Part shown: one piece after another, positions 1 through 64,000 of the stretch
Numbering within the stretch: position 1 is the stretch's first letter
Layout: every line of letters starts with the position of its first letter
From: Bdellovibrionales bacterium
GTDB lineage: Bacteria; Bdellovibrionota; Bdellovibrionia; Bdellovibrionales; JAGQZY01
Reading direction: 5' to 3'
NCBI GenBank assembly: GCA_964230555.1
Contig: CAXRIX010000169.1
Location: 862-64,861 of the forward strand
Length of the DNA: 64,000 nucleotides
Position numbers and translations under genes: made by a program
The notes under the pieces: model-generated
Seen by the model: the letters and a program-made list of their open reading frames with translations, nothing else
What the model was told of the DNA's origin: nothing
Database searches by the model: none

Positions 1-1
1 C

Positions 2-3000
2 GCGCTCCTTGATGTCGAGGGAGATGTTGAGTTTGGAGCCAATGGAGTTGATGGATTTACATTTGATGTGTCTGAACGAAGAATGATGGCTGGTAATGAT
101 GCCCTCAACTTTATTGACCTTTATGATTTCTCTGCAGATGTGACGATCAACGCCAATGTTGATATGAACTTCAACGCATCCGATACGCCGGGAACTGGTT
201 TTTTCAAATTCAATGGTGCTCCTATTAATGTAGGACCTTATAACACCACGGCTGGAAGCGGTGGTTCGATTCGTTTCGAGGAATTATTAGCAAGTCCTGA
301 TGCCGGTTCTGATGGAATCCCTGAGCACGTTGGTTTTCGGGCTCCCGATAGCGTTACCGCAAATGTGATTTGGACGCTTCCGGATGCTGATGGTTCCAAC
401 GGACAAGTTCTTTCAACCGATGGATCAGGCCAGCTTTCTTGGGCATCCGCTGGTGGAGGTGGAGACTTTTTGGCCAACGGATCGGTCCCAATGACTGGTG
501 CTTTTCAAGCGATTGGTGGAACTAATGGAGCTCCAGGCATTACATTTGATGGTGATGAAGACACAGGAATTACCAACCCATCAGCCAATGAAATGTCATT
601 GGGTGTCGGTGGGACTGGAGTTGTAAACCTTAATAGTTCGGCCATCACTCTGTCACGTCACCTTTGGGTTGGCGATTGGAACTCAACGGCTTATGCACCG
701 ACAAGTGTTGGATTGGCTGGACCCGACGGAGCGACCGCGTCCTTTTATAATACAAATACTTTGGATGACTCTTTTGGCGGAATTAACTTACGAGCGACCA
801 ATGGATCTTCAACCAATCAGCAGGCTTATCTCGGAGTTGTAGCGAACAATTCCGGTAATACACCTGATATAGTTATTGGTCAGCAGACGGGTGCGACGTC
901 CTATCAAGAGAGACTTCGCATCAATAGCGACGGGAATGTTGGAATAGGTACAGATGATCCGAATTCACTTTTAACAGTGACTTCAGGAAGTTCGACGGAC
1001 CTTATGACGATCCGATCGACTAATGCATCCGGGTGGTCTTCTATTGACTTTGAAAACAATACTGGAACACAAGCTGGTTGGGTCGGTTACGGAAACGCCT
1101 CAGCGCCGAGTCAAGCGGGTCAGTTATATATGGAAGCCACCGGCACGGGTGAAATCGCTTTCTGGAATAACAATTTACAAAGAATGGTTATCGACGGTTC
1201 TGGTAATGTTGGAATTGGAACTGCAACGCCAGCTGTTGAGTTGGACGTGAACACTGGTTCTATCAACGCGGCTGAAATTTGTGATGAAAACAATGCCAAC
1301 TGTTTGGATCTTTCATCAGGTATTGGGGGTGGAAGCGGTGACTTTTTAGCTGATGGTACAGTAGCAATGACAGGTCAATTTGATGCGGCTGATGGAACCG
1401 CGGCAGCGCCCGGGATTTCATTCTCATCGGATCAAGACACTGGTGTGTTTAGCGATACGGCCGATGAGCTGGGTTTCTCGACCGGTGGAACTGAGCGAAT
1501 GACCATTGACTCTGCTGGCCGTGTGGGAATTGGTACGAGTAATCCTTCTTGGCCTCTTGAGATTGTCAGTGCCGATACTACGGTTGTTCTTCAGTCCACA
1601 TCAAACAGCAATTACAACACAATAGAATTCCAAGATGAACTGGGTGCTGTGGCTGGCTGGTTTGGCTACGGGAACGACGCGGTTGGAGTGCCTTGGGCAC
1701 AAGACCATGTTTATATCGAATCGGTCAACGCGGATTTCGCTTTTGCAGCCAATAACAATCATATAATGGAAATCACCCAAGCCGGGTTTGTTGGAATTGG
1801 TACGACAGTCCCAGCTGTTGAGCTGGATGTGCATACAGGCTCGATCAACGCCGCTGAAATTTGCGATGAGAACAACGCCAACTGTTTGGATCTTTCAGCT
1901 GGTTTTAGCAGTGGAGACATCAACCAAAATGGTAACTCTTTTGGTGGCAACATGGTTATTGGTACCAATGATGCCAATGATCTCGCTTTTGAAAGAAACA
2001 ATTCTGTAGTTATGACCATGGATACAGTTTCTCTTTATGGTGCTGGAGGAACAGGAAGTGCGGCTGTTATGATGGGAGCCGTCGGTGGAGCCGCCCAAGC
2101 CACATATGGATTTATGTTGGATGATGATACTGGTATGTTCCGCGCTGGAGCAAATGAACTTGGTTTCACAACCGGCGGCAGTGAAGCACTTAGAATCGAC
2201 TCCTCAGGAAATGTCGGAGTTGGAACCGTGGGACCAACAGCTGCTCTTGAAATTGGTCAAGGAGTATCGGGAACGAAACGGTTTAAGTCGGCAGCGAATC
2301 CATACGATGTAACGGGTAGTATCGATCCTCATGAATTTGTCACTGTGTACAATGGAGCCGTGACAAACACTGGAACTGTTACAAATTTGAAAAATTCGAC
2401 TATCCTTTCAGGAAGCGGTAGCTATCAAACTGTTTGGGCGGATGACAATATCATGTCGTTGTCGGCATCAGGTGGTGTAACCAATATGGTAGGAAACGAA
2501 GCCAATCATATCATTGATGGTGTTCCCTCTGGTGGTACAGTCAGTCAAGGTTTCAGTAGCTTCAACCAATACTCAAAAACAGGGACAGGGACGACAGGCG
2601 CTGCCAATGTAGTTCACTCTTCAATAATTCAATCCAACGGTACAATTACTAACGCAAGAAGTTTTTACGCGGGTATGCAACAATCGGGAGGGTCGATTAC
2701 CAACGGTTACGGTTTCTATATCGACTCCATAGAAGGTACCAACAATTGGGGAATCTATCAGTTAGATGCAAGTAACCAAAACTTTTTTGCCGGAAATGTT
2801 GGTATCGGAACAACAACTCCAGCGGTCGCGCTCGATGTGACGGGTGATATTGAGTTCACCGGGACTATCACTGACGTTTCGGATCGTCGTCTGAAAGAAG
2901 ATATTATGCCGCTTGAGAACAGCTTGGATAAAGTTCTAGCGTTGCAAGGTGTTTCATTTGTCATGAAAGGTGATGAAAGTCGTCGAGTCGAAATTGGTGT

Positions 3001-3328
3001 GATCGCCCAAGAAGTTGAAGAGGTGATGCCTGAGCTTGTGAAAGTGGCTGATGATGAGATGCAAACGCGATCGGTCAACTATCTTGGATTTATTGGCTAT
3101 ATCATCGAAGCTGTTAAAGAGCTGCGCGATGCTGTTTATGAAAAGTTCCAACAGCAAGATCGAGCGATTGCCAGTGTGAAGGACTCTAGCGACAATAATA
3201 GCTCTGAAATCGAGAAACTCAAAAGTGAAAATCAAGAGTTAAAGTCTGAGCTTGATTCCGTTAAAAAGCAGAATCAAGAGATGAATGAGCGTCTTAAACG
3301 TATCGAAGATCTACTTTTGAAAAAGTAA
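2..3328 (+). CDS. Phage-tail-fibre-like surface fibre protein with C-terminal peptidase S74 intramolecular-chaperone domain (5' partial, continues left of window)
   Basis: The frame is open from nt 2 (ALLDVEGDVEFGANGVDGFTFDVSERR...), so the tracked GTG at 68 is only the first start-like codon. Six G-x-V-G-[IV]-G-T-x-x-P-x-x-x-L-[DE]-[VI] motifs are present. TDVSDRRLKEDIMPLEN...IGVIAQEVEEVMPELV fits the S74 chaperone signature. The protein ends in a heptad coiled coil. Confidence 0.75.
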   Translation, partial: ALLDVEGDVEFGANGVDGFTFDVSERRMMAGNDALNFIDLYDFSADVTINANVDMNFNASDTPGTGFFKFNGAPINVGPYNTTAGSGGSIRFEELLASPDAGSDGIPEHVGFRAPDSVTANVIWTLPDADGSNGQVLSTDGSGQLSWASAGGGGDFLANGSVPMTGAFQAIGGTNGAPGITFDGDEDTGITNPSANEMSLGVGGTGVVNLNSSAITLSRHLWVGDWNSTAYAPTSVGLAGPDGATASFYNTNTLDDSFGGINLRATNGSSTNQQAYLGVVANNSGNTPDIVIGQQTGATSYQERLRINSDGNVGIGTDDPNSLLTVTSGSSTDLMTIRSTNASGWSSIDFENNTGTQAGWVGYGNASAPSQAGQLYMEATGTGEIAFWNNNLQRMVIDGSGNVGIGTATPAVELDVNTGSINAAEICDENNANCLDLSSGIGGGSGDFLADGTVAMTGQFDAADGTAAAPGISFSSDQDTGVFSDTADELGFSTGGTERMTIDSAGRVGIGTSNPSWPLEIVSADTTVVLQSTSNSNYNTIEFQDELGAVAGWFGYGNDAVGVPWAQDHVYIESVNADFAFAANNNHIMEITQAGFVGIGTTVPAVELDVHTGSINAAEICDENNANCLDLSAGFSSGDINQNGNSFGGNMVIGTNDANDLAFERNNSVVMTMDTVSLYGAGGTGSAAVMMGAVGGAAQATYGFMLDDDTGMFRAGANELGFTTGGSEALRIDSSGNVGVGTVGPTAALEIGQGVSGTKRFKSAANPYDVTGSIDPHEFVTVYNGAVTNTGTVTNLKNSTILSGSGSYQTVWADDNIMSLSASGGVTNMVGNEANHIIDGVPSGGTVSQGFSSFNQYSKTGTGTTGAANVVHSSIIQSNGTITNARSFYAGMQQSGGSITNGYGFYIDSIEGTNNWGIYQLDASNQNFFAGNVGIGTTTPAVALDVTGDIEFTGTITDVSDRRLKEDIMPLENSLDKVLALQGVSFVMKGDESRRVEIGVIAQEVEEVMPELVKVADDEMQTRSVNYLGFIGYIIEAVKELRDAVYEKFQQQDRAIASVKDSSDNNSSEIEKLKSENQELKSELDSVKKQNQEMNERLKRIEDLLLKK

Positions 3329-3425
3329 GATTTCGTTAAAAATGTCGAACACTTGATCAAGTCGAATTCACTAGCCGTATTTACCATTTTAATTGCTTCA
3401 GATCGAGACTTAGCCGTCTTGATAC

Positions 3426-3452
3426 TTAAGTCTTAGTCCCTAAGTCCGATAA
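3426..3452 (+). promoter_or_regulatory. Sigma-28 (FliA)-type promoter candidate upstream of fliL
   Basis: TTAAGTCT-N11-TCCGATAA compared with the enterobacterial consensus TAAAGTTT-N11-GCCGATAA gives 6/8 and 7/8 matches with exact 11-nt spacing. It lies 35 nt upstream of the fliL start, and an AAGGGAG RBS follows. Confidence 0.4.
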
Positions 3453-3486
3453 AATATTAGGGAAATAAGGAAAAAGGGAGAGCTTC

Positions 3487-4020
3487 GTGGCTGAAGAGAA
3501 ACAATCGCAAGACCAAGAAAAGCGCAAATTCAAAGCGCCGAAGTTTTCGGCAAAAGGTCTGATAGCTATGCTACCGACACTATTGCTTGTTGCCAACTTT
3601 GTCGGAATGGGAGTCGGTGGTTACTTAGCCTACATGGGAACCATTGGACTGACGCCCGAAGTTGTGCGCGAGATGGAAGCTCGTAAATATATCTACAACG
3701 AGGAGATATTTAACGATCGCCCAGTCACATATTCTTTGGACCCCTTTACCGTCAACTTGGCTGACACGGGTGATGAGCGAATCGTGCAAGTGAAAGTCAC
3801 GCTCGAAATGTTAAATGAGGACGGTTTTGAAGAGGTGGTTTCTATGGGAGCTCACGCCCGTGACACTATTGTCCACATTCTTAATGGTAAAGAGTTTCCA
3901 GAATTACAGACCATTCAAGGAAAACTATTTTTGAAAGATGAAATAAGTGTCGCCTTAAACAAACAGCTGAAAAGAAGCTTTATTAAGGATGTTTACTTCT
4001 CTCGTTTTGTTCTCCAATAA
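3487..4020 (+). CDS. fliL: Flagellar basal-body-associated protein FliL
   Basis: GTG start after an AAGGGAG RBS. It has a basic N-terminus and one TM helix (LIAMLPTLLLVANFVGMGVGGYLAY). The FliL-like core reads LDPFTVNLAD...RIVQVKVTLE...LQTIQGKLFLKDEI. Confidence 0.7.
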   Translation: MAEEKQSQDQEKRKFKAPKFSAKGLIAMLPTLLLVANFVGMGVGGYLAYMGTIGLTPEVVREMEARKYIYNEEIFNDRPVTYSLDPFTVNLADTGDERIVQVKVTLEMLNEDGFEEVVSMGAHARDTIVHILNGKEFPELQTIQGKLFLKDEISVALNKQLKRSFIKDVYFSRFVLQ

Positions 4021-4995
4021 TTAAGACGTGGGGACCTCATTAAGGAATTCTTCGACGATGGGATACCACACCTGAGATTTCATGAGAAGATTTGAGTTCT
4101 CAAGGTCAGAGCCAATATCACAATGGGTGCCGCCATTGCTGCAGCGATTGAGTCGGTCACAATTATTTTTTTTGTCTTTATAAGTATCAAATTGGTGACC
4201 ACTTATTAAAATTCCCACAACCTCAGCTTTAGAGTTGAATGCTGGGCCTCCTGAATTACCAGACAGGGTGTCCAAATAAGCCGACAGGGTGGTGTTGTAA
4301 TTTTTAAGAGTTCGACTTTGTCCTGAATATTTGGCGGGCAACCCTTGCGGGTGACCAATCGTAGCAACCGTCTGGCCTTTTCTTAACTCTTTTAATGAAA
4401 CCTTCAAATGTGGAATGTGAGTGATGGGTTTATCAAGTTCAAAAATTACGAAATCAATGGGATTGTCTTCAGGCTCTGTTTGTTGATTGTTCTCGGCATA
4501 AATCACTCGCTTGCAGTGAGCGACATCTTTTTTGGGGATAATAGAACCCAAGGTATCGATGGGGCTATTTAAATCATTGTATCCGAACCAGAAAGAGAAG
4601 TTTTCACAGTAGCTATGGGCTTCGTTTTCGATAGTTCCAGCAGGAAGCAAGCAATGGCCGGCGGACACTAGAACTTTGGGATGAATTAAAAATGAAGTGC
4701 AATGACCAAAAGTTTTTTGATTGGCAAATTTCTCGTCTTTACAAAGACCGACAGTTTCGGCGTAGGGCCTTGAGTCGTACTCTTCGTGAAAGTAGTGATC
4801 CGCGTCCAGCTCTTTAAGATAGAGTGTCGGTAGCGAAACGGCTACAGCCTGTGCGGCTCTCTGCCATTGTGGCAGTGAGCGTGAGATATCACGGCGATGA
4901 TCAGGGCCATAAATAGCCGCCTGTCCCAACGCCCCATACATTAGAGTGCATATCAGTACAAAATGTCGCAAAGGATTCCCCCCCTTTGATGACAC
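4021..4995 (-). CDS. Secreted trypsin-like serine peptidase (S1 family)
   Basis: Signal peptide present. Catalytic motifs are VSAGHC (His), DFVIFELD (Asp) and GNSGGP (Ser). Confidence 0.8.
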   Translation of the reverse strand: MSSKGGNPLRHFVLICTLMYGALGQAAIYGPDHRRDISRSLPQWQRAAQAVAVSLPTLYLKELDADHYFHEEYDSRPYAETVGLCKDEKFANQKTFGHCTSFLIHPKVLVSAGHCLLPAGTIENEAHSYCENFSFWFGYNDLNSPIDTLGSIIPKKDVAHCKRVIYAENNQQTEPEDNPIDFVIFELDKPITHIPHLKVSLKELRKGQTVATIGHPQGLPAKYSGQSRTLKNYNTTLSAYLDTLSGNSGGPAFNSKAEVVGILISGHQFDTYKDKKNNCDRLNRCSNGGTHCDIGSDLENSNLLMKSQVWYPIVEEFLNEVPTS

Positions 4996-5020
4996 TCTTT
5001 TCTCATAATTTTTGATTATT

Positions 5021-5770
5021 TCAAGTCGCTTTTTTGCTGCGAAACCAAATAAAGGCTCCAGCAGCCGCTAAGCCAATACTGAGTAAAAATAACAAAGTCG
5101 AAAGACCTTCACCTTGCCCTTGTTCGTCGACAGCTTGAGTTTCAAATAGCTCGTCCGGAATGTCGATGGGGCGTGAAAGCATCGCCGGGGCGATTTCCTG
5201 TTTGTCCATTTTCGAAAGCTGGGTGGCAATTACCTGTAACGACTTGATTCCTTGGAAGAACTGATTGGAGTAATTGGTGTAGAAAAGTTTATGAGCCGTG
5301 AAGGAGACCAGCACCGCCACTTCGCCTTTAATAGTTGCCAGATAACGGGTGTAATAGTGGGGGAGTTCACTTCCTAAGTGCATTCCGTCCACCCATTTCT
5401 GTTTTTGAATTCCGACAATTTTATTATGCACCACTTTTGATTGAGTAGTGCCGCCAGCGGCATCAAGTTTACGAGCCTCACCAAAATGAGAGCGGTAGGC
5501 CGCTATCGAATCCACTTTACTTTTCTCTTTGGCACTGATCACTATAACGGCCTCGCGAGATTTTTTGATTTGTTTTTTACACTCCTCTGAAGAGGGGGTG
5601 GCGCGACAAGATTTCGACACTCGATGACGGCACAAATAGGCCTTTTTTCTTAAACTGCAATTCCACTGATCTGGAAGTTCGAACTGCAGATACGAATTAT
5701 GAAACTTTTTGGCGTGTCCGATGGTCGGAGCAAGTAGAAAAAAAAACAACAGCAGACGGTTGAACAGCAT
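5021..5770 (-). CDS. Hypothetical secreted, C-terminally membrane-anchored protein (paralog A of tandem pair)
   Basis: Start moved to the internal ATG at 5770 (MLFNRLLLFFFLLAPTIGHA signal peptide), which abuts the stop of the upstream paralog. Shares conserved Cys residues and the block WVDGMHLGSELPHYYTRYLATIKG with its neighbour. Has a C-terminal TM helix plus a basic tail. Confidence 0.6.
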   Translation of the reverse strand: MLFNRLLLFFFLLAPTIGHAKKFHNSYLQFELPDQWNCSLRKKAYLCRHRVSKSCRATPSSEECKKQIKKSREAVIVISAKEKSKVDSIAAYRSHFGEARKLDAAGGTTQSKVVHNKIVGIQKQKWVDGMHLGSELPHYYTRYLATIKGEVAVLVSFTAHKLFYTNYSNQFFQGIKSLQVIATQLSKMDKQEIAPAMLSRPIDIPDELFETQAVDEQGQGEGLSTLLFLLSIGLAAAGAFIWFRSKKAT

Positions 5771-5772
5771 GG

Positions 5773-6573
5773 TTATTGTCGGCGACCTTTGAGCCATACA
5801 AAAATTCCAGCCAGGGCCAACAACAATGCGCCAATCATAAGAAAGGTGTCCATGGTCGAGGCGCCGCCTTGATCGGCGACATCCCATCCGTCACTGGATT
5901 CATCAAGAGCGAGATCCAAGTGAGTACCAATATTATTTCCTAATGTTCCTTTTCCACTATGAAGTTCTCTTTTATCTATGGTTTGGGCTTTCGTTGCCAA
6001 GACTCTTAAAGATTTAATGGCTCGGAAGAACTCGGAACTGTATTTGGTGTAATAAAGTTTATGAGCGCTGAAGGTGACAAGGACGGCTATGTTTCCTTTC
6101 AAAGTGGCTAGGTAGCGGGTGTAGTAATGGGGGATCTCACTGCCAAGATGCATGCCATCGACCCAGCGATGTTTTTCAATACTGATCGGTTTGACGTGAA
6201 TGATTTTGGACTTCGAGCGCTTTCCTTGCTTAGTGACGATTGGACGTGGGGTTTTCAAGTGGTTGTAATACTCTTTGAAGGAGTCCTTCGGGCCTTTCTC
6301 TTTGGCGGCCAAAATAATAATGGCTTCCCGAGTTTTCTTGCGTTGGTCCTGACAAATTTTACTTTTTGAATTTGCGCCTAAACATTTTTTTGAAATAGCG
6401 TAGCGACAAATCCAAGCTGTGTTTTCGAGATAACAGTCCCACTTGTTGGGAAGTTCAAAACTGACATAGGAGTTTCGAAAAACTTTGGCTTGTGTTTCAG
6501 ATTGAAAACCAAAGGATGTAAAAACGAAAACTATGAGACAAAAAAAGGATCGGGAATTATTTAATGTAAACAT
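5773..6573 (-). CDS. Hypothetical secreted, C-terminally membrane-anchored protein (paralog B of tandem pair)
   Basis: Signal peptide, then KVFRNSYVSFELPNKWDCYL..WICRY...WVDGMHLGSEIPHYYTRYLATLKG, which is colinear with the 5021..5770 product. C-terminal TM helix plus KGRRQ. Confidence 0.6.
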   Translation of the reverse strand: MFTLNNSRSFFCLIVFVFTSFGFQSETQAKVFRNSYVSFELPNKWDCYLENTAWICRYAISKKCLGANSKSKICQDQRKKTREAIIILAAKEKGPKDSFKEYYNHLKTPRPIVTKQGKRSKSKIIHVKPISIEKHRWVDGMHLGSEIPHYYTRYLATLKGNIAVLVTFSAHKLYYTKYSSEFFRAIKSLRVLATKAQTIDKRELHSGKGTLGNNIGTHLDLALDESSDGWDVADQGGASTMDTFLMIGALLLALAGIFVWLKGRRQ

Positions 6574-6712
6574 GTGTTTAGACTACCAAAATTCCCATTC
6601 AACGGTAACGAGAATCAGGCATTAGGTCTAGGCACTGTCTCATTTTCTTTAAAACTGCCTCACATTGAGACAAATGTTGAGAGACCGTCCCTAGTCTCCC
6701 AATCCCCCTCCG

Positions 6713-8482
6713 TTAATTCTTAGAACTTGTATTGGCTATTTGAATGGCCTGAGGATTGGCATTTTCTACCGCTTCCAAGGCACTTAAAACTCGACCCGAA
6801 CCGACAACATCGGTCAATTCAGGGTGGCTTTCACCACTGATCATCATGGCGAGGCGAATTTCCTCTGGTGTGATCGAAGGATTGGCTTCAATCATAAGAG
6901 CTGCTACCCCTGCGACAACAGGTGCTGCCATTGATGTTCCACCCAATCCAATAAATGGAACGTTGCGTGGATTCATGGTGGCTAATGAGAACATGGGTTC
7001 TTGTTGGTCACCGCCAGGGGCGGCGACATCGACTTCCAGTTTCCCAAAGTTTGAGTATGAAGCAAGATTCTGGTCGAACCCGACGGCCGCCACGTTGATG
7101 ATGTTGGGAACATCCAATTCACCAGGGAAGATGTCGTTTCCAGGCAAGCTCAAATCAAGTGTGCTATTTCCCGATGCACTAATAAAAGTGACACCTTTTT
7201 CTTGAGCGTAATTGAGTGCTTCTTCAAAAGCTTGCACTTGTGACTGAAATCCACCCAATGACGCGTTGATGATGTCAGCGCCGCTATCGACAGCGTAGTA
7301 AACACCAGCAATCACCGAAGCGACATCGCCACCACCAGCGGCACTTAAAACTTTAACTGGAATGACTTTCGCGCCCTTGGCAACCCCGTGAATATGAGAG
7401 GCTGCTAAGCCTGAAACATGGGATCCGTGACCTTGGTCATCAAAGGGTCGGTTGTCGTTATTGATAAAATCCCAACCAAGGACATCGTCCTTGAAGCCAT
7501 TGCCATCATCGTCAGTATCGACATCACCCGATAATTCACTGTCATTGGTTTGCAAGTTAAATTTTATTCCAAGGTGATTGTAATGAACGCCAGAATCAAG
7601 AACAGCAATTTTGACACCTTTACCGGTAGCCAGTTTCCAAGCGTCTTCCACTTCCATTCTCTTTAAATGTTTAAATGCATCGAGCTTCGCCATCGGCATT
7701 TCTTCACCCTCGACTGGGAATTCAATCTCAGGGTTATGAGTCACCATGAATCGAGCCGGAACCACCGCACAAGCGTTACTCGGGTCTTTAGCGACAAAGA
7801 TAACTTGGTAAAGACCAACCATGTCGACTTTAAGTTCTAAGGTTTTGCCAGTTCTTAAACCCGCTTCCGTTTCGGACCCTGCTGGTGCAAGAATGTCCCA
7901 CTGAAAAGTCACAGCTTCTTCGGACTCTGGGTCCAAAGCGGTTGTTCCATTATCACTAAAGACGACAGTTTCGCCAAGATTCATGGTCGGTGATGTCTGT
8001 AGAACATCATTAATGACAGTGAGTTTTGGATCGGGTTGGGCTGTGGCTTCTAAATCGCAACCTTGTAGAGCCGGTGGAATTTGTGGAATATTACCAATCG
8101 ATGGTTGTTCTTCAGTTTCCGGAGACTGGCTGTCGTCTTCGGGTTCCGCTTGCATCATGAAGCGGGCATAAGGATTGGCTGGTTTTTTGATATCCAAGGC
8201 CTGAAAGTATTCGTTCTGCTCAGCCTGCACACTGGGTGCGATACTTTTTATGTCATAGTAATTAAGGCCAGCCACTTCGTAGATATGGTGTTTTTCACTA
8301 ATCACACGATAACCACGACTGGAGGCTAAAACTTTTTCAGTGTCGGCATCAGAGCCTTGAATGATGAAGCGCTCATTGGCTTCTTGTTGATTGGCTGGTG
8401 CGCTCATCGACGTGGGCTGACTGCAGCCGGTCAGTGCGCCCCAAATAACTAGAATTCCTAACGAATAAGTGACTTGTTTCAC
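6713..8482 (-). CDS. Subtilisin-like serine protease (S8), lipoprotein
   Basis: Lipobox LTGC. Catalytic triad motifs are AVLDSGV, HGSHVSG and GGTSMAAPVVAG. A DTDDDGNGFKDDVLGWDF calcium-site-like insert is present. Confidence 0.9.
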   Translation of the reverse strand: MKQVTYSLGILVIWGALTGCSQPTSMSAPANQQEANERFIIQGSDADTEKVLASSRGYRVISEKHHIYEVAGLNYYDIKSIAPSVQAEQNEYFQALDIKKPANPYARFMMQAEPEDDSQSPETEEQPSIGNIPQIPPALQGCDLEATAQPDPKLTVINDVLQTSPTMNLGETVVFSDNGTTALDPESEEAVTFQWDILAPAGSETEAGLRTGKTLELKVDMVGLYQVIFVAKDPSNACAVVPARFMVTHNPEIEFPVEGEEMPMAKLDAFKHLKRMEVEDAWKLATGKGVKIAVLDSGVHYNHLGIKFNLQTNDSELSGDVDTDDDGNGFKDDVLGWDFINNDNRPFDDQGHGSHVSGLAASHIHGVAKGAKVIPVKVLSAAGGGDVASVIAGVYYAVDSGADIINASLGGFQSQVQAFEEALNYAQEKGVTFISASGNSTLDLSLPGNDIFPGELDVPNIINVAAVGFDQNLASYSNFGKLEVDVAAPGGDQQEPMFSLATMNPRNVPFIGLGGTSMAAPVVAGVAALMIEANPSITPEEIRLAMMISGESHPELTDVVGSGRVLSALEAVENANPQAIQIANTSSKN

Positions 8483-8577
8483 TTGTCCCCCCCAAATGTT
8501 TTAGCCTTCTCCCCAAGGCTGGCCACACAAGACCATGGTCCAGCATCTATGTAAAGTTTTCTTTTTTATGAGTCCCC

Positions 8578-8595
8578 ATAAGCAATTCTTATAAT
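8578..8595 (+). promoter_or_regulatory. LysR-type T-N11-A box overlapping a TATAAT -10 element
   Basis: ATAAG-CAATT-CTTAT is a perfect dyad containing T-N11-A. It is immediately fused to TATAAT (8590..8595), 36 nt upstream of the LysR-family start, in the region divergent from the S8 protease gene. Confidence 0.35.
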
Positions 8596-8630
8596 GTTGT
8601 AAGTTCTTGAAAACATTGGTAAGGTGAGCC

Positions 8631-9542
8631 ATGAATTTTCAACAATTAACGACATTTTGTACTGTTTTGGGTGAAGGCAGCATGACGGCTGCGGCCGAAA
8701 AGCTCTACCTTACTCAACCGGCTGTCAGCCAACAAATTCGCAATTTAGAAGAAGAGTTGAACGTCGAACTGTTGGTTCGCGGCTCACGCCAGGCCAAAGC
8801 AACGGCTCAGGGACAAATTCTTTACGACTACGCCAAGCGGATTATAGCTTTAAACCAGCAGGCCCAGGTTGCGATTCAAACCATTGGTGAAGCCATTCAA
8901 GGAACTTTGCGAATTGGAACATTGAATTCATTGGGCCTCTATATAATAAGCCCAGTTGTTGGTTTGTTTTTAAAACACAATTCAAAGCTCAACATCAAAT
9001 TAAACTATGAAGATGGTCTAACACTTATCGAACAATTTAAAAAAGATCAGTTGGACGTGATCATCATCCCCGATGCACTGGCCGAATACCAGGTGCCTTT
9101 GGAGAATGCTGATAAAAAACTTTTAATGAAAGACGAAATGTGGCTGGTGGGGACGAGTAAAGATTCTTCGATTCCTACAGATATTAAGTTGCAAGAGATT
9201 GATAGCAAACCGGTTGTGCGTTTGTCTGAAAAATTTCCCAGCTTTCAAGCCGCTTTGGGCAGTCAATTAGAGGCTGTGGATCCTAAGATCACCCCGGTTT
9301 TTGAAACCACCAACGTCGGGACTATTAAGCGAGTGATTGAATCGGGCCTTGGCTGGGGATTTTTACCGGCTCACAGCATTCGCAAACACGTCCGTACAGG
9401 CCGTATGTCGGCCGTTCCCATTGTCGACTTTCAATATCCAATGAACGTTCAGTTCTATTCGAAAAAAGATTGTGGCCCCGATCAGGCACGAGTTTTTGAT
9501 GTGTTCTATCGCGCCTTATTGCAACAGATTCAGAACAAGTAA
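8631..9542 (+). CDS. LysR family transcriptional regulator
   Basis: N-terminal HTH MNFQQLTTFCTVLGEGSMTAAAEKLYLTQPAVSQQIRNLEEEL. Its ~300 aa length is typical of LTTRs. Confidence 0.9.
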   Translation: MNFQQLTTFCTVLGEGSMTAAAEKLYLTQPAVSQQIRNLEEELNVELLVRGSRQAKATAQGQILYDYAKRIIALNQQAQVAIQTIGEAIQGTLRIGTLNSLGLYIISPVVGLFLKHNSKLNIKLNYEDGLTLIEQFKKDQLDVIIIPDALAEYQVPLENADKKLLMKDEMWLVGTSKDSSIPTDIKLQEIDSKPVVRLSEKFPSFQAALGSQLEAVDPKITPVFETTNVGTIKRVIESGLGWGFLPAHSIRKHVRTGRMSAVPIVDFQYPMNVQFYSKKDCGPDQARVFDVFYRALLQQIQNK

Positions 9543-9739
9543 ATATCAAGCAAAGCGGTGCTTGGGCTCACCAGCCTAGGCCCTATCAATTGAGCTGTCC
9601 GGGACTGATCCGATGGATCGAGCTTTCTTTTTGTTCCTACTATTTGTTTTATTGAGACTGATGACTACAAATTCGCGGTTTAAATAGGGGCTTGGTTTTA
9701 AGATTGGTAAGGAAAACGAGTAAGGCGGTTGATCCAAGA

Positions 9740-10594
9740 TTAAAAAACGTAGTTTTTATTTTTAATCCCCATGCGCTGGCAAACGATACGCGTGATTTCC
9801 GATGCGGTTTCCTCAAGAGCACGATCGGTTACATCTAAAACGGGCCATCGTTTGTATTTTTGGAAAATACCTTTGGCGTATTCAATCTCTTCAAAAATAT
9901 TGTCCAAACGAGCATATTGGCTGCCGGGGTCTTGGCCGAATTTTTCGAGTCGGTTTTTTCGAATTTTATGCAGAGAACTTGGGGCTATGGTGAGACCCAC
10001 AATTTTGCGTTGATCGATTTCAAAAAGTTGTTCTGGTAGGGGAGAGCCTTTGACCAAAGGAATATTCGCCACTCGCCAGCCTTTGTAGCCCAAAAACAAA
10101 CTCAAAGGTGTTTTGCTGGTTCGACTGATACCCACCAGAACAATGTCAGCTTTGTCCAAGTCGTTAGAGATTTTTCCATCGTCGTGTTTCACTGAAAACT
10201 CAATGGCTTCCACTCGGCGAAAATAGTTTTGATCGACCTCACGAAGTTTACCAGCCTCTCGATCATTGTTTTCAACATGTAGAAATTGATCGAGATTGCG
10301 GAGCAACGGGCCCAACAAATCGACCTGCAAGAGATTTTTTTCCGCGGCTTTTTCTTCTAAGTAACTGCGCAAACTGGGAGTCACAACTGTGTGGACAATC
10401 ATTGCGCCTCTTTTAAAAGCTTCGTTAATAACATTGTCGACCTGGGTTTCTGTGCGCACGTTTTTATTTCTTAATATATGAAAATCAAATTTTGAATAGT
10501 GGACAACAGCGGCACGGGTCATGATCGCGGCAGTTTCGCCGGTTCCATCTGAAATGATATAGATAAAAGCTTTTTTCTCTTCGGATTCACTCAT
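9740..10594 (-). CDS. ppsR: Pyruvate,water dikinase regulatory protein (kinase/pyrophosphorylase, DUF299)
   Basis: Contains IYIISDGTGETA and the VLVGISRTSKTPLS P-loop-like motif, in a ~280 aa protein. Confidence 0.8.
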   Translation of the reverse strand: MSESEEKKAFIYIISDGTGETAAIMTRAAVVHYSKFDFHILRNKNVRTETQVDNVINEAFKRGAMIVHTVVTPSLRSYLEEKAAEKNLLQVDLLGPLLRNLDQFLHVENNDREAGKLREVDQNYFRRVEAIEFSVKHDDGKISNDLDKADIVLVGISRTSKTPLSLFLGYKGWRVANIPLVKGSPLPEQLFEIDQRKIVGLTIAPSSLHKIRKNRLEKFGQDPGSQYARLDNIFEEIEYAKGIFQKYKRWPVLDVTDRALEETASEITRIVCQRMGIKNKNYVF

Positions 10595-11016
10595 TTCGAA
10601 GAAGCCACTTCCTGATGATAAATCTGGTCGAGGATTCCGTTGATGAAGCTCTTTGATTCAGAGGAACTGTACTTTTTAGACAGATCGAGAATGTCGGTCA
10701 TGCAGATTTTCGGTGGGGTCGGCGTGTCTTCTGAAAAGCAAAGCTCAAAGATAGCCAGTTGTAAAAGAATTTTATCAATCATGGCAATACGATCCAGTTT
10801 CCAGTTCTGACTGTGCTCTTCAATTTTTGAGTTCAGTGCCGCTTCGTTGTCGATGACACTTTGAACTAGGAACAGGGCGTAGTCCCGCGTTTCGTTGTCA
10901 AAAGAGAAATTGTCGACAAAGGAATTGAATAATTCCTCGCCGGTACTTCCTTGTTGAAAGCTTTGTTGAAATAAAACTTGGAGGGCGGCTTCTCGGGCGG
11001 TGCGCAGTGCTTTCAT
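10591..11016 (-). CDS. nusB: Transcription antitermination factor NusB
   Basis: RTAREAALQVLFQ N-terminus, 141 aa. It has 4-nt overlaps with both neighbours. Confidence 0.85.
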   Translation of the reverse strand: MKALRTAREAALQVLFQQSFQQGSTGEELFNSFVDNFSFDNETRDYALFLVQSVIDNEAALNSKIEEHSQNWKLDRIAMIDKILLQLAIFELCFSEDTPTPPKICMTDILDLSKKYSSSESKSFINGILDQIYHQEVASSK

Positions 11017-11483
11017 ATTGTGAAGTCTTTTCTTTGCAAGTTGGGGTCAGATAAGTCAGCTAAAAATTCAGAAACATCTTTAAAGGTTTTGTACACACTG
11101 GCAAAGCGGACGTAGGCGACTTCATCCACTTTCTTCAGCTCTTCCATGACAAAATGCCCGATCATGTCGGTGGTCATTTCTTTATCAGCATGCTCGACCA
11201 CCCAACCAGTGACTTTTTCTACCATGTGCTCGATCTTCGAGGAACTGATGGGGCGCTTCTGACAAGCGGCCTTGATTCCACCCAGTAGCTTTTCTGGAGA
11301 AAACGGCTCGCGGCGTCCGTCTTTCTTTACGACCATAGGCAGACTAATCACAATTGTTTCAACTGTGGTGAAGCGAGCCGCACATTTTTCACACTCACGG
11401 CGGCGGCGAGTGGATTCGCCGTCTTTTTGGCTTCGGGTATCTAAAACCTTGGTATTCAATGAGTGGCAGTGCGGACATTTCAT
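11013..11483 (-). CDS. nrdR: Transcriptional repressor NrdR
   Basis: MKCPHCHSLNTKVLDTR...RRRRECEKCAARFTTVE zinc ribbon plus an ATP-cone. Start set at the canonical MKCP Met (11483) rather than the tracked 11519. Confidence 0.9.
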   Translation of the reverse strand: MKCPHCHSLNTKVLDTRSQKDGESTRRRRECEKCAARFTTVETIVISLPMVVKKDGRREPFSPEKLLGGIKAACQKRPISSSKIEHMVEKVTGWVVEHADKEMTTDMIGHFVMEELKKVDEVAYVRFASVYKTFKDVSEFLADLSDPNLQRKDFTI

Positions 11484-11605
11484 CAAGACAAAAGTATGAG
11501 ATCCGTGGGGTTTGGTCAAGACTCAGGCCGCCGCTGACCACGCCTAAGGGCCTTGATTGACTAGCATTGCTGTCAAATTTGCGCCAGTGGATTTAAAATA
11601 AAGAG

Positions 11606-12226
11606 ATGACGAAGACTCCCCTCCTGTTATTTCTTATCTTAGCTTGTCTTCCAACCGGGGCGATGGCTGTTGAGACCGGAAAAACCGCGGCCATGAAGTA
11701 CTTTACCAAAAAATCAAAGCGACAGGTGGTCACCCGAGCACCGGCCAGGGCAAGCACGTCGGGGGCCTTGGTGGGCGATCAGATTCTGGCCGTGGCTGTC
11801 GGCAGCCTGGTGAACACCCAGTCTTACAACTGGGCCGAAGAATCGACCCCTGGCTGGAATGTCGAAGCTTTTTATCAACGAGCTGGAGACGGCTATTTTG
11901 GCCATGGCTATCACCTGGATCTGCAAAAATTTGCCAGCGGTAATGAAGAGCTTACAAAGCTGTCCTTTCTTTTTAGTCTGACTTTTCCTCGCCGTTTGAG
12001 CTTTCCGGTTTACATCGGGGTGGCAGCCGGACCGGGTTACTTTTTAAAGCAAAAAGAGAACGAATCTCACTTTGCCTTTGATTACAAAGGCTATGTTGGT
12101 TTGAGGCTGAATCAAGTGCACAGTCAGTATTTCGTACAAAGTGGTGTTAAAAACCATGTTCATGTGCTAAGTGACGGGCAGTTCATTGGATGGTTTGTTT
12201 CCTCAGGAGTGGCCTACACGTTTTGA
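11606..12226 (+). CDS. Putative outer-membrane beta-barrel protein
   Basis: Signal peptide (LACLPTGAMA), alternating aromatic/Gly-rich strands, and a C-terminal ...SSGVAYTF beta-signal-like end. Confidence 0.45.
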   Translation: MTKTPLLLFLILACLPTGAMAVETGKTAAMKYFTKKSKRQVVTRAPARASTSGALVGDQILAVAVGSLVNTQSYNWAEESTPGWNVEAFYQRAGDGYFGHGYHLDLQKFASGNEELTKLSFLFSLTFPRRLSFPVYIGVAAGPGYFLKQKENESHFAFDYKGYVGLRLNQVHSQYFVQSGVKNHVHVLSDGQFIGWFVSSGVAYTF

Positions 12227-13413
12227 AATACCACAGACATTTACTACAAAGTTGTACTGACGCCCTTGGTGCGATCTTTTATGAAGATCGTTACGCTGAC
12301 AAATGTATCGAATACTACCTTCGGAATAACAAAAAGTGGGGCGGTCGAGACCGTCGATTTTTTGCCGAGACTGTCTACGACTGTGTTCGTTGGTGGAGCA
12401 GGGATTGGGCGATCATCGGGCAGAAACCGACTCGTCCGGACTTGGCGTTTCTGAGCGTCAGCTTTTGGCGACGAGGCATGCCGCTGCCAGATTTTCCAGA
12501 GTTTGAAAACGTTTCTTACATGGAATTTGCCAAAAGCGCGGCCCATTTAACAGAGCCTCATATTCAGCAGGCCTTTCCTCGCTGGCTTTATAAAAAAGTG
12601 CACACCGAGTTGGGGGACTTTTGGCATGAGGTGGCTCCGTATTTTAATGTGACCAATCAACTTGTTATTCGTGCCAACACCCAGAAAATTTCACGCCAGG
12701 AGCTCATAAAAAAACTAGCGGAACAGGATATTCAAGGACAAGCTCTGCAAGGTACTGATGCGGGCATTGTTATTTTTGAGCGGACCAATATTTTTCGCTT
12801 AGAACTGTTTCGAAAGGGATTCTTTGAAGTTCAAGATGGCGCTAGTCAACAAGTGGCCCCTTACATGCAGATTGAGCCAGGTCAACGGGTGATCGATGCT
12901 TGTGCCGGTGCTGGCGGCAAGACTTTGCACATTGCTGATTTGATGCAAAACAAAGGTAAGATCGTCAGTCTTGATATCCATCAATGGAAATTGGATCAAC
13001 TGAAGTTGCGAGCCCGCCGCAATAGTTATTCCAATATTGAAATGAAGACGATAGAGGGCTCAAAAACCATAAAGAGAATGAAGGGAACCGCCGATCGACT
13101 GCTCTTAGATGTGCCTTGCACAGGCTTGGGCGTTCTTCGTCGCAATCCCGATACCAAATGGAAGCTCACCGACCAGTCGATCAAAGAGGTGATTGAGTTG
13201 CAAAAACAATTGCTACAAGATTACAGCCCAATGGTTAAGTCGGGTGGTCTCATGCTGTATTCCACTTGCAGTGTGTTGCCATCGGAGAACCAAGGGCAGA
13301 TCGAAGGATTCTTGCAAAGCCATTCGGAGTTTACTCTTCTAAAGCAGCGTCATCTCTATCCTACACGACCCGGGTTTGATGGTTTTTTTATGGCGTTGTT
13401 ACAGAAAAATTAG
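12190..13413 (+). CDS. rsmB: 16S rRNA (cytosine-C5)-methyltransferase, RsmB/NOL1/NOP2/Sun family
   Basis: SAM motif DACAGAGGKT and catalytic Cys motifs DVPCTGLGVLRRNPD and YSTCS. The start is uncertain: ATG 12190 overlaps the upstream gene by 37 nt, and an in-frame TTG at 12223 is an alternative. Confidence 0.8.
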   Translation: MVCFLRSGLHVLKYHRHLLQSCTDALGAIFYEDRYADKCIEYYLRNNKKWGGRDRRFFAETVYDCVRWWSRDWAIIGQKPTRPDLAFLSVSFWRRGMPLPDFPEFENVSYMEFAKSAAHLTEPHIQQAFPRWLYKKVHTELGDFWHEVAPYFNVTNQLVIRANTQKISRQELIKKLAEQDIQGQALQGTDAGIVIFERTNIFRLELFRKGFFEVQDGASQQVAPYMQIEPGQRVIDACAGAGGKTLHIADLMQNKGKIVSLDIHQWKLDQLKLRARRNSYSNIEMKTIEGSKTIKRMKGTADRLLLDVPCTGLGVLRRNPDTKWKLTDQSIKEVIELQKQLLQDYSPMVKSGGLMLYSTCSVLPSENQGQIEGFLQSHSEFTLLKQRHLYPTRPGFDGFFMALLQKN

Positions 13414-16355
13414 AACGTTCCAATGGCCAGGTGGACCGCGATATCGGATTCCTTATCGTAGTATGTTCCACCCAATTTTCGGTCTAACTTATAACCCAAT
13501 TGAATGACGAAAGCGCCCACCGGAGTGTCATAGCTAAAACCAAAGCCAACTGAATCTCGATAAGGGTCTTCCAAGCTGAATTCACCAAGAATGACGGCGC
13601 CTCCATCGTAAAAGACAAGACCACCAAAGTTTCCGGAAATGGGAAAGCGAAGTTCTGATTTAAAAAGAACGAAAGCCGAGTCGTCGCGAGTAAAGATATC
13701 ATCGAATCGACATTGGCTGGTCTGTTGATCGGGAGTGATCAAGCCTTGTTTGATACAAAGCTCTCGTTGTCCGGGCACAGTTTCAGTCGTACCTATGGAA
13801 AAACCGCGAATCGTCGAACTTCCTCCTAAGAAAAAGGATCGCACGGGTGGTACGCCAGAGTCGTCACGACTACTAATGTTGCGCAAATAGCCACCTCTTA
13901 AAGAGTTGGTCCAAACCCATCGTTTACTCTTAGTCAAAGGGGTGTAGTGAGTCGTTGAAAATGTTGTTCTATAGTAGTTGATTTCGCTACGGGCGTCTCG
14001 ACGCAAACCGGTCACTGGATCACGGCCATCGACATTAGGGTTGTCTCGCGAACTACCAATAAGAGGATCCGAGTATTCAAAATCAATACGGGTGATGGTT
14101 CCATCCGTTGGTAAAAACTGATCGTTACGATAATCAATTTCAAGCAGCGGCCCAGTGGTTCCGATGTTCTGAACGACGATCTCATCGGATTGCTGATTAC
14201 TGTCACTGGCAAAGAATGATTCTTGATTTACGAATCCCCAGACATTGTAGGTAAAGCGCCAATGTTTATTGAATTCCTTTTCGGTTGAAAAACGAAGCTC
14301 ATTGGACGATCGAATAATCGGTTGCCCAAAGTTAAAGGAATACAACGCCTGTTCGCGCACCAGAGACACTCGGCCCCGAAGACGGTCTTCGGTCAGATAG
14401 GGCTCGTAATAGGCCAGGGCGACTCGGTTTTGAACGTAGTACACTTGATCTTCGTAGCGAAGGTCAACGCGGGCACTCACACCGCGGGCTTTGCCTCCAA
14501 GGTTATTATAGAGTGCGCCCACGTATCCACGACTGGCAAGGCGCCCTTCATTAAGGATACCGACACCCGAGGAAAACAGACCTGGCTTTCTTTCTTCAAC
14601 ATCAACAACGATGGTTCGATTGCCATCAGGTGACCCTTGCTCAAGAGAGCGGATATCAACTTTCCCAAAAATACCGGTTCGTTCGAGGCGATCCAAAGAG
14701 TTGGTCAGTCTTTCAAGGGTTAGTAAATCACCGGCTTTAAAATCAAGTTCGCGAATAACAACATACTGTTTGGTCTTTTGAGTGCCATTGACTCGAATCG
14801 ATTTAACTCTGATTTTTGGACCCTCACTGACCTGGTAGACCAAGTCAGCGTAGGGTTGACCTTTTTTATACTGGATCACTGTTGCATTCCGGTTCTTAAT
14901 TTGAAACTCAAGGTAGCCCTTTGTGCGATAGAAATTTTCCAACCGGTCAAAGCTGTCTTCGACTTCGGAAATATTCAGTGGTTTGTTGGCCTCAATTTTT
15001 ACAGTCTCTTTAAGCTCAATATTGCTAAAAGATTTTGAGCCGCGGAATAAAATTTGCCGTACGTACGTTAAGATTCCTTCGTCAATTTGGATGGTGATTC
15101 GGGCTGTATCTTGGTCGGTGATTTCAGCATTGACTGAAAGCAGTTCAGCCACCAAATGCCCTTGTCTTTTAAGGTGTACCACCATGGCCTCGGCCGCGTG
15201 TTCGATATCTTTTTTCACGTAATAGACAGAGTGAGCCTCTTTGGCTAGGAACTCATTGAATAAATCTACATAATACGATTTCTTTCGAGAAATCTTGCCA
15301 ACAACTTCGACATCGCCAATTCGAATGCGAGGACCTTCATTAATCTTGAATACAAAAACTCGCTTCTGCGATTCTTCAAAATATCTTTCTGAGCTTTTGA
15401 CTTCTATCTTAGGAAACCCATTCTCTAGATAGGTATCCATAACAGCCTCTTCAATCTCCGAGCTGGAGTCACTCAGGTAAAGAAATTTACTACCGATTCC
15501 ACTTTGTTTTAAAAGGTCAAAATGCGAGAAAAATTCATTTCCATGAAACACAAACTCGTATTGGACGGCATTCGTGATTGTAAACTTTAATTTCACTCGG
15601 GTTTTGTTCTGATTAAAGATAGTGGCTGTATTTTGAATCTTTGCGGTTAGAAATCGATTTTCTAGAAGAAGCTCATTTAATCTTTTTTCGATGACACTTG
15701 TGGTTTCCTTTTGATAACTGGTGTTTTCAAACTGTGGAATCAGTTCTTTCACTCTTTTGTTAAGGTACCTGTTTTTCGAGAAAACTTGGACATCCTCAAT
15801 AATACAGTAGTCTGACTCGCTGATATCAATTTTTAAAGTTAAACCGTCCTCAGTAAGGTTTTTTGAATACTCCAAGTTAAAGTTAAAAAAACCAGAGCTC
15901 TGATAAAGTTTTTTAATTTTATCAATGGCTTGCACTATCTCGATATTGCTAAGGACCTGCCCGGTTTCAATACCCATTGTTTCAATCAACTCTTGGTTAT
16001 TGTATGAACCGTTTCCGGTAATCTCAATTTTCTTGAGTTTAATCGACTGCTGAGCTCGGATGACAACCAATCCAGAGCTCACCTGCTCGGCATACACAAC
16101 CTGGAAAAGGCCGTCTTGCGAGATTTCACGTATGATCTCGTCCAAGTCGGACAAAGATAAGTCTTTATCCTTGTAGGATTGGGTGAGCCTTTCAATAATG
16201 GGGATGCCCGAGTTTTTCAATCGATACTGAGCCTTTAGGCTTTGCGAAAATACAACAACTGCAAGGAAGACCATCAAAAGAGGACTGAGACCTCCAACCC
16301 TGGTCGGGCCTGACAATTGTTTTTTGGAATAATCACGCAAGCTCTGCCACATCAT
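13410..16355 (-). CDS. Omp85-family outer membrane protein assembly factor (BamA/TamA-like) with a long POTRA-type N-terminal region
   Basis: Signal peptide, then ~600 aa of repeated POTRA-like modules (e.g. IKSIRVNGTQKTKQYVVIRELDFKAGDLL), then a C-terminal barrel ending ...HLAIGTF. The start overlaps the tamB-like stop by 1 nt (TAATG). Confidence 0.85.
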   Translation of the reverse strand: MMWQSLRDYSKKQLSGPTRVGGLSPLLMVFLAVVVFSQSLKAQYRLKNSGIPIIERLTQSYKDKDLSLSDLDEIIREISQDGLFQVVYAEQVSSGLVVIRAQQSIKLKKIEITGNGSYNNQELIETMGIETGQVLSNIEIVQAIDKIKKLYQSSGFFNFNLEYSKNLTEDGLTLKIDISESDYCIIEDVQVFSKNRYLNKRVKELIPQFENTSYQKETTSVIEKRLNELLLENRFLTAKIQNTATIFNQNKTRVKLKFTITNAVQYEFVFHGNEFFSHFDLLKQSGIGSKFLYLSDSSSEIEEAVMDTYLENGFPKIEVKSSERYFEESQKRVFVFKINEGPRIRIGDVEVVGKISRKKSYYVDLFNEFLAKEAHSVYYVKKDIEHAAEAMVVHLKRQGHLVAELLSVNAEITDQDTARITIQIDEGILTYVRQILFRGSKSFSNIELKETVKIEANKPLNISEVEDSFDRLENFYRTKGYLEFQIKNRNATVIQYKKGQPYADLVYQVSEGPKIRVKSIRVNGTQKTKQYVVIRELDFKAGDLLTLERLTNSLDRLERTGIFGKVDIRSLEQGSPDGNRTIVVDVEERKPGLFSSGVGILNEGRLASRGYVGALYNNLGGKARGVSARVDLRYEDQVYYVQNRVALAYYEPYLTEDRLRGRVSLVREQALYSFNFGQPIIRSSNELRFSTEKEFNKHWRFTYNVWGFVNQESFFASDSNQQSDEIVVQNIGTTGPLLEIDYRNDQFLPTDGTITRIDFEYSDPLIGSSRDNPNVDGRDPVTGLRRDARSEINYYRTTFSTTHYTPLTKSKRWVWTNSLRGGYLRNISSRDDSGVPPVRSFFLGGSSTIRGFSIGTTETVPGQRELCIKQGLITPDQQTSQCRFDDIFTRDDSAFVLFKSELRFPISGNFGGLVFYDGGAVILGEFSLEDPYRDSVGFGFSYDTPVGAFVIQLGYKLDRKLGGTYYDKESDIAVHLAIGTF

Positions 16356-19300
16356 TAATCAAACTCCACACGGTATTCTAAATCAACACCAAAGGGGTTT
16401 GATTGTCTCACATTACTATTGCTATTGATATTGTTTGTATCATCGGGACGGTTGGTGATTCTAAAAATTGTCGAAAGATCATTATTTAACTCGTAGGTGA
16501 CGCGCCCTTCTTGTTGATTGGTGTTGCCCGTTGTCGCCGAGACCGACACTTGCAATTTTTTGCTGACTTTGCGTCGAAGAGTGACTTTTGGTACAGCCGC
16601 ATTGTTTTGGTCATCAAATGATGAGGAAAACTGCACGTCGACGTCATACCTTTCTTTGAGTTCTTTTCCTAACGGGTTATTACTAAGCAATGATGTCCCG
16701 ACTTCGAACCCCTGAGTTTCGTTATTATTGACGCCAGTTCCGTTGTTATTGACTCCAGTGGTGCTGTTGTTCTGATTGAACTGATCGGGGAGAGTGCCAA
16801 GCGCTAGCATCGATACAATTTGTGATTCCGGAAGCGGCGGTTGGCTGGACCAATTTAATACGGGTTTGGTGGCCCGTCCCTGAAGAAAGAGTTCAATGTC
16901 ATAACCTTGCATTCGAGTTTGCGAGCGCAAAGACAGTTTGGGGTTGATCGGCGTCTGGCCTTCAAATACAAAACTCGAAGAGGTCACCTCAAATTCTTGA
17001 TCTCGGAAACGAATGATGGCGTTCTCATCAAAATGCGCCTCCCCTTTGATTCTTGGCGCATCAATTTTGTCAAAAACCTTAATATCGCCCAGAATGTAGC
17101 CCTCAACCAAATTATTACGAACTTCGACTGGGTTCTTGGTGTGAATATCCAGATTGAGGATCAATGGAGACGTTATTTCTTTTTTCAGAAGTTCTTCTAG
17201 TAAATCGGTGGACTCGCCGCCGCCGCCCTGATCGAAGTTGCTGTCGATCAGACCTTCTAAAACATTGTATTCGCCGGCCAAAAGAAAAGGTGGTTTACTT
17301 CCTGACAGGCTAATTGTGCCATTGCCAGAGGTGCGAAATCCCTCCGGAAAGTCTATTGTGACATTTTCCATACTGGTGTTTACGAATAGATCGAATTCGC
17401 CATCACCAGGAAATTTGACTTCACCGTTGCCTAAAACGTTGCCACCAGCCAATTCACCAGAAATGGAATTGATTAGGACTCGGTTTTGGTTGAAAAGAAT
17501 ATCGGCAGAAAGATTCTCAAAAGCATGGGGAAAGCCTGGGAATTTCAGGAAACTGTCAGTGGTGTAACTTGATCCAATGAGTTTGAAGTCAGAATGATTC
17601 AAGCTGAGCTCCAGACGAACGGTACTATAACCATCGACTTTCTCGATAAATGGGGCAAAGATCTTAAAAAAGGCAATGTTGATTCTTGAATTGATAATAA
17701 ACTTGGTGCGAAACTTCTCGGTATAGGCCTGATTCACTTTGATGTGTTGCCTATTCCCAATAAAGCTTATTTCGTTTAAGAAAAGCTGGCCATTCTTTAA
17801 CTCGATGTTGGTGGGTATGGTTGTTTCCATCTTATTGGATTTGTATTCAAACTTTACATTACTGATAGTCGATGAGAATTCAGAATTCCAAAAATTTTTA
17901 GTATCGAACTTTCCAGAAAGCTCACCGGAGGTATGGATCATATAGCTGCGGGTCGCCTCTTCTGAAACCGCATATCCAAGAAGGGGAGCGACATCAAATT
18001 CCTTAGCATTGAGATTGATAAAAATAGAATCAAAAGATGATTCTGGAAACAAAACAAGGAGCTCTAAATTCTCAGGTATATTGAATTGTAAGTTGGTTTG
18101 CTTATTCGAGTTATCATAGCTGAATATGGCATCATCGTATTTCTTTTTGTTGAAGATCAGATTGGTGATCTCTGCCGAAGTTTTAATAGTGGGATTACCA
18201 AGATTACCCAGTATTTTTCCCTTGGCGGTAAATTCTCCTGAAATCGGTATGTTGTACTCTTTCAGTCGAGACGATAACTGTAAAAAACCCTGGCTCACAA
18301 CAAATGACAGTTGGCTTTCTAGTTCGGTGTCAAGAGTACCGCGCAACTGAAACTCTGTTTTCTCTTTCTGCAGTTGACCTTCTTGAATGATGATAATTCC
18401 ATCAACCGCTTGGGCTTTGATTCGCGCTTCATTGTAGTCTTCACCAAAGGCCTTGCCTTTAAAAAGCCGAGCATCCAGTTTAAAATTAAGTTGGGAGATC
18501 TCAAATGGAGTATCGAGCTGGATCCTGCCAGATCCCGATCCTAAGAATCGATCTTGCAAATCGACCTTTTTCAAAATCGCTTGCTGGACATCAGCCATTC
18601 GGAAAAATGGCAGTTGAATGTCGCCGACTATTTTTTCTTCAATGAGGTCAACTTGGAGGGTGCCTTTATAGCGTGTCGATTCAAGGCTACCTTCCAGTGG
18701 GTTAAAATAGAGACTTCCAGATTTGTAGTTGAGAGTGGACTTCATATTACCGAAAAAGTAATTTTCAAATTCAAAATTTTCAGCCTCGATTTCCATTCCA
18801 AAAATGGCCGATCGGCTATCACCTTTAGTAAAACCTTCAGTTTTTGCCATTCCCAAAAATTTGAGGTCAGCAATCGGGCCAATTTCTGAGAAATCGAGTC
18901 GATCACTTTTGTATTTGATGTCAAATCCTTTACTGAAATCAATGGTGCCTGAGGATTCACCCTGAGTTTCATTTAGTTTTGCTTGAGCTTTATAGGAAAT
19001 AGCTTTTTCAGTGATCACCACCGTACCTGCAATATCAATTTTTTTTGCGGTGACGATGTTCTTGCTGCGTCCTTTGTTTTGAATTTTTAAGTCACTAACA
19101 GTCAATGCACCCGGACATTGAATATTCAATGTTTTTTCGTAAGAACCATTGCACTTTAGTTGTCCACCCACCTTTAACCATACTGGAATGTCAGCAATAG
19201 TCGATTGTTTTAAAAAGCTGTGGAGTTGTGCGTTTTCAACATTTAGATCTGCTGAAAGCGTTGTCTTTTCATCAATATTAACTTTAGCGTTGGAGATGAT

Positions 19301-20350
19301 AATTTTGTTCGAACCAGCCAGGTTGGCGGTGATCGAATCGATAACAACACTTTGTTTGGAGGGCGCTCGGGCTTTAATGTTGAAATCTCCAATTTTGACT
19401 TTGCCGACCTGCATGTTTTCAAAATCACCGTCAACTTTGGCAGCGATTCCATTTCTCTTATTTTTTTGCACGAGAGTAAGATCGGATTTGATGACACCTT
19501 TAATATCATCAAAGTAGGAGTTCTTGTGGACGACGTTGCTCCATTCCTTTAAATCTTGAAAGTTAGAGCTAATCCTGGTGTTGACGTTCATTTCAGTAAT
19601 ATTGGTCGGGATATTGTCATAAATAAGATTGCCTGAAGCTAAAAAGAAAGATGTGTCTTTAACAACTTTGATTTTTGATAACGAGATCGTGTTTCTAGTG
19701 ATCATAATCTGAAAGTCGGTCAGAAAATTAAGTGACTCGCCTCCGGCAATCGTTTGCACGCCGAAATTGGGGTCCTTAACGGTCAACATCAGGCTGCTTT
19801 TCTCGTTGAAAGCTTTAATAAAAAGATCATCGGCAGAGATTTTCAGGTCTCTGCCGTAGTTCAGATTTAATTTCACATTTTTAACAATCAGTTGAGAAAG
19901 AATTAATTTTTTTAAAATTTGATCAAGGTCAAATTGGATATCTTCTTCTAATGTGCTTTCGCTGGATGTCTTTTTAATATCAATATCTATCTCAGAGCCC
20001 TCAATGCTCAGCAGACTGAACCAATATTTTCCGATCAGGACGTCAAGGAGGCTTGGGCGAAGGGCGATCTTTTTGATTTTCGGTAGTTTGTTGAAGGTGA
20101 CGGGGCTTGCGAACTGGTTGAGCTTCTCCAACTCTTTAATTTGAGCATCATAAGCTTCAATCTGTAACGGAATGATTGAAATCTCCACGCGATCAAACTC
20201 GATAGCGAAAGGCAGATGGTTTTTTGCATAATTTTCGGTTCTTCGTTGGATAAACCTCTCAAGCTTTGGTTTTTCCCAGATGTAGAGATAAAGAAAACCA
20301 CTGGCCAAAAGAAGTAGGAATGAATACAGAAAAATTCTTTTCTTACTCAA
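16355..20350 (-). CDS. tamB: Translocation and assembly module protein TamB-like (AsmA-like/DUF490)
   Basis: 1331 aa with an N-terminal signal anchor (IFLYSFLLLLASGFLYLYIW) and a long beta-rich body. The C-terminal DUF490-like end reads ...VTYELNNDLSTIFRI...GVDLEYRVEFD. Confidence 0.8.
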   Translation of the reverse strand: MSKKRIFLYSFLLLLASGFLYLYIWEKPKLERFIQRRTENYAKNHLPFAIEFDRVEISIIPLQIEAYDAQIKELEKLNQFASPVTFNKLPKIKKIALRPSLLDVLIGKYWFSLLSIEGSEIDIDIKKTSSESTLEEDIQFDLDQILKKLILSQLIVKNVKLNLNYGRDLKISADDLFIKAFNEKSSLMLTVKDPNFGVQTIAGGESLNFLTDFQIMITRNTISLSKIKVVKDTSFFLASGNLIYDNIPTNITEMNVNTRISSNFQDLKEWSNVVHKNSYFDDIKGVIKSDLTLVQKNKRNGIAAKVDGDFENMQVGKVKIGDFNIKARAPSKQSVVIDSITANLAGSNKIIISNAKVNIDEKTTLSADLNVENAQLHSFLKQSTIADIPVWLKVGGQLKCNGSYEKTLNIQCPGALTVSDLKIQNKGRSKNIVTAKKIDIAGTVVITEKAISYKAQAKLNETQGESSGTIDFSKGFDIKYKSDRLDFSEIGPIADLKFLGMAKTEGFTKGDSRSAIFGMEIEAENFEFENYFFGNMKSTLNYKSGSLYFNPLEGSLESTRYKGTLQVDLIEEKIVGDIQLPFFRMADVQQAILKKVDLQDRFLGSGSGRIQLDTPFEISQLNFKLDARLFKGKAFGEDYNEARIKAQAVDGIIIIQEGQLQKEKTEFQLRGTLDTELESQLSFVVSQGFLQLSSRLKEYNIPISGEFTAKGKILGNLGNPTIKTSAEITNLIFNKKKYDDAIFSYDNSNKQTNLQFNIPENLELLVLFPESSFDSIFINLNAKEFDVAPLLGYAVSEEATRSYMIHTSGELSGKFDTKNFWNSEFSSTISNVKFEYKSNKMETTIPTNIELKNGQLFLNEISFIGNRQHIKVNQAYTEKFRTKFIINSRINIAFFKIFAPFIEKVDGYSTVRLELSLNHSDFKLIGSSYTTDSFLKFPGFPHAFENLSADILFNQNRVLINSISGELAGGNVLGNGEVKFPGDGEFDLFVNTSMENVTIDFPEGFRTSGNGTISLSGSKPPFLLAGEYNVLEGLIDSNFDQGGGGESTDLLEELLKKEITSPLILNLDIHTKNPVEVRNNLVEGYILGDIKVFDKIDAPRIKGEAHFDENAIIRFRDQEFEVTSSSFVFEGQTPINPKLSLRSQTRMQGYDIELFLQGRATKPVLNWSSQPPLPESQIVSMLALGTLPDQFNQNNSTTGVNNNGTGVNNNETQGFEVGTSLLSNNPLGKELKERYDVDVQFSSSFDDQNNAAVPKVTLRRKVSKKLQVSVSATTGNTNQQEGRVTYELNNDLSTIFRITNRPDDTNNINSNSNVRQSNPFGVDLEYRVEFD

Positions 20351-21371
20351 AACTATCCTCTTTCCATTGTGCTAAAGTTTCGGAGGCCGATTTGAAGTTG
20401 GGGCGCATAGATGCGATTTGCCCCATCAAATCAATGGCTTTTTCTTTCTCTCCCAATTCCCAATAAGCCACAGCTTCAGCGTAGGAAATGGAAAACAAAG
20501 CGTCGGGATATTGTGCATACTTTTTCTTCAGAACCTGGCAGTGATCCAGTAGCGAGACATATTGCTTCCCCGAAAATAAATAGTCTAGAAGCTGCCAGTC
20601 TTTTATTTCTTCATCATCGGTTTTGTAAATAAAATCGATCGCCTTGCTATATTCACCCATAGACCGGAAAAAGTAGGCCAAATCACCGGGTTGAACATTT
20701 TTTGAAGTCAGAAATTGGTCCGCTTGGGTCGATAGGGTGGCAAGCAGTTTTTTTTCTTCGTCATTGAGACTTTCAGAATTCTTATTCTTTAACGGGTGCC
20801 GGTGTTTGTTGAGTTTTGACAAAACTTTTGTGGCATATTGTTTTTCTTGATCAGTGATCAGGCGGGCGACATTGAACTCATTAGGAGAGATTTTCTTGAG
20901 TTCGTTCATATAATGCATATGCTGTTCCGTCAGTCTTTCCGACTGAGCGATTCGTGCCGAGGCGATCAGTTCTTGTTTGGCCCGCAGGACTTTCTGTAAA
21001 AACCTTTGCCGGTCTTTGATTTTAAGGTCGGTAATGAGATCGGTCATGGTCGTGGGTCGTCGAGATATCATTTTTTGTTTTTTAAAGTTTTCAACAAACT
21101 CCTGAAATAAATCGTCGGCCACCGTGACCCTTGCATAGGTTAAGATGCTTAAAGCTTTAATCCAGGGGATTTCAAGAATTTGACTTTGCAGGTCGACTGC
21201 AAACAGGTAGAGGAAAAGTTTGTGTTGTCGGCCGTGAAAAAGAAAATTATAAATCTCCGTCTTTTCCTCGGGATAGATATCAATCCACTCGGTTCGCAAT
21301 TGGGCGCGAAGGGCTTTCTCATCATGGTCTTTGAGAAAGGTTTTAATAGCTTGTTTCCAAACACTCGACAA
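20343..21371 (-). CDS. Hypothetical protein with C-terminal TPR-like repeats, translationally coupled to the tamB-like gene
   Basis: No signal peptide. The C-terminal AEAVAYWELGEKEKAIDLMGQI segment is TPR-like. It overlaps the tamB-like start by 8 nt. Confidence 0.5.
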   Translation of the reverse strand: MSSVWKQAIKTFLKDHDEKALRAQLRTEWIDIYPEEKTEIYNFLFHGRQHKLFLYLFAVDLQSQILEIPWIKALSILTYARVTVADDLFQEFVENFKKQKMISRRPTTMTDLITDLKIKDRQRFLQKVLRAKQELIASARIAQSERLTEQHMHYMNELKKISPNEFNVARLITDQEKQYATKVLSKLNKHRHPLKNKNSESLNDEEKKLLATLSTQADQFLTSKNVQPGDLAYFFRSMGEYSKAIDFIYKTDDEEIKDWQLLDYLFSGKQYVSLLDHCQVLKKKYAQYPDALFSISYAEAVAYWELGEKEKAIDLMGQIASMRPNFKSASETLAQWKEDSFE

Positions 21372-21505
21372 AGTTGTACCTCAGGTTGCAGATCCCGTAC
21401 GGGTCTATCTATATTATGGAAGGAAAAGTGCTGGTTGTCTGCTAATGTGCGTCAATGTGGGCTTTGGTCACTCTGTTAAAAGTCTTAAGCCCTTTTGGCA
21501 GGCTT

Positions 21506-22069
21506 TTAGGAGTTCGATCTTTCCATGTACTCGCCGGTGCGAGTATCCACCTTTAACACATCCCCTTCATTGATATGCAAGGGAACTGTGACCGTTAGTC
21601 CAGTTTCTAAAGTGGCTGGTTTGGTGGCGCCAGTCACCGTGTTGCCTTTTAGTCCAGGGTCGGTTTGCGTGACCTTTAGTTTGACGGTGTTCGGGACATC
21701 AATACCAATAGCCCGGTCGTTAAAAAACATCACACTCACTTCAAGGTTCTCGATCAAGTAGTATTGATTATCACCGAGATCTTCTTCTTGTATGGAATGT
21801 TGGTTGTAGTTTTCTTTATCCATGAAATGGAAGCCATTTTCATCTTTATACAAGTACTGGCAATCGCGAGTCATGACGTCGGGGACACCAAATTTTTCGC
21901 CGGACTTGAAAGTCTTTTCGAGATTCGAGCCGGTTAACATATTCTTCATTTTAGTGCGGGTGAATTGGTTGCCTTTACCAGGTTTAACATGTTGAAAATC
22001 AACAATGGCATAGGGTTGATCGTCGATTAAAATTTTAAGACCTTTTTTGAAATCAGAAGTTGTGTACAT
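21506..22069 (-). CDS. efp: Elongation factor P
   Basis: MYTTSDFKKGLKILIDDQPYAIVDFQHVKPGKGNQFTRTKMKN, 187 aa. Confidence 0.95.
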   Translation of the reverse strand: MYTTSDFKKGLKILIDDQPYAIVDFQHVKPGKGNQFTRTKMKNMLTGSNLEKTFKSGEKFGVPDVMTRDCQYLYKDENGFHFMDKENYNQHSIQEEDLGDNQYYLIENLEVSVMFFNDRAIGIDVPNTVKLKVTQTDPGLKGNTVTGATKPATLETGLTVTVPLHINEGDVLKVDTRTGEYMERSNS

Positions 22070-22111
22070 GAAAACCTCACGGAAAGTGCACTGAGTCTGT
22101 CAATTCCGGCT

Positions 22112-22867
22112 TTAAGGGTCAATATTCTTGCGCTGTTCGATGCGTTGCAGCCACTTCTGATAGAACTGTTTTTTAAACTGTAAAAACTGCAGTGCTGGGT
22201 TTTCCTCTTCCTGGGTGTCGTTTTGCGGAGATTCGCCAAGAGCTTTCATTAAAATATCTTGTCGTTTTTGCAAAGCGCTAGAGTCTGGCCACTGCAAAAG
22301 CGCGGCTGTGGTGATTTCTAAGGCGTTTTGCCGGTCACCGTAATTGATAAAACTTTCTACCAAATGCAAAGCATCGTCCTCGGAAGGAAGCTTGTGCACC
22401 CAGTGATCGTAACCATCCACACTGAATGATTCGGGTCCGGATTCGGTGGGAATGTTATCGAGAAATTCCCACTTCTTAACCGTCTTAATGATGGCTTCAT
22501 CATTGGGTTTTAAAATAAGTAATTTTTTAAATGTTTTCAGAGCGGCCGGATGGTTACGCATTTTCAGATAGCAATGTCCCAAAATTTTAAGCGCCAGAAT
22601 GTTTTCGGGTTTTAATGCGGTGGCCTTCACTAAAAATTTGGCGGCTTGCCGAAAATCTTTAATTTCATAGAGAACTTTAGCATGCGACACCAGGCCTGAA
22701 ACGTATTCTGGATTGTGTTTCACCCCTCGAGTGGTCACTTCTAAGGCTTCTTCCAGAAGGCCCATTTGTCGGTAAGCTTCGGCCAGACTGGCAAAAACCG
22801 GAGACCGTGGATCTTTAAGCAAAACCAGCTGCAGTTCTTCAATTTTTTTGGGGTCATACTGACTCAT
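22112..22867 (-). CDS. TPR repeat protein
   Basis: Several 34-aa repeats, e.g. ASLAEAYRQMGLLEEALEVTTRGVKHNPEY and HAKVLYEIKDFRQAAKFLVKATALKPEN. Confidence 0.6.
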   Translation of the reverse strand: MSQYDPKKIEELQLVLLKDPRSPVFASLAEAYRQMGLLEEALEVTTRGVKHNPEYVSGLVSHAKVLYEIKDFRQAAKFLVKATALKPENILALKILGHCYLKMRNHPAALKTFKKLLILKPNDEAIIKTVKKWEFLDNIPTESGPESFSVDGYDHWVHKLPSEDDALHLVESFINYGDRQNALEITTAALLQWPDSSALQKRQDILMKALGESPQNDTQEEENPALQFLQFKKQFYQKWLQRIEQRKNIDP

Positions 22868-22927
22868 GTCATGATTTTTTCACCATTTAGGTGTGAATGC
22901 AATGGAGTTCTAGGTTAGGATCGAGCT

Positions 22928-23434
22928 ATGAAAGTTCTTGGAATCGACCCTGGGACTCTCAATTTAGGGTGGGGGTTCATAGAATCAAAAGATGGTAAAT
23001 CTTGGCAGCAGGTGGAGCATGGAAGTCTGCATGTGCCGCAAAAGATGCCATTTTATGAGCGCCTCCATGTTCTTGATGAGGGTCTCTCTGAAATCTTTAA
23101 AACATACTCGCCGGATGCCGCTGTTATCGAGAAGATCTTTCTTGGAAAAAGCGTCGATAGTGCCTTTAAGTTAGGACATATTCGAGGTGTTTGCGCGGCG
23201 CGCTGTGGGCGCCATGGAGTGGAAGTCGTTGAGTATGGTCCGCGCACCGTTAAAATGCAGATCACAGGCTCTGGAGGCGCCGATAAGGCGGTGGTCCGAC
23301 AGTTCCTCTATCAACAACTGGGCTTGAAAAAGTCCAATAAAAGTTTGGATGCCACCGATGCGTTAGCCCTCGCATTTTGTCACTTTTTGCATAATAGTAT
23401 CAAAAGCAAACACAAGGGGATGCGACTGCGATGA
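22928..23434 (+). CDS. ruvC: Crossover junction endodeoxyribonuclease RuvC
   Basis: MKVLGIDPGTLNLGWG...AVIEKIF...DATDALALAF. Confidence 0.9.
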   Translation: MKVLGIDPGTLNLGWGFIESKDGKSWQQVEHGSLHVPQKMPFYERLHVLDEGLSEIFKTYSPDAAVIEKIFLGKSVDSAFKLGHIRGVCAARCGRHGVEVVEYGPRTVKMQITGSGGADKAVVRQFLYQQLGLKKSNKSLDATDALALAFCHFLHNSIKSKHKGMRLR

Positions 23435-24006
23435 TTTCTTTTCTTTCCGGACAAGTAATAGATAATGAAGACGGTGTGCTCACTTTATTATGCCGAGGTG
23501 TGGGTTACGAAGTGACCTGCTCAACGAATACCGTCAATGATATTGAAGACCGTAAAATTGTCCAGCTCTGGGTGCATACTCATGTTCGGCAGGATCAATT
23601 CCAGCTGTTTGGCTTTTCTAGCAAAATCGAAAAGAAATTGTTTTTAAGTTTGTTAAAGGTCAACGGTGTCGGTCCCAAAATGGCGACTTTGATTTTGTCT
23701 GGTGCCAGTCTTGATCACATTATTGATGCCATAGAAGCGAAAGATGTGAAGGCTCTTACGGCGCTGCCGAAAGTGGGTAAGAAAACGGCGGAGCAGATGA
23801 TCTTGACCTTAAAAGGAGCCTTGGTCATGGACAAAGGCGACAAAAAGCAAAATGTTGAACCGGCCAGGCCCCATAAAGAGATCCTTTCGGCTCTTACCAA
23901 CCTTGGTTTTCGTGCGGCAGAGATTGAAGAAGTTGTATACGGTTTGCCAAAAGACATTGATTTCGAACAGGGTGTCCGCGACAGCCTAAGACTCCTTTCA
24001 AGGTAA
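23431..24006 (+). CDS. ruvA: Holliday junction branch migration complex subunit RuvA
   Basis: MISFLSGQV...FGF....[19 protein letters not shown] HhH motifs. It sits between ruvC and ruvB with overlapping stop/start codons. Confidence 0.9.
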
Positions 24007-25019
24007 TGCCGATGGATGTGATGGAACGAAACAACGAGCTATTGTCGACAGCGGAAACAGTCACCGAGGCGCATTGGGAGAACCGATTGCGTCCCAGTCA
24101 GTTTGATGATTTTCCCGGGCAAACAAAAATCGTTGAAAAATTAAAAGTTTATATTCAAGCCGCCAGTAAGCGTAAAGAGCCCATTGATCATGTTTTACTT
24201 TCGGGGCCTCCGGGGCTAGGAAAGACCACATTGGCTTTCTTGTTAGCGCAAGAAATGAATGTGGAGATAAAGACAACCTCCGGGCCGGCGTTGGACAAAA
24301 AGGGAGACTTAGCTGCCATTTTAACCAGTCTTCCAGAAAATTCTGTTTTGTTCATTGATGAAATTCATCGCCTCAATCGAACTGTCGAGGAGTATCTGTA
24401 TAGTGCGATGGAGGACTATTACCTCGATATTATGGCCGGTGAGGGACTGGGTGCCCGCTCTATGAAATTCCAATTGGCACCTTTCACTCTTATTGGCGCC
24501 ACCACTCGAGCCGGTCTTCTGAATGGTCCATTTCGGGATCGTTTTGGTATTGTCGAGCGTTTGATTCCCTACGAAAAAGACGAGTTGGTGAAGATCCTTG
24601 ATCGTTCGGCCCGCCTTCTGAAAGTGGACTTACAACCTGAGGGCGCTATCGAAGTGGCGCGACGCTCGCGCGGAACCCCCCGAATTGCTAACCGTCTGCT
24701 GAAAAGAGTTCGAGACTTCGCAGAAGTGGAAAATCAAGGCGTCATTACGTCTGAATTGGCTAAAAAGGCCTTGGATCGCATGGAAGTGGACCATCTTGGG
24801 CTTGACGATATGGACCGAAAAGTTCTAGGTATCATCTTAGATAAATTTGACGGTGGACCTGTTGGCATTGAAACTTTAGCGGCGGGACTTTCTGAAGATA
24901 AAGGAACCATCGAAGAGGTTTACGAACCTTATTTAATTCAAGAAGGGTTAATTCAAAAAACACCTCGCGGACGCATCATAACAGAAATGGGCAAGACCCA
25001 TTTTCGATCAATCGAATAG
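24006..25019 (+). CDS. ruvB: Holliday junction DNA helicase RuvB
   Basis: Walker [12 protein letters not shown], plus LFIDEIHRL and [18 protein letters not shown]. Confidence 0.95.
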
Positions 25020-25028
25020 GTAGATAAG

Positions 25029-25937
25029 TTGTTTTTACAGAAGACATTAAAAAACAAAGCAGTCATAAAAGGTGTCGGTCTTCATAAAGGAATTGAAACC
25101 TCCTTGTCTTTTTGTCCGGCGCCCGTCAATGCCGGAATTCATTTGGTGCGAACCGACCTGGAGGGCTGCCCGTCTGTACCGATCCATGTTGATCATGTCA
25201 CCGCAACCTCATTGGCGACGACCATTGGGACCGACCGCTTTGCAGTCTCAACAGTGGAGCATTGTCTGTCGACTTTGGCGGCCTTTCGTATCGATAACGT
25301 TTATCTTGAACTCAAGGGCAGTGAAATCCCGATCGGCGATGGCAGTGCTAAAATTTTTATGGATGAGATCGGCAAGGTTGGCACCATCGAGCAGTCGGAG
25401 CCCCGTAAGTACATTTATATCACCAAACCCATTTACTGCGGTACTGAAGAGAAGCACGCTTACGTTGTGCCTTACAACGGACTTCGCTTGAGTTGCACCA
25501 TCGACTTTGAAACCAAGGCCATTGGTCAACAGTTTGTCGACATCGATATTAACGAGCAGACCTTTGCCAGTGAACTGGCGCCAGCGCGCACTTTTGGTTT
25601 CGTTCGCGATATCGAAAAAATGCGAGAGATGGGATTGGCCATGGGTGCCTCCCTGGACAACGCGATCGGAATCGATGGCGACAAAATCGTGAACCCTGAA
25701 GGGTTGCGTTACGAAAACGAATTTGTTCGTCATAAAGCCATGGATGCGTTGGGTGATCTGATGACCCTTGGGCGCCCATTGATGGGGCATGTTGTGCTTT
25801 TTAAAGCAGGCCACGACCTTCTCAATCAGTTGGTGCGTAAGATTCTGGATTCTCCGGAGTGTTTTCAAGAGCTTGAGCTGGGAGCCGGTCTTCCTCAACA
25901 TGAGGCTTTCGAGGTTCCATTCGGTGGAAGGGCTTGA
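25029..25937 (+). CDS. lpxC: UDP-3-O-acyl-N-acetylglucosamine deacetylase LpxC
   Basis: TTG start. Contains QKTLKNKAVIKGVGLHKG, TVEHCLS and HKAMDALGDL motifs. Confidence 0.9.
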   Translation: MFLQKTLKNKAVIKGVGLHKGIETSLSFCPAPVNAGIHLVRTDLEGCPSVPIHVDHVTATSLATTIGTDRFAVSTVEHCLSTLAAFRIDNVYLELKGSEIPIGDGSAKIFMDEIGKVGTIEQSEPRKYIYITKPIYCGTEEKHAYVVPYNGLRLSCTIDFETKAIGQQFVDIDINEQTFASELAPARTFGFVRDIEKMREMGLAMGASLDNAIGIDGDKIVNPEGLRYENEFVRHKAMDALGDLMTLGRPLMGHVVLFKAGHDLLNQLVRKILDSPECFQELELGAGLPQHEAFEVPFGGRA

Positions 25938-26030
25938 CCCCTTCGCCTGTCAAAGGTAATTCCAAACCATAAAAATTATGGAAGAACAGGGGTTCCCTAA
26001 AGGGGAAGAGCTTTCTGGCGAGGAGTTATC

Positions 26031-27143
26031 ATGATTATCGGAGTACCAAAAGAAATCAAAATTAGTGAAAACCGGGTGGGTTTAACAGAAGCCGGAGTTC
26101 GCCAGTTAACCTTAGAGGGACACAAGGTCTACGTGGAAAAAGACGCCGGACTGGGTTGTATGATTCCAAACGAGGCCTATGTCAAAGCCGGAGCCACCCT
26201 GCTCGACACAGCCAAAGAAATTTATGAAACCGCTGAAATGATCATCAAGGTCAAAGAGCCTCTTCCGGACGAGTACGATTTATTACAAGAAAACCAAATT
26301 CTATACACCTACCTGCACTTGGCTGCTGAGCCCCATTTAACGAAGGCTCTCGTCGATAAAAAAGTCAAAGCTGTGGCTTATGAAACCATCGAAGATAAAA
26401 AAGGCGGTTTGCCTCTTTTAACACCGATGTCGGAAGTGGCGGGTCGAATGGCGACGCAAGTGGGAGCTTTCTATTTACAGAGAGACAAAGGTGGAAAGGG
26501 AATCCTTTTAGGTGGAGTGACGGGAGTCAAGAGAGGTCGAGTGACCATTCTTGGTGGTGGAGTCGTGGGAACCAACGCCGCCCAGATGGCGATCGGCTTA
26601 GGTGCTGAAGTGAGCATCATTGATGTGAGCCATAATCGCTTGGAGTATTTGGATCATATTTTTGGAAACCGTATCAACACTGTTTATTCTAATCGTCAGA
26701 ATATTGAACATATGGTTTTGCGTTCGGATTTAGTCATCGGAGCGGTTTTGCTTGCCGGACATAAAGCACCGAAGTTGGTGACCAAGCAGATGATCGAAAA
26801 GATGAGCCCAGGATCGGTGGTTGTGGATGTTGCCGTTGACCAAGGTGGTTGTATTGAGACTTGCAAACCAACAAGTCACACCAATCCGACTTTTGAAATC
26901 AATGATGTGATTCATTACTGCGTGCCTAACATGCCGGGTGTGGTGGCTCGTACATCGACCTATGCATTGACCAATGTCACCTTTCAATACGCCTCAGCGA
27001 TCGCACAAATGGGCTTAGAAGAGGCTGTGCGCGCCCATCCACTTCTTGAGAAAGGTGTGAACTGCTATGGTGGAGCTGTGACCTATAAGCCAGTGGCCAC
27101 TGATCTCGGTATGGAATACACACCGTTTTCTAAAATGCTTTAA
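26031..27143 (+). CDS. ald: Alanine dehydrogenase
   Basis: MIIGVPKEIKISENRVGLTEAGV and the NAD fold ILGGGVVGTNAAQMAIGLGAEV, 370 aa. Confidence 0.95.
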   Translation: MIIGVPKEIKISENRVGLTEAGVRQLTLEGHKVYVEKDAGLGCMIPNEAYVKAGATLLDTAKEIYETAEMIIKVKEPLPDEYDLLQENQILYTYLHLAAEPHLTKALVDKKVKAVAYETIEDKKGGLPLLTPMSEVAGRMATQVGAFYLQRDKGGKGILLGGVTGVKRGRVTILGGGVVGTNAAQMAIGLGAEVSIIDVSHNRLEYLDHIFGNRINTVYSNRQNIEHMVLRSDLVIGAVLLAGHKAPKLVTKQMIEKMSPGSVVVDVAVDQGGCIETCKPTSHTNPTFEINDVIHYCVPNMPGVVARTSTYALTNVTFQYASAIAQMGLEEAVRAHPLLEKGVNCYGGAVTYKPVATDLGMEYTPFSKML

Positions 27144-27148
27144 AACCA

Positions 27149-27853
27149 TTATTTTAAATTGAAATAAATGGACCCAAGGATCTCTGTGCGAAGCATGGGG
27201 GTCCTTTGTTTTTTAAGGCTTGTTTTAACTTTTGGATGAGGGTGGCCGTAGCGTTTTTTTCTGGCACTGACCACCGCAAGCTGCGGACGCGTGTGATGCA
27301 GGAGTTTTTCTGAGGTGCTGGTTATACTGCCGTGATGTCCGATCAGCAGCACGCGCAGTCGGACGGGAAGTTTCCAATACCACTTGTTCTCCTCACTTTT
27401 CGGAGCATCCCCGGTAATCAGCACTTGCTTTCTAAATAGATAAATTAAGCTTGAGGCGTTGCGACCTTTGCCGTCAGAGCCGTGGGAAATAATTTGGATA
27501 TCCGGATGAAGCCTTAGGCAGCGAGGTACTTTTTTAAAAATTTTGCGGTGACTGAGTTTGGGGTAAAATACGCAAACATCGGATGCGTGTTTTTGAAAAT
27601 GAAACAGGCCGTTGACATGGTCCCAGTCGTCATGGGTGATGTAAACTTGATTTTGTTTGTGTTGGCAGTGTTTAAGAATGTCGGGCCACGGAAATGTTTC
27701 ACCTCCCATGTCGAAATGCACGCATTGGCCATTGAAGATCCAAGTGCTCCAGGAACCTTGTCCGACATTCCACACGACAAAATTAAAACCCGCTTCAAGT
27801 CCTATTGGAATGGAGTTCAAGAAAATAAACAAAGCGCATAGTGTGTGTTTCAT
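27149..27853 (-). CDS. ComEC-type metallo-beta-lactamase-fold domain protein (C-terminal module of a split ComEC)
   Basis: WNVGQGSW...VHFDMGG...ITHDDWDHVNG...GHHGS motifs match the ComEC MBL domain. The ATG overlaps the upstream ORF's stop (ATGA). Confidence 0.7.
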   Translation of the reverse strand: MKHTLCALFIFLNSIPIGLEAGFNFVVWNVGQGSWSTWIFNGQCVHFDMGGETFPWPDILKHCQHKQNQVYITHDDWDHVNGLFHFQKHASDVCVFYPKLSHRKIFKKVPRCLRLHPDIQIISHGSDGKGRNASSLIYLFRKQVLITGDAPKSEENKWYWKLPVRLRVLLIGHHGSITSTSEKLLHHTRPQLAVVSARKKRYGHPHPKVKTSLKKQRTPMLRTEILGSIYFNLK

Positions 27854-28725
27854 TGGCGCCGCTTTTGAATAATAACTTGAATCACAAAATGCATGACCAA
27901 ACAGTAGAGCCAGAGAGTCAGGGGGCTGACTTGCCAGGGTGGCGACGGTGGCGTTTGCAGGGGTTTTGATAGGATCATGGTCAAGGCGTTAAAAAGACTC
28001 CACAAGAGATCCCCTAGAGGCTGTAGCCAGGAAAGGCAAACCGTGAGGAAACTAATGGGAAACAAGACGGAGCCCACCCAAGGAGCGAGAAAGGTGTTGA
28101 TTGCAATCGACCAAGGCGACAACCACTGGATTGTTGCGATGATTGGAAAAGTAAAAACATAAACCAATGCCGATTGTGATAAAGCCTGTCGGCCTAGAAT
28201 CAGACCCAGACAGGCCATCCAGCTTAGAGGAAGTCCAATGGAATAAATTTGGTCGGGCGCCAAGGAAAGGCAAAAAACAACACTCACCAGCAGTCGTTGA
28301 TGGGGGCTTAAATGCAAATCATGGTTCTTGCTGAAATCGCCAAGAGCTAAAAACACCCAGGCTCGCAAAGCCGCCATTGGAAAGGCCGTCGTCGCGACAA
28401 AGGCCAACAAAAGGGGAAGGCGTAAGCTAGAGATTCTAAGACATTTTAAAACAGGGGCGAGCAGTCGACTTAAAAAATGCAAGTGGGCACCAGACACCAC
28501 AAACAGATGGATGAGCCCCAAGTGCTGAAGGGAGTTCTTAAACGGAGAGGTTTGCAGTTTTTTTCCGCAAACTAGGGATTGGTAGAATTCCTGGTGGGCT
28601 GAAGGCGGGGAGAGGGCTAGGCAATATTTGTTAATTTCTACACTTAAGTATGAAATTTCATAAAAAAAATCTTTTAAAAGAAAGCCTATAATTAACGCAG
28701 AGACGATTATGAAATACACAGTCAA
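27850..28725 (-). CDS. ComEC/Rec2 competence-domain membrane protein (N-terminal module of a split ComEC)
   Basis: Polytopic membrane protein with LGLIHLFVVSGAHLHF, the competence-domain signature. No OB-fold/DUF4131 region is present. Confidence 0.7.
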   Translation of the reverse strand: MTVYFIIVSALIIGFLLKDFFYEISYLSVEINKYCLALSPPSAHQEFYQSLVCGKKLQTSPFKNSLQHLGLIHLFVVSGAHLHFLSRLLAPVLKCLRISSLRLPLLLAFVATTAFPMAALRAWVFLALGDFSKNHDLHLSPHQRLLVSVVFCLSLAPDQIYSIGLPLSWMACLGLILGRQALSQSALVYVFTFPIIATIQWLSPWSIAINTFLAPWVGSVLFPISFLTVCLSWLQPLGDLLWSLFNALTMILSKPLQTPPSPPWQVSPLTLWLYCLVMHFVIQVIIQKRRQ

Positions 28726-29095
28726 GATGTCTGCAAATTTGACTCAAAGGTAAAAGTTGCTTGCTCGCTGTATCAAAAGCGGTTCTCCGACAACCGTTTA
28801 CAGAATCTGTATTTTTCTAGAAAAAAGTCGGCATTTTTGAGTAATTTCAATATCTTAGGTGTGAGTATTTCCTGTGCAATTCGCTGAAAACCACCACTGG
28901 CGTTGGGTCTAAGGTCTAGGGTGGTGAGCATTCCACAGTTGCTGTGGATAAACATGGGAATGAATTTTGACCATCCTGTTCATTAGGCATTTATTTCGTT
29001 TTCATTTTTTTTTTAGCTTTTGAGGTGATTGATTTTAAGGCAGAGAATAAAACACCGACTTGCTCAATTTAGATTCACCTCGGTACAATAACGAC

Positions 29096-29542
29096 ATGAT
29101 CAAAAAAAAATATAAACTCAACATAAATAAGTATTGCCTTTGGATTATCGGACTCATTATATTCACTGGTTGCGCTTCGCAAACCAAAAAAGAAGATCTC
29201 ATTGGTATTCAAAAAATTCGTATAAGAAAGCTTGAACAACAGCTCGCCAAAAAGAACGAAGTTCTCGAAAAAATGAAGATGAGGAAATGGGCCTCTGGAA
29301 CACCACAACCTCCAGAGTCGGTGGCATTCAAAGCTCTTCGTCAGCAAATTAAAAAGAAGCAGTGGGTGGCAGCGTTGAAACTGAGTGCCGCTCTTAAAAA
29401 GAAACATCCCAACTCGATCCAATTGTCTCGCTACCGTATTGGAATTTTCCGTAAGATGGGACTCAAAAAACAGGCGATCGAAGAATTGAACTATCTTAAA
29501 AAACAAGTGGCTAAAAAGAAACGTAAACGACGTCAAATTTAA
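29096..29542 (+). CDS. Hypothetical lipoprotein
   Basis: Start moved to ATG 29096 (MIKKKYKLNINKYCLWIIGLIIFTGCAS, lipobox). The rest of the protein is basic and helical. Confidence 0.5.
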   Translation: MIKKKYKLNINKYCLWIIGLIIFTGCASQTKKEDLIGIQKIRIRKLEQQLAKKNEVLEKMKMRKWASGTPQPPESVAFKALRQQIKKKQWVAALKLSAALKKKHPNSIQLSRYRIGIFRKMGLKKQAIEELNYLKKQVAKKKRKRRQI

Positions 29543-31098
29543 TGAACAGATTGCTCTCGACAGTTCTTATTTTGGTTTTTGCCGATGTTGCTCTTGCGCA
29601 GCAGGCATCGACCTATGAGAAAAAAATGTACAACATCTACAAACAGTCTTACAGCGAAGAGATTAGTGATGAACGGTGGGCGGGTTATCTGACGGGTGTT
29701 GGGAATCGAACCTACAATGTTCGTCCTGGAGACACGCTATGGGATCTCAGTGTGGTGTTTTTTGGGGATGGGCTGTTTTGGTCAAAAATCTGGTCATACA
29801 ATGAAAAGTTAACCAACCCCCATCTTCTTTCCGTGGGGCAAACCATTCGGTTTTTTACCGGATCTGTCGAAGAGGCTCCTGGGATCTCTGTGGGGCCTGA
29901 GGGAGAGCCCATTGATGATGCCAGCATGCCAGGCGCGGTCACTAACAATGTTACCGAGCCCAGTGAAGATGTTGGTTTGCCACAAAATTTGCCTGAAGGT
30001 TTCAAAGAAATTGTTGCCAATTCCAATGCCCCAGAACCCGAAAAAATCACAATCGATATGGAAGGGGAAACGGTTGGATCCGTGGCGTTGGATGGCACGC
30101 CCAATCAACCCAATCAAAGCACGCAGCCGGTGGTTCCGCGGTCTCGTCTTTATCCGGGAGCACCTTCCATTCCGCCACCGAGTCGTCTAATTAAGCCGGT
30201 TTTAAAAGTCTTGCCCAACACATTCGCTGAAAGTGATTCTTACGATAAATCGCAGTATGATGAAAAAGGCATTAGTTTTGATGTTCGACCTCCGGTGCGA
30301 GTGAATCCTTTATTTGTGGCTCATTCTTTTTTATACGGTCGCGCCGCCCAGAAGTATCCCAATGTGGGGCGAATTGTAGAGTCGGAAGATAAAACCAAAT
30401 TGGTGGGGCAAAATCAAAAAGTTTATCTTGAAGCCAAGGCCGATCTCGAAATCGGTGAGCGTTTGACTGTGATGGGGCTTGATTATCCCTTTGACCGCAA
30501 TGGAGTGATCGGCGACGTGATTCAGTATCAAGGGACGGTCGAAATCACCGAAAAAATTCGCGACAGTATCTATCGTGGAACGATTATTAAAAGTCTGTCT
30601 GGAATTGAAGGCAACCCTTGGATTTCAAGAGAAGTGATTCCAACATTTACCGATGATTACGTTGGGCGTCCGAACTCAACAAAACTTCAGGTGATTGGTG
30701 GAGGGCGTGACAACGTCACCCGATTTTACGGGCAAAGTGACGTCGTCTTTATCCAAGGCGGTACCAACAGTGGGGTTCGTGTCGGCGATATCATGGGAGT
30801 TTATAAGCGGCGGGATCTTCGTTACGGTTCGACGACAGTTGACCGCGCGCCTGTGCCGATTGGCCATATTAAGGTTTTTCGAGCTGAGCCCAAGCTTTCA
30901 TCGGCCTTCGTGATCAGTTCGGATGACGCCATTGTGCCGGGTGATGAAACAGGCCCGCCGATTCTTGTTGAAGCAGTCACCACCAAGTCTGAAAAAGAAG
31001 ATCTGAATTCTATTGAAACCGGGTTGGACTTCAATTCTGACCAAACCATGGAAGTTGAGGACGACTTCTCTGACGAATTTGAATCCGAAATTGAGTGA
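29542..31098 (+). CDS. LysM domain-containing secreted protein
   Basis: Signal peptide, then a LysM domain (YNVRPGDTLWDLSVVFFGD...SVGQTIRF), a Pro-rich linker and an acidic C-terminus. The start overlaps the upstream stop (TAATG). Confidence 0.7.
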   Translation: MNRLLSTVLILVFADVALAQQASTYEKKMYNIYKQSYSEEISDERWAGYLTGVGNRTYNVRPGDTLWDLSVVFFGDGLFWSKIWSYNEKLTNPHLLSVGQTIRFFTGSVEEAPGISVGPEGEPIDDASMPGAVTNNVTEPSEDVGLPQNLPEGFKEIVANSNAPEPEKITIDMEGETVGSVALDGTPNQPNQSTQPVVPRSRLYPGAPSIPPPSRLIKPVLKVLPNTFAESDSYDKSQYDEKGISFDVRPPVRVNPLFVAHSFLYGRAAQKYPNVGRIVESEDKTKLVGQNQKVYLEAKADLEIGERLTVMGLDYPFDRNGVIGDVIQYQGTVEITEKIRDSIYRGTIIKSLSGIEGNPWISREVIPTFTDDYVGRPNSTKLQVIGGGRDNVTRFYGQSDVVFIQGGTNSGVRVGDIMGVYKRRDLRYGSTTVDRAPVPIGHIKVFRAEPKLSSAFVISSDDAIVPGDETGPPILVEAVTTKSEKEDLNSIETGLDFNSDQTMEVEDDFSDEFESEIE

Positions 31099-31260
31099 TC
31101 GCGCCCTCTAAAAGGTTGCCCCCTCTTGCTCGTTTTTTTTTTAAGCTCTGATTTTATTGTATTAAAGTCGACGATTTAAAGTTCGGAAATCGCATTTCAA
31201 TTGATATTCTGCAAATTCCTTTGCCTTCCTGGTGGTCTCTGTTTCTTGCAAAGGTTGGGT

Positions 31261-31938
31261 ATGAAAACGTTAAGACCTTCTGACAACAAATATCCCCTTT
31301 CACTGAAAACTCTCGCAAAGCCACCGAGCAATATTCACCTGCAAGGAGATTTAAACGTCCTAAACCAGCCGCTGCTTGCCGTGGTTGGCGCTCGAGATAT
31401 CAAGCCTTGGGTTCTTGAGTGGATCGAAAACGAATTGGGGCCAGCCTTAAAAAGCACCAACGTTGGCATTGTCAGTGGCGGTGCTCGTGGCGTCGATCAG
31501 GCCTCGCATCGCCTGGCCATGCGTTACGGTCTACCAACGTTGATTGTTCTTCCCAGCGGCCTTGCAAGAGTTTACCCGCAGAACATTCAAACCTGGAGCG
31601 AACGGCAAAAAGTTTTGTTTCTGACCGAGTATGAAACCTTGCAAGCTATGCGCAAACACCACTTTTATTTGCGCAATCGGTTGATTGTCGCCTTAAGCCC
31701 CCTAACACTTGTCATTCAAGCCAAAGAAAAAAGTGGCACAATGATCAGTGCTGCATTTGCTATGGAGCAAGGTAAGACAGTGGCCACTCTGCCTGGCTTT
31801 CCAACGGACCCCAGTTTTGCCGGTAACAATCAGCTTCTCTATGATGGAGCGGCTATGGTGCGTGACCGAAAAGACTTGGAGGTCCTTATCAATTCCAGTT
31901 TTTACGCAAGAGAACCAAGCCCGCAGGCAGCATTATAA
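31261..31938 (+). CDS. dprA: DNA processing protein DprA (Rossmann-fold core only)
   Basis: PPSNIHLQGDL..LLAVVGARD...IVSGGARGVDQASHR...LIVLPSGLARVYPQN...GTMISAAFAMEQGKTV. Start set at ATG 31261. Confidence 0.8.
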   Translation: MKTLRPSDNKYPLSLKTLAKPPSNIHLQGDLNVLNQPLLAVVGARDIKPWVLEWIENELGPALKSTNVGIVSGGARGVDQASHRLAMRYGLPTLIVLPSGLARVYPQNIQTWSERQKVLFLTEYETLQAMRKHHFYLRNRLIVALSPLTLVIQAKEKSGTMISAAFAMEQGKTVATLPGFPTDPSFAGNNQLLYDGAAMVRDRKDLEVLINSSFYAREPSPQAAL

Positions 31939-32986
31939 AAGCGGGGAGCCAGGCCGCAAACCATATCGGCACACCTGGGGACTTCACAAGGCTGTTGCCG
32001 ACAATAAAAAGAATCCAATAAGCCACAATGACGCCCACACTGATCACACCGCCTCCGGATTTTCCGGACCGGCTGTTGGTTCGGGCTCCCAAGCCAATAC
32101 CGATCAGAACAAAAAGAATACAGGCAAATGACAGGGCAAACCTCTTATGCCACTCGTATTGGTATTGTCGCCATTTCTTTTTATCTTTGGTTTCTTTTAG
32201 GAGTTTTTTTAAGTCATTGTAGGTCAAACTGTTGATCGATTTGTCGCGGGTCTTTTTGTTGGTGGGCTCAATAATCTGCAGATCGTAGGTATCAAAATGG
32301 ATTTTTGTGTGACCTTCGTCAGCGATTTTATGAATATCGCCATTGGTAAGGCGTACAAAAGCCTTATGGGAGTTAAAGCTTTTTTCACTTACGATTTTAC
32401 CTTTTTCGGAAATTATCGTAGTGGGGCTGTCTTCGTTTCTTTCATCATAGATAAAAACTTTTTCCAACTCATCGGTTTCTTCATTGATGCTGTTGGCGTA
32501 GACCACCAGATTAAAAAAGCCTGAAAATGTGCCTTCGCCAATTCGCGACACAATCTTCGAATTGCCGATATCAGTGATTAAGACCTCAAACTGACGGTTA
32601 CCCCAAGGTCCCACTTTAAAAGACGTGTAGCCAGAAACAATAGCCACCACAACTCCCAGAACCAAACCAGGAAACACAATCGGCCACATGCTTAACCCCA
32701 GAGATTTAAAGGCAATGATTTCAGAGTCACCCGACAGGCGATTGTAGGAAAGCACAATGGCAAAAATTAAACTCATAGGGAGAATGGCCGGAAGAAAGCT
32801 GATCGACAGGTAGGACAGCAAGTGCACAAGAGTACGAATACTGACGTCGTGTTGTAAAAGGGTGTCCGTGAGCTTTAAGACTTGGAATAAGAGGAGGATC
32901 GAAACGAAACTGATGACGCCAACAAAGAATGTTGGCACCATTTCAGACAGAAGATAATAAAAAACTAATTTAAAACGTCTAACCAC
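31889..32986 (-). CDS. LPS export ABC transporter permease, LptF/LptG family
   Basis: FKLVFYYLLSEMVPTFFVGVISFVSILLLFQVLKL N-terminus, with a 3+3 TM layout around a periplasmic insert. Lies next to kdsA. Confidence 0.8.
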   Translation of the reverse strand: MVRRFKLVFYYLLSEMVPTFFVGVISFVSILLLFQVLKLTDTLLQHDVSIRTLVHLLSYLSISFLPAILPMSLIFAIVLSYNRLSGDSEIIAFKSLGLSMWPIVFPGLVLGVVVAIVSGYTSFKVGPWGNRQFEVLITDIGNSKIVSRIGEGTFSGFFNLVVYANSINEETDELEKVFIYDERNEDSPTTIISEKGKIVSEKSFNSHKAFVRLTNGDIHKIADEGHTKIHFDTYDLQIIEPTNKKTRDKSINSLTYNDLKKLLKETKDKKKWRQYQYEWHKRFALSFACILFVLIGIGLGARTNSRSGKSGGGVISVGVIVAYWILFIVGNSLVKSPGVPIWFAAWLPAFIMLPAGLVLLRKNWN

Positions 32987-33026
32987 AATCCCTCAAATAA
33001 GAACGGAGGGGAGGGGTCCCCCCTGT

Positions 33027-33923
33027 TTATAGGGTCATTGTACCGACATTTTCTGGTTTTTGAATAGCTTTGCGCACATTTATGGCCTGTTTAACTAGAT
33101 TTTCAAAGTGGCTCAGACGCAACTGCGAGGCCGCATCACACTTCGCAGTCATCGGGTCGGGATGGGTTTCGATGAACAGTGCATCGGTTCCGGCTGCGAC
33201 AGAGGCTAATGTGAGATGCGGAACAAAGCGAGGCTCTCCGCCATCAGGGTCGGCGCTGCTGATGCCGTACAGGCGAATAATGTGAGTGGAATCAAAGCAA
33301 ACTGGAGCGCCAAGCTGCTGCATGATCGGGATAGACCGAATATCCGCAACCAAACGGTTGTAGCCGAAACAAGCGCCTCTTTCAGTTAAAAGCACATTTT
33401 TATTTCCAGTGGAATTAATTTTCCCTAGCACTCCAGCCATTCCTTCAGGGGCTAAGAACTGGCCTTTTTTAACATTGATGGCTTTTCCTGTTTTTCCGCA
33501 TTCAACGGCCATAGATGTCTGCTGACACATGTAGGCTGGAATCTGTAGAACATCGACGTGTTCGGCTGTCGGAGCCACATCCTCGGTTCGATGCACATCA
33601 GTGAGGACGGGCATCTGAAACTCTTTTCTAATGTCCGAAAGGGTTTTTAAACCATCTTCCATCAATGGCCCCTTCCAGTTGCCAACGGCTCCACGGTTGT
33701 CTTTTTCGTAAGAGCTTTTAAAGATGATTCCGATTCCTAAACGCTGACTGATTTCGGCGAGAGCTTTGGCAGTGTTAAAAGCCATTTCGCGGTTGTCGAT
33801 CACACATGGTCCAGCGATGACAGCCAGGTCCTGTCCCGATCCAATTTTAATCTCGTTGCTTCCAACTGAGACGCTAAAACTTCTTTCGGGGAGATTGATT
33901 TCCTCGACTCTTTGCTTTTCCAT
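33027..33923 (-). CDS. kdsA: 3-deoxy-8-phosphooctulonate synthase KdsA
   Basis: LAVIAGPCVIDNREMA..., KSSYEKDNR and CFDSTH motifs. Start set at ATG 33923, which is preceded by GGAGGAT. The tracked 5' extension overlaps the divergent gene. Confidence 0.9.
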   Translation of the reverse strand: MEKQRVEEINLPERSFSVSVGSNEIKIGSGQDLAVIAGPCVIDNREMAFNTAKALAEISQRLGIGIIFKSSYEKDNRGAVGNWKGPLMEDGLKTLSDIRKEFQMPVLTDVHRTEDVAPTAEHVDVLQIPAYMCQQTSMAVECGKTGKAINVKKGQFLAPEGMAGVLGKINSTGNKNVLLTERGACFGYNRLVADIRSIPIMQQLGAPVCFDSTHIIRLYGISSADPDGGEPRFVPHLTLASVAAGTDALFIETHPDPMTAKCDAASQLRLSHFENLVKQAINVRKAIQKPENVGTMTL

Positions 33924-34050
33924 GTATCCTCCAACATGTTTTATTTCCTTAGGAATTTCAGTATCATTCTTGCAATTGCGCGTCAATCTTCCCTTGCCCC
34001 GGGAGGGGGGAGTTTTTGACCCTAGAGGGAAAAAAAGAGACAATGACCCA

Positions 34051-35076
34051 ATGGCTGCAAAAATAATGCTCGTAATCGACAATAAAGATGATCAAGACTT
34101 CATGGAAAAGGTTCTGCTGCGCTTGAAATACGACGTGATTTCTATGAAAAACGGTCGTGATTTGTCCGAGCAATTGATCGACCATTTTCCCGATGTGGTG
34201 TTTGCCTCAACCTTGGGGAGAAACGCAAAAATTCTTAATGCTTTAGGTAAAATCAAAGAAGTCCGCGGTAAGCCGAAATTGGTCTTCGTAAAAATGAAAA
34301 ACGAAAAGCATACTTTGACTCCCACCCAAAAAGAAATCATCGATGGGACCATTTACACCCCGGTGGATCCATTTAAACTTATTGATCTTCTGGCGCAAAC
34401 CACAGATATTGACAAAATCGAGTTGCGACGTCGTTATAACGAGATGTTGGCAAGCGATCGGGGCGCGCGCAGCAAGACTGACACAGATGAAGAAGATGGA
34501 GCGGTTGAGCAAGATTCCGTCAAGGTTCGCTCTCGCAGTACGGGTGCTGGTCGGCCGGGTCAGAAAAACAAGAAAAGCACCGATTACGGACAGACACAAG
34601 TTATTGGCAAGCATCGTCCCTCGACGAAAACTGAGGTCCAAGATGAAAGCCCAGACTACTACGGTACTGTCAATCCAGGGGACTTCTCTGAGGAAAAAGA
34701 AACTACGGCTCGAAAAAATGATGATAAAGAACCAACCACTGATGGTTCAGTGTCAGTGCAAGGCCAGGCTTCGGTGCCCGGTCAAGGCAGCGCCAGCAAT
34801 GAGCGCGTCGAGCCTGAAGCCGCGCGGGCGACAAATCAAAACCAAGAAACCAGTACTTTGCTCCACGACCCCAAGCGCAAGCGTAAGTATGACGAAATCA
34901 CAGCCAAGTTAAAGGCCAAAGGCGATCAACCTACGCCAATGGATGTTCAGAAATTGCGTGAAAAGCAAAGGGCTCAGGCTCAAGAAGTTTCAGAAGATGA
35001 GACGATCAAAAAGAATAGAAAACATTTTCTAAAAACATTGTTTTCTATTTCTCCAGAAAGCGTGAATAAAAAATAA
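34051..35076 (+). CDS. Degenerate receiver-like domain protein with a long charged low-complexity tail
   Basis: MAAKIMLVIDNKDDQDF... has a CheY-like layout, but the phospho-acceptor position reads VVFASTL (no Asp). About 220 aa of K/E/D/Q/T-rich sequence follow. Start set at ATG 34051. Confidence 0.5.
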   Translation: MAAKIMLVIDNKDDQDFMEKVLLRLKYDVISMKNGRDLSEQLIDHFPDVVFASTLGRNAKILNALGKIKEVRGKPKLVFVKMKNEKHTLTPTQKEIIDGTIYTPVDPFKLIDLLAQTTDIDKIELRRRYNEMLASDRGARSKTDTDEEDGAVEQDSVKVRSRSTGAGRPGQKNKKSTDYGQTQVIGKHRPSTKTEVQDESPDYYGTVNPGDFSEEKETTARKNDDKEPTTDGSVSVQGQASVPGQGSASNERVEPEAARATNQNQETSTLLHDPKRKRKYDEITAKLKAKGDQPTPMDVQKLREKQRAQAQEVSEDETIKKNRKHFLKTLFSISPESVNKK

Positions 35077-35081
35077 CGGAA

Positions 35082-37016
35082 TTATTTTTTAAATAGGGAA
35101 CCGACCACATCTTTTAAATCAAGTTGCATGATATTGGTCATGCCACCTTTGCGACCACCAGACAACTGACTGAGTTCACGTCGGGCACTGATAAAACCAT
35201 TGTCGATGCTGAGTGCGGTATTAAAATACTTACGGCTTTTTTCTCTATCACCAAGCAGATTGTAGAAAAGTCCACGACAGTGGTAGTAGGCGGCCGAGTC
35301 GCGTGCTTCGATGGGAATTTGATTCAAACGTTTATCGATATCGGCCATAAAAGCTTCGCTCAGTTGCTTGACTAGCTTCATTTCGACCCAACACAGATGG
35401 GTGCGAATTTCTGGCGAGTTGGGATTCAGTTTGATGGCTTTCTGCAAGGTATGACGAGCTTGCGAAAACTGCCCTTTGTTTACCAAGTTTCTGGCCTGGT
35501 CAAACAGTTGATCTCCTTGCATGAGCATTTCAGACTGTCCAGCCTCAAGGCGGTCCAAGTAAGCCACTTTTTTATCTTCTTTTTTCAGGGTGTCGTAGGC
35601 CACCTGAATTTTCTCGAAAACTTTTTCGGAAAGCTCTTTGATTTGAGGAGGCGCTGTTTTTGATAGTTTGTCTGGGTGAAGCACTTTCGCCAAGTCAAAG
35701 TAGGCTTTCTTGATATCACCATCTTTAGCACTACGACTCACACCCAGGCGTTCGAAAAAGTTTTTATTCTCTAACTCATGTTCAAGCTTTTGTAGACGCT
35801 TGGCTTGATGAGAGAAATTCAATGTTTTATGAGAGTTGCTAATCTCTACAAATCCCATGATATTAAAAAAGTGAATCAGTCTTAAAACGCTGGCTTCAAT
35901 ACTTGAGTTGTTAGTTAGCAATTCTTCTAAACTGGTGCCGCGCGACAGTTGGCCTTCAATCGAGGGAAGGGTTCGCGAAACAAAAGGGAAAATTCGAGCT
36001 TTATTAATCTCTTCACTTTTTTCTTGATCAAATTCGATAAGATTTTGACTTAATGGGAGGTAGTGCGTTTTTAGCCAATCTTCGCGCATTGTATTTTCGA
36101 TCGTATCCAACATAAATTGATTGAAGTCGTTGTCATCAATAGTCGCAATGGTCGCGATATCCTCAGATTTTACAAAATTCAATTCCATCTGGGAGTCGGC
36201 GATGAGTCGTTTTAAGCGCCAAACCAATTGCTCTTTTAAAACGATATTGATGGCGTGGGGGCTGACATAATTGTTTTCAACCAAGTACTGTCCGATGCGT
36301 TTATTATTGGCATTGCCATCAAGAGCCTCATTAAGGTCGGCACGGTCAAGGTACCCTTGCTCGACTAAAAGAAGTCCCAACAAAGAGGCTTCATTTTTAA
36401 TATTAACCTGAACAATTTTACCTTTAGAAAGGCCGACGCCAGCAATATCGCCATTGGTACAAGCAATATTCAAATGACCGGTGGCTTTGGTATCCATTAA
36501 AATTTTAAACACCCAGGGCAAATCAAAATTATGCAAACCCTCGGAGTTGTTAATGAGCTTAATCAATTTGCGAGTTTTAATTTCGCGATCAAGATAAAGG
36601 CGTACCAGGGGGTTGAAGCCATCTTCGTCTTCATCGACGCCACTGAATAGACCTTCCAGTTCATCAACAAATTTCTTTAAATCAATAGGCTTAGTCAAAA
36701 AGGCTTTGGCCTCAGACTTTTTCACAGCCGAGTTGATAAATTGCTTATCTTTAAAGATTCCGCTGATCAGATAGATATGGGGGTCGCCCGCCATCTGCGC
36801 TTTTATTCTTTTTACCAGCTCCAAACCATTCATTTTTGGCAGCATACAGTCGACAATAAGGACATGGACATCTTGCAGTTTCGTGTAGCTGAGGGCCTCA
36901 GCTGGCGTGTGGACCATATAGCAGCGAAATCCCACTTTGGTAATAGCGCGCTTTAAGCTTTCGCTAAAACTTTTGTCATCGTCTATAATTAGAACATTGT
37001 AATCCTGATAACCCAT
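35082..37016 (-). CDS. Response-regulator receiver / DUF4388-like / DnaJ J-domain / TPR multidomain protein
   Basis: The REC domain has DDD, D56 (LIVDCMLP) and TKP. The DUF4388-like segment reads ATGHLNIACTNGDIAGVGLSKGKIVQV. The J-domain is FFERLGVSRSAKDGDIKKAYFDLAKVLHPDK (HPD at aa 447-449). TPR-like repeats form the C-terminus. Confidence 0.75.
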   Translation of the reverse strand: MGYQDYNVLIIDDDKSFSESLKRAITKVGFRCYMVHTPAEALSYTKLQDVHVLIVDCMLPKMNGLELVKRIKAQMAGDPHIYLISGIFKDKQFINSAVKKSEAKAFLTKPIDLKKFVDELEGLFSGVDEDEDGFNPLVRLYLDREIKTRKLIKLINNSEGLHNFDLPWVFKILMDTKATGHLNIACTNGDIAGVGLSKGKIVQVNIKNEASLLGLLLVEQGYLDRADLNEALDGNANNKRIGQYLVENNYVSPHAINIVLKEQLVWRLKRLIADSQMELNFVKSEDIATIATIDDNDFNQFMLDTIENTMREDWLKTHYLPLSQNLIEFDQEKSEEINKARIFPFVSRTLPSIEGQLSRGTSLEELLTNNSSIEASVLRLIHFFNIMGFVEISNSHKTLNFSHQAKRLQKLEHELENKNFFERLGVSRSAKDGDIKKAYFDLAKVLHPDKLSKTAPPQIKELSEKVFEKIQVAYDTLKKEDKKVAYLDRLEAGQSEMLMQGDQLFDQARNLVNKGQFSQARHTLQKAIKLNPNSPEIRTHLCWVEMKLVKQLSEAFMADIDKRLNQIPIEARDSAAYYHCRGLFYNLLGDREKSRKYFNTALSIDNGFISARRELSQLSGGRKGGMTNIMQLDLKDVVGSLFKK

Positions 37017-37081
37017 TACTTGACTATCGGCAAAATGACCGCAGATTTAAAGGGTAATATGAATCTTTAAAAGGAGGTTTT

Positions 37082-37402
37082 ATGGAACCTATCCATACGT
37101 CTGACTCTAATTTCGAAAATGATGTCCTAAAGTCCAGTACGCCAGTTCTGGTCGACTTTTGGGCGACTTGGTGTGGTCCCTGTAAGGCCTTGGCTCCGAA
37201 ACTTGATGAAATTGCTAAGGAATATGAAGGCAAGATCACAGTGGCGAAAGTCGATATTGACCAAAATAAGGAAACTCCCAGCAATTATGGGGTTCGTGGT
37301 GTGCCCACGCTCGCTTTATTTAAAGATGGTAAAGTGGTTGATCAAATCGTCGGCAATCACCCTAAAGACAACATTACAGCCCTTTTGGATAAACACCTAT
37401 AA
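37082..37402 (+). CDS. trxA: Thioredoxin
   Basis: VLVDFWATWCGPCK active site, 106 aa. An AAGGAGG RBS lies 5 nt upstream. Confidence 0.95.
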   Translation: MEPIHTSDSNFENDVLKSSTPVLVDFWATWCGPCKALAPKLDEIAKEYEGKITVAKVDIDQNKETPSNYGVRGVPTLALFKDGKVVDQIVGNHPKDNITALLDKHL

Positions 37403-37420
37403 TTCTTATAGAACTCAATC

Positions 37421-37446
37421 GCCCCAGATTTTCATCGATCTGGGGC
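37421..37446. terminator. Hairpin between convergent trxA and rodA (candidate bidirectional terminator)
   Basis: GCCCCAGAT-N8-ATCTGGGGC is a perfect 9-bp stem. A weaker hairpin plus a T7 run follows on the + strand. Confidence 0.4.
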
Positions 37447-37487
37447 ACCTCTGAGGATTTTCAGTTTTTTTCATTGAAATCAGTTGT

Positions 37488-38621
37488 TTAGAACATAAAT
37501 CGTCGACTACCGACAGACGCGACTATGCCCAAAGAGGTCATAAATGTGACCATGCTTGAGCCTCCGTAGGACAACAGAGGCAGTGGGACTCCCACAATAG
37601 GCAACAATCCAGCCACCATTCCGATATTAATCAGCAAATGCCAAAAGATAAAAGCGGCGACACCCACACAGATAAGAGCTCCGGCGCGATCGCCACAATC
37701 CCGGGCAATATTTAAAATAATCACAAGTAAGACTAAAAAAGTCATCAATGTGATCAAGCCTCCAATGAAACCAAACTCCTCGCTGAGAACACAGAATATG
37801 AAGTCCGAGTGACGTTCTGGCAAAAATTGAAGTTGGTTTTGTGAGCCGTCTCGGTATCCTCGTCCCAAGATTTGGCCGCTGCCAATGGCAATTTTAGCCT
37901 GAATACTGTTGTAGCCCGTGCCTCGTGGGTCACGCTCGGGGTTCAAGAAATTGCGTATCCGATTTTTTTGGTAGGGCTTTAAAGCATAGCTCCAAGCTGC
38001 GGGTAGGGAAATGGCCAAGACCGCCAAACCGGTCAGTAGCACCCGACGTCGAACTTTCAAAAAAAGGATCATCGACGACGGAATGGCCAGTAGTAAGATA
38101 GCAGTTCCCAAGTCGGGCTGCTTAGCCGTTAGCAAAAACGGGATTCCTAGAATCAGGCCTGGTTTGATAAGATCTTTGTAGTCAAAGTTTTCTAATTTAT
38201 TTCGAGCCAGGAAGCCGGCCATGAAGAGAATCAAAAAAAACTTCATCGACTCGGATGGCTGGTAATTGAATACCATAAGATCCAACCATCGGCGCGATCC
38301 GTAAATCCGTTTTCCGATGACCAGTACCAGCATCAAGGCAATTAAGTTCATCCAGTAAAAGGCCGGCGAGAACCGAATCAGATGTTTGTAGTCAATTCGT
38401 GAAACCACTAAAAAGGCCACCCAACCAATGGCAATCCAAATCAATTGCGAGCGAAAAACTCCGGTCAGGTGATCGGTGGAGTACGCTGCGCTGTAAAGGT
38501 TGATAATACCAATGATTTGTAAAACAAAAATCACCAAAGCAAAGTCCCAATTGAACTTCTTTAGAGCTGTGCGACTTTCAATTTTTAAATCAAGACTTTG
38601 GCTTAGCATTTTTCTCGTCAA
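37488..38621 (-). CDS. rodA: Peptidoglycan glycosyltransferase RodA (FtsW/RodA/SpoVE family)
   Basis: Polytopic membrane protein with QPSESMKF, DLGTA, PERHSDFIF and LPLLSYGGSS motifs. Lies downstream of mrdA. Confidence 0.9.
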   Translation of the reverse strand: MTRKMLSQSLDLKIESRTALKKFNWDFALVIFVLQIIGIINLYSAAYSTDHLTGVFRSQLIWIAIGWVAFLVVSRIDYKHLIRFSPAFYWMNLIALMLVLVIGKRIYGSRRWLDLMVFNYQPSESMKFFLILFMAGFLARNKLENFDYKDLIKPGLILGIPFLLTAKQPDLGTAILLLAIPSSMILFLKVRRRVLLTGLAVLAISLPAAWSYALKPYQKNRIRNFLNPERDPRGTGYNSIQAKIAIGSGQILGRGYRDGSQNQLQFLPERHSDFIFCVLSEEFGFIGGLITLMTFLVLLVIILNIARDCGDRAGALICVGVAAFIFWHLLINIGMVAGLLPIVGVPLPLLSYGGSSMVTFMTSLGIVASVGSRRFMF

Positions 38622-40551
38622 CTCTCATGTTGTGATATTTTTTAAAGTAAGCTTCAAAAACCTCTTTGGCAATAGGGACAGCGGCGGCCGACGTGCAAGA
38701 GTGCTCAGTCAAAACGGCTATCGTTATCTGCGGTTCACCCTCTACAGTGCCATATCCGGCAAACCAACCGTTATGCTTTTCCTGTTTTCTTCGCTTCGGG
38801 CAGGGTTTGTAAATCTGATCAGCTGAAAACCGACGAACTTGGGCGGTTCCGGTTTTTCCGGCCACACTAAAAGGTTTTTTGAACTGAGTGCGGCGAGCCG
38901 TTCCCTGGCGGCCATTCACCACTCGCCAAAGCCCTTCTTTAACCACTTTGAAATGTTTCTTATCAACAAAGTAGTCGGCGTCTTTGTCCTCTGAAAGGTT
39001 TCGCTCAAGGATCGGCGTGAAAGACTTTTGTTCAAATTCCCAATCGGGATCGACCGGTGCTTCCATTTTTTTAATAATCTGGGGTTTGTAAACCGCTCCA
39101 TCTAAAGCGATCGCCGAGTAGGCCTGGGCCAACTGAATAGTGGTCACTAAAACATGCCCCTGACCGATGGCGGTGTTAAGGCTTTCGCCATCTTGCCACG
39201 GCTCACCCCAGCGCTTTTTCTTCCAGGCGCTGGTCGGCACATGTCCTTTGACTTCGCCGCGAATTGGAATCCCTGTGGTCTGTCCAAGCCCCAGAGCATT
39301 GGCGTACTTGGACATTTTGTCGGGACCAAGTTCAAGTCCCAGTTTGTAAAAAAACACATTACTAGAACGCTCCAAAGCTTCGCGAACTTCAATGTACCCT
39401 TGCCCGGTTTGGGTGTGGTCATGCCAAACTCTTCGTCCAAGCCGGTAAGTGGCAGGGGCGTGCACATGCTCATTGGCTTTGATGGCCCCTTCTTGTAACC
39501 CCGCTAAGGCAACGATCGGTTTGAAGGTTGACCCGGGAGCATAGTGATCTTGAATGGCTTTGTTGCGCAAAGGGCGATCCGAGTTGTTGACCCATTTTCG
39601 CCAGACCTCGGGACTCAATCGCTTGGAAAACTCGTTGGGGTCGAAACTGGGATAACTAACCCAAGCCAGAATTTCTCCTTCCGGGGTCATAGCAATCAAA
39701 GAACCGACGCGGTCAAATTTTTGAAAAGCCTCGGAGGCTTTCTGCTGAAGTTCAATATCCAATGTCGTAAAAATATCCGAGCCTGGAGTTGGAGGCGTGT
39801 TTTTTAAAATTTCTCCAATCGCACTCATCCGTTGTTGGGTGCGCTCTTGTCCTTTGGCATCGACAATCACAAAGGATTGCCCCTTCATACCTCGCAAATT
39901 GATATCAAAGGCCTCTTCGAGCCCTTTTTTACCAACAATATCTTTTTGTTTAAATTTGATTTTGTTGTCATACAACTTGTTCAGCCTTGGAATTTCTTTT
40001 TTTGAGATTTCACGAACGTAACCCAGCGTGTGCGCCACTTCACCGGCGTAGGGGTAGTGGCGAAGAATAAACTCTTGTGCATCCAAACCGGAATGATCAA
40101 GTTTGATGAGTTCGACTTTAAAAAGTTCATCACGGGTCAGGTGGCGCTTGATATCGACTGGAAAAAACGGACCATTCTGACGTTTCGATTTTTTCACTCG
40201 ATCGACGATGTCTTTGGGCTCCATTTCGAGGGCTGGGGCGAGGTCTTTGGCTAAGTTCTCCAAATTGTCAGTGTACTGAGGCGTGATGACGGCCTTGTAG
40301 GCCGGAAGGTTTTCAACCAAAACTTTGCCATCACGATCGTAGATGCGGCCTCGGGGGGCATAAACATCCGAGGATTTTAAAAGGTTTTTATTAGAGAATT
40401 CTCTGAACTCCTCACCGTGAATGATTTGCAGATACCAAAGTCGGCTGATCAGAATCATGACGAAAATCAGCATAACAGCTTTGGCCGCTTTAAAATTAAT
40501 ATCAAAATCGAAATGACCGGAGTCGTCTGAGGGCTGAAAAAACTTTGTCAT
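38590..40551 (-). CDS. mrdA: Penicillin-binding protein 2 (elongasome transpeptidase)
   Basis: N-terminal anchor, then APGSTFKP (SxxK), a SSN motif and KTGTAQ (KTG). Confidence 0.9.
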   Translation of the reverse strand: MTKFFQPSDDSGHFDFDINFKAAKAVMLIFVMILISRLWYLQIIHGEEFREFSNKNLLKSSDVYAPRGRIYDRDGKVLVENLPAYKAVITPQYTDNLENLAKDLAPALEMEPKDIVDRVKKSKRQNGPFFPVDIKRHLTRDELFKVELIKLDHSGLDAQEFILRHYPYAGEVAHTLGYVREISKKEIPRLNKLYDNKIKFKQKDIVGKKGLEEAFDINLRGMKGQSFVIVDAKGQERTQQRMSAIGEILKNTPPTPGSDIFTTLDIELQQKASEAFQKFDRVGSLIAMTPEGEILAWVSYPSFDPNEFSKRLSPEVWRKWVNNSDRPLRNKAIQDHYAPGSTFKPIVALAGLQEGAIKANEHVHAPATYRLGRRVWHDHTQTGQGYIEVREALERSSNVFFYKLGLELGPDKMSKYANALGLGQTTGIPIRGEVKGHVPTSAWKKKRWGEPWQDGESLNTAIGQGHVLVTTIQLAQAYSAIALDGAVYKPQIIKKMEAPVDPDWEFEQKSFTPILERNLSEDKDADYFVDKKHFKVVKEGLWRVVNGRQGTARRTQFKKPFSVAGKTGTAQVRRFSADQIYKPCPKRRKQEKHNGWFAGYGTVEGEPQITIAVLTEHSCTSAAAVPIAKEVFEAYFKKYHNMRVDEKNAKPKS

Positions 40552-41063
40552 TATATTCGCAAATTCTCCAATGTATCGATTCTTTCATATTCAATTCTTT
40601 GAGTCACCATGTCCAAGGCCATAATAATCAAAGGGGCGACGACAAGGGTGGCCAAAGAACTGCCCAGCCAGCTGAGGGCGGGGGGCCAATCCCACTGGCC
40701 CCAATACAGTTCGCGCAGCCAATGCATCGATTGAAAAATAAAAAATCCACCAGCAGCTCCCAGTGCGATGTGGATGGGTTTGGTGTGGAATCTTTCTCGA
40801 ATGATATAAAAGGCGAGGGTCATCAGATTCATCTGAATCAGCATGGGCGCCCAAGCCACTGTTGAAAAAGCCGCTACCACGAACAAATGAGGGATATTAA
40901 TCCACAAACAAAACAGCAGACTTTTGCGAAATGAATAAAAAGTCAGAACAATGAACCAGACCGCAGGAAGGGGGATCGGAAAGAAGTAGAGACTGCCCTG
41001 TAGACCAGAGAGTAAAAAACTCACGCTCAGGTAGGTTATTGCCGACCATACGGACTTTTTCAT
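40551..41063 (-). CDS. mreD: Rod shape-determining protein MreD
   Basis: 170-aa polytopic membrane protein located between mreC and mrdA, with overlapping stops/starts. Confidence 0.6.
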   Translation of the reverse strand: MKKSVWSAITYLSVSFLLSGLQGSLYFFPIPLPAVWFIVLTFYSFRKSLLFCLWINIPHLFVVAAFSTVAWAPMLIQMNLMTLAFYIIRERFHTKPIHIALGAAGGFFIFQSMHWLRELYWGQWDWPPALSWLGSSLATLVVAPLIIMALDMVTQRIEYERIDTLENLRI

Positions 41064-41893
41064 CTTTTCGCCTGTTTGTTACTTGGCTTTTTCTCAACGA
41101 TGACCAAGACCTCTTCGACATGATCAATCTTAACAGCGGGTTTGATTGTGGCTTGGTAGCTGACGGCGGTCGGGCTTGGATTGACCTCAACCACTTCACC
41201 AATTGTGAAGCCTTTAGGGAAATAGCCTTGGCTACCACTGGTCACCACCAAGTCGCCGGGTTGAGCATCCAGTTTTCGCATCATGTATTTAAGCTGGTAA
41301 AACTGATTGGTTGCGCCTGAGACGATCCCTCGCGCCCGTGTTCGCTGAACCAAAGCATCAATACTGGCATGTTGGTTGGCCAGCGGCAAAACCCGTGAAC
41401 TACCAGGCTCCACCTCGATAACGTAGCCAATAACACCCGCTGCCGCGATCACTCCTTGCAGGCGCTCGACGCCATCATCGCTTCCTTTATCGATGGTGAA
41501 CGAGCGTTGATTTGACAGAATATCTTTTGCAATCACCCGGGCGGCTCGGGTTGTTCGAGGCAGTTCCTTTTGAAATTTAAAAAGCTCGCGAAGACGAATA
41601 TTTTCTGTTCGATACTCTTCGAGCAATTGGATTTGCGAGGCCATTTTCGCATTTTCGACAGTCAGAGCTCGATTGTCGACGTTGGTGTCGACTAAGTAAA
41701 AGTAAGTGTTGAGACTGTCTTGGATTTTATGAGTGAATTGGTCATAGGTGCTTTGCACCCAGTGAGCTGGTTTTTGCAAAGGAGTGCCTTGAGCTGTGCT
41801 AAAAGCTCCCTTTTGCAGCGCATAAAAAATCAGAGCGGGAACAAAGATAAGAAAAAAAGATACCGTCTGTTTCCAATTCCACGAATTCCCCAT
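41060..41893 (-). CDS. mreC: Rod shape-determining protein MreC
   Basis: N-terminal TM helix, then a coiled coil (ENAKMASQIQLLEEYRTENIRLRELF), then GSDDGV..GVIG.V beta domains. Start chosen at ATG 41893 (MGNSWNWKQTVSFFLIF...); ATG 41980 is the alternative. Confidence 0.7.
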   Translation of the reverse strand: MGNSWNWKQTVSFFLIFVPALIFYALQKGAFSTAQGTPLQKPAHWVQSTYDQFTHKIQDSLNTYFYLVDTNVDNRALTVENAKMASQIQLLEEYRTENIRLRELFKFQKELPRTTRAARVIAKDILSNQRSFTIDKGSDDGVERLQGVIAAAGVIGYVIEVEPGSSRVLPLANQHASIDALVQRTRARGIVSGATNQFYQLKYMMRKLDAQPGDLVVTSGSQGYFPKGFTIGEVVEVNPSPTAVSYQATIKPAVKIDHVEEVLVIVEKKPSNKQAKR

Positions 41894-41999
41894 ATATTGA
41901 GAGGTATCAAATAGTGCCAAGAATTCCAATTGGAAAAAGCACCTGGGCAAGGTATGTTGTTTTCTTGTCCAAAAATCCATCGCATCTCTGGAGGTCAAT

Positions 42000-43472
42000 G
42001 TGTTTGAGGGAGTGACGAAACGTCGAAAGAACCCAATTATTAATATTTTTGGTTGGACCCTTTTAATTATCGTTTGTGTGGTCTTTGTCTTTATTGGGTT
42101 TTCTCCAAATTCGAACTTTTTAGGTCGCGGTGGGGCTGCTGCCCAAGTCAACGGTGATGCCATCAGCCTGCGTGAGTTCAAAGAATTATTGGATCGACTG
42201 GATAGCAGTCAGCAGGCCGGTACAAGCCAGGAAGCTCGACAGAAAATGCAGGCCAACGCGATTGATATTTTGGTGAAAAGGTCTTTGATTGTTCAAGAGG
42301 CGGAAAAACTAAATATCCATGTCAGCGATTACGAAGTGGCGCAGGAGTTAAAGAGCATTGAGGCCTTTTACGAAGATGATGTCTTCAGTCGCTATCGTTA
42401 TAAAAAGTACCTTCAGCAAGCCCGTATGTCAGAAGGTGAGTTTGAAGATCGAATTCGCCGGGATCTGATTATCCGCAAAATGAGTGAATTGATTGGTTTT
42501 GCAGCAAAAGACTTGGATATGATGGATCAGTTTGATGAAAAAATTGATCAAGCTCAGGTTAACGTGGGTTACGTGAAACTTTCGCCGGCAACAATTGGCA
42601 AGGTTAAAACGAGTCCAGCGACTTGGGCCGCCAAACACGAAGGCGAGATTAAGGACTACTATCAAAACCATAAATCGGAGTTCACCATCCCCGAGCAGGT
42701 GAAAGCGCGACATATATTGGTTAAGGCAAAAGATAAAACCAAAGAAAGTATGGATAAAGCAAAGGCCAAGATGGTGGAAATTGCTTCGAAGACCAACGTC
42801 GACAATTTCGCAAAAATGGCGAAAAAGCACTCTGACGATCCCGGCTCGAAAGCCAAAGGGGGAGACCTTGGGTTTTTTCCTCGTGGTCGTATGGTTCCTG
42901 AGTTTGAAAAGGCGGCCTTCTCGACAAAAAAAGGCAAGATCACAGAGCCTGTTGAGACCCAGTATGGGTATCATATAATCTTAGTGGAAGATAAAAAAGA
43001 CGAGCGTGAGGAAAGCTTTGAGGAAGTAAAAACTCAGATCGCCACGCAGTTGATGCAGGATAATGCCTATGAGTCGTCCTTAGATGAGGTTAAAAAGCTT
43101 TTAAAAGAAGACAAGTATGGCGAGCTTGAGGACTATCTTGGTGGTAAAGGCTTGCGATGGACCACCACCGGATTCTTTGGAATCACTAAAGAGACCATTC
43201 CAGGAATTGGATCAAATAAAGACTTTTTAGATGTGGCTTTAACTTTAAGCCCAGAAAAAGAGTATGGCGATCGATTGGTCTACCAGGGTGAGAGTGCCTA
43301 TCTATTAAAATATAAAGGTGCAAAACTGAGCCCCAGTTCTCAGCAAAACCCACAGATGGATTTTTTCAAGCAGCTGATGAAGCAGCAGAAAATGAATGTG
43401 TTGGTACAAAACTGGACAGAGTCTTTAAAAGAAAAGGCTTCTGTTAAGGTGAATCCCGAACTTCTTCAGTAG
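42000..43472 (+). CDS. Periplasmic chaperone/peptidyl-prolyl isomerase, PpiD-like (SurA-N plus parvulin domains)
   Basis: GTG start 5 nt after GGAGG. N-terminal anchor. The parvulin core reads VKARHILVK...GGDLGFFPRGRMVPEFEKAAF...GYHIILVED. Confidence 0.8.
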   Translation: MFEGVTKRRKNPIINIFGWTLLIIVCVVFVFIGFSPNSNFLGRGGAAAQVNGDAISLREFKELLDRLDSSQQAGTSQEARQKMQANAIDILVKRSLIVQEAEKLNIHVSDYEVAQELKSIEAFYEDDVFSRYRYKKYLQQARMSEGEFEDRIRRDLIIRKMSELIGFAAKDLDMMDQFDEKIDQAQVNVGYVKLSPATIGKVKTSPATWAAKHEGEIKDYYQNHKSEFTIPEQVKARHILVKAKDKTKESMDKAKAKMVEIASKTNVDNFAKMAKKHSDDPGSKAKGGDLGFFPRGRMVPEFEKAAFSTKKGKITEPVETQYGYHIILVEDKKDEREESFEEVKTQIATQLMQDNAYESSLDEVKKLLKEDKYGELEDYLGGKGLRWTTTGFFGITKETIPGIGSNKDFLDVALTLSPEKEYGDRLVYQGESAYLLKYKGAKLSPSSQQNPQMDFFKQLMKQQKMNVLVQNWTESLKEKASVKVNPELLQ

Positions 43473-43584
43473 ACTTCTCGAAAAGTCTGCTCTCGTCTTT
43501 ACAATCAAGATATTTTTTAGCTTTGTCTCATAGTGAGGCAAAGCATTTCGAGTTGAAAAATCTTTTTTTTTTCATGTTTTTGTC

Positions 43585-43611
43585 TTAATTTTTAGATCCA
43601 AAGTCCGATAG
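43585..43611 (+). promoter_or_regulatory. Sigma-28-like motif directly upstream of the subtilase-PilZ gene
   Basis: TTAATTTT-N11-TCCGATAG gives 6/8 and 6/8 matches to TAAAGTTT-N11-GCCGATAA. It shares the 10-mer AAGTCCGATA with the fliL promoter candidate. The -10 element ends only 6 nt before the GTG start. Confidence 0.3.
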
Positions 43612-43617
43612 ACTTTT

Positions 43618-45471
43618 GTGGGGCATTTAAGACCGTTTTTACTTATTGTAGCCGTTTTGTTTTCACCGCTTGTCTGGGCGCAGAACTACGTTCCAGGAGA
43701 GGTGATTGTCAAACTTAAGGATCAATCCCAAGCTCAGGTTGGTAAAGCATCAACGAAAGCGGCGATGTCGAAAATCGCTAATGAAAATGGACTGCAATTA
43801 AAACGCTCATGGAAGCGTTTTAATATGCACAGCTTTAAAGTCGGCAAAGGCAAGAGTGTTGAGCAGGTGGTCAACGACCTTCATTTTGATGACAACGTCG
43901 AATACGCCGAACCTAACTATATATTTAATAAACAAAGTGCTGGTATCGAAGGTCAACCAATGAGTTTTTCAGAAATGGAGGCTCAGGCTGCGAATTCCGG
44001 CTACAGTGGCAGTGGCTTTGGTCAAACTTCAGCCAATATTGATGCCGAACAGGCTTGGACGATTTTAAGTAATCTTCCCGACAAACCTGTGGTGGCCGTT
44101 ATTGATTCTGGAGTGGATTACAATCACTACGTGTTTGTGGAAAGCGGTGCCATCTGGGAGAACGAAGACGAGATCCCTGGCAACAACATTGATGACGATG
44201 GCAATGGATACATCGATGATGTTCGAGGTTGGAACTTTGTTTCAGACACCAACAATCCGATGGATGATGACAACCATGGAACCCATGTGGCGGGAATCGT
44301 TTTGGGTATGACCCAAGATATCTTGGCGTCCACTCTTGATGAGTCCATCATCAAAATTATGCCTTTGAAATTTCTCGACAATCAAGGGGTTGGAACAACC
44401 TCAGATGCTCTTGAAGCAATTAACTACGCCATCAATAATGGTGCTCATGTGTTAAATAACTCTTGGGGTGGCGGCTCTTACAGTCAAGCTTTGCAAGATG
44501 TCATTGTGCAAGCCTACAATGGTGGGCACTCCTTTATTGCGGCGGCAGGGAATTCGGCCAATAATAATGACGCCAGTCCTGTTTATCCGGCTAACTATGA
44601 TGTGCCGAACGTGGTATCGATTGCGGCCACAAGTTCTAGTGATGGTTTGGCGAGTTTCTCAAATTTTGGTGCCAGCTCGGTTCATGTTGCGAGCCCTGGT
44701 ATTTCAATTCTAAGCACACTACCTAATGATTCATTCGGATATTCTTCGGGTACAAGTATGGCAGCACCGTTTGCTGCTGGATTGGCCGCATTGATGATTC
44801 GCGAAAAAGGTGAGATTAATGGTTATCAGGTTAAAGGGGTTCTTTACGAATACTCGCAACTGATTGGTGGTCTTGCTGGAAAAGTGGCTAGCCAATCCAG
44901 AATCAATGCCTTTGATGCCATTGATTTTGTGCAAAACAACAATATCGATAGCTATCAACCGGAATACTCTCCCGTTTCACGGAGTGTTGCTTCGGGAGCG
45001 GCCGCTGCTGGTGGTGGCTGTGGACTGATTGGTGGCGCCTCACAAGGTCGAACCGGTCCGCCATCTGGGGGTAAGGTTCTTCTTTTCCTCGGACTTCTAT
45101 TTGCGCCGGTTATTTTGATGAACATTCTGCGTATTCGAAAGCAGAAAATGATCGAAAGTCGCCGCCAATTTCCTCGCTACAAAATGGATTCGGAAGTGCG
45201 GATCAATGTTGGAGGCAAACAGCTTGTTGGTAACATGAGCTCAATTTCACTGGGTGGTGCGCGTATTGATACCGATGCCCTGCTTGAAAAAGGTGGAGTT
45301 GTGACTCTTAACATTGCCAGCCCAGAAGGTGACCAACAGGTCGAAGTCCAAGGTCGAATTGTCTGGAGTGAAGACAAGAAGGCTTATGGTGTTCAGTTCT
45401 GTGAAACTGGAGATGATGCGGCTGCAGCCATTGGACTCTGGACCAAAAAATTATCCAAAAACAAGGCCTAG
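43618..45471 (+). CDS. Subtilisin-like serine protease (S8) fused through one TM helix to a C-terminal PilZ-like domain
   Basis: Signal peptide and an I9-like propeptide (VPGEVIVKLKD...VEYAEPNYIF). The catalytic triad is AVIDSGVD / HGTHVAG / SGTSMAAP. The TM helix VLLFLGLLFAPVILMNIL is followed by RIRKQK. The tail then carries RRQFPR and ...SISLGGARI..., which are PilZ motifs. Confidence 0.85.
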   Translation: MGHLRPFLLIVAVLFSPLVWAQNYVPGEVIVKLKDQSQAQVGKASTKAAMSKIANENGLQLKRSWKRFNMHSFKVGKGKSVEQVVNDLHFDDNVEYAEPNYIFNKQSAGIEGQPMSFSEMEAQAANSGYSGSGFGQTSANIDAEQAWTILSNLPDKPVVAVIDSGVDYNHYVFVESGAIWENEDEIPGNNIDDDGNGYIDDVRGWNFVSDTNNPMDDDNHGTHVAGIVLGMTQDILASTLDESIIKIMPLKFLDNQGVGTTSDALEAINYAINNGAHVLNNSWGGGSYSQALQDVIVQAYNGGHSFIAAAGNSANNNDASPVYPANYDVPNVVSIAATSSSDGLASFSNFGASSVHVASPGISILSTLPNDSFGYSSGTSMAAPFAAGLAALMIREKGEINGYQVKGVLYEYSQLIGGLAGKVASQSRINAFDAIDFVQNNNIDSYQPEYSPVSRSVASGAAAAGGGCGLIGGASQGRTGPPSGGKVLLFLGLLFAPVILMNILRIRKQKMIESRRQFPRYKMDSEVRINVGGKQLVGNMSSISLGGARIDTDALLEKGGVVTLNIASPEGDQQVEVQGRIVWSEDKKAYGVQFCETGDDAAAAIGLWTKKLSKNKA

Positions 45472-45533
45472 CCTCGGCTAGGACTGGACAACCCCAGAAG
45501 GCGTGATATTCTGCGGTCTTCTGGAGGTTTCCG

Positions 45534-46124
45534 ATGCGGTCAATCCTAACCTTTTCTCTGATTCTTTTTTCAACTCTGGCTTTTGGAAAAAACCAGAGCT
45601 GCACTTACGAATTCGATGTAGAAAACTCGAAAGTGGAAGGCACAGGATACAAATTTACGGAAAAAACGGGCGTTACGGCAAGCTTTCCCGGTTTTGAGTT
45701 GAATAAACAATCCAAGGCTGAATCTCCTAAAGCATTACTCGATGGACTTGTGGTGACTGTCAATTTGGTCACCATCGATTCCGGCAATGCCCTTCGAGAT
45801 AAAAATATGCGAGAGACTCTTTTGACTGGAATCCTTGGGGATTCTGTGGCGACAGTGACAGTTAAAAAAGTGACAGACAAATCCATAGAGACGGAATTTA
45901 AGATTAATGAGAAAACTCAAAAAATTGACTTTAAATACAGTTTAAAAGACTCAATCATGACAGCCAAAGGCTCGTTTGATGTCTTGAAGTTTGCTATGGG
46001 AGAGCAGGTGGCGGCCTTGAAAAAACGCTGTGGCTCTTTGCATACAGGAGCCGATGGAAAGTCTGTCACCTGGACAGAATTTGATGTGGCGGTCACAGCC
46101 ATGATTAAAAAGAACTGTCAGTAA
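45534..46124 (+). CDS. YceI-like periplasmic lipid/polyisoprenoid-binding domain protein (tentative)
   Basis: Signal peptide, a beta-rich fold and ...VNLVTIDSGNALRDKNMRETLL, which resembles the YceI signature. Confidence 0.45.
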   Translation: MRSILTFSLILFSTLAFGKNQSCTYEFDVENSKVEGTGYKFTEKTGVTASFPGFELNKQSKAESPKALLDGLVVTVNLVTIDSGNALRDKNMRETLLTGILGDSVATVTVKKVTDKSIETEFKINEKTQKIDFKYSLKDSIMTAKGSFDVLKFAMGEQVAALKKRCGSLHTGADGKSVTWTEFDVAVTAMIKKNCQ

Positions 46125-46212
46125 GTGTAGTAAAAAAATCCTTAAAATTTGAATATTTGTGGTATTCCTGTGCCAAGCTTTGATGGGGCTGGCATTAAAG
46201 GTGGAGTGAATT

Positions 46213-47574
46213 GTGTTTAAGCATTTAAAATCCAATGTGAAGGCTGTTTGGAGAATTTCTTGGCCTCTGATTATTGCCAATAGTTTTTGGAATATTCAGG
46301 TCACTATTGATCGCATTTTTTTAGGTGATTACTCCACTGAAACCCTGGGGGCGGCGATTGCCGCTGTCGGATTTTTTTGGGCGCCAATGGCATTGGTACA
46401 ACAAACCTCGGCTTATCTGACAACCTTTGTGGCCCAGTATACGGGGGCTAAGCAGCCTCACTGGATCGGGCCCAGCGTATGGCAGGCCATTTATGTCAGC
46501 GTCTTGGGTGGTCTTTTGTTTCTGCTTCTAATTCCTTTGGCGCCCCTGGTTTTTGCATGGATGGGACATTCGACTCTGATGCAGTCGTTAGAGGTTGAAT
46601 ACTTTCAAGCCTTGGCCTACTCCGCATTACCAACAGCCCTGGTGGCGGCCTGCAGTGGATTTTATACCGGGGTTGGACGCAGTCGAATCATTATGGTTAT
46701 TAACGGCATTGGAATGATCTTAAATATCGGTTTTGACTACGCCTTTATTTTTGGGAATTGGGGGATGCCGGCTATGGGTATTGCAGGAGCCGGCTTTGCA
46801 ACCACTTTGGCCAACTATGGAGCCGCGTTTTTTGGTTTGTATTTGATTTTCACTGACAAAAAAGCAGAGCAATTTAAAATTCGCTCCAGTTATAAAATCA
46901 ATATTGAACTGATGACCCGGTTTATTCGCTACGGGTTTCCCAGTGGCTTGCAGTGGGCGCTAGAGGGTTTGGCTTTTACATTCTTTCTCGCTTTTATTGG
47001 TCGTTTGCCCAATGGCGATTCAGCCTTGGCAGCCAGTAGTGTGACTGTGACTATAATGATGCTAGCGATCTTACCAGTGGTGGGAGTCGCGCAGGGAGTT
47101 TCGGCCTTGGTCGGACAACATCTTGGTGAGGAGCGTCCCCAGTGGGCCGTTAACGTTTCTTGGGCCGGTGTGGTTATGGGATGCTCGTACATCGGTATCG
47201 CCAGTCTGAGCTTTTTAGCGTTTCCTGATTTTTATTTGGAGTTATTTGCCGGTAAAGGGGAATCGCCATTGTGGCCCGATGTGCAGCAGATGGTCCCTTA
47301 CCTTCTCCAGTTCGTCTCTTTGTTTATGTTGTTTGATACGATGAACCTGATTTTTTCATTCACTCTAAAGGGTGCTGGTGACACTCGGTTTGTCAGCTTA
47401 GTGGCGTTGACTCTGCCTTGGCCTCTTATGGTGATTCCGACTTGGTATTTTGCCAGTTGGGAGAATGGTGTCTATTGGGCTTGGGGGGCGGCCAGTCTCT
47501 TTATTTGTATGCAAGGTATCGTTTTTTTACTTCGATTTTTGCAAGGAAAATGGAAAACAATGCGAGTTATTTAA
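46213..47574 (+). CDS. MATE family efflux transporter
   Basis: GTG start. 12-TM layout with an N-terminal WRISWPLIIANSFWNIQVTIDRIFLG typical of MATE/NorM. Confidence 0.85.
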   Translation: MFKHLKSNVKAVWRISWPLIIANSFWNIQVTIDRIFLGDYSTETLGAAIAAVGFFWAPMALVQQTSAYLTTFVAQYTGAKQPHWIGPSVWQAIYVSVLGGLLFLLLIPLAPLVFAWMGHSTLMQSLEVEYFQALAYSALPTALVAACSGFYTGVGRSRIIMVINGIGMILNIGFDYAFIFGNWGMPAMGIAGAGFATTLANYGAAFFGLYLIFTDKKAEQFKIRSSYKINIELMTRFIRYGFPSGLQWALEGLAFTFFLAFIGRLPNGDSALAASSVTVTIMMLAILPVVGVAQGVSALVGQHLGEERPQWAVNVSWAGVVMGCSYIGIASLSFLAFPDFYLELFAGKGESPLWPDVQQMVPYLLQFVSLFMLFDTMNLIFSFTLKGAGDTRFVSLVALTLPWPLMVIPTWYFASWENGVYWAWGAASLFICMQGIVFLLRFLQGKWKTMRVI

Positions 47575-47596
47575 AAAACTTTGTCAGTCTCTTTGT

Positions 47597-49477
47597 CTAA
47601 ATACTGTAGGGGATCGGTATGCCCATGCATTCGCAAGTGGCTTTTAAAAACTCCATTTCATTGGCATTGATTTCACCATCAAATTCAACCGTGCGAAGCA
47701 TGGCCTCGAAAAGCTTTTCTTTATCCTGCGGTTTCAGTTCGGCCAGAATTTGTAAAAGATCACGAAAGCTACGAAGTGACATTTGATGGACTTCGTTGGC
47801 AAAAGACACATTAAGACCTAAAGTCTTCATGGTCTCAGTAAAGACCCAGCGGGCTTTGTTGGTATTTTCGTTGCCGTGTAGACAAAGAGCCGAAATTAAA
47901 TAACCCACCGATTGCTGGCTTTGCACTAAGCTTCGGTTGTTTCGTTCGGCTCGAAAAGAATTTTCGATCAGGTGCATTTCAATAAGGAAGTAAAGTGAAA
48001 CCTCGTTAAGGTCGACCTCCGAGTCAGCTTTCACCATGTATTCGCAGGTTTTCAAAAATATTTGCTTTTCCGGCAACTCCATTTCTCGCAGGATGGGAAT
48101 GCAGTGGTGAAGGGCAGGGAGTACGTTTTTTCTTTCCATTCGTAGCAATTCCAGTCGTCGCTGTGAAAACTCAGCGACCAATTCATCACTTCGATAGGTT
48201 TCGACAACGGCGTGGCCTTCACTGGAATCACCGGAAAGATTCAAAAGGGCGAGAGCGATCGCTTGAGCTTGCAAAGTTTCAGAGCGATTTTCGGAGATCT
48301 CAGGCAACAGTGAGTTCATCATCACACTGACAGATGCTAAGTTTTCGGGGGTGGGTTCACCGATAGCATTGATGACATCTTTTGCGGAAATATTCTTTTT
48401 TGGGGTGGGTTTTTGAATTTCTGAGACCTCTGGTTTATGTAAAACAGTTTTTAAAAAGCCGGGCTCTAAAAAACGTTTATCGATACGAGCAATCCGCTCT
48501 TTCAGTGGAGGGTGAGTGGCATTCAATGAAAAAGCGGAGGCTTTCAAGGGGTTTTCAAAGCACATATGACTGACTTCTTCGGCGCCGGCAAAATTCAAAA
48601 CCGATGAATTCTGGCCAATTTTTGCAAGTGCTCCAGCAATTCCCGCTGGATACCGGGTGAACTGAACAGCACTGGCGTCGGCTAAGAATTCTCGCTGGCG
48701 AGACACTGCTGAACGAATCATCCGACCGACAAAGACACCCACGGATCCAACAATCCACAGGCTCAAGCCGACAAACAAAATCAAAAACAGAGCACCCCCG
48801 GAGTCTCTGCTCGAGCGGGAGCGCGAGCGTCCCACCATTCGAAACACCGTTCGACCCATAACCCCTATTGTGACAAGTCCCGCTAAATAGCCCAATAACT
48901 GAACGTTTAAACGTGTGTCACCATTGAGAATGTGACTGATCTCGTGGGCCACCACTCCTTGCAATTCATCACGAGTTAAATTTTCGAGACAGCCTTGTGA
49001 TACAGCGATGACTGATGTCTGTGGAGTCAACCCTGCAGCAAAAGCGTTGATGGATTTTTCAGAGGTCAATATATAGAGAGGTGGGGGTGTCATCCCAGCG
49101 GCAATCGCCATCTCTTCAACAACATTTAAAGCCCGCTTAACATGAGGTTTGTGCTTGATAAGGTGAGCTTCGGTTCCCCCCATATAACGAGCGATACCGC
49201 GTCCTTTACCTCCCAGTTGAATTTTTTTAAATAAAGCGCTGAGGAGAATGACCAAAAGAGTGGCGCCGGTAATCGCCAAATAGAGATCATAGTCCTTGCT
49301 TGGAGGAGCCTCGAAAATCGGCTTGATTCCGCGATTGGAATCGGCCTTAATCAGTTCGATCACAACCCAGCCGACGAAATTGGTCATAAATACAATGCCT
49401 ACAACCGCTATAAAAAATAGAAACACTAAGTAAGATGTGTTTTTTTTCGCCTGCCTTTGATGTTCAAAGAAATTCAT
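47597..49477 (-). CDS. M48 family (HtpX-like) membrane metallopeptidase with a long C-terminal extension
   Basis: TM helices flank the HEISHILNGD (HExxH) motif. The ~270-aa helical C-terminal region ends DGEINANEMEFLKATCECMGIP, which is TerB-like by eye. Confidence 0.8.
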   Translation of the reverse strand: MNFFEHQRQAKKNTSYLVFLFFIAVVGIVFMTNFVGWVVIELIKADSNRGIKPIFEAPPSKDYDLYLAITGATLLVILLSALFKKIQLGGKGRGIARYMGGTEAHLIKHKPHVKRALNVVEEMAIAAGMTPPPLYILTSEKSINAFAAGLTPQTSVIAVSQGCLENLTRDELQGVVAHEISHILNGDTRLNVQLLGYLAGLVTIGVMGRTVFRMVGRSRSRSSRDSGGALFLILFVGLSLWIVGSVGVFVGRMIRSAVSRQREFLADASAVQFTRYPAGIAGALAKIGQNSSVLNFAGAEEVSHMCFENPLKASAFSLNATHPPLKERIARIDKRFLEPGFLKTVLHKPEVSEIQKPTPKKNISAKDVINAIGEPTPENLASVSVMMNSLLPEISENRSETLQAQAIALALLNLSGDSSEGHAVVETYRSDELVAEFSQRRLELLRMERKNVLPALHHCIPILREMELPEKQIFLKTCEYMVKADSEVDLNEVSLYFLIEMHLIENSFRAERNNRSLVQSQQSVGYLISALCLHGNENTNKARWVFTETMKTLGLNVSFANEVHQMSLRSFRDLLQILAELKPQDKEKLFEAMLRTVEFDGEINANEMEFLKATCECMGIPIPYSI

Positions 49478-49480
49478 TGT

Positions 49481-50065
49481 CTAGAATTGCACCTTAATGG
49501 GCTCTTTAATGGCCGCGTTTTCTATTTCAAAAGGATAAGCGGGGTTGAATCCAAAACTGCCTGCAATAAGGCTGTTAGGAAAAGATTCACGAGCATTGTT
49601 GTAATGCATGACGCTGTCATTAAACGATTGCCGTGCATAGGAAATCTTATTTTCGGTGCTGCTTAACTCCTCCATAAGGTCTTTCATCACACCATCGGCT
49701 TTTAAATCAGGATAGTTTTCAAACAATAGCATCATTTTACCCATGTTTTGTGCCAAGCGCCCCTCAGCCTGATTTAACTCGCCAACGGCTTTGGTGTTTG
49801 CTGGATTTTTCGAGACATCCTGTGCCGCCGACTGAGCTTGGTTACGTGCTTGTATGACAGCTTCAAAGGTTTCCTTTTCATGAGACATAAACTTTTTAGC
49901 TGTTTCAACAAGATTAGGTATAAGATCGTAACGTCTTTGCAGCTGGACATCGATTTGCGCGAATGCATTTTTAAATGCGTTTCGTAAACGTACCAAGTTG
50001 TTATAAATACCAATTATAAAAAAAGCGATCAAAACAGTGATCCCTAATCCGATCCATAGGCCCAC
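49481..50065 (-). CDS. lemA: LemA family protein
   Basis: N-terminal TM helix, then YNNLVRLRNAFKNAFAQIDVQLQRRYDLIPNLVETAK...ENYPDLKA. Its stop lies 3 nt upstream of the M48 gene start. Confidence 0.9.
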   Translation of the reverse strand: MGLWIGLGITVLIAFFIIGIYNNLVRLRNAFKNAFAQIDVQLQRRYDLIPNLVETAKKFMSHEKETFEAVIQARNQAQSAAQDVSKNPANTKAVGELNQAEGRLAQNMGKMMLLFENYPDLKADGVMKDLMEELSSTENKISYARQSFNDSVMHYNNARESFPNSLIAGSFGFNPAYPFEIENAAIKEPIKVQF

Positions 50066-50224
50066 GGGCAGTCTCCTTTTTGGGGTTAAAATAGAAGGTT
50101 ACCACAACCAAACTGAAGTCGAAATCAAAAGGGTTTTAAACGGGATTGTGTCATCGAGATTTTCCTCTCGCTGACCAAGACGGTGATTTTAATGGATATA
50201 GGAATGAACTTTTGTCGAGAAAAT

Positions 50225-50244
50225 GCCCCGTCGGGTGACGAGGC
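50225..50244 (-). terminator. Rho-independent terminator candidate downstream of the OmpA-family gene
   Basis: The minus strand reads GCCTCGTC-ACCC-GACGGGGC (8-bp stem including one G-U pair), followed by ATTTTCT. Confidence 0.5.
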
Positions 50245-50262
50245 TTGCATAAAAACTAACGA

Positions 50263-51582
50263 TTATTGAGTTGAAACCACAAGATCAACACGACGGTTGG
50301 TGCGACGGCCCTTTTTGGTGTTGTTACTCACGAGAGGTTGGTTTTCTCCAAAACCTTTTGTTGTGAGTTCATAATTCGGATTGTTGGTCGCCATTAAAGC
50401 TGAAACGGCCTCTGCTCGCTTCATAGACAGCTTTTTGTTCATTTCACTGCTGCCTTGCGAGTCTGTATGCCCTTGAATTTCGACACTTTTAGGGTCGAGA
50501 CCTTTCAGAGTGCTCTGAATGTTGGTGATCAACTGTTTGGCGTCATTAGGGATTTTAGCTGAACCGACTGGGAAGTCGATGTTCTTCAAACGAATGATCA
50601 TTTTCTCACCCTGCACATAAGCTTCGGCTTGTGACTCAGGAATCTTTTTTCTAATTTTTTCCATTGTCTGTTCGTAAGCCAACTTTTCTTTAGTCGACAA
50701 TAGAGTCTTTGAGGTGTCGATTAAATTGGATCGAGTCTCTTTAAGATTCCCTTCCACAGTGTTCAGAGTACTGGATAGCTTTCCGATTTTCCGATCGTTA
50801 AACACGAGTTGTCTAGCCACATGTTCTGGTGATCCTTTGGCCGGACCTGTTAATTTATTCATGACATCCTTTAACAACTTGGCAGATCGGTTGGCTTCCA
50901 TCACTTGTTCTTTGTAATTACTTGGATCGCGGGGATTGTGCTGAATTTGATTAACAGCGCTGGCCAAATCGGTGCGGGCATCCTTTAATGTGTTGGAGGC
51001 GAGGTCTTCAGCATCTTGAGACACTGCACTTTCAATCACGCTTTCAATCTGACCGGTCTCGCGAGCCACCACGGCTGAGGTTTCCAGTTTGTTGTATCGA
51101 GTTTGAAAAGTTGAACTCTCATCAACAGACAGTTCGTCTGTGAACGTATCGGTTTCATCGCGATAGTCGTGGTCAATCTCTGACAGCTTTTCATTAAGCT
51201 CAGTCGTCGGTAACCCGTTGCTGATGGCTTGTTTTCGAGCCGTAAGAATTGAGGAGTTAACTCGTCCTTTACGAGACATCGCCTTTTTCTCGGCTTCGAG
51301 AAAATGCGCTTTGGCCATGCCCAAGCTCTCCATCACTTCCTCTTTCTCATCGCCTTCTTTCATATCTTCTCGGGCCTCTTGCAAGTCTTCAGTCCCTGCG
51401 TTGAACTCTTCATGAGCCAGGAAATCGACCTGTTTGGATTGAAGTTTCCCGGCGAGGTTGGCGACCTCCTGAGCCGCATCACCCATTGAACGACTTTCAA
51501 GGGGCGCTTTTTCCACCGTGGTACATTGGGTGCCGAGAAGCACGAGACTGGCAAACACACTTAAGCGTAAAAACTTATTCAT
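50263..51582 (-). CDS. OmpA-family lipoprotein with a long helical N-terminal region
   Basis: Lipobox LLGTQC. The C-terminal OmpA-like domain reads VEIQGHTDSQGSSEMNKKLSMKRAEAV...NRRVDLVV. An AGGAG RBS is present. Confidence 0.85.
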   Translation of the reverse strand: MNKFLRLSVFASLVLLGTQCTTVEKAPLESRSMGDAAQEVANLAGKLQSKQVDFLAHEEFNAGTEDLQEAREDMKEGDEKEEVMESLGMAKAHFLEAEKKAMSRKGRVNSSILTARKQAISNGLPTTELNEKLSEIDHDYRDETDTFTDELSVDESSTFQTRYNKLETSAVVARETGQIESVIESAVSQDAEDLASNTLKDARTDLASAVNQIQHNPRDPSNYKEQVMEANRSAKLLKDVMNKLTGPAKGSPEHVARQLVFNDRKIGKLSSTLNTVEGNLKETRSNLIDTSKTLLSTKEKLAYEQTMEKIRKKIPESQAEAYVQGEKMIIRLKNIDFPVGSAKIPNDAKQLITNIQSTLKGLDPKSVEIQGHTDSQGSSEMNKKLSMKRAEAVSALMATNNPNYELTTKGFGENQPLVSNNTKKGRRTNRRVDLVVSTQ

Positions 51583-51688
51583 TTATTCTCCTTAACGTTT
51601 TTCTGAATTTTAAAGCTTTATCTTTTCATAAGTTGTTGCTTGTGTGCTGGTTGAAGCTTGAAAAGCTTGTGTAGAATATTAAACAAAC

Positions 51689-51830
51689 CGGGCTCCTGGC
51701 TCGCAATTACTCATGGGCGTCCAAACCTCCTCCTTCCCCTTTTCAAGAACGGGCTCCTTACTCGCTAATTTTCATGGGCGCCCAAACCTCCTCCTTCCCC
51801 TTTTCAAGAACGGGCTCCTGCCCTCGCCAG
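51689..51830. repeat. 61-bp tandem direct repeat, 2 full copies plus a partial third
   Basis: Copies at 51689..51749 and 51750..51810 differ at about 7 positions in their first halves. Both share the identical 29-nt end CCAAACCTCCTCCTTCCCCTTTTCAAGAA. A third copy starts at 51811 and diverges after CGGGCTCCTG. Confidence 0.9.
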
Positions 51831-51900
51831 TATTTCACCCTTCGGGTGAAAACGCTTCACGCTTACTGGAGTCTTGAAAAGGGGAAGCAGGAGGTTTTGG
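51782..51900. repeat. Inverted copy of the repeat core, forming a long imperfect hairpin
   Basis: 51872..51900 (TCTTGAAAAGGGGAAGCAGGAGGTTTTGG) is the reverse complement of 51782..51809 with one mismatch and one bulge. Inner stems are CCAGTA/TACTGG (51827-32 / 51864-69) and TTTCACCC/GGGTGAAA (51833-40 / 51844-51). Confidence 0.8.
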
Positions 51901-51945
51901 CTTTTCATGAATATTTGCATCGCTTTTTTATTTCAGTATTCAGTG

Positions 51946-52018
51946 TTCTGAGTTCTGAGTTCTGAGTTCTGAGTTCTGAGTTCTGAGTTCTGAGTTCTGA
52001 GTTCTGAGTTCTGAGTTC
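51946..52018. repeat. Heptanucleotide microsatellite (TTCTGAG)x10 plus a partial unit
   Basis: Ten perfect consecutive 7-nt units were counted directly from 51946 to 52015, followed by TTC. Confidence 0.95.
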
Positions 52019-52026
52019 AGTGGTCT

Positions 52027-52054
52027 GAGTTTGGGTGGTTGAGTTTGGGTGGTT
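52027..52054. repeat. 14-bp tandem repeat (GAGTTTGGGTGGTT)x2 plus a partial unit
   Basis: Units at 52027..52040 and 52041..52054 are identical, followed by GAGTTTGATTTTG. This continues the GAGTT periodicity of the heptamer tract. Confidence 0.85.
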
Positions 52055-52173
52055 GAGTTTGATTTTGTTAGAAAGATTACAAAGACCAGGTTAATTTTTC
52101 AATGTTTAAGAATCTACAGAATAGGACAACAATTTGGCGATTTTAAGTCTTCGGTTTCTTAGTACTTAACATC

Positions 52174-52929
52174 ATGCTTACTTTTAAAAATCCAAACCAG
52201 TCTCTTTTGTTAGTTTTAATGTCCTTTTCCCTAGTCGCTTTCGACGCTGAAGCCACGGTGTCTGATTATGACTATCTGCGGGTGCAGATCAATCAACTGA
52301 AATCGGAAACCTCTGGAGGTGATGAAGCGATTAATAATAATGAGGCTGATGACACTGAAGCCGATGATGTTGAGAAAAACCGACTTGAATCATTTGATGA
52401 GATCCGGGCTTTCTTTTCTGACGATCCCATCTTTGTGAGTCATTGCTATCAAGGTCCTGATTCTGGAAAAAGTGATATTGAAGTGTTGCAGTATATTCCT
52501 GAAAATTCTTTTTACCGAAAAATCACCTTTCAATTGTATGAGTTGCGCTTTGGATTTGAATTGATGGCAACAATCGAGATGGCGTCAGAGGGGCCCTTTT
52601 TCCAAAGCTATCAGCAAACTGTCGATTGCACCCCAAGTGAAGTGGGGTGTCGAAGTTTGAGAGTGAGTCCCGAAGAAATTTCGGCAACGGACAATTCAGA
52701 AGATGAAGAGGAAATAACCAAAAATGAAGATTGGGTTTTTTATCTGTCTACTGAGGGCGACCTTTATGCAGAAGCCTCTTTTTCAATGTCGAAAAAGGAA
52801 CGCAATTGGATCGGCGCTCCCGTCGGCACCAAAAACATTTCTCAAAATGCCTATTGCTATTTAGAGCCGACAGCAAATGACGAGTTGCCGCTGTTTACCG
52901 GTGATTCAAAACAAAATGATCTTAATTAA
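52174..52929 (+). CDS. Hypothetical acidic secreted protein
   Basis: Signal peptide (LLLVLMSFSLVAFDAEA), D/E-rich segments and several Cys residues. No recognisable family motif and no obvious SD. Confidence 0.55.
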   Translation: MLTFKNPNQSLLLVLMSFSLVAFDAEATVSDYDYLRVQINQLKSETSGGDEAINNNEADDTEADDVEKNRLESFDEIRAFFSDDPIFVSHCYQGPDSGKSDIEVLQYIPENSFYRKITFQLYELRFGFELMATIEMASEGPFFQSYQQTVDCTPSEVGCRSLRVSPEEISATDNSEDEEEITKNEDWVFYLSTEGDLYAEASFSMSKKERNWIGAPVGTKNISQNAYCYLEPTANDELPLFTGDSKQNDLN

Positions 52930-52934
52930 AAAGA

Positions 52935-53021
52935 TGGTACCGACGGCGAGACTCGAACTCGCACAGTATTGCTACCGGGGGATTTTGAATCCCCTGCGTC
53001 TACCAATTCCGCCACGTCGGC
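52935..53021 (-). tRNA. tRNA-Leu (anticodon CAA)
   Basis: The reverse complement folds as a cloverleaf. The acceptor stem is GCCGACG/CGTCGGT, and the D-arm is GCG-GAATTGGTAGA-CGC. The anticodon stem is GGGGA/TCCCC with loop TTCAAAA. It has a 15-nt variable arm, T-arm GCGAG-TTCGAGT-CTCGC, discriminator A and an encoded CCA. Length 87 nt. Confidence 0.9.
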
Positions 53022-53308
53022 CCAGTACCAGAGGTTTTGCCAAGCGGCAGCCTCGGTCATCCTTGGCTTAGGATGAATTTGGGAAATTAAAAGAATTCTT
53101 GAGGAGATACAAGAAGATTTTCAGGCTCTCAGGCGTCGACCCTCAAATTGTCGACCGTGAAGAACAGCTATTTTCTGCCACTTCAATGGACCTGCCCTTA
53201 ATTTCAGCAGGCTGAGCCTGGGGCCGCACAGCCTTTCTGGCGGCAGAGCCCTGGGCGAAGGTCGGGGCTGGAGTTTTGTTTGAGACTCGGTCACCTTAAG
53301 ATAAGGAG

Positions 53309-53920
53309 ATGTGGAAACCACTTCTCTTTCTTTTTTGTTTATCAGTTCCCGGTTTCGGGCAATGTAAAATTCTTATTGCCACTGTCGCTCAGGTTAAAAA
53401 CCATGTGATCACCTCTCGCGAAGCGGCGATCCACAAAGCTGTCGAAAAAGCACTCGGTCACGCTATTCAAGATAGCACTGATGAAGGTGCCATCGAGGAT
53501 GTGATCCGTGAGTGGTTGCTCTATCTTGAGGCTTCGACATTTTACAATTCACAAATTTCCCAGTCTCGGATTGATGACAAGTGGAAGACGGCCAAAGACA
53601 AGTTGGCCCAGCAAGAGGGCTGGCAAAGCCTGGCGGTCTCCGGAACCGAATTAAAAGAAAAAATTCGACGACGTCTGGAAGCCAACCGCATTTACACTTT
53701 CAAAAAGAAGGCCTCGGTTTTGCCGGTGAGTTTAAGTGAAATCGAGACCGAGTATTCGCAAAATCGTATTCGCTACGGCAATGAAAGTTTTGACGACGTA
53801 AAAGAGAAAATCCGCAAAAACAAAGTTGAGAAAAATCTGCAAACACGAATGCAGCAATGGTTTTCTGTCCTCGAGCGGAAGTACAAAGTCCAACGTTTCT
53901 CCAAGTTTAGTGAGATTTAA
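53309..53920 (+). CDS. Hypothetical periplasmic protein (SurA N-terminal-domain-like, tentative)
   Basis: Signal peptide, then a helical protein beginning ATVAQVKNHVITSREAAIHKAV. An AAGGAGA RBS is present. Confidence 0.45.
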   Translation: MWKPLLFLFCLSVPGFGQCKILIATVAQVKNHVITSREAAIHKAVEKALGHAIQDSTDEGAIEDVIREWLLYLEASTFYNSQISQSRIDDKWKTAKDKLAQQEGWQSLAVSGTELKEKIRRRLEANRIYTFKKKASVLPVSLSEIETEYSQNRIRYGNESFDDVKEKIRKNKVEKNLQTRMQQWFSVLERKYKVQRFSKFSEI

Positions 53921-53923
53921 GCC

Positions 53924-54355
53924 ATGGCTTTGCAGGTGATCGAAGACCACAGTCGACAAACCTTGGGTTTTTCTGGGTGGCCAGCAACATCCGGCTGGAG
54001 CCTTCAGCAGACATTGGATCATATGCAGTCCCAGCCTTTTATTGCATGGGCTGACAACCAACAAGTTGCAGCATTGATTCTCTACCGGCACATCGATTCG
54101 ATTATTGAAGTGAACTTTTTACTAACCTTGCCGGCTTTCCGTCGGATGGGCTTGATGCAATCGTTGTTCGAAATCTTGATTGAAAAAAAATCCCTTTGTA
54201 CTTTTTGGCTGGAGGTCAATGCCAACAATCCGGGGGCCCGTCAGCTTTACGTAAAATTAGGCTTTAAAAACAATGGTTTACGTAAGAATTATTATCGCGA
54301 TGGGGGTGACGGTCTGCTTCTGGAGCGGTCTCCCAAAACTTTGGGCGCATCTTAA
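53924..54355 (+). CDS. rimI: GNAT family N-acetyltransferase, RimI-like
   Basis: Acetyl-CoA motif region PAFRRMGLMQSLFEIL and WLEVNANNPGARQLYVKLGF, 143 aa. Confidence 0.6.
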   Translation: MALQVIEDHSRQTLGFSGWPATSGWSLQQTLDHMQSQPFIAWADNQQVAALILYRHIDSIIEVNFLLTLPAFRRMGLMQSLFEILIEKKSLCTFWLEVNANNPGARQLYVKLGFKNNGLRKNYYRDGGDGLLLERSPKTLGAS

Positions 54356-54443
54356 AAAGCCTTTTTATTTTAATAGTTTATATTTGGCAAAAGGACCTAA
54401 TTTCACTTGCGTTGGCCAGCTCCCTCTGCTAAATTGTCCAACA

Positions 54444-54470
54444 AATAGGCCCAGTGGGCCTATTTTTTTT
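54444..54470 (+). terminator. Rho-independent terminator downstream of the rimI-like gene
   Basis: AATAGGCCC-AGT-GGGCCTATT is a perfect 9-bp stem that runs into a T8 tract. Confidence 0.8.
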
Positions 54471-54549
54471 ATTACAGCCACAGGGCACGTATTGTGGGTT
54501 TGTTGCCGAACTCAGACTAAGTGAACTATAAAACTTGAATAGGGAATCG

Positions 54550-55107
54550 ATGGCAGAAGAGCTCGAAAAGTTAAAAGAGCATGCAGAGCAAATCGCTCAG
54601 CGAGAGAATTGCTTTCTTTATGACTTAGAATTAACGGGCAAAGGCCAAGGAAGAATTCTGCGGGTTTTTATAGATAAAGATGGTGAAGAAGGCGTTTCAA
54701 TTGACGACTGTTCACGGGTATCGCGAGGCCTCGATCTGGTCTTGGATGTAGAAGACCTGGTACCTGGAGGCGCTTACAACCTGGAAGTTTCTTCACCGGG
54801 ACTCGAAAGACGCCTGACTCAACCCTGGCATTTTGAAAAAGCGGTTGGTCAAAAAGCGCAGCTTCAACTGAATAAAGGTTTGGGCGAGTTTGTCGAGTCT
54901 CGATCATCTAAGAAAGATGAAAAACGAAAGAAGTTAACGGTTCTCATACACGAGGCCAAAGAAGATAAAATCGTGGTTAGTATGGATGATGCCGCAACGA
55001 AGGAAGAGACTTTTTCAGTTCCACTTCAATATATTCACAAGGCAAAAGTGATTTATTCCTTCGAAAATAATTTTAGCAACAAGAAGCCAAAAGGCAGAAA
55101 GGGTTAA
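54550..55107 (+). CDS. rimP: Ribosome maturation factor RimP
   Basis: [21 protein letters not shown]...........[14 protein letters not shown]. Start set at ATG 54550; the tracked TTG at 54535 is the alternative. Confidence 0.85.
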
Positions 55108-55110
55108 GCC

Positions 55111-56685
55111 GTGGAAAATGTATTTTCGAATCTGAGCCGAATGATCGAACAAGTAGGTAAAGACAAGGGAATTGACAGGGACCTTATTATTGACGCTGTT
55201 AAACAGGGGATGTTGGTTGCTGCTCGCAAAGTTTATGGAACCTATCGTGACATCGAAGCCACTTATAATGAAGAGTCGGGTGAGGTTGAATTGTATCAGT
55301 TCAACGAAGTCGTTTCTGACGAGGAGTTTGAGGACGAAGAGATTGAGATCACTTTGGATCAAGCCCGTGAACTCGACCCTGACGCTCAATTGCACGACTC
55401 AATTGGTATCAAATTAGACACCTCGGACCTGGGGCGAATTGCTGCTCAAACGGCCAAGCAAATCATTATGCAAAAAGTGCGTGATGCTGAAAGAGAAATT
55501 ATCTTTAATGAATTTGAAAGCCGAAAAGGTGAGATCGCCTCGGGCATTATCCGTCGCATCGAGCGCGGCACCATCGTTGTTGATTTAGGACGAACGGAAG
55601 CCATCATTCCTTATCGTGAGCAGATTCCTGGTGAACACTTCAAACCGGGTGATCGTATTCAGGGGCACCTTTTGGATGTTCGACAAACCACTCGTGGGCC
55701 ACAGATTGTAATGTCGAGAGCCCACGCTGACTATATGGTTAAACTTTTTGAAATCGAAGTTCCCGAAATCTACGATGGCATTGTGCAAATCATGGCCGCT
55801 GCTCGTGAGCCCGGACAGCGTGCAAAGATTGCTGTCGACAGTAAAGACTCTGCAGTTGATGCGGTCGGTGCCTGTGTTGGAATGAAGGGCTCCCGTGTGC
55901 AGAATGTGGTGCAAGAGTTAAAAGGTGAAAAAATTGACATCGTTGAATGGGATGAAGACATCACTCGATTTGCTTGTAACGCTTTGGCGCCCGCCGAAAT
56001 TTCCCGTGTCTTCTTAGATGAAGCCAACAAAGAAATGGAAATTGTGGTGCCTGATAGCCAGTTGAGTTTGGCAATTGGTAAAAGAGGTGTGAATGTTCGC
56101 TTGGCCGCCAAACTTACCGGTTGGAAAATTGACATCATGTCTGAAGCCAATGCCTCGGCACGAACCGCTGAGTCGATTTTCAACTTGATGTTGATGCCGA
56201 ATATGACCGACACAATGGCACAAAGTATTTTCCAAAGTGGTTTTGGATCATTTCAATCGATTGCTGAGGCCGATGTGGCCGATATTCTTTTGATTCCTGG
56301 TTATGACGATGAGGAAAAAGCAGCGTCACTTATTCAGGAAGCCAAAGACTTGTTACAAAAGTACCAAGATGAAGGTAAAGAGATCCCACAAGCTCCAGTA
56401 GCTGAGGCGGCGCCTTCCACAGGATCGGATGCAAAAAGTCAGGCCGATCAAATGCTAAAAGCTCAAATGGCTGCCTTGACAGCGGATGAGTCGGGAGCAG
56501 CGTCTGCGGTCACTGAACCTGAAGACTCAGAAGCTGAAGCTGTTGAGGCTCAAGATGAATCAAAAATGGATGATGAAAATGTAGAGGCTTCGGCGGCAGA
56601 AAGCACTGATGATGCTGCCACAGAAGAGGAAGCCAAAGAACAACCTTCGACAGAAAATAACAGCGAAGAAAAAAACGACGATTAA
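55111..56685 (+). CDS. nusA: Transcription termination/antitermination factor NusA with a long acidic C-terminal tail
   Basis: S1 and KH regions are present (GEIASGIIRRIERGTIVVDLG, IGACVGMKGSRVQNVVQEL, LAIGKRGVNVRLAAKLTGWKIDI). The last ~70 aa are D/E/A-rich. Confidence 0.95.
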   Translation: MENVFSNLSRMIEQVGKDKGIDRDLIIDAVKQGMLVAARKVYGTYRDIEATYNEESGEVELYQFNEVVSDEEFEDEEIEITLDQARELDPDAQLHDSIGIKLDTSDLGRIAAQTAKQIIMQKVRDAEREIIFNEFESRKGEIASGIIRRIERGTIVVDLGRTEAIIPYREQIPGEHFKPGDRIQGHLLDVRQTTRGPQIVMSRAHADYMVKLFEIEVPEIYDGIVQIMAAAREPGQRAKIAVDSKDSAVDAVGACVGMKGSRVQNVVQELKGEKIDIVEWDEDITRFACNALAPAEISRVFLDEANKEMEIVVPDSQLSLAIGKRGVNVRLAAKLTGWKIDIMSEANASARTAESIFNLMLMPNMTDTMAQSIFQSGFGSFQSIAEADVADILLIPGYDDEEKAASLIQEAKDLLQKYQDEGKEIPQAPVAEAAPSTGSDAKSQADQMLKAQMAALTADESGAASAVTEPEDSEAEAVEAQDESKMDDENVEASAAESTDDAATEEEAKEQPSTENNSEEKNDD

Positions 56686-56698
56686 GAGGGAGTAAGAT

Positions 56699-59446
56699 TT
56701 GGATCAACCCAAAGTTTATGAATTTGCCAAAGAGATTGGTATCGAGACATTGGTTCTTATGGACAAGATCCGTAAGTGGGACCTTCCCATTAAGAGTCAT
56801 ATGGCTGAGCTCAGTCCTGCTGACATGGAGCAGATTCGTGCAAAATTAGACGAAGAATCCAGTGGTGGTAAAAAGAAGAAAAAGAAAACCACAAAGAAAA
56901 AGGCTGCAAAGAAGAAAACGGCAAAGAAAAAAACCGCCAAGAAAAAGACGACTAAAAAAGCGACAACGAAAAAAGCAGCCACAAAAGCGTCGACCACTAA
57001 AAAGACGACCAAAAAGAAAAAAACAGTCATTCGTCGTAAGAAAGCCGAAGCTCCAAAAGAAGAGCCGAAGCAAGAGAAAGTAGCCGCCGCTCCTGAGGAG
57101 GCGCCGGAAACCAAGCCGGTGACGCCAGCAGCTCCTGAAAAAGTTGCTGAAACAACACCTCCAGTTCAAGCCAAAGCTGAAGAAACGGCTGCTGCTCCGG
57201 TTGAAGCCAAAGAGACCAAAGAATCAAAAGAAACGGCAACGGAAGATTCGTCGTCGGGTGCCCCTTCGGCTCGCAAGCGCGAAGTTAAAATGACTGAGGG
57301 TGGACCAGTGAGTGGCGTGAAATCTGAGCGTCCACGACGAAACATTGTTGGGAAAATGGATCTCAGCAAGGTCGAACAGAAGCGTGACAATAACAGACCT
57401 CAGAAGACCAGCACTCGTAACATACGCCCCGGGTTTGTAGCGGCTAATCAGCCGATGCAACCGACGCCGGATGATTCCGATCGTTTTAGTGGGCGTAAAG
57501 ATAAAGATAAAAGAAAGCGCGTGGTCAATGTTCCGGGTCCTTCAAAGAAAGACCAAGAGCAGGCACCACCATCATTTGTTTCATCCGAATTCAAGAAACG
57601 GGAGGTTGTTTTTCAACCTAAAAAGAAAAAAATTGCAGCCAATCCAGCCGAAATGAAGAAAACTGAAATCACCACTCCAAAAGCTCATAAACGGGTTGTT
57701 AAAGTCTATGGCACTATGAAAGTGACCGACTTGGCGGACGAGTTGGGGATCAAGGCACCACAATTGATTAAGACTTTAATGAAAAGTGGTGTGATGGCGA
57801 ATATGAATACGGAATTGGATTTCGATACCATTTCATTGATTGCTCCAGAATTTGATCATGAAGCCGAGAACATTCAAAAATCTGATAACGAGTTGGTAGA
57901 AGCCGCCGCCTTTGGTGAGTTGGACGCTGAGCCCATCCCTCGTTCGCCGATTGTCACAGTCATGGGGCACGTCGATCACGGTAAAACAACTCTGTTGGAT
58001 ACGATTCGAAAAGCGCGAGTGGCCGAAGGTGAAGCCGGTGGAATCACCCAACACGTTGGTGCGTATCGAGTGAAAACATCCATCGGTGAGTGCACGTTTA
58101 TCGATACTCCCGGGCACGAAGCTTTCACAGCGATGCGAGCTCGTGGGGCCTCTTCAACAGATATCGTAATTCTTGTTGTTTCGGCCGACGATGGAGTTAT
58201 GCCGCAAACTATTGAAGCCATCAGCCATTCGAAAGCGGCTGGAGTTCCAATTATTGTAGCGATGAATAAAATGGATAAAGCGGGAGCCAATCCCGACAAA
58301 ATCAAACAACAGTTGGCAGAGCATGAGCTTGTGCCAGAGGACTGGGGTGGCGACACCATGTGTGTGCCGGTGTCAGCTTTGAAAAACGAAGGTGTGGATG
58401 AGCTTTTAGATCAGGTTTCTGTGATGGCTGAAGTCCTAGAATTGAAAGGCAACCCAAAACGTTCGGCTACTGGTATTGTGGTTGAAAGTCGCGTCGAAGT
58501 GGGTAAAGGAAACGTGGCCACACTCTTGGTGCGCGACGGAACCTTAGAGGCTGGTCAAAACGTTGTGATCGGTGAGATTTCTTGCCGTGTCCGTCAGCTT
58601 TTTAATGAAGCGGGAGTCAAAATTGATTCTGCAGGACCTTCTCACCCAGTGGAAGTTATTGGTTTGCCAGACTCTCCCAAGGCTGGAGATCCATTTGATG
58701 CTTGTAAAGATGAAAAAACGGCCGAGCGGGTCGCCGAGCAAAGGCGAGAAGCCCGACGCATCGAGCAGGTTGAAGCCCAACAGGCGCCAAAGAACCTTGA
58801 GGACCTTTTCTCTAAGGTTAAAGCTGGCGATATGAAAGAGCTTCCGGTTGTTCTGAAAACCGATGTGGCTGGAACCGGTGAAGCGATTCGAGGCATGTTT
58901 GATAAAATTTCGACTGACGAGGTGAAGATTAAAGTGATTCACCATGGTGTTGGTGGAATCAGTGAGTCCGACGTGCTTTTAGCGGCGACAGCCGGTGGAA
59001 TTATTATTGGATTTAACACGCGCCCGGATAATTCGGCGCGAGCCGCCTCCCGTGAGCGCGGTATTGAAATCAAGACACATTCCATTGTTTACAAACTAAT
59101 GGATGAGATGAAAGCAGCGATGGCCGGACTTCTTGATCCTGATTTGGTCGAGAAAGCCATGGGTCGTGCCGAAGTCCGCGACACCTTCAGTGTTCCGAAA
59201 ATTGGAACCATTGCCGGGTCGTTTGTGGTTGATGGAAAAATCACCCGCAACTCACTGTTACGTTTGGTTCGTGATGGCACCGTGATTTACACAGGAAAAA
59301 TAAGCAGCTTGAAACGTTTCAAAGATGACGCCAAAGAAGTCGCCTCCGGGTACGAATGCGGTATCGGAATTGAAAACTTCAATGACATCAAAGTGGGTGA
59401 TGAAATTGAAGCCTATATTGAAGAAGAAGTGGCACGGGAACTTTAG
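56699..59446 (+). CDS. infB: Translation initiation factor IF-2
   Basis: TTG start. G-domain motifs GHVDHGKTTLLD, DTPGHEAF and NKMD are present, with a Lys/Thr/Ala-rich N-terminal region. Confidence 0.95.
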   Translation: MDQPKVYEFAKEIGIETLVLMDKIRKWDLPIKSHMAELSPADMEQIRAKLDEESSGGKKKKKKTTKKKAAKKKTAKKKTAKKKTTKKATTKKAATKASTTKKTTKKKKTVIRRKKAEAPKEEPKQEKVAAAPEEAPETKPVTPAAPEKVAETTPPVQAKAEETAAAPVEAKETKESKETATEDSSSGAPSARKREVKMTEGGPVSGVKSERPRRNIVGKMDLSKVEQKRDNNRPQKTSTRNIRPGFVAANQPMQPTPDDSDRFSGRKDKDKRKRVVNVPGPSKKDQEQAPPSFVSSEFKKREVVFQPKKKKIAANPAEMKKTEITTPKAHKRVVKVYGTMKVTDLADELGIKAPQLIKTLMKSGVMANMNTELDFDTISLIAPEFDHEAENIQKSDNELVEAAAFGELDAEPIPRSPIVTVMGHVDHGKTTLLDTIRKARVAEGEAGGITQHVGAYRVKTSIGECTFIDTPGHEAFTAMRARGASSTDIVILVVSADDGVMPQTIEAISHSKAAGVPIIVAMNKMDKAGANPDKIKQQLAEHELVPEDWGGDTMCVPVSALKNEGVDELLDQVSVMAEVLELKGNPKRSATGIVVESRVEVGKGNVATLLVRDGTLEAGQNVVIGEISCRVRQLFNEAGVKIDSAGPSHPVEVIGLPDSPKAGDPFDACKDEKTAERVAEQRREARRIEQVEAQQAPKNLEDLFSKVKAGDMKELPVVLKTDVAGTGEAIRGMFDKISTDEVKIKVIHHGVGGISESDVLLAATAGGIIIGFNTRPDNSARAASRERGIEIKTHSIVYKLMDEMKAAMAGLLDPDLVEKAMGRAEVRDTFSVPKIGTIAGSFVVDGKITRNSLLRLVRDGTVIYTGKISSLKRFKDDAKEVASGYECGIGIENFNDIKVGDEIEAYIEEEVAREL

Positions 59447-59465
59447 TTTCCCGTCACGCTTTTTT
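59434..59465 (+). terminator. Hairpin plus T-run at the infB 3' end (terminator/attenuator candidate)
   Basis: ACGGGAA-N7-TTCCCGT (7-bp stem) spans the infB stop codon. CACGC and T6 follow. Confidence 0.35.
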
Positions 59466-59489
59466 GGATGAAACCTTAGGAAGTTGTTT

Positions 59490-59840
59490 ATGTCAGAAAA
59501 AAGCAGACGTCTGCAAAGAGCTGAAAAAGAAATTCGTGAAGTGATTTCCACTTATTTAATCCAAAAGCAGTCGGGGTCGAGCTCTGAACTTGTATCCTTA
59601 ACACAAGTGGTGGTGAGTCCTGACTTACGCCACGTTAAAGCCTTTGTTTGCGTTTTGGGAAAAGATGAAGTGGATGCAGACACTTTAGAAGCCTTGCAAT
59701 CTCACGCACCTGAAATTCAGGATCTTTTTAATCGTCGATTTCGCATGAAATTCTGCCCGAAAGTTAAGTTTTTTAACGATGAAGGCGTGAAGATGATGGC
59801 TAAAATCGACGCCATTAGTGAAGAGAAATCAAACTCGTAA
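59490..59840 (+). CDS. rbfA: Ribosome-binding factor A
   Basis: MSEKSRRLQRAEKEIREVIS...VTLTQVVVSPDLRHVKAFV. ATG 59490 lies 6 nt after AGGAAG. Confidence 0.9.
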   Translation: MSEKSRRLQRAEKEIREVISTYLIQKQSGSSSELVSLTQVVVSPDLRHVKAFVCVLGKDEVDADTLEALQSHAPEIQDLFNRRFRMKFCPKVKFFNDEGVKMMAKIDAISEEKSNS

Positions 59841-60757
59841 TGGAAAGTGGACTCCTCCTTGTTAATAAGCCGGAAGGACTGACCAGCCACGACGTGGTCG
59901 GGCGCTGTCGTCGGTTTTTACAACGTAAAGATATAGGTCACGCCGGCACCTTGGATCCGATGGCGACCGGGCTGCTGGTGCTTTTGGTTGGCAAAGCCAC
60001 CAAGCTCTCAGACTTTATTCTCAATGGCGATAAGGCCTACGCCACCACGGTACGGTTAGGTGTGGAAACTGACACCGATGATATCACCGGCGAAGTGGTC
60101 GCGAAAAAAGATCCCTCATTTTTAGATCCACAGGATGTCAAAGAGGCGGCGTTGTCATTGAGCGGTCAATTGGAGCTTCCGGTCCCAATATACTCGGCGA
60201 TCAAAGTAAAAGGTAAAAAACTCTATGAAAAGGCCCGCAAAGGAGAAGACTTTAAGCCTCCGATGCGATCCATGACTTTTGAAAATTTGATTGTTGAAAC
60301 TGTGGCCTCCGATCGGGTGCAGGTTCAGTTTTCTTGTACAAAAGGCGCTTATGTCCGCGCCTGGGGCAAGGCTCTTGGACAAAAGCTTAAGGTTGGAGCG
60401 ACGCTTGAAGCTTTGCATCGAACCCATTCAAGCCCCTATTCAGTGAGTGATGCGATGGCTTTGGATGCTATTTTGGAATCGGTGCCCGAAGACTTGGCCA
60501 CCTCCACCGCCTGGGTGCCATTAAAAAAGACTTTGCCTGATTGGCCAGTCATCAAAGTCACTGGTTACGATGAAAAGCTGATCTCCAATGGACAAATTCC
60601 TCGTAAATTAGAGAGGTTTCTAGAGCTCGAATATGGAGGGATGAACCCTTTACAGGGCATTAAAGTGCTGAGTCGACGCTCAGGAGAGCTTATATCACTC
60701 CTCAGCCACGAGCCCCCCTTGGGCTTCAAAATTCGCCGGGTTTTCCCCAATCAGTGA
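59840..60757 (+). CDS. truB: tRNA pseudouridine(55) synthase TruB
   Basis: GLLLVNKPEGLTSHDVV and GHAGTLDPMATGLLVLLVG (catalytic Asp). Confidence 0.95.
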   Translation: MESGLLLVNKPEGLTSHDVVGRCRRFLQRKDIGHAGTLDPMATGLLVLLVGKATKLSDFILNGDKAYATTVRLGVETDTDDITGEVVAKKDPSFLDPQDVKEAALSLSGQLELPVPIYSAIKVKGKKLYEKARKGEDFKPPMRSMTFENLIVETVASDRVQVQFSCTKGAYVRAWGKALGQKLKVGATLEALHRTHSSPYSVSDAMALDAILESVPEDLATSTAWVPLKKTLPDWPVIKVTGYDEKLISNGQIPRKLERFLELEYGGMNPLQGIKVLSRRSGELISLLSHEPPLGFKIRRVFPNQ

Positions 60758-60786
60758 TTGACGAATTGCAGTCATTCCCATAATTT
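60758..60786 (+). promoter_or_regulatory. Sigma-70-type promoter candidate for rpsO
   Basis: TTGACG-17 nt-TAATTT, starting immediately after the truB stop and ~80 nt upstream of rpsO. Confidence 0.4.
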
Positions 60787-60868
60787 AGCGCCTTAACAAG
60801 ACTTCAGATCACGAGCCGCCATTAGCACGGATTATGAGGTTTTCTTAGACTCTAAAAAGGAGAGGATA

Positions 60869-61138
60869 ATGGCTATATTACAGTCGCAAAAACAAGAGAT
60901 CATCAAAAACTTTCAACACAAAGAATTGGATACCGGAAGCTCGCAAGTTCAAATTGCTTTGCTTACTTATCGAATCATGGATTTGACTGAGCATTTCAAA
61001 ATCCACAAGAAAGACCGTCACGGTCAACGTGGGTTGGTAAAGTTGGTTAACAAAAGAAGAAAGCTTCTTGATTACCTCAAGAAAAAAGATCTTGATGGTT
61101 ACACCAAACTTATCGAACAATTGAATATCAGAAAATAA
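60869..61138 (+). CDS. rpsO: 30S ribosomal protein S15
   Basis: [50 protein letters not shown], 89 aa. A GGAGAGG RBS is present. Confidence 0.95.
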
Positions 61139-61183
61139 TAGTAAGAAGAAAAAGAAAAGAAATAATAAAACAGAGAGGTTTGA

Positions 61184-63280
61184 ATGAAACAAACAGTCAC
61201 CATGACCGTGGGCAGCCAGGCCATTGAAATTGAAACAGGGCGCATGGCAAAACAAGCCGATGGATCAGTAATTGTGACGGCGGGGAACAACACTGTCCTC
61301 GTAACAGTGGTATCCTCAAAAAGAGATTCAGACATGGATTTCTTCCCACTCACCGTTGAATATGCAGAAAAAATGTACGCCTCAGGTAAAATCCCTGGTG
61401 GTTTTTTCAAGCGAGAAGGCCGCCCAACGGGTGATGCCACTTTGAACGCTCGTCTTATCGATCGTCCGTTGCGACCCACTTTTCCAGCCGGTTACAACAA
61501 AGACACCCAGGTGGTGGCGACAATTTTATCCTACGATGGAACTTTTCCGGTTGAAATCCTTGCAAGCATTGGAGCATCTTGCGCCACTCACATTAGTGAT
61601 GTTCCCTTCAACGGTCCAACGGCTGCTGTTATGGTTGGTCGTGTTGATGGTCAATATGTAGCCAATCCCAGTCCCGAACAATTAGAAAATTCTGAAATCG
61701 AAATTATCGTGGCGGGAACACGCAATGGTATTTTGATGGTGGAAGGTGAAGCCCAGCTCGTTGCAGAAGACGTGATGCTCGGAGCCCTTAAGTTTGCCCA
61801 CGAGCAGATGAAGCCTATCTTTGATGCTCAAGATGAGTTGCGTGAAAAAACAGGTAACCGTCCTAAGCGTGAGTTTGTTCCTTACGAAGTGAATTCTGAC
61901 TTCCGTGCGAAAGTGACTGATTTTGCGAAACCTAAAATTGCCGATGCTTTAGGAACAACAGACAAAGGTGAGCGTTACAACAAGTACGAAGCTATTAAAA
62001 AAGAAGCCAGTGAAATGTTTGTCGACACCATTGAGCCCAAAGATGAGAGAGAGGCCCGTAAAAAAGACCTTGGTCTTATTATTGGTGACCTTAAATATGA
62101 CATTGCTCGTTCAAATATTTTAGAAAAAGAAGAGCGCATCGACGGTCGAGCTCTTAACAAAGTTCGTGATATCGCTTGTGAAGTGGGTATTCTTCCTCGT
62201 GCTCACGGCTCTGGTCTTTTTACACGTGGTGAAACTCAGGTATTGGGTGCCATCACTTTGGGAACTCCTGACGATGAGCAAACCATCGATAGCTTAGCGG
62301 CCTCTTACAAAAAGAGCTTCTACTTGCATTACAATTTCCCTCCGTATTGTGTGGGCGAAACCGGTCGCATGGGAGGTCAATCCCGTCGTGAAATTGGTCA
62401 CGGAAACTTGGCCGAGCGAGCCCTTAAAGTTGTGTTACCTGATCACGATAAATTTCCTTATACCATTCGTATGGTGGGTGAGGTTCTTGAGTCCAATGGA
62501 TCGTCCTCGATGGGAACAGTCTGTGGCGGAACCCTTGCTATGCTTGATGCCGGTGTGCCTTTAAAAGGTAATGTAGCTGGTGTGGCCATGGGATTGATTT
62601 CTGATGGTTCAAAAACGAAGGTCCTTACAGATATTTTAGGTGATGAAGATCACTTAGGAGACATGGACTTTAAAGTGGCTGGTACACGTGAAGGTATTTC
62701 GGCTATTCAAATGGATATTAAAATTGATTCCATTACTTTTGATGTTATGGAGCAGGCTTTGACTCAAGCCAAAGATGGCCGTCTATTCATCCTCGATGAA
62801 ATGGAAAAGGTTATGGATAAGCCACGTGGTGAAATTTCTGAATTTGCACCTCGTATCGAGACCATTAAAGTGAAGCCTGAAAAAGTCCGTGAAGTCATTG
62901 GTGCTGGTGGTAAAACCATCAAGGGTATCATTGAAGAGACGGGTGTTAAAATTAACATCGAAGACGACGGCAGCATCCACATCGCATCCACCGACCCTGA
63001 AGCCACTAAAAAGGCGATCGCTATGATCGAAGGGATTTGTGCTGAGGCCGAAATGGGTGCCACTTACAAAGGTAAAGTCGTTAAGATCGTTGATTTCGGT
63101 GCCTTTGTTGAAGTGTTGCCAAACACTCAAGGTCTTCTGCATATTTCAGAAGTGTCCAATGAGCGTATTCGTAACGTTAGTGACCATCTCTCTGAAGGCG
63201 ACGAAATCGATGTCAAAGTTATTGATATTGATCGTGCCGGTCGAATTAAACTTTCTCGTAAAGCATTGCTTGATAACTAA
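61184..63280 (+). CDS. pnp: Polyribonucleotide nucleotidyltransferase (PNPase)
   Basis: Two RNase PH domains (GRMAKQADGSV; SRREIGHGNLAERAL), a KH domain (IGAGGKTIKGI) and an S1 domain (GKVVKIVDFGAFVEV). Confidence 0.95.
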   Translation: MKQTVTMTVGSQAIEIETGRMAKQADGSVIVTAGNNTVLVTVVSSKRDSDMDFFPLTVEYAEKMYASGKIPGGFFKREGRPTGDATLNARLIDRPLRPTFPAGYNKDTQVVATILSYDGTFPVEILASIGASCATHISDVPFNGPTAAVMVGRVDGQYVANPSPEQLENSEIEIIVAGTRNGILMVEGEAQLVAEDVMLGALKFAHEQMKPIFDAQDELREKTGNRPKREFVPYEVNSDFRAKVTDFAKPKIADALGTTDKGERYNKYEAIKKEASEMFVDTIEPKDEREARKKDLGLIIGDLKYDIARSNILEKEERIDGRALNKVRDIACEVGILPRAHGSGLFTRGETQVLGAITLGTPDDEQTIDSLAASYKKSFYLHYNFPPYCVGETGRMGGQSRREIGHGNLAERALKVVLPDHDKFPYTIRMVGEVLESNGSSSMGTVCGGTLAMLDAGVPLKGNVAGVAMGLISDGSKTKVLTDILGDEDHLGDMDFKVAGTREGISAIQMDIKIDSITFDVMEQALTQAKDGRLFILDEMEKVMDKPRGEISEFAPRIETIKVKPEKVREVIGAGGKTIKGIIEETGVKINIEDDGSIHIASTDPEATKKAIAMIEGICAEAEMGATYKGKVVKIVDFGAFVEVLPNTQGLLHISEVSNERIRNVSDHLSEGDEIDVKVIDIDRAGRIKLSRKALLDN

Positions 63281-64000
63281 TGAAGTTTAAAAAAAGTGTG
63301 CTTGAAAATGGTGTTCGGGTCTTGTCCGAGCACCATTCTGACTCGCGCTGTGTGGTCACAGGTTTTTGGGTGGCCTCGGGCGCTCGCTTTGAAATCCCCA
63401 GACAAATTGGAATCTCTCATCTTTTGGAGCACATGGTCTTTAAAAGGACCGAAAAGTACAATGCTTTAGAACTGGCTATGCGTATGGAAGCCAAGGGTGG
63501 AGATATCAATGCATTCACAGCACGTGAGCACACTTGTTTTCATACGACGTCTTTAAAAGAAGACCTGGATCTAAGTATCGATGTTCTTTCTCAGTTGATT
63601 GCCTTTGCCAAATTCGACGAGGGGGAATTTATCCGCGAAAAAGGTGTTGTTGAACAAGAGATCCTGATGGCTGCTGATGATCTGGAAGAGTATGTTTACG
63701 ACCTTTACTATGAAAAAATATTTCCCAATAACGGTTTGGGCTATCCTATTTTAGGAACACAAGAGTCTGTCGGCGCCTTAACCATTCCAGATTTACAAGC
63801 CTACTATGATCTTCACTTTCATCCCAGTAACATCATAATAACAGCCGCTGGATGTGTGGATCATGACGAGTTGGTGAAAAGTGTCGAAGACCATTTGGCC
63901 GCCAAAAGTTGGAAAGCGCCGCAGGCGAAACCAGCTTTGGTAACGCCGCCAAAAACAGTGATCAATGACTTTTATCAAAAAGATTGTGAGCAGTTTCATC
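63280..64000 (+). CDS. M16 family (pitrilysin-like) zinc peptidase, 3' partial at the window edge
   Basis: Not in the ORF track because no stop is reached. The ATG overlaps the pnp stop (TAATG). The translation reads MKFKKSVLENGVRVLSEH...GISHLLEHMVFK (HxxEH) ...EQEI. Confidence 0.85.
   Translation, partial: MKFKKSVLENGVRVLSEHHSDSRCVVTGFWVASGARFEIPRQIGISHLLEHMVFKRTEKYNALELAMRMEAKGGDINAFTAREHTCFHTTSLKEDLDLSIDVLSQLIAFAKFDEGEFIREKGVVEQEILMAADDLEEYVYDLYYEKIFPNNGLGYPILGTQESVGALTIPDLQAYYDLHFHPSNIIITAAGCVDHDELVKSVEDHLAAKSWKAPQAKPALVTPPKTVINDFYQKDCEQFH

Follow-up and report, generated by a model that had tools for sequence, protein, structure and literature searches.

A single open reading frame in a Pseudobdellovibrionaceae genome was found to encode an exported subtilase together with a PilZ domain, raising the question of whether such a fusion is genuine and, if so, whether a PilZ domain inside the cell could govern a protease outside it. 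The stretch of DNA analysed (hereafter, the window) comprises 64,000 nucleotides. The frame opens with a GTG codon, preceded by an in-frame stop 9 nt 5' of the start, and its product is a type I inner-membrane protein whose parts follow in the order signal peptide, prodomain, S8 domain, Gly/Ala linker, one transmembrane (TM) helix and PilZ domain (Table 1). This is the architecture put forward in a preliminary description of the DNA, and each of its elements, from the signal peptide, prodomain and S8 protease to the TM helix and the PilZ tail, was recovered by Pfam searches and hydropathy.

Table 1. Coordinates of the S8-PilZ gene, its parts and its upstream neighbour in the window (slash, signal peptide cleavage site).
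Feature	Residues (aa)	Position (nt)	Strand	Evidence or remark
Upstream neighbour: PpiD-like membrane-anchored periplasmic chaperone (SurA_N_3 + PPIC rotamase)		42000..43472	+	Pfam
Whole ORF: pre-pro-subtilase, linker, TM helix, PilZ	617 aa	43618..45471	+	stop codon 45469..45471
Sec-type signal peptide (MGHLRPFLLIVAVLFSPLVWA/Q)	1-21	43618..43680	+	hydropathy; cleavage inferred from A-x-A-like VWA
Fervidolysin/I9-type N-terminal prodomain	21-100	43678..43917	+	PF22148 (Fervidolysin_NPro-like), E 4e-12
Peptidase_S8 catalytic domain	156-410	44083..44847	+	PF00082, E 3.7e-48, 164.7 bits (cut-off 21.8)
Catalytic Asp (VIDSGVD)	D163	44104-44106	+	
Catalytic His (HGTHVAG)	H220	44275-44277	+	
Oxyanion-hole Asn	N312	44551-44553	+	
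Catalytic Ser (SGTSMAAP)	S380	44755-44757	+	
Gly/Ala/Ser-rich periplasmic tether with C468-G469 (GGGCGLI)	446-486	44953..45075	+	pLDDT <50 (aa 456-480); C468-G469 invariant
Tether Cys codon	C468	45019-45021	+	
Single TM helix (VLLFLGLLFAPVILMNIL) with Pro497	487-504	45076..45129	+	Kyte-Doolittle mean 2.3
Juxtamembrane basic cluster RIRKQK	505-510	45130..45147	+	directly after the helix
PilZ domain	515-601	45160..45420	+	PF07238, E 3.3e-18, 66.4 bits (gathering score 22.5)
RxxxR motif	R516..R520	45163-45177	+	invariant
Second motif S-I-S-L-G-G	S542-G547	45241-45258	+	aligns with [D/N]hSxxG
C-terminal alpha-helix of the PilZ module	599-615	45412..45462	+	W608, T609 and L612 nearly invariant

The survey of S8 plus PilZ architectures called for in the preliminary description yielded approximately 355 distinct protein clusters (90% identity) from NCBI, ENA, JGI and Logan assemblies, all of them combining PF00082 with PF07238 in a single ORF. 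Every homologue with an organism name belonged to the Bdellovibrionota, and divergent members still carried the S8 and PilZ domains, the Cys motif, the Pro of the TM helix and RxxxR. A genome scan with one narrow peptide pattern recovered 76 loci, all from Bdellovibrionales, a restriction partly due to the narrowness of the pattern; the set of full-length genomic homologues comprised 68 sequences. The S8-PilZ arrangement is, in sum, a conserved gene of the Bdellovibrionota. These data also bear on the possibility that the fusion is an artefact, that is, a secreted protease gene merged with a separate pilZ gene through frameshift, chimeric assembly or faulty ORF calling, for which the preliminary description had singled out positions 45000-45160 or thereabouts. 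Nothing was found in favour of such a merger, which is practically discounted: the reading frame is uninterrupted in the window and runs as one at 68 genome loci, megabase-size contigs among them, and the presence of both domains in each of the independent homologous clusters rules it out.

The architecture itself is not a discovery, having stood in domain catalogues since at least 2008. The view that no subtilase-PilZ fusion had been described finds no support in Tripathi & Sowdhamini 2008, who listed a "Subt-PilZ" protein (NP_969350.1) of Bdellovibrio bacteriovorus HD100 (PMC2605481), in a 2020 review in which Peptidase_S8 appears among the catalytic partners of PilZ (PMC7288161), or in the JGI annotation of some members. 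The window protein adds a further member to this already catalogued S8-PilZ family; it shares with the HD100 protein the two-domain combination (Pfam Peptidase_S8+PilZ) and the phylum, a likeness drawn from the listed architecture. The publications on this combination give the architecture only, without topology, motif analysis or function, and the literature yielded architecture listings but no functional study of any S8-PilZ member. What is new here is the Ser or Thr at the D/N position of the second PilZ motif, the invariant Cys of the GCG motif and Pro of the TM helix, and the ppiD-like/mreCD-pbp2 context.

With respect to this context, the S8-PilZ gene usually comes after a ppiD-like gene and beside mreCD-pbp2; of the 56 related loci with enough flank, 38 had the ppiD-like gene as the immediate upstream neighbour in the same orientation, and the true start of this gene in the window is probably downstream of position 42000. 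Scanning of the neighbours with Pfam detected no partner, substrate or diguanylate cyclase gene nearby. Rfam gave no c-di-GMP riboswitch match in the window or in positions 43300-43800, and nothing informative emerged when the DNA between ppiD and the S8 gene was scanned for promoters and terminators.

Hydropathy analysis resolved only two hydrophobic segments in the protein, aa 1-26 and aa 481-508. The first one corresponds to the signal peptide (ending in PLVWA/QNY), which has no lipobox Cys, and 54 of the 68 homologues had a comparable hydrophobic stretch near the N-terminus, scored as present when the Kyte-Doolittle mean over 12 residues reached 2.0 or more in the first ~70 aa. The prodomain that follows showed a beta-alpha-beta-beta-alpha-beta fold in the full-length model and aligned structurally with pro-subtilisins; of the I9-like propeptide originally claimed, the prodomain stood, while its family proved to be PF22148 (fervidolysin-type) and not Inhibitor_I9 itself. 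The S8 domain includes a DDDGNGYIDD loop (aa 192-201), and in the conservation alignment (37 sequences, namely the window protein and 36 homologues) the three catalytic residues and the oxyanion-hole N312 were invariant (37/37). The signal peptide and the complete catalytic triad of the preliminary description were both borne out, the profile search with PF00082 that it had proposed giving a score far above the cut-off (Table 1). Judging by these residues, the N-terminal part would be a catalytically complete S8 subtilase, and its predicted placement in the periplasm rests on the Sec signal peptide, the prodomain (of the inhibitory/chaperone kind) and the completeness of the subtilase.

The closest solved structure of the catalytic domain was deseasin MCP-01 from Pseudoalteromonas sp. 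SM9913 (3vv3; phmmer E 4.5e-65), with 42% identity in the Foldseek alignment and a TM-score of 0.80 on the target. The likeness to this enzyme and to thermitase-type S8A subtilases lies in the catalytic domain: deseasin is a secreted soluble enzyme, and its crystallised chain has neither a TM anchor nor a PilZ domain. The top NCBIfam match was the mycosin model TIGR03921, yet identity with mycosins was rejected, the score (87.8 bits) being far below the equivalog cut-off (278.75). Mycosins (MycP, the subtilases of type VII secretion) also belong to S8; a signal peptide directs their export, and a C-terminal TM helix anchors them in the membrane. The window protein resembles them in being an S8 protease with a signal peptide and a TM helix anchor; it differs in its PilZ tail, which mycosins lack, and in the absence of a T7SS context.

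The protease is held on the TM helix by a flexible tether of approximately 40 residues with an invariant Cys. The tether, which is the Gly/Ala-rich linker described beforehand, was disordered in the full-length model (pLDDT <50 for aa 456-480); C468 and G469 were invariant in 37/37 aligned sequences, and a C-G or C-A motif was found in all 68 full-length genomic homologues as well as in 8 divergent ones. The core of the second hydrophobic segment coincides exactly with the TM helix as first delimited (Table 1), and its Pro497 was invariant in the 36 aligned homologues, a Pro being present in the helix of 68/68 full-length genomic homologues. Unless the protein forms oligomers, conformational signals pass only poorly through a lone TM helix. 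In the model, the helix of the TM segment continues unbroken (aa 485-515) into RxxxR, whose arginines start only ~10 residues past the membrane exit. The orientation proposed from the positive-inside rule, on account of RIRKQK directly after the helix, was consistent across the 68 full-length homologues, with 6.35 K+R per 15 residues after the helix vs. 1.5 before it, and a mean net charge of +4.9 in the C-terminal flank vs. +0.3 in the N-terminal one. Based on this bias, the PilZ tail is predicted to lie on the cytoplasmic side.

A PilZ beta-barrel plus helix makes up the last 113 residues in the model. PF07238 matched the tail alone with 71 bits, somewhat above the score obtained with the whole protein, and the predicted structure (pLDDT 78) consisted of a six-strand barrel (strands 17-27, 30-39, 43-47, 57-63, 70-80 and 85-92, in tail numbering) and a C-terminal helix (95-111). 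The top 30 or more Foldseek matches were PilZ domains, headed by that of Alg44 with c-di-GMP (4rt0; E 1.5e-6, TM-score 0.74-0.76) and including those of MotI, VCA0042, MapZ and BcsA, so that both the profile search and the comparison with PilZ barrels envisaged in the preliminary description gave positive results. In Alg44, the P. aeruginosa alginate co-polymerase, one TM helix connects a PilZ domain in the cytoplasm with a domain in the periplasm, an arrangement like that of the window protein. In Alg44, however, PilZ is N-terminal, the periplasmic part is MFP/HlyD-like and no protease, the second motif is a canonical DxSxxG, and sequence identity to the window tail is only 16-20% (Foldseek).

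Concerning the ligand-binding motifs, RRQFPR begins at nt 45160 as had been noted, and the RxxxR within it is that of R516 and R520, with a further Arg beside it supplied by R515 or R517. These two arginines, S544, G546 and G547 were invariant in the 37 aligned sequences and kept in the most divergent members, and the invariance of RxxxR argues for the retention of nucleotide binding. The segment GNMSSISLGGARI (aa 538-550), likened beforehand to (D/N)xSxxG, conforms only in part to [D/N]hSxxG as defined in 10.1101/814665: the h, S and G positions are conserved (I543, S544 and G547), but the D/N position holds Ser (S542), and N539 lies outside the motif. At position 542 the alignment contained S in 30 sequences, T in 6 and C in 1; the 76 genome loci showed S/T, rarely R/K, and N was present in one of the 8 divergent members, so that among all members examined the position was never D and only once N. 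The closest non-S8 PilZ relatives retain D/N. Since the residue is replaced in the family and kept in these relatives, the affinity or specificity of S8-PilZ tails for c-di-GMP may differ from the canonical one. Loss of D/N alone does not abolish binding, given that PA2989, a PilZ protein without D/N (xxSEGG), binds c-di-GMP with a reported KD of 2.88 uM (10.1101/2020.02.11.943704, preprint).

At the sequence level, the only PDB matches of the tail profile were non-canonical Xanthomonas PilZ proteins (3dsg, 4f48 and 3cnr), and these were weak (E 0.03-0.1). Non-canonical Xanthomonas PilZ docks to FimX/PilB, which provides the model for a different role of the tail, namely that of a nucleotide-independent adaptor that has lost high-affinity c-di-GMP binding and docks the protease to a cytoplasmic partner or the cell pole, the fusion then controlling localisation and not activity. 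Such a role would agree with these matches, with the non-conservation of the second-motif D/N across the family and with the well-documented existence of non-binding PilZ classes (10.1101/814665, 10.1101/2020.02.11.943704). It nevertheless appears unlikely, considering that the RxxxR arginines, S544, G546 and G547 are invariant even in the most divergent members, that known non-binding PilZ proteins are without these motifs altogether (10.1101/2020.02.11.943704), and that the best structural matches were canonical ligand-bound PilZ domains.

The conserved features around the membrane suggest another possibility, in which a processing or sorting element, made up of the Cys motif together with the Pro-bearing helix and the basic residues after it, frees the mature protease. 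Processing might consist of intramembrane or juxtamembrane cleavage or of autoproteolysis of the tether, with the periplasm, the surface or the prey as destinations, and PilZ might gate the cleavage or merely stay behind. The order of Cys signature, hydrophobic helix with Pro and Arg/Lys cluster resembles that of the tripartite Cys-type sorting signals MYXO-, JDVT-, Synerg- and CGP-CTERM, among which Synerg-CTERM likewise carries an invariant TM Pro (10.1101/2023.06.07.544157); moreover, the Cys, Pro and basic features were kept in 68/68 homologues, and the disorder of the tether would leave it accessible to proteases. Against this, the element is never C-terminal, being always followed by the PilZ tail (105-118 aa, mostly 109), and Cys and helix are separated by 18 hydrophilic, Gly-rich residues in the window protein (5-37 residues across homologues by a cruder automatic measure), with charged residues in many homologues. 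In addition, no CPBP-type protease was detected by a motif screen of the window ORFs, whose two candidates were a trypsin-like peptidase and IF-2, or among the Pfam-scanned window proteins. Release by such an element is, on balance, quite improbable. As judged by C-terminal location, HMM match and several clients per genome (10.1101/2023.06.07.544157), a known C-terminal sorting signal was rejected, given the position of the element, the absence of any match of NCBIfam sorting-signal models to the linker/TM segment (E up to 10) and the absence of a second Cys/TM/basic C-terminus among ~830 ORFs of the window and related loci.

The best reading of the protein, to which about an even chance is given, is by analogy a one-polypeptide counterpart of the LapD/LapG system of Pseudomonas fluorescens, the precedent for inside-out control of a periplasmic protease by c-di-GMP (PMC3032545, PMC3032553). 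The PilZ tail would bind c-di-GMP or a related cyclic dinucleotide via RxxxR and [S/T]ISxGG. The RxxxR segment that clamps the ligand follows on from the TM helix without a break, for which reason binding should either turn the barrel relative to the helix or membrane or link two tails together. The tethered protease could, as a result, change in oligomeric state, in position or in its susceptibility to cleavage. Its likely substrates would be the bacterium's own envelope or surface proteins, as the protease is tethered and the gene lies in a housekeeping envelope-biogenesis region. The resemblance to LapD/LapG is functional only and inferred, residing in the proposed logic whereby cytoplasmic c-di-GMP, sensed at the inner membrane, acts on a periplasmic protease of envelope or surface proteins. 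The two are not homologous: in LapD, c-di-GMP is sensed by a degenerate EAL domain, the signal is relayed through HAMP and a separate cysteine protease, LapG, is sequestered, whereas the window protein would combine a proposed PilZ sensor and an S8 serine protease in one chain with one TM helix, and no LapD-type (HAMP-GGDEF-EAL) or LapG-type domains were present in it or in the neighbours scanned.

The domains, the PilZ fold, the topology, the continuous helix, the conservation of the fusion and the behaviour of PA2989 were counted for this c-di-GMP control model, and Alg44 was taken as a further precedent on account of its PilZ domain, single TM helix and periplasmic domain. The D/N replacement, the poor signal transmission expected of a single TM helix without oligomerisation, the lack of a partner, substrate or cyclase gene nearby and the lack of a riboswitch were counted against it. 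If correct, the model would represent the simplest known inside-out link from a cytoplasmic second messenger to extracytoplasmic proteolysis, with one chain and one TM helix, and one of the numerous orphan PilZ proteins in predatory Bdellovibrionota would thereby acquire a function. In these predators, it is c-di-GMP that controls how they enter prey, glide and change between attack and growth.

The S8-PilZ family has three features of its own: the D/N that contacts guanine has been lost ([S/T]hSxGG), and both the periplasmic Cys and the TM Pro are invariant. These features fit two further ideas: that the family is a release or sorting switch gated by a second messenger, or that it is a receptor for a different dinucleotide. 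Taken together these ideas are considered very unlikely. As a receptor of the latter kind, the tail would sense a ligand other than plain c-di-GMP, one candidate being 3',3'-cGAMP, a product of the Hypr GGDEF enzyme Bd0367 in B. bacteriovorus (PMC9140294). In a switch of the former kind, cleavage at the Cys/TM element would be licensed by ligand binding, whereupon the protease would be released, or redirected to the surface, at some defined point in the predatory cycle.

The family being large and well conserved, and with R516, R520, S542, C468, P497 and S380 as targets for point mutation, these readings are directly testable. In B. bacteriovorus, the pilZ gene Bd2545, which is not equated here with NP_969350.1, was reported to be down-regulated on leaving the attack phase (PMC2797640).

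The ORF proposed in the preliminary description was recovered at its position, and the features of its product (hereafter the window protein) were collected together with those of other loci in the window. Both the protease and the tail, i.e. the C-terminal part following the TM helix, matched the Pfam profiles expected for them, and the tail scored 71 bits in isolation. Only two hydrophobic stretches were detected by hydropathy, the signal peptide and the TM helix, the latter directly followed by RIRKQK as described; RRQFPR starts at nt 45160 and GNMSSISLGGARI occupies aa 538-550. The earlier sequence details were all correct, the sole refinement being the family of the propeptide, which is indeed present but of the fervidolysin type, Inhibitor_I9 itself not being matched.

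Features of the window protein (aa) and of other loci in the window (nt)
Feature	Position	Strand	Evidence or remark
S8-PilZ ORF	nt 43618..45471	+	617 codons; start codon GTG; in-frame stop 9 nt 5' of start
Signal peptide	N-terminal		Hydropathy; end VWA|Q
Fervidolysin_NPro-like prodomain	aa 21-100		Pfam, E 4e-12
Peptidase_S8 domain	aa 156-410		Pfam, 164.7 bits
TM helix core	aa 487-504, nt 45076..45129		Hydropathy
PilZ domain	aa 515-601		Pfam, 66.4 bits vs gathering score 22.5
Trypsin-like (S1) peptidase	nt 4021..4941	-	306 aa
Receiver/DUF4388/DnaJ/TPR protein	nt 35082..37016	-	644 aa; response-regulator receiver, DUF4388, DnaJ J-domain, TPR repeats
mreC, longest ORF	nt 41060..42181	-	
ppiD-like gene, longest ORF	nt 42000..43472	+	
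M48 peptidase	nt 47597..49477	-	626 aa; weak TerB-like C-terminal region
LemA-family gene	nt 49481..50065	-	Immediately upstream of M48 peptidase gene, co-oriented
OmpA-domain protein	nt 50263..51582		After the LemA/M48 pair
tRNA gene, single	nt 52938..53021	-	Sole Rfam match in window

In the full-length AlphaFold model (mean pLDDT 78.5), the prodomain adopted an I9-like beta-alpha-beta-beta-alpha-beta fold, the S8 core was confident, the Gly/Ala/Ser-rich tether was disordered (aa 456-480, pLDDT <50), and an unbroken helix (aa 485-515) ran from the membrane into the first PilZ motif, RxxxR. The closest solved catalytic domain was that of the secreted subtilase deseasin MCP-01 (sequence E 4.5e-65; 42% identity and TM-score 0.80 by fold). 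The catalytic triad D163/H220/S380 and the oxyanion N312 were invariant, and the DDDGNGYIDD loop largely so, in an alignment of 37 sequences comprising the window protein and 36 full-length homologues that share 47-76% identity with it.

Membrane orientation was evaluated from the two 15-residue flanks of the TM helix in 68 full-length genomic homologues. The flank before the helix contained on average 1.5 K+R (mean net charge +0.3) and the flank after it 6.35 (+4.9); this bias, together with the N-terminal signal peptide, indicates a type I orientation, in which the protease is predicted to be periplasmic and the PilZ domain cytoplasmic, as originally claimed. To our knowledge, the cytoplasm is the sole compartment where sensing of cyclic dinucleotides is possible.

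Three homology searches, seeded with the window protein, a ~44%-identical relative and a more distant one (best 120 matches each), yielded ~355 distinct 90%-identity clusters among the matches listed, all with PF00082 and PF07238; the named organisms among them always belonged to Bdellovibrionota (Bdellovibrionales, Pseudobdellovibrionaceae, Bdellovibrio sp. qaytius, Pseudobdellovibrio sp.). A scan of GTDB species genomes with the profile of the tail hit 76 loci, every one in Bdellovibrionota, a result that is no proof of restriction to this phylum because a single narrow peptide pattern was used. One of these loci, from a Pseudobdellovibrionaceae MAG (L001), was 89-99% identical to the window over eight genes (97% in S8-PilZ itself), which identifies the lineage from which the window derives. 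In an exhaustive search with the tail HMM, 145 50%-identity clusters were found at E up to 1e-10, the strongest matches being either full-length S8-PilZ proteins of ~600-680 aa or shorter proteins matching at their extreme C-terminus, which were regarded as family fragments; S8 and PilZ were also retained in eight proteins at a greater distance (~610-670 aa). A fusion artefact, that is, two genes merged by an assembly error, is excluded by the presence of both domains in the ~355 listed clusters and of a complete single reading frame in 68 genomic loci. At least two clades were distinguished: the PF22148 prodomain was detectable in most members of the one including the window protein, and mostly undetected in the other (P0345, Bdellovibrio sp. 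qaytius, Pseudobdellovibrio sp.).

The architecture is thus genuine and conserved, but already catalogued, and the window protein is one more member. The preliminary statement that no subtilase-PilZ fusion had been described was incorrect: "Subt-PilZ" NP_969350.1 of B. bacteriovorus HD100 was listed by Tripathi & Sowdhamini in 2008 (PMC2605481), according to a review from 2020, Peptidase_S8 is one of the catalytic domains partnered with PilZ in Pfam (PMC7288161), and some family members already carry both names in automatic annotation. No experimental work on any member was found in a literature search, which did not extend to the proteomic study of Rotem et al. For Bd2545, a pilZ gene of B. 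bacteriovorus that is not equated here with S8-PilZ, down-regulation at the exit from attack phase has been reported (PMC2797640).

The second-motif change, the tether Cys and the TM Pro offer new concrete handles on the mechanism of S8-PilZ; these features (the Cys as part of a Cys-Gly pair), as well as the housekeeping context, had escaped the first reading. The tail was modelled (pLDDT 78) as a six-stranded barrel with a C-terminal helix, supporting the proposed PilZ fold, and its best Foldseek matches were ligand-bound canonical PilZ domains, including those of Alg44 (4rt0; E 1.5e-6, TM 0.74-0.76), MotI, VCA0042/PlzD, MapZ, BcsA and YcgR. In register with the second motif, [D/N]hSxxG (10.1101/814665), the window protein reads S542-I-S-L-G-G547, so that the D/N position is a non-canonical Ser. 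This position was S in 30, T in 6 and C in 1 of the 37 aligned sequences, S/T and occasionally R/K in the genome loci, and N in one of the eight distant members; the nearest PilZ relatives not fused to S8 keep a normal D or N, making the substitution a derived trait of the family. Since D/N is missing, the tail could possibly be a nucleotide-independent adaptor PilZ, although the invariant arginines make this a poor fit. Conservation is complete or almost complete for RxxxR, the h residue, S544, G546 and G547, which argues that the putative ligand site is retained. PA2989, with an xxSEGG motif, was reported to bind c-di-GMP (2.88 uM; 10.1101/2020.02.11.943704), and xTISEGG was read in a few S8-PilZ members. 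The second motif is R/K-T-I-S-E-G-G, the same xxSEGG variant, in three loci of uncultured Bdellovibrio sp. (L065, L070, L073) and in L054.

The tether Cys-Gly ("GGCGLV"), 18 residues upstream of the TM helix in the window protein, and the Pro within the helix (LLFAPV) were both invariant in the alignment and present in 68/68 loci. The succession of a Cys motif, the TM helix and a cluster of basic residues resembles Cys-type tripartite sorting signals (10.1101/2023.06.07.544157) and suggests, as a rival reading, an anchor-and-release or sorting element, although it is not C-terminal, includes a hydrophilic spacer and gave zero matches to sorting-signal HMMs. Neither other sorting-signal clients nor a CPBP protease were seen in the sampled DNA. 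Speculatively, the invariant periplasmic Cys might form an intermolecular disulfide, and the resulting dimer would let a single-pass protein transmit a signal.

The protein is shown to be a periplasmic pre-pro-subtilase, tethered to the inner membrane, with a cytoplasmic PilZ domain and a juxtamembrane RxxxR. The RxxxR segment of a PilZ protein closes over the ligand and holds it on the barrel. The tail would bind c-di-GMP or a related dinucleotide. Because its RxxxR segment is an extension of the TM helix, binding would be expected either to turn the barrel relative to the helix or membrane or to link two tails; such a shift could change how the protease oligomerises, where it is placed or how readily it is cleaved. 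The nearest precedent for this layout is Alg44, in which a PilZ domain and a periplasmic domain are connected through a single TM helix. LapD/LapG, in which a periplasmic protease is under cytoplasmic c-di-GMP control (PMC3032545, PMC3032553), follows a parallel logic without homology.

The surroundings of S8-PilZ constitute a housekeeping region (lptF/G-family permease, rodA-pbp2-mreD-mreC, ppiD, yceI, nusA-infB). Of the 56 loci with enough flank, 38 have a ppiD-like gene as the same-strand neighbour immediately upstream, and mreC is divergent to the S8-PilZ side in 36/51; the ppiD-to-S8 gap (74-1030 nt, median ~195) indicates neighbours rather than a tight operon. The order rodA<-pbp2<-mreD<-mreC / ppiD-like -> S8-PilZ -> yceI-like (window 37488..46124; loci L001-L076) was kept to ~45% protein identity, with the yceI-like gene detected downstream in only 15/57 loci. 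Taken at their greatest length, the mreC and ppiD-like ORFs share ~180 nt head-to-head, so one or both of the true start codons must lie further in. Elsewhere in the window, the LemA-family and M48 peptidase genes form an operon-like pair (47597..50065, -), and the receiver/DUF4388/DnaJ/TPR protein has an unusual signalling/chaperone architecture.
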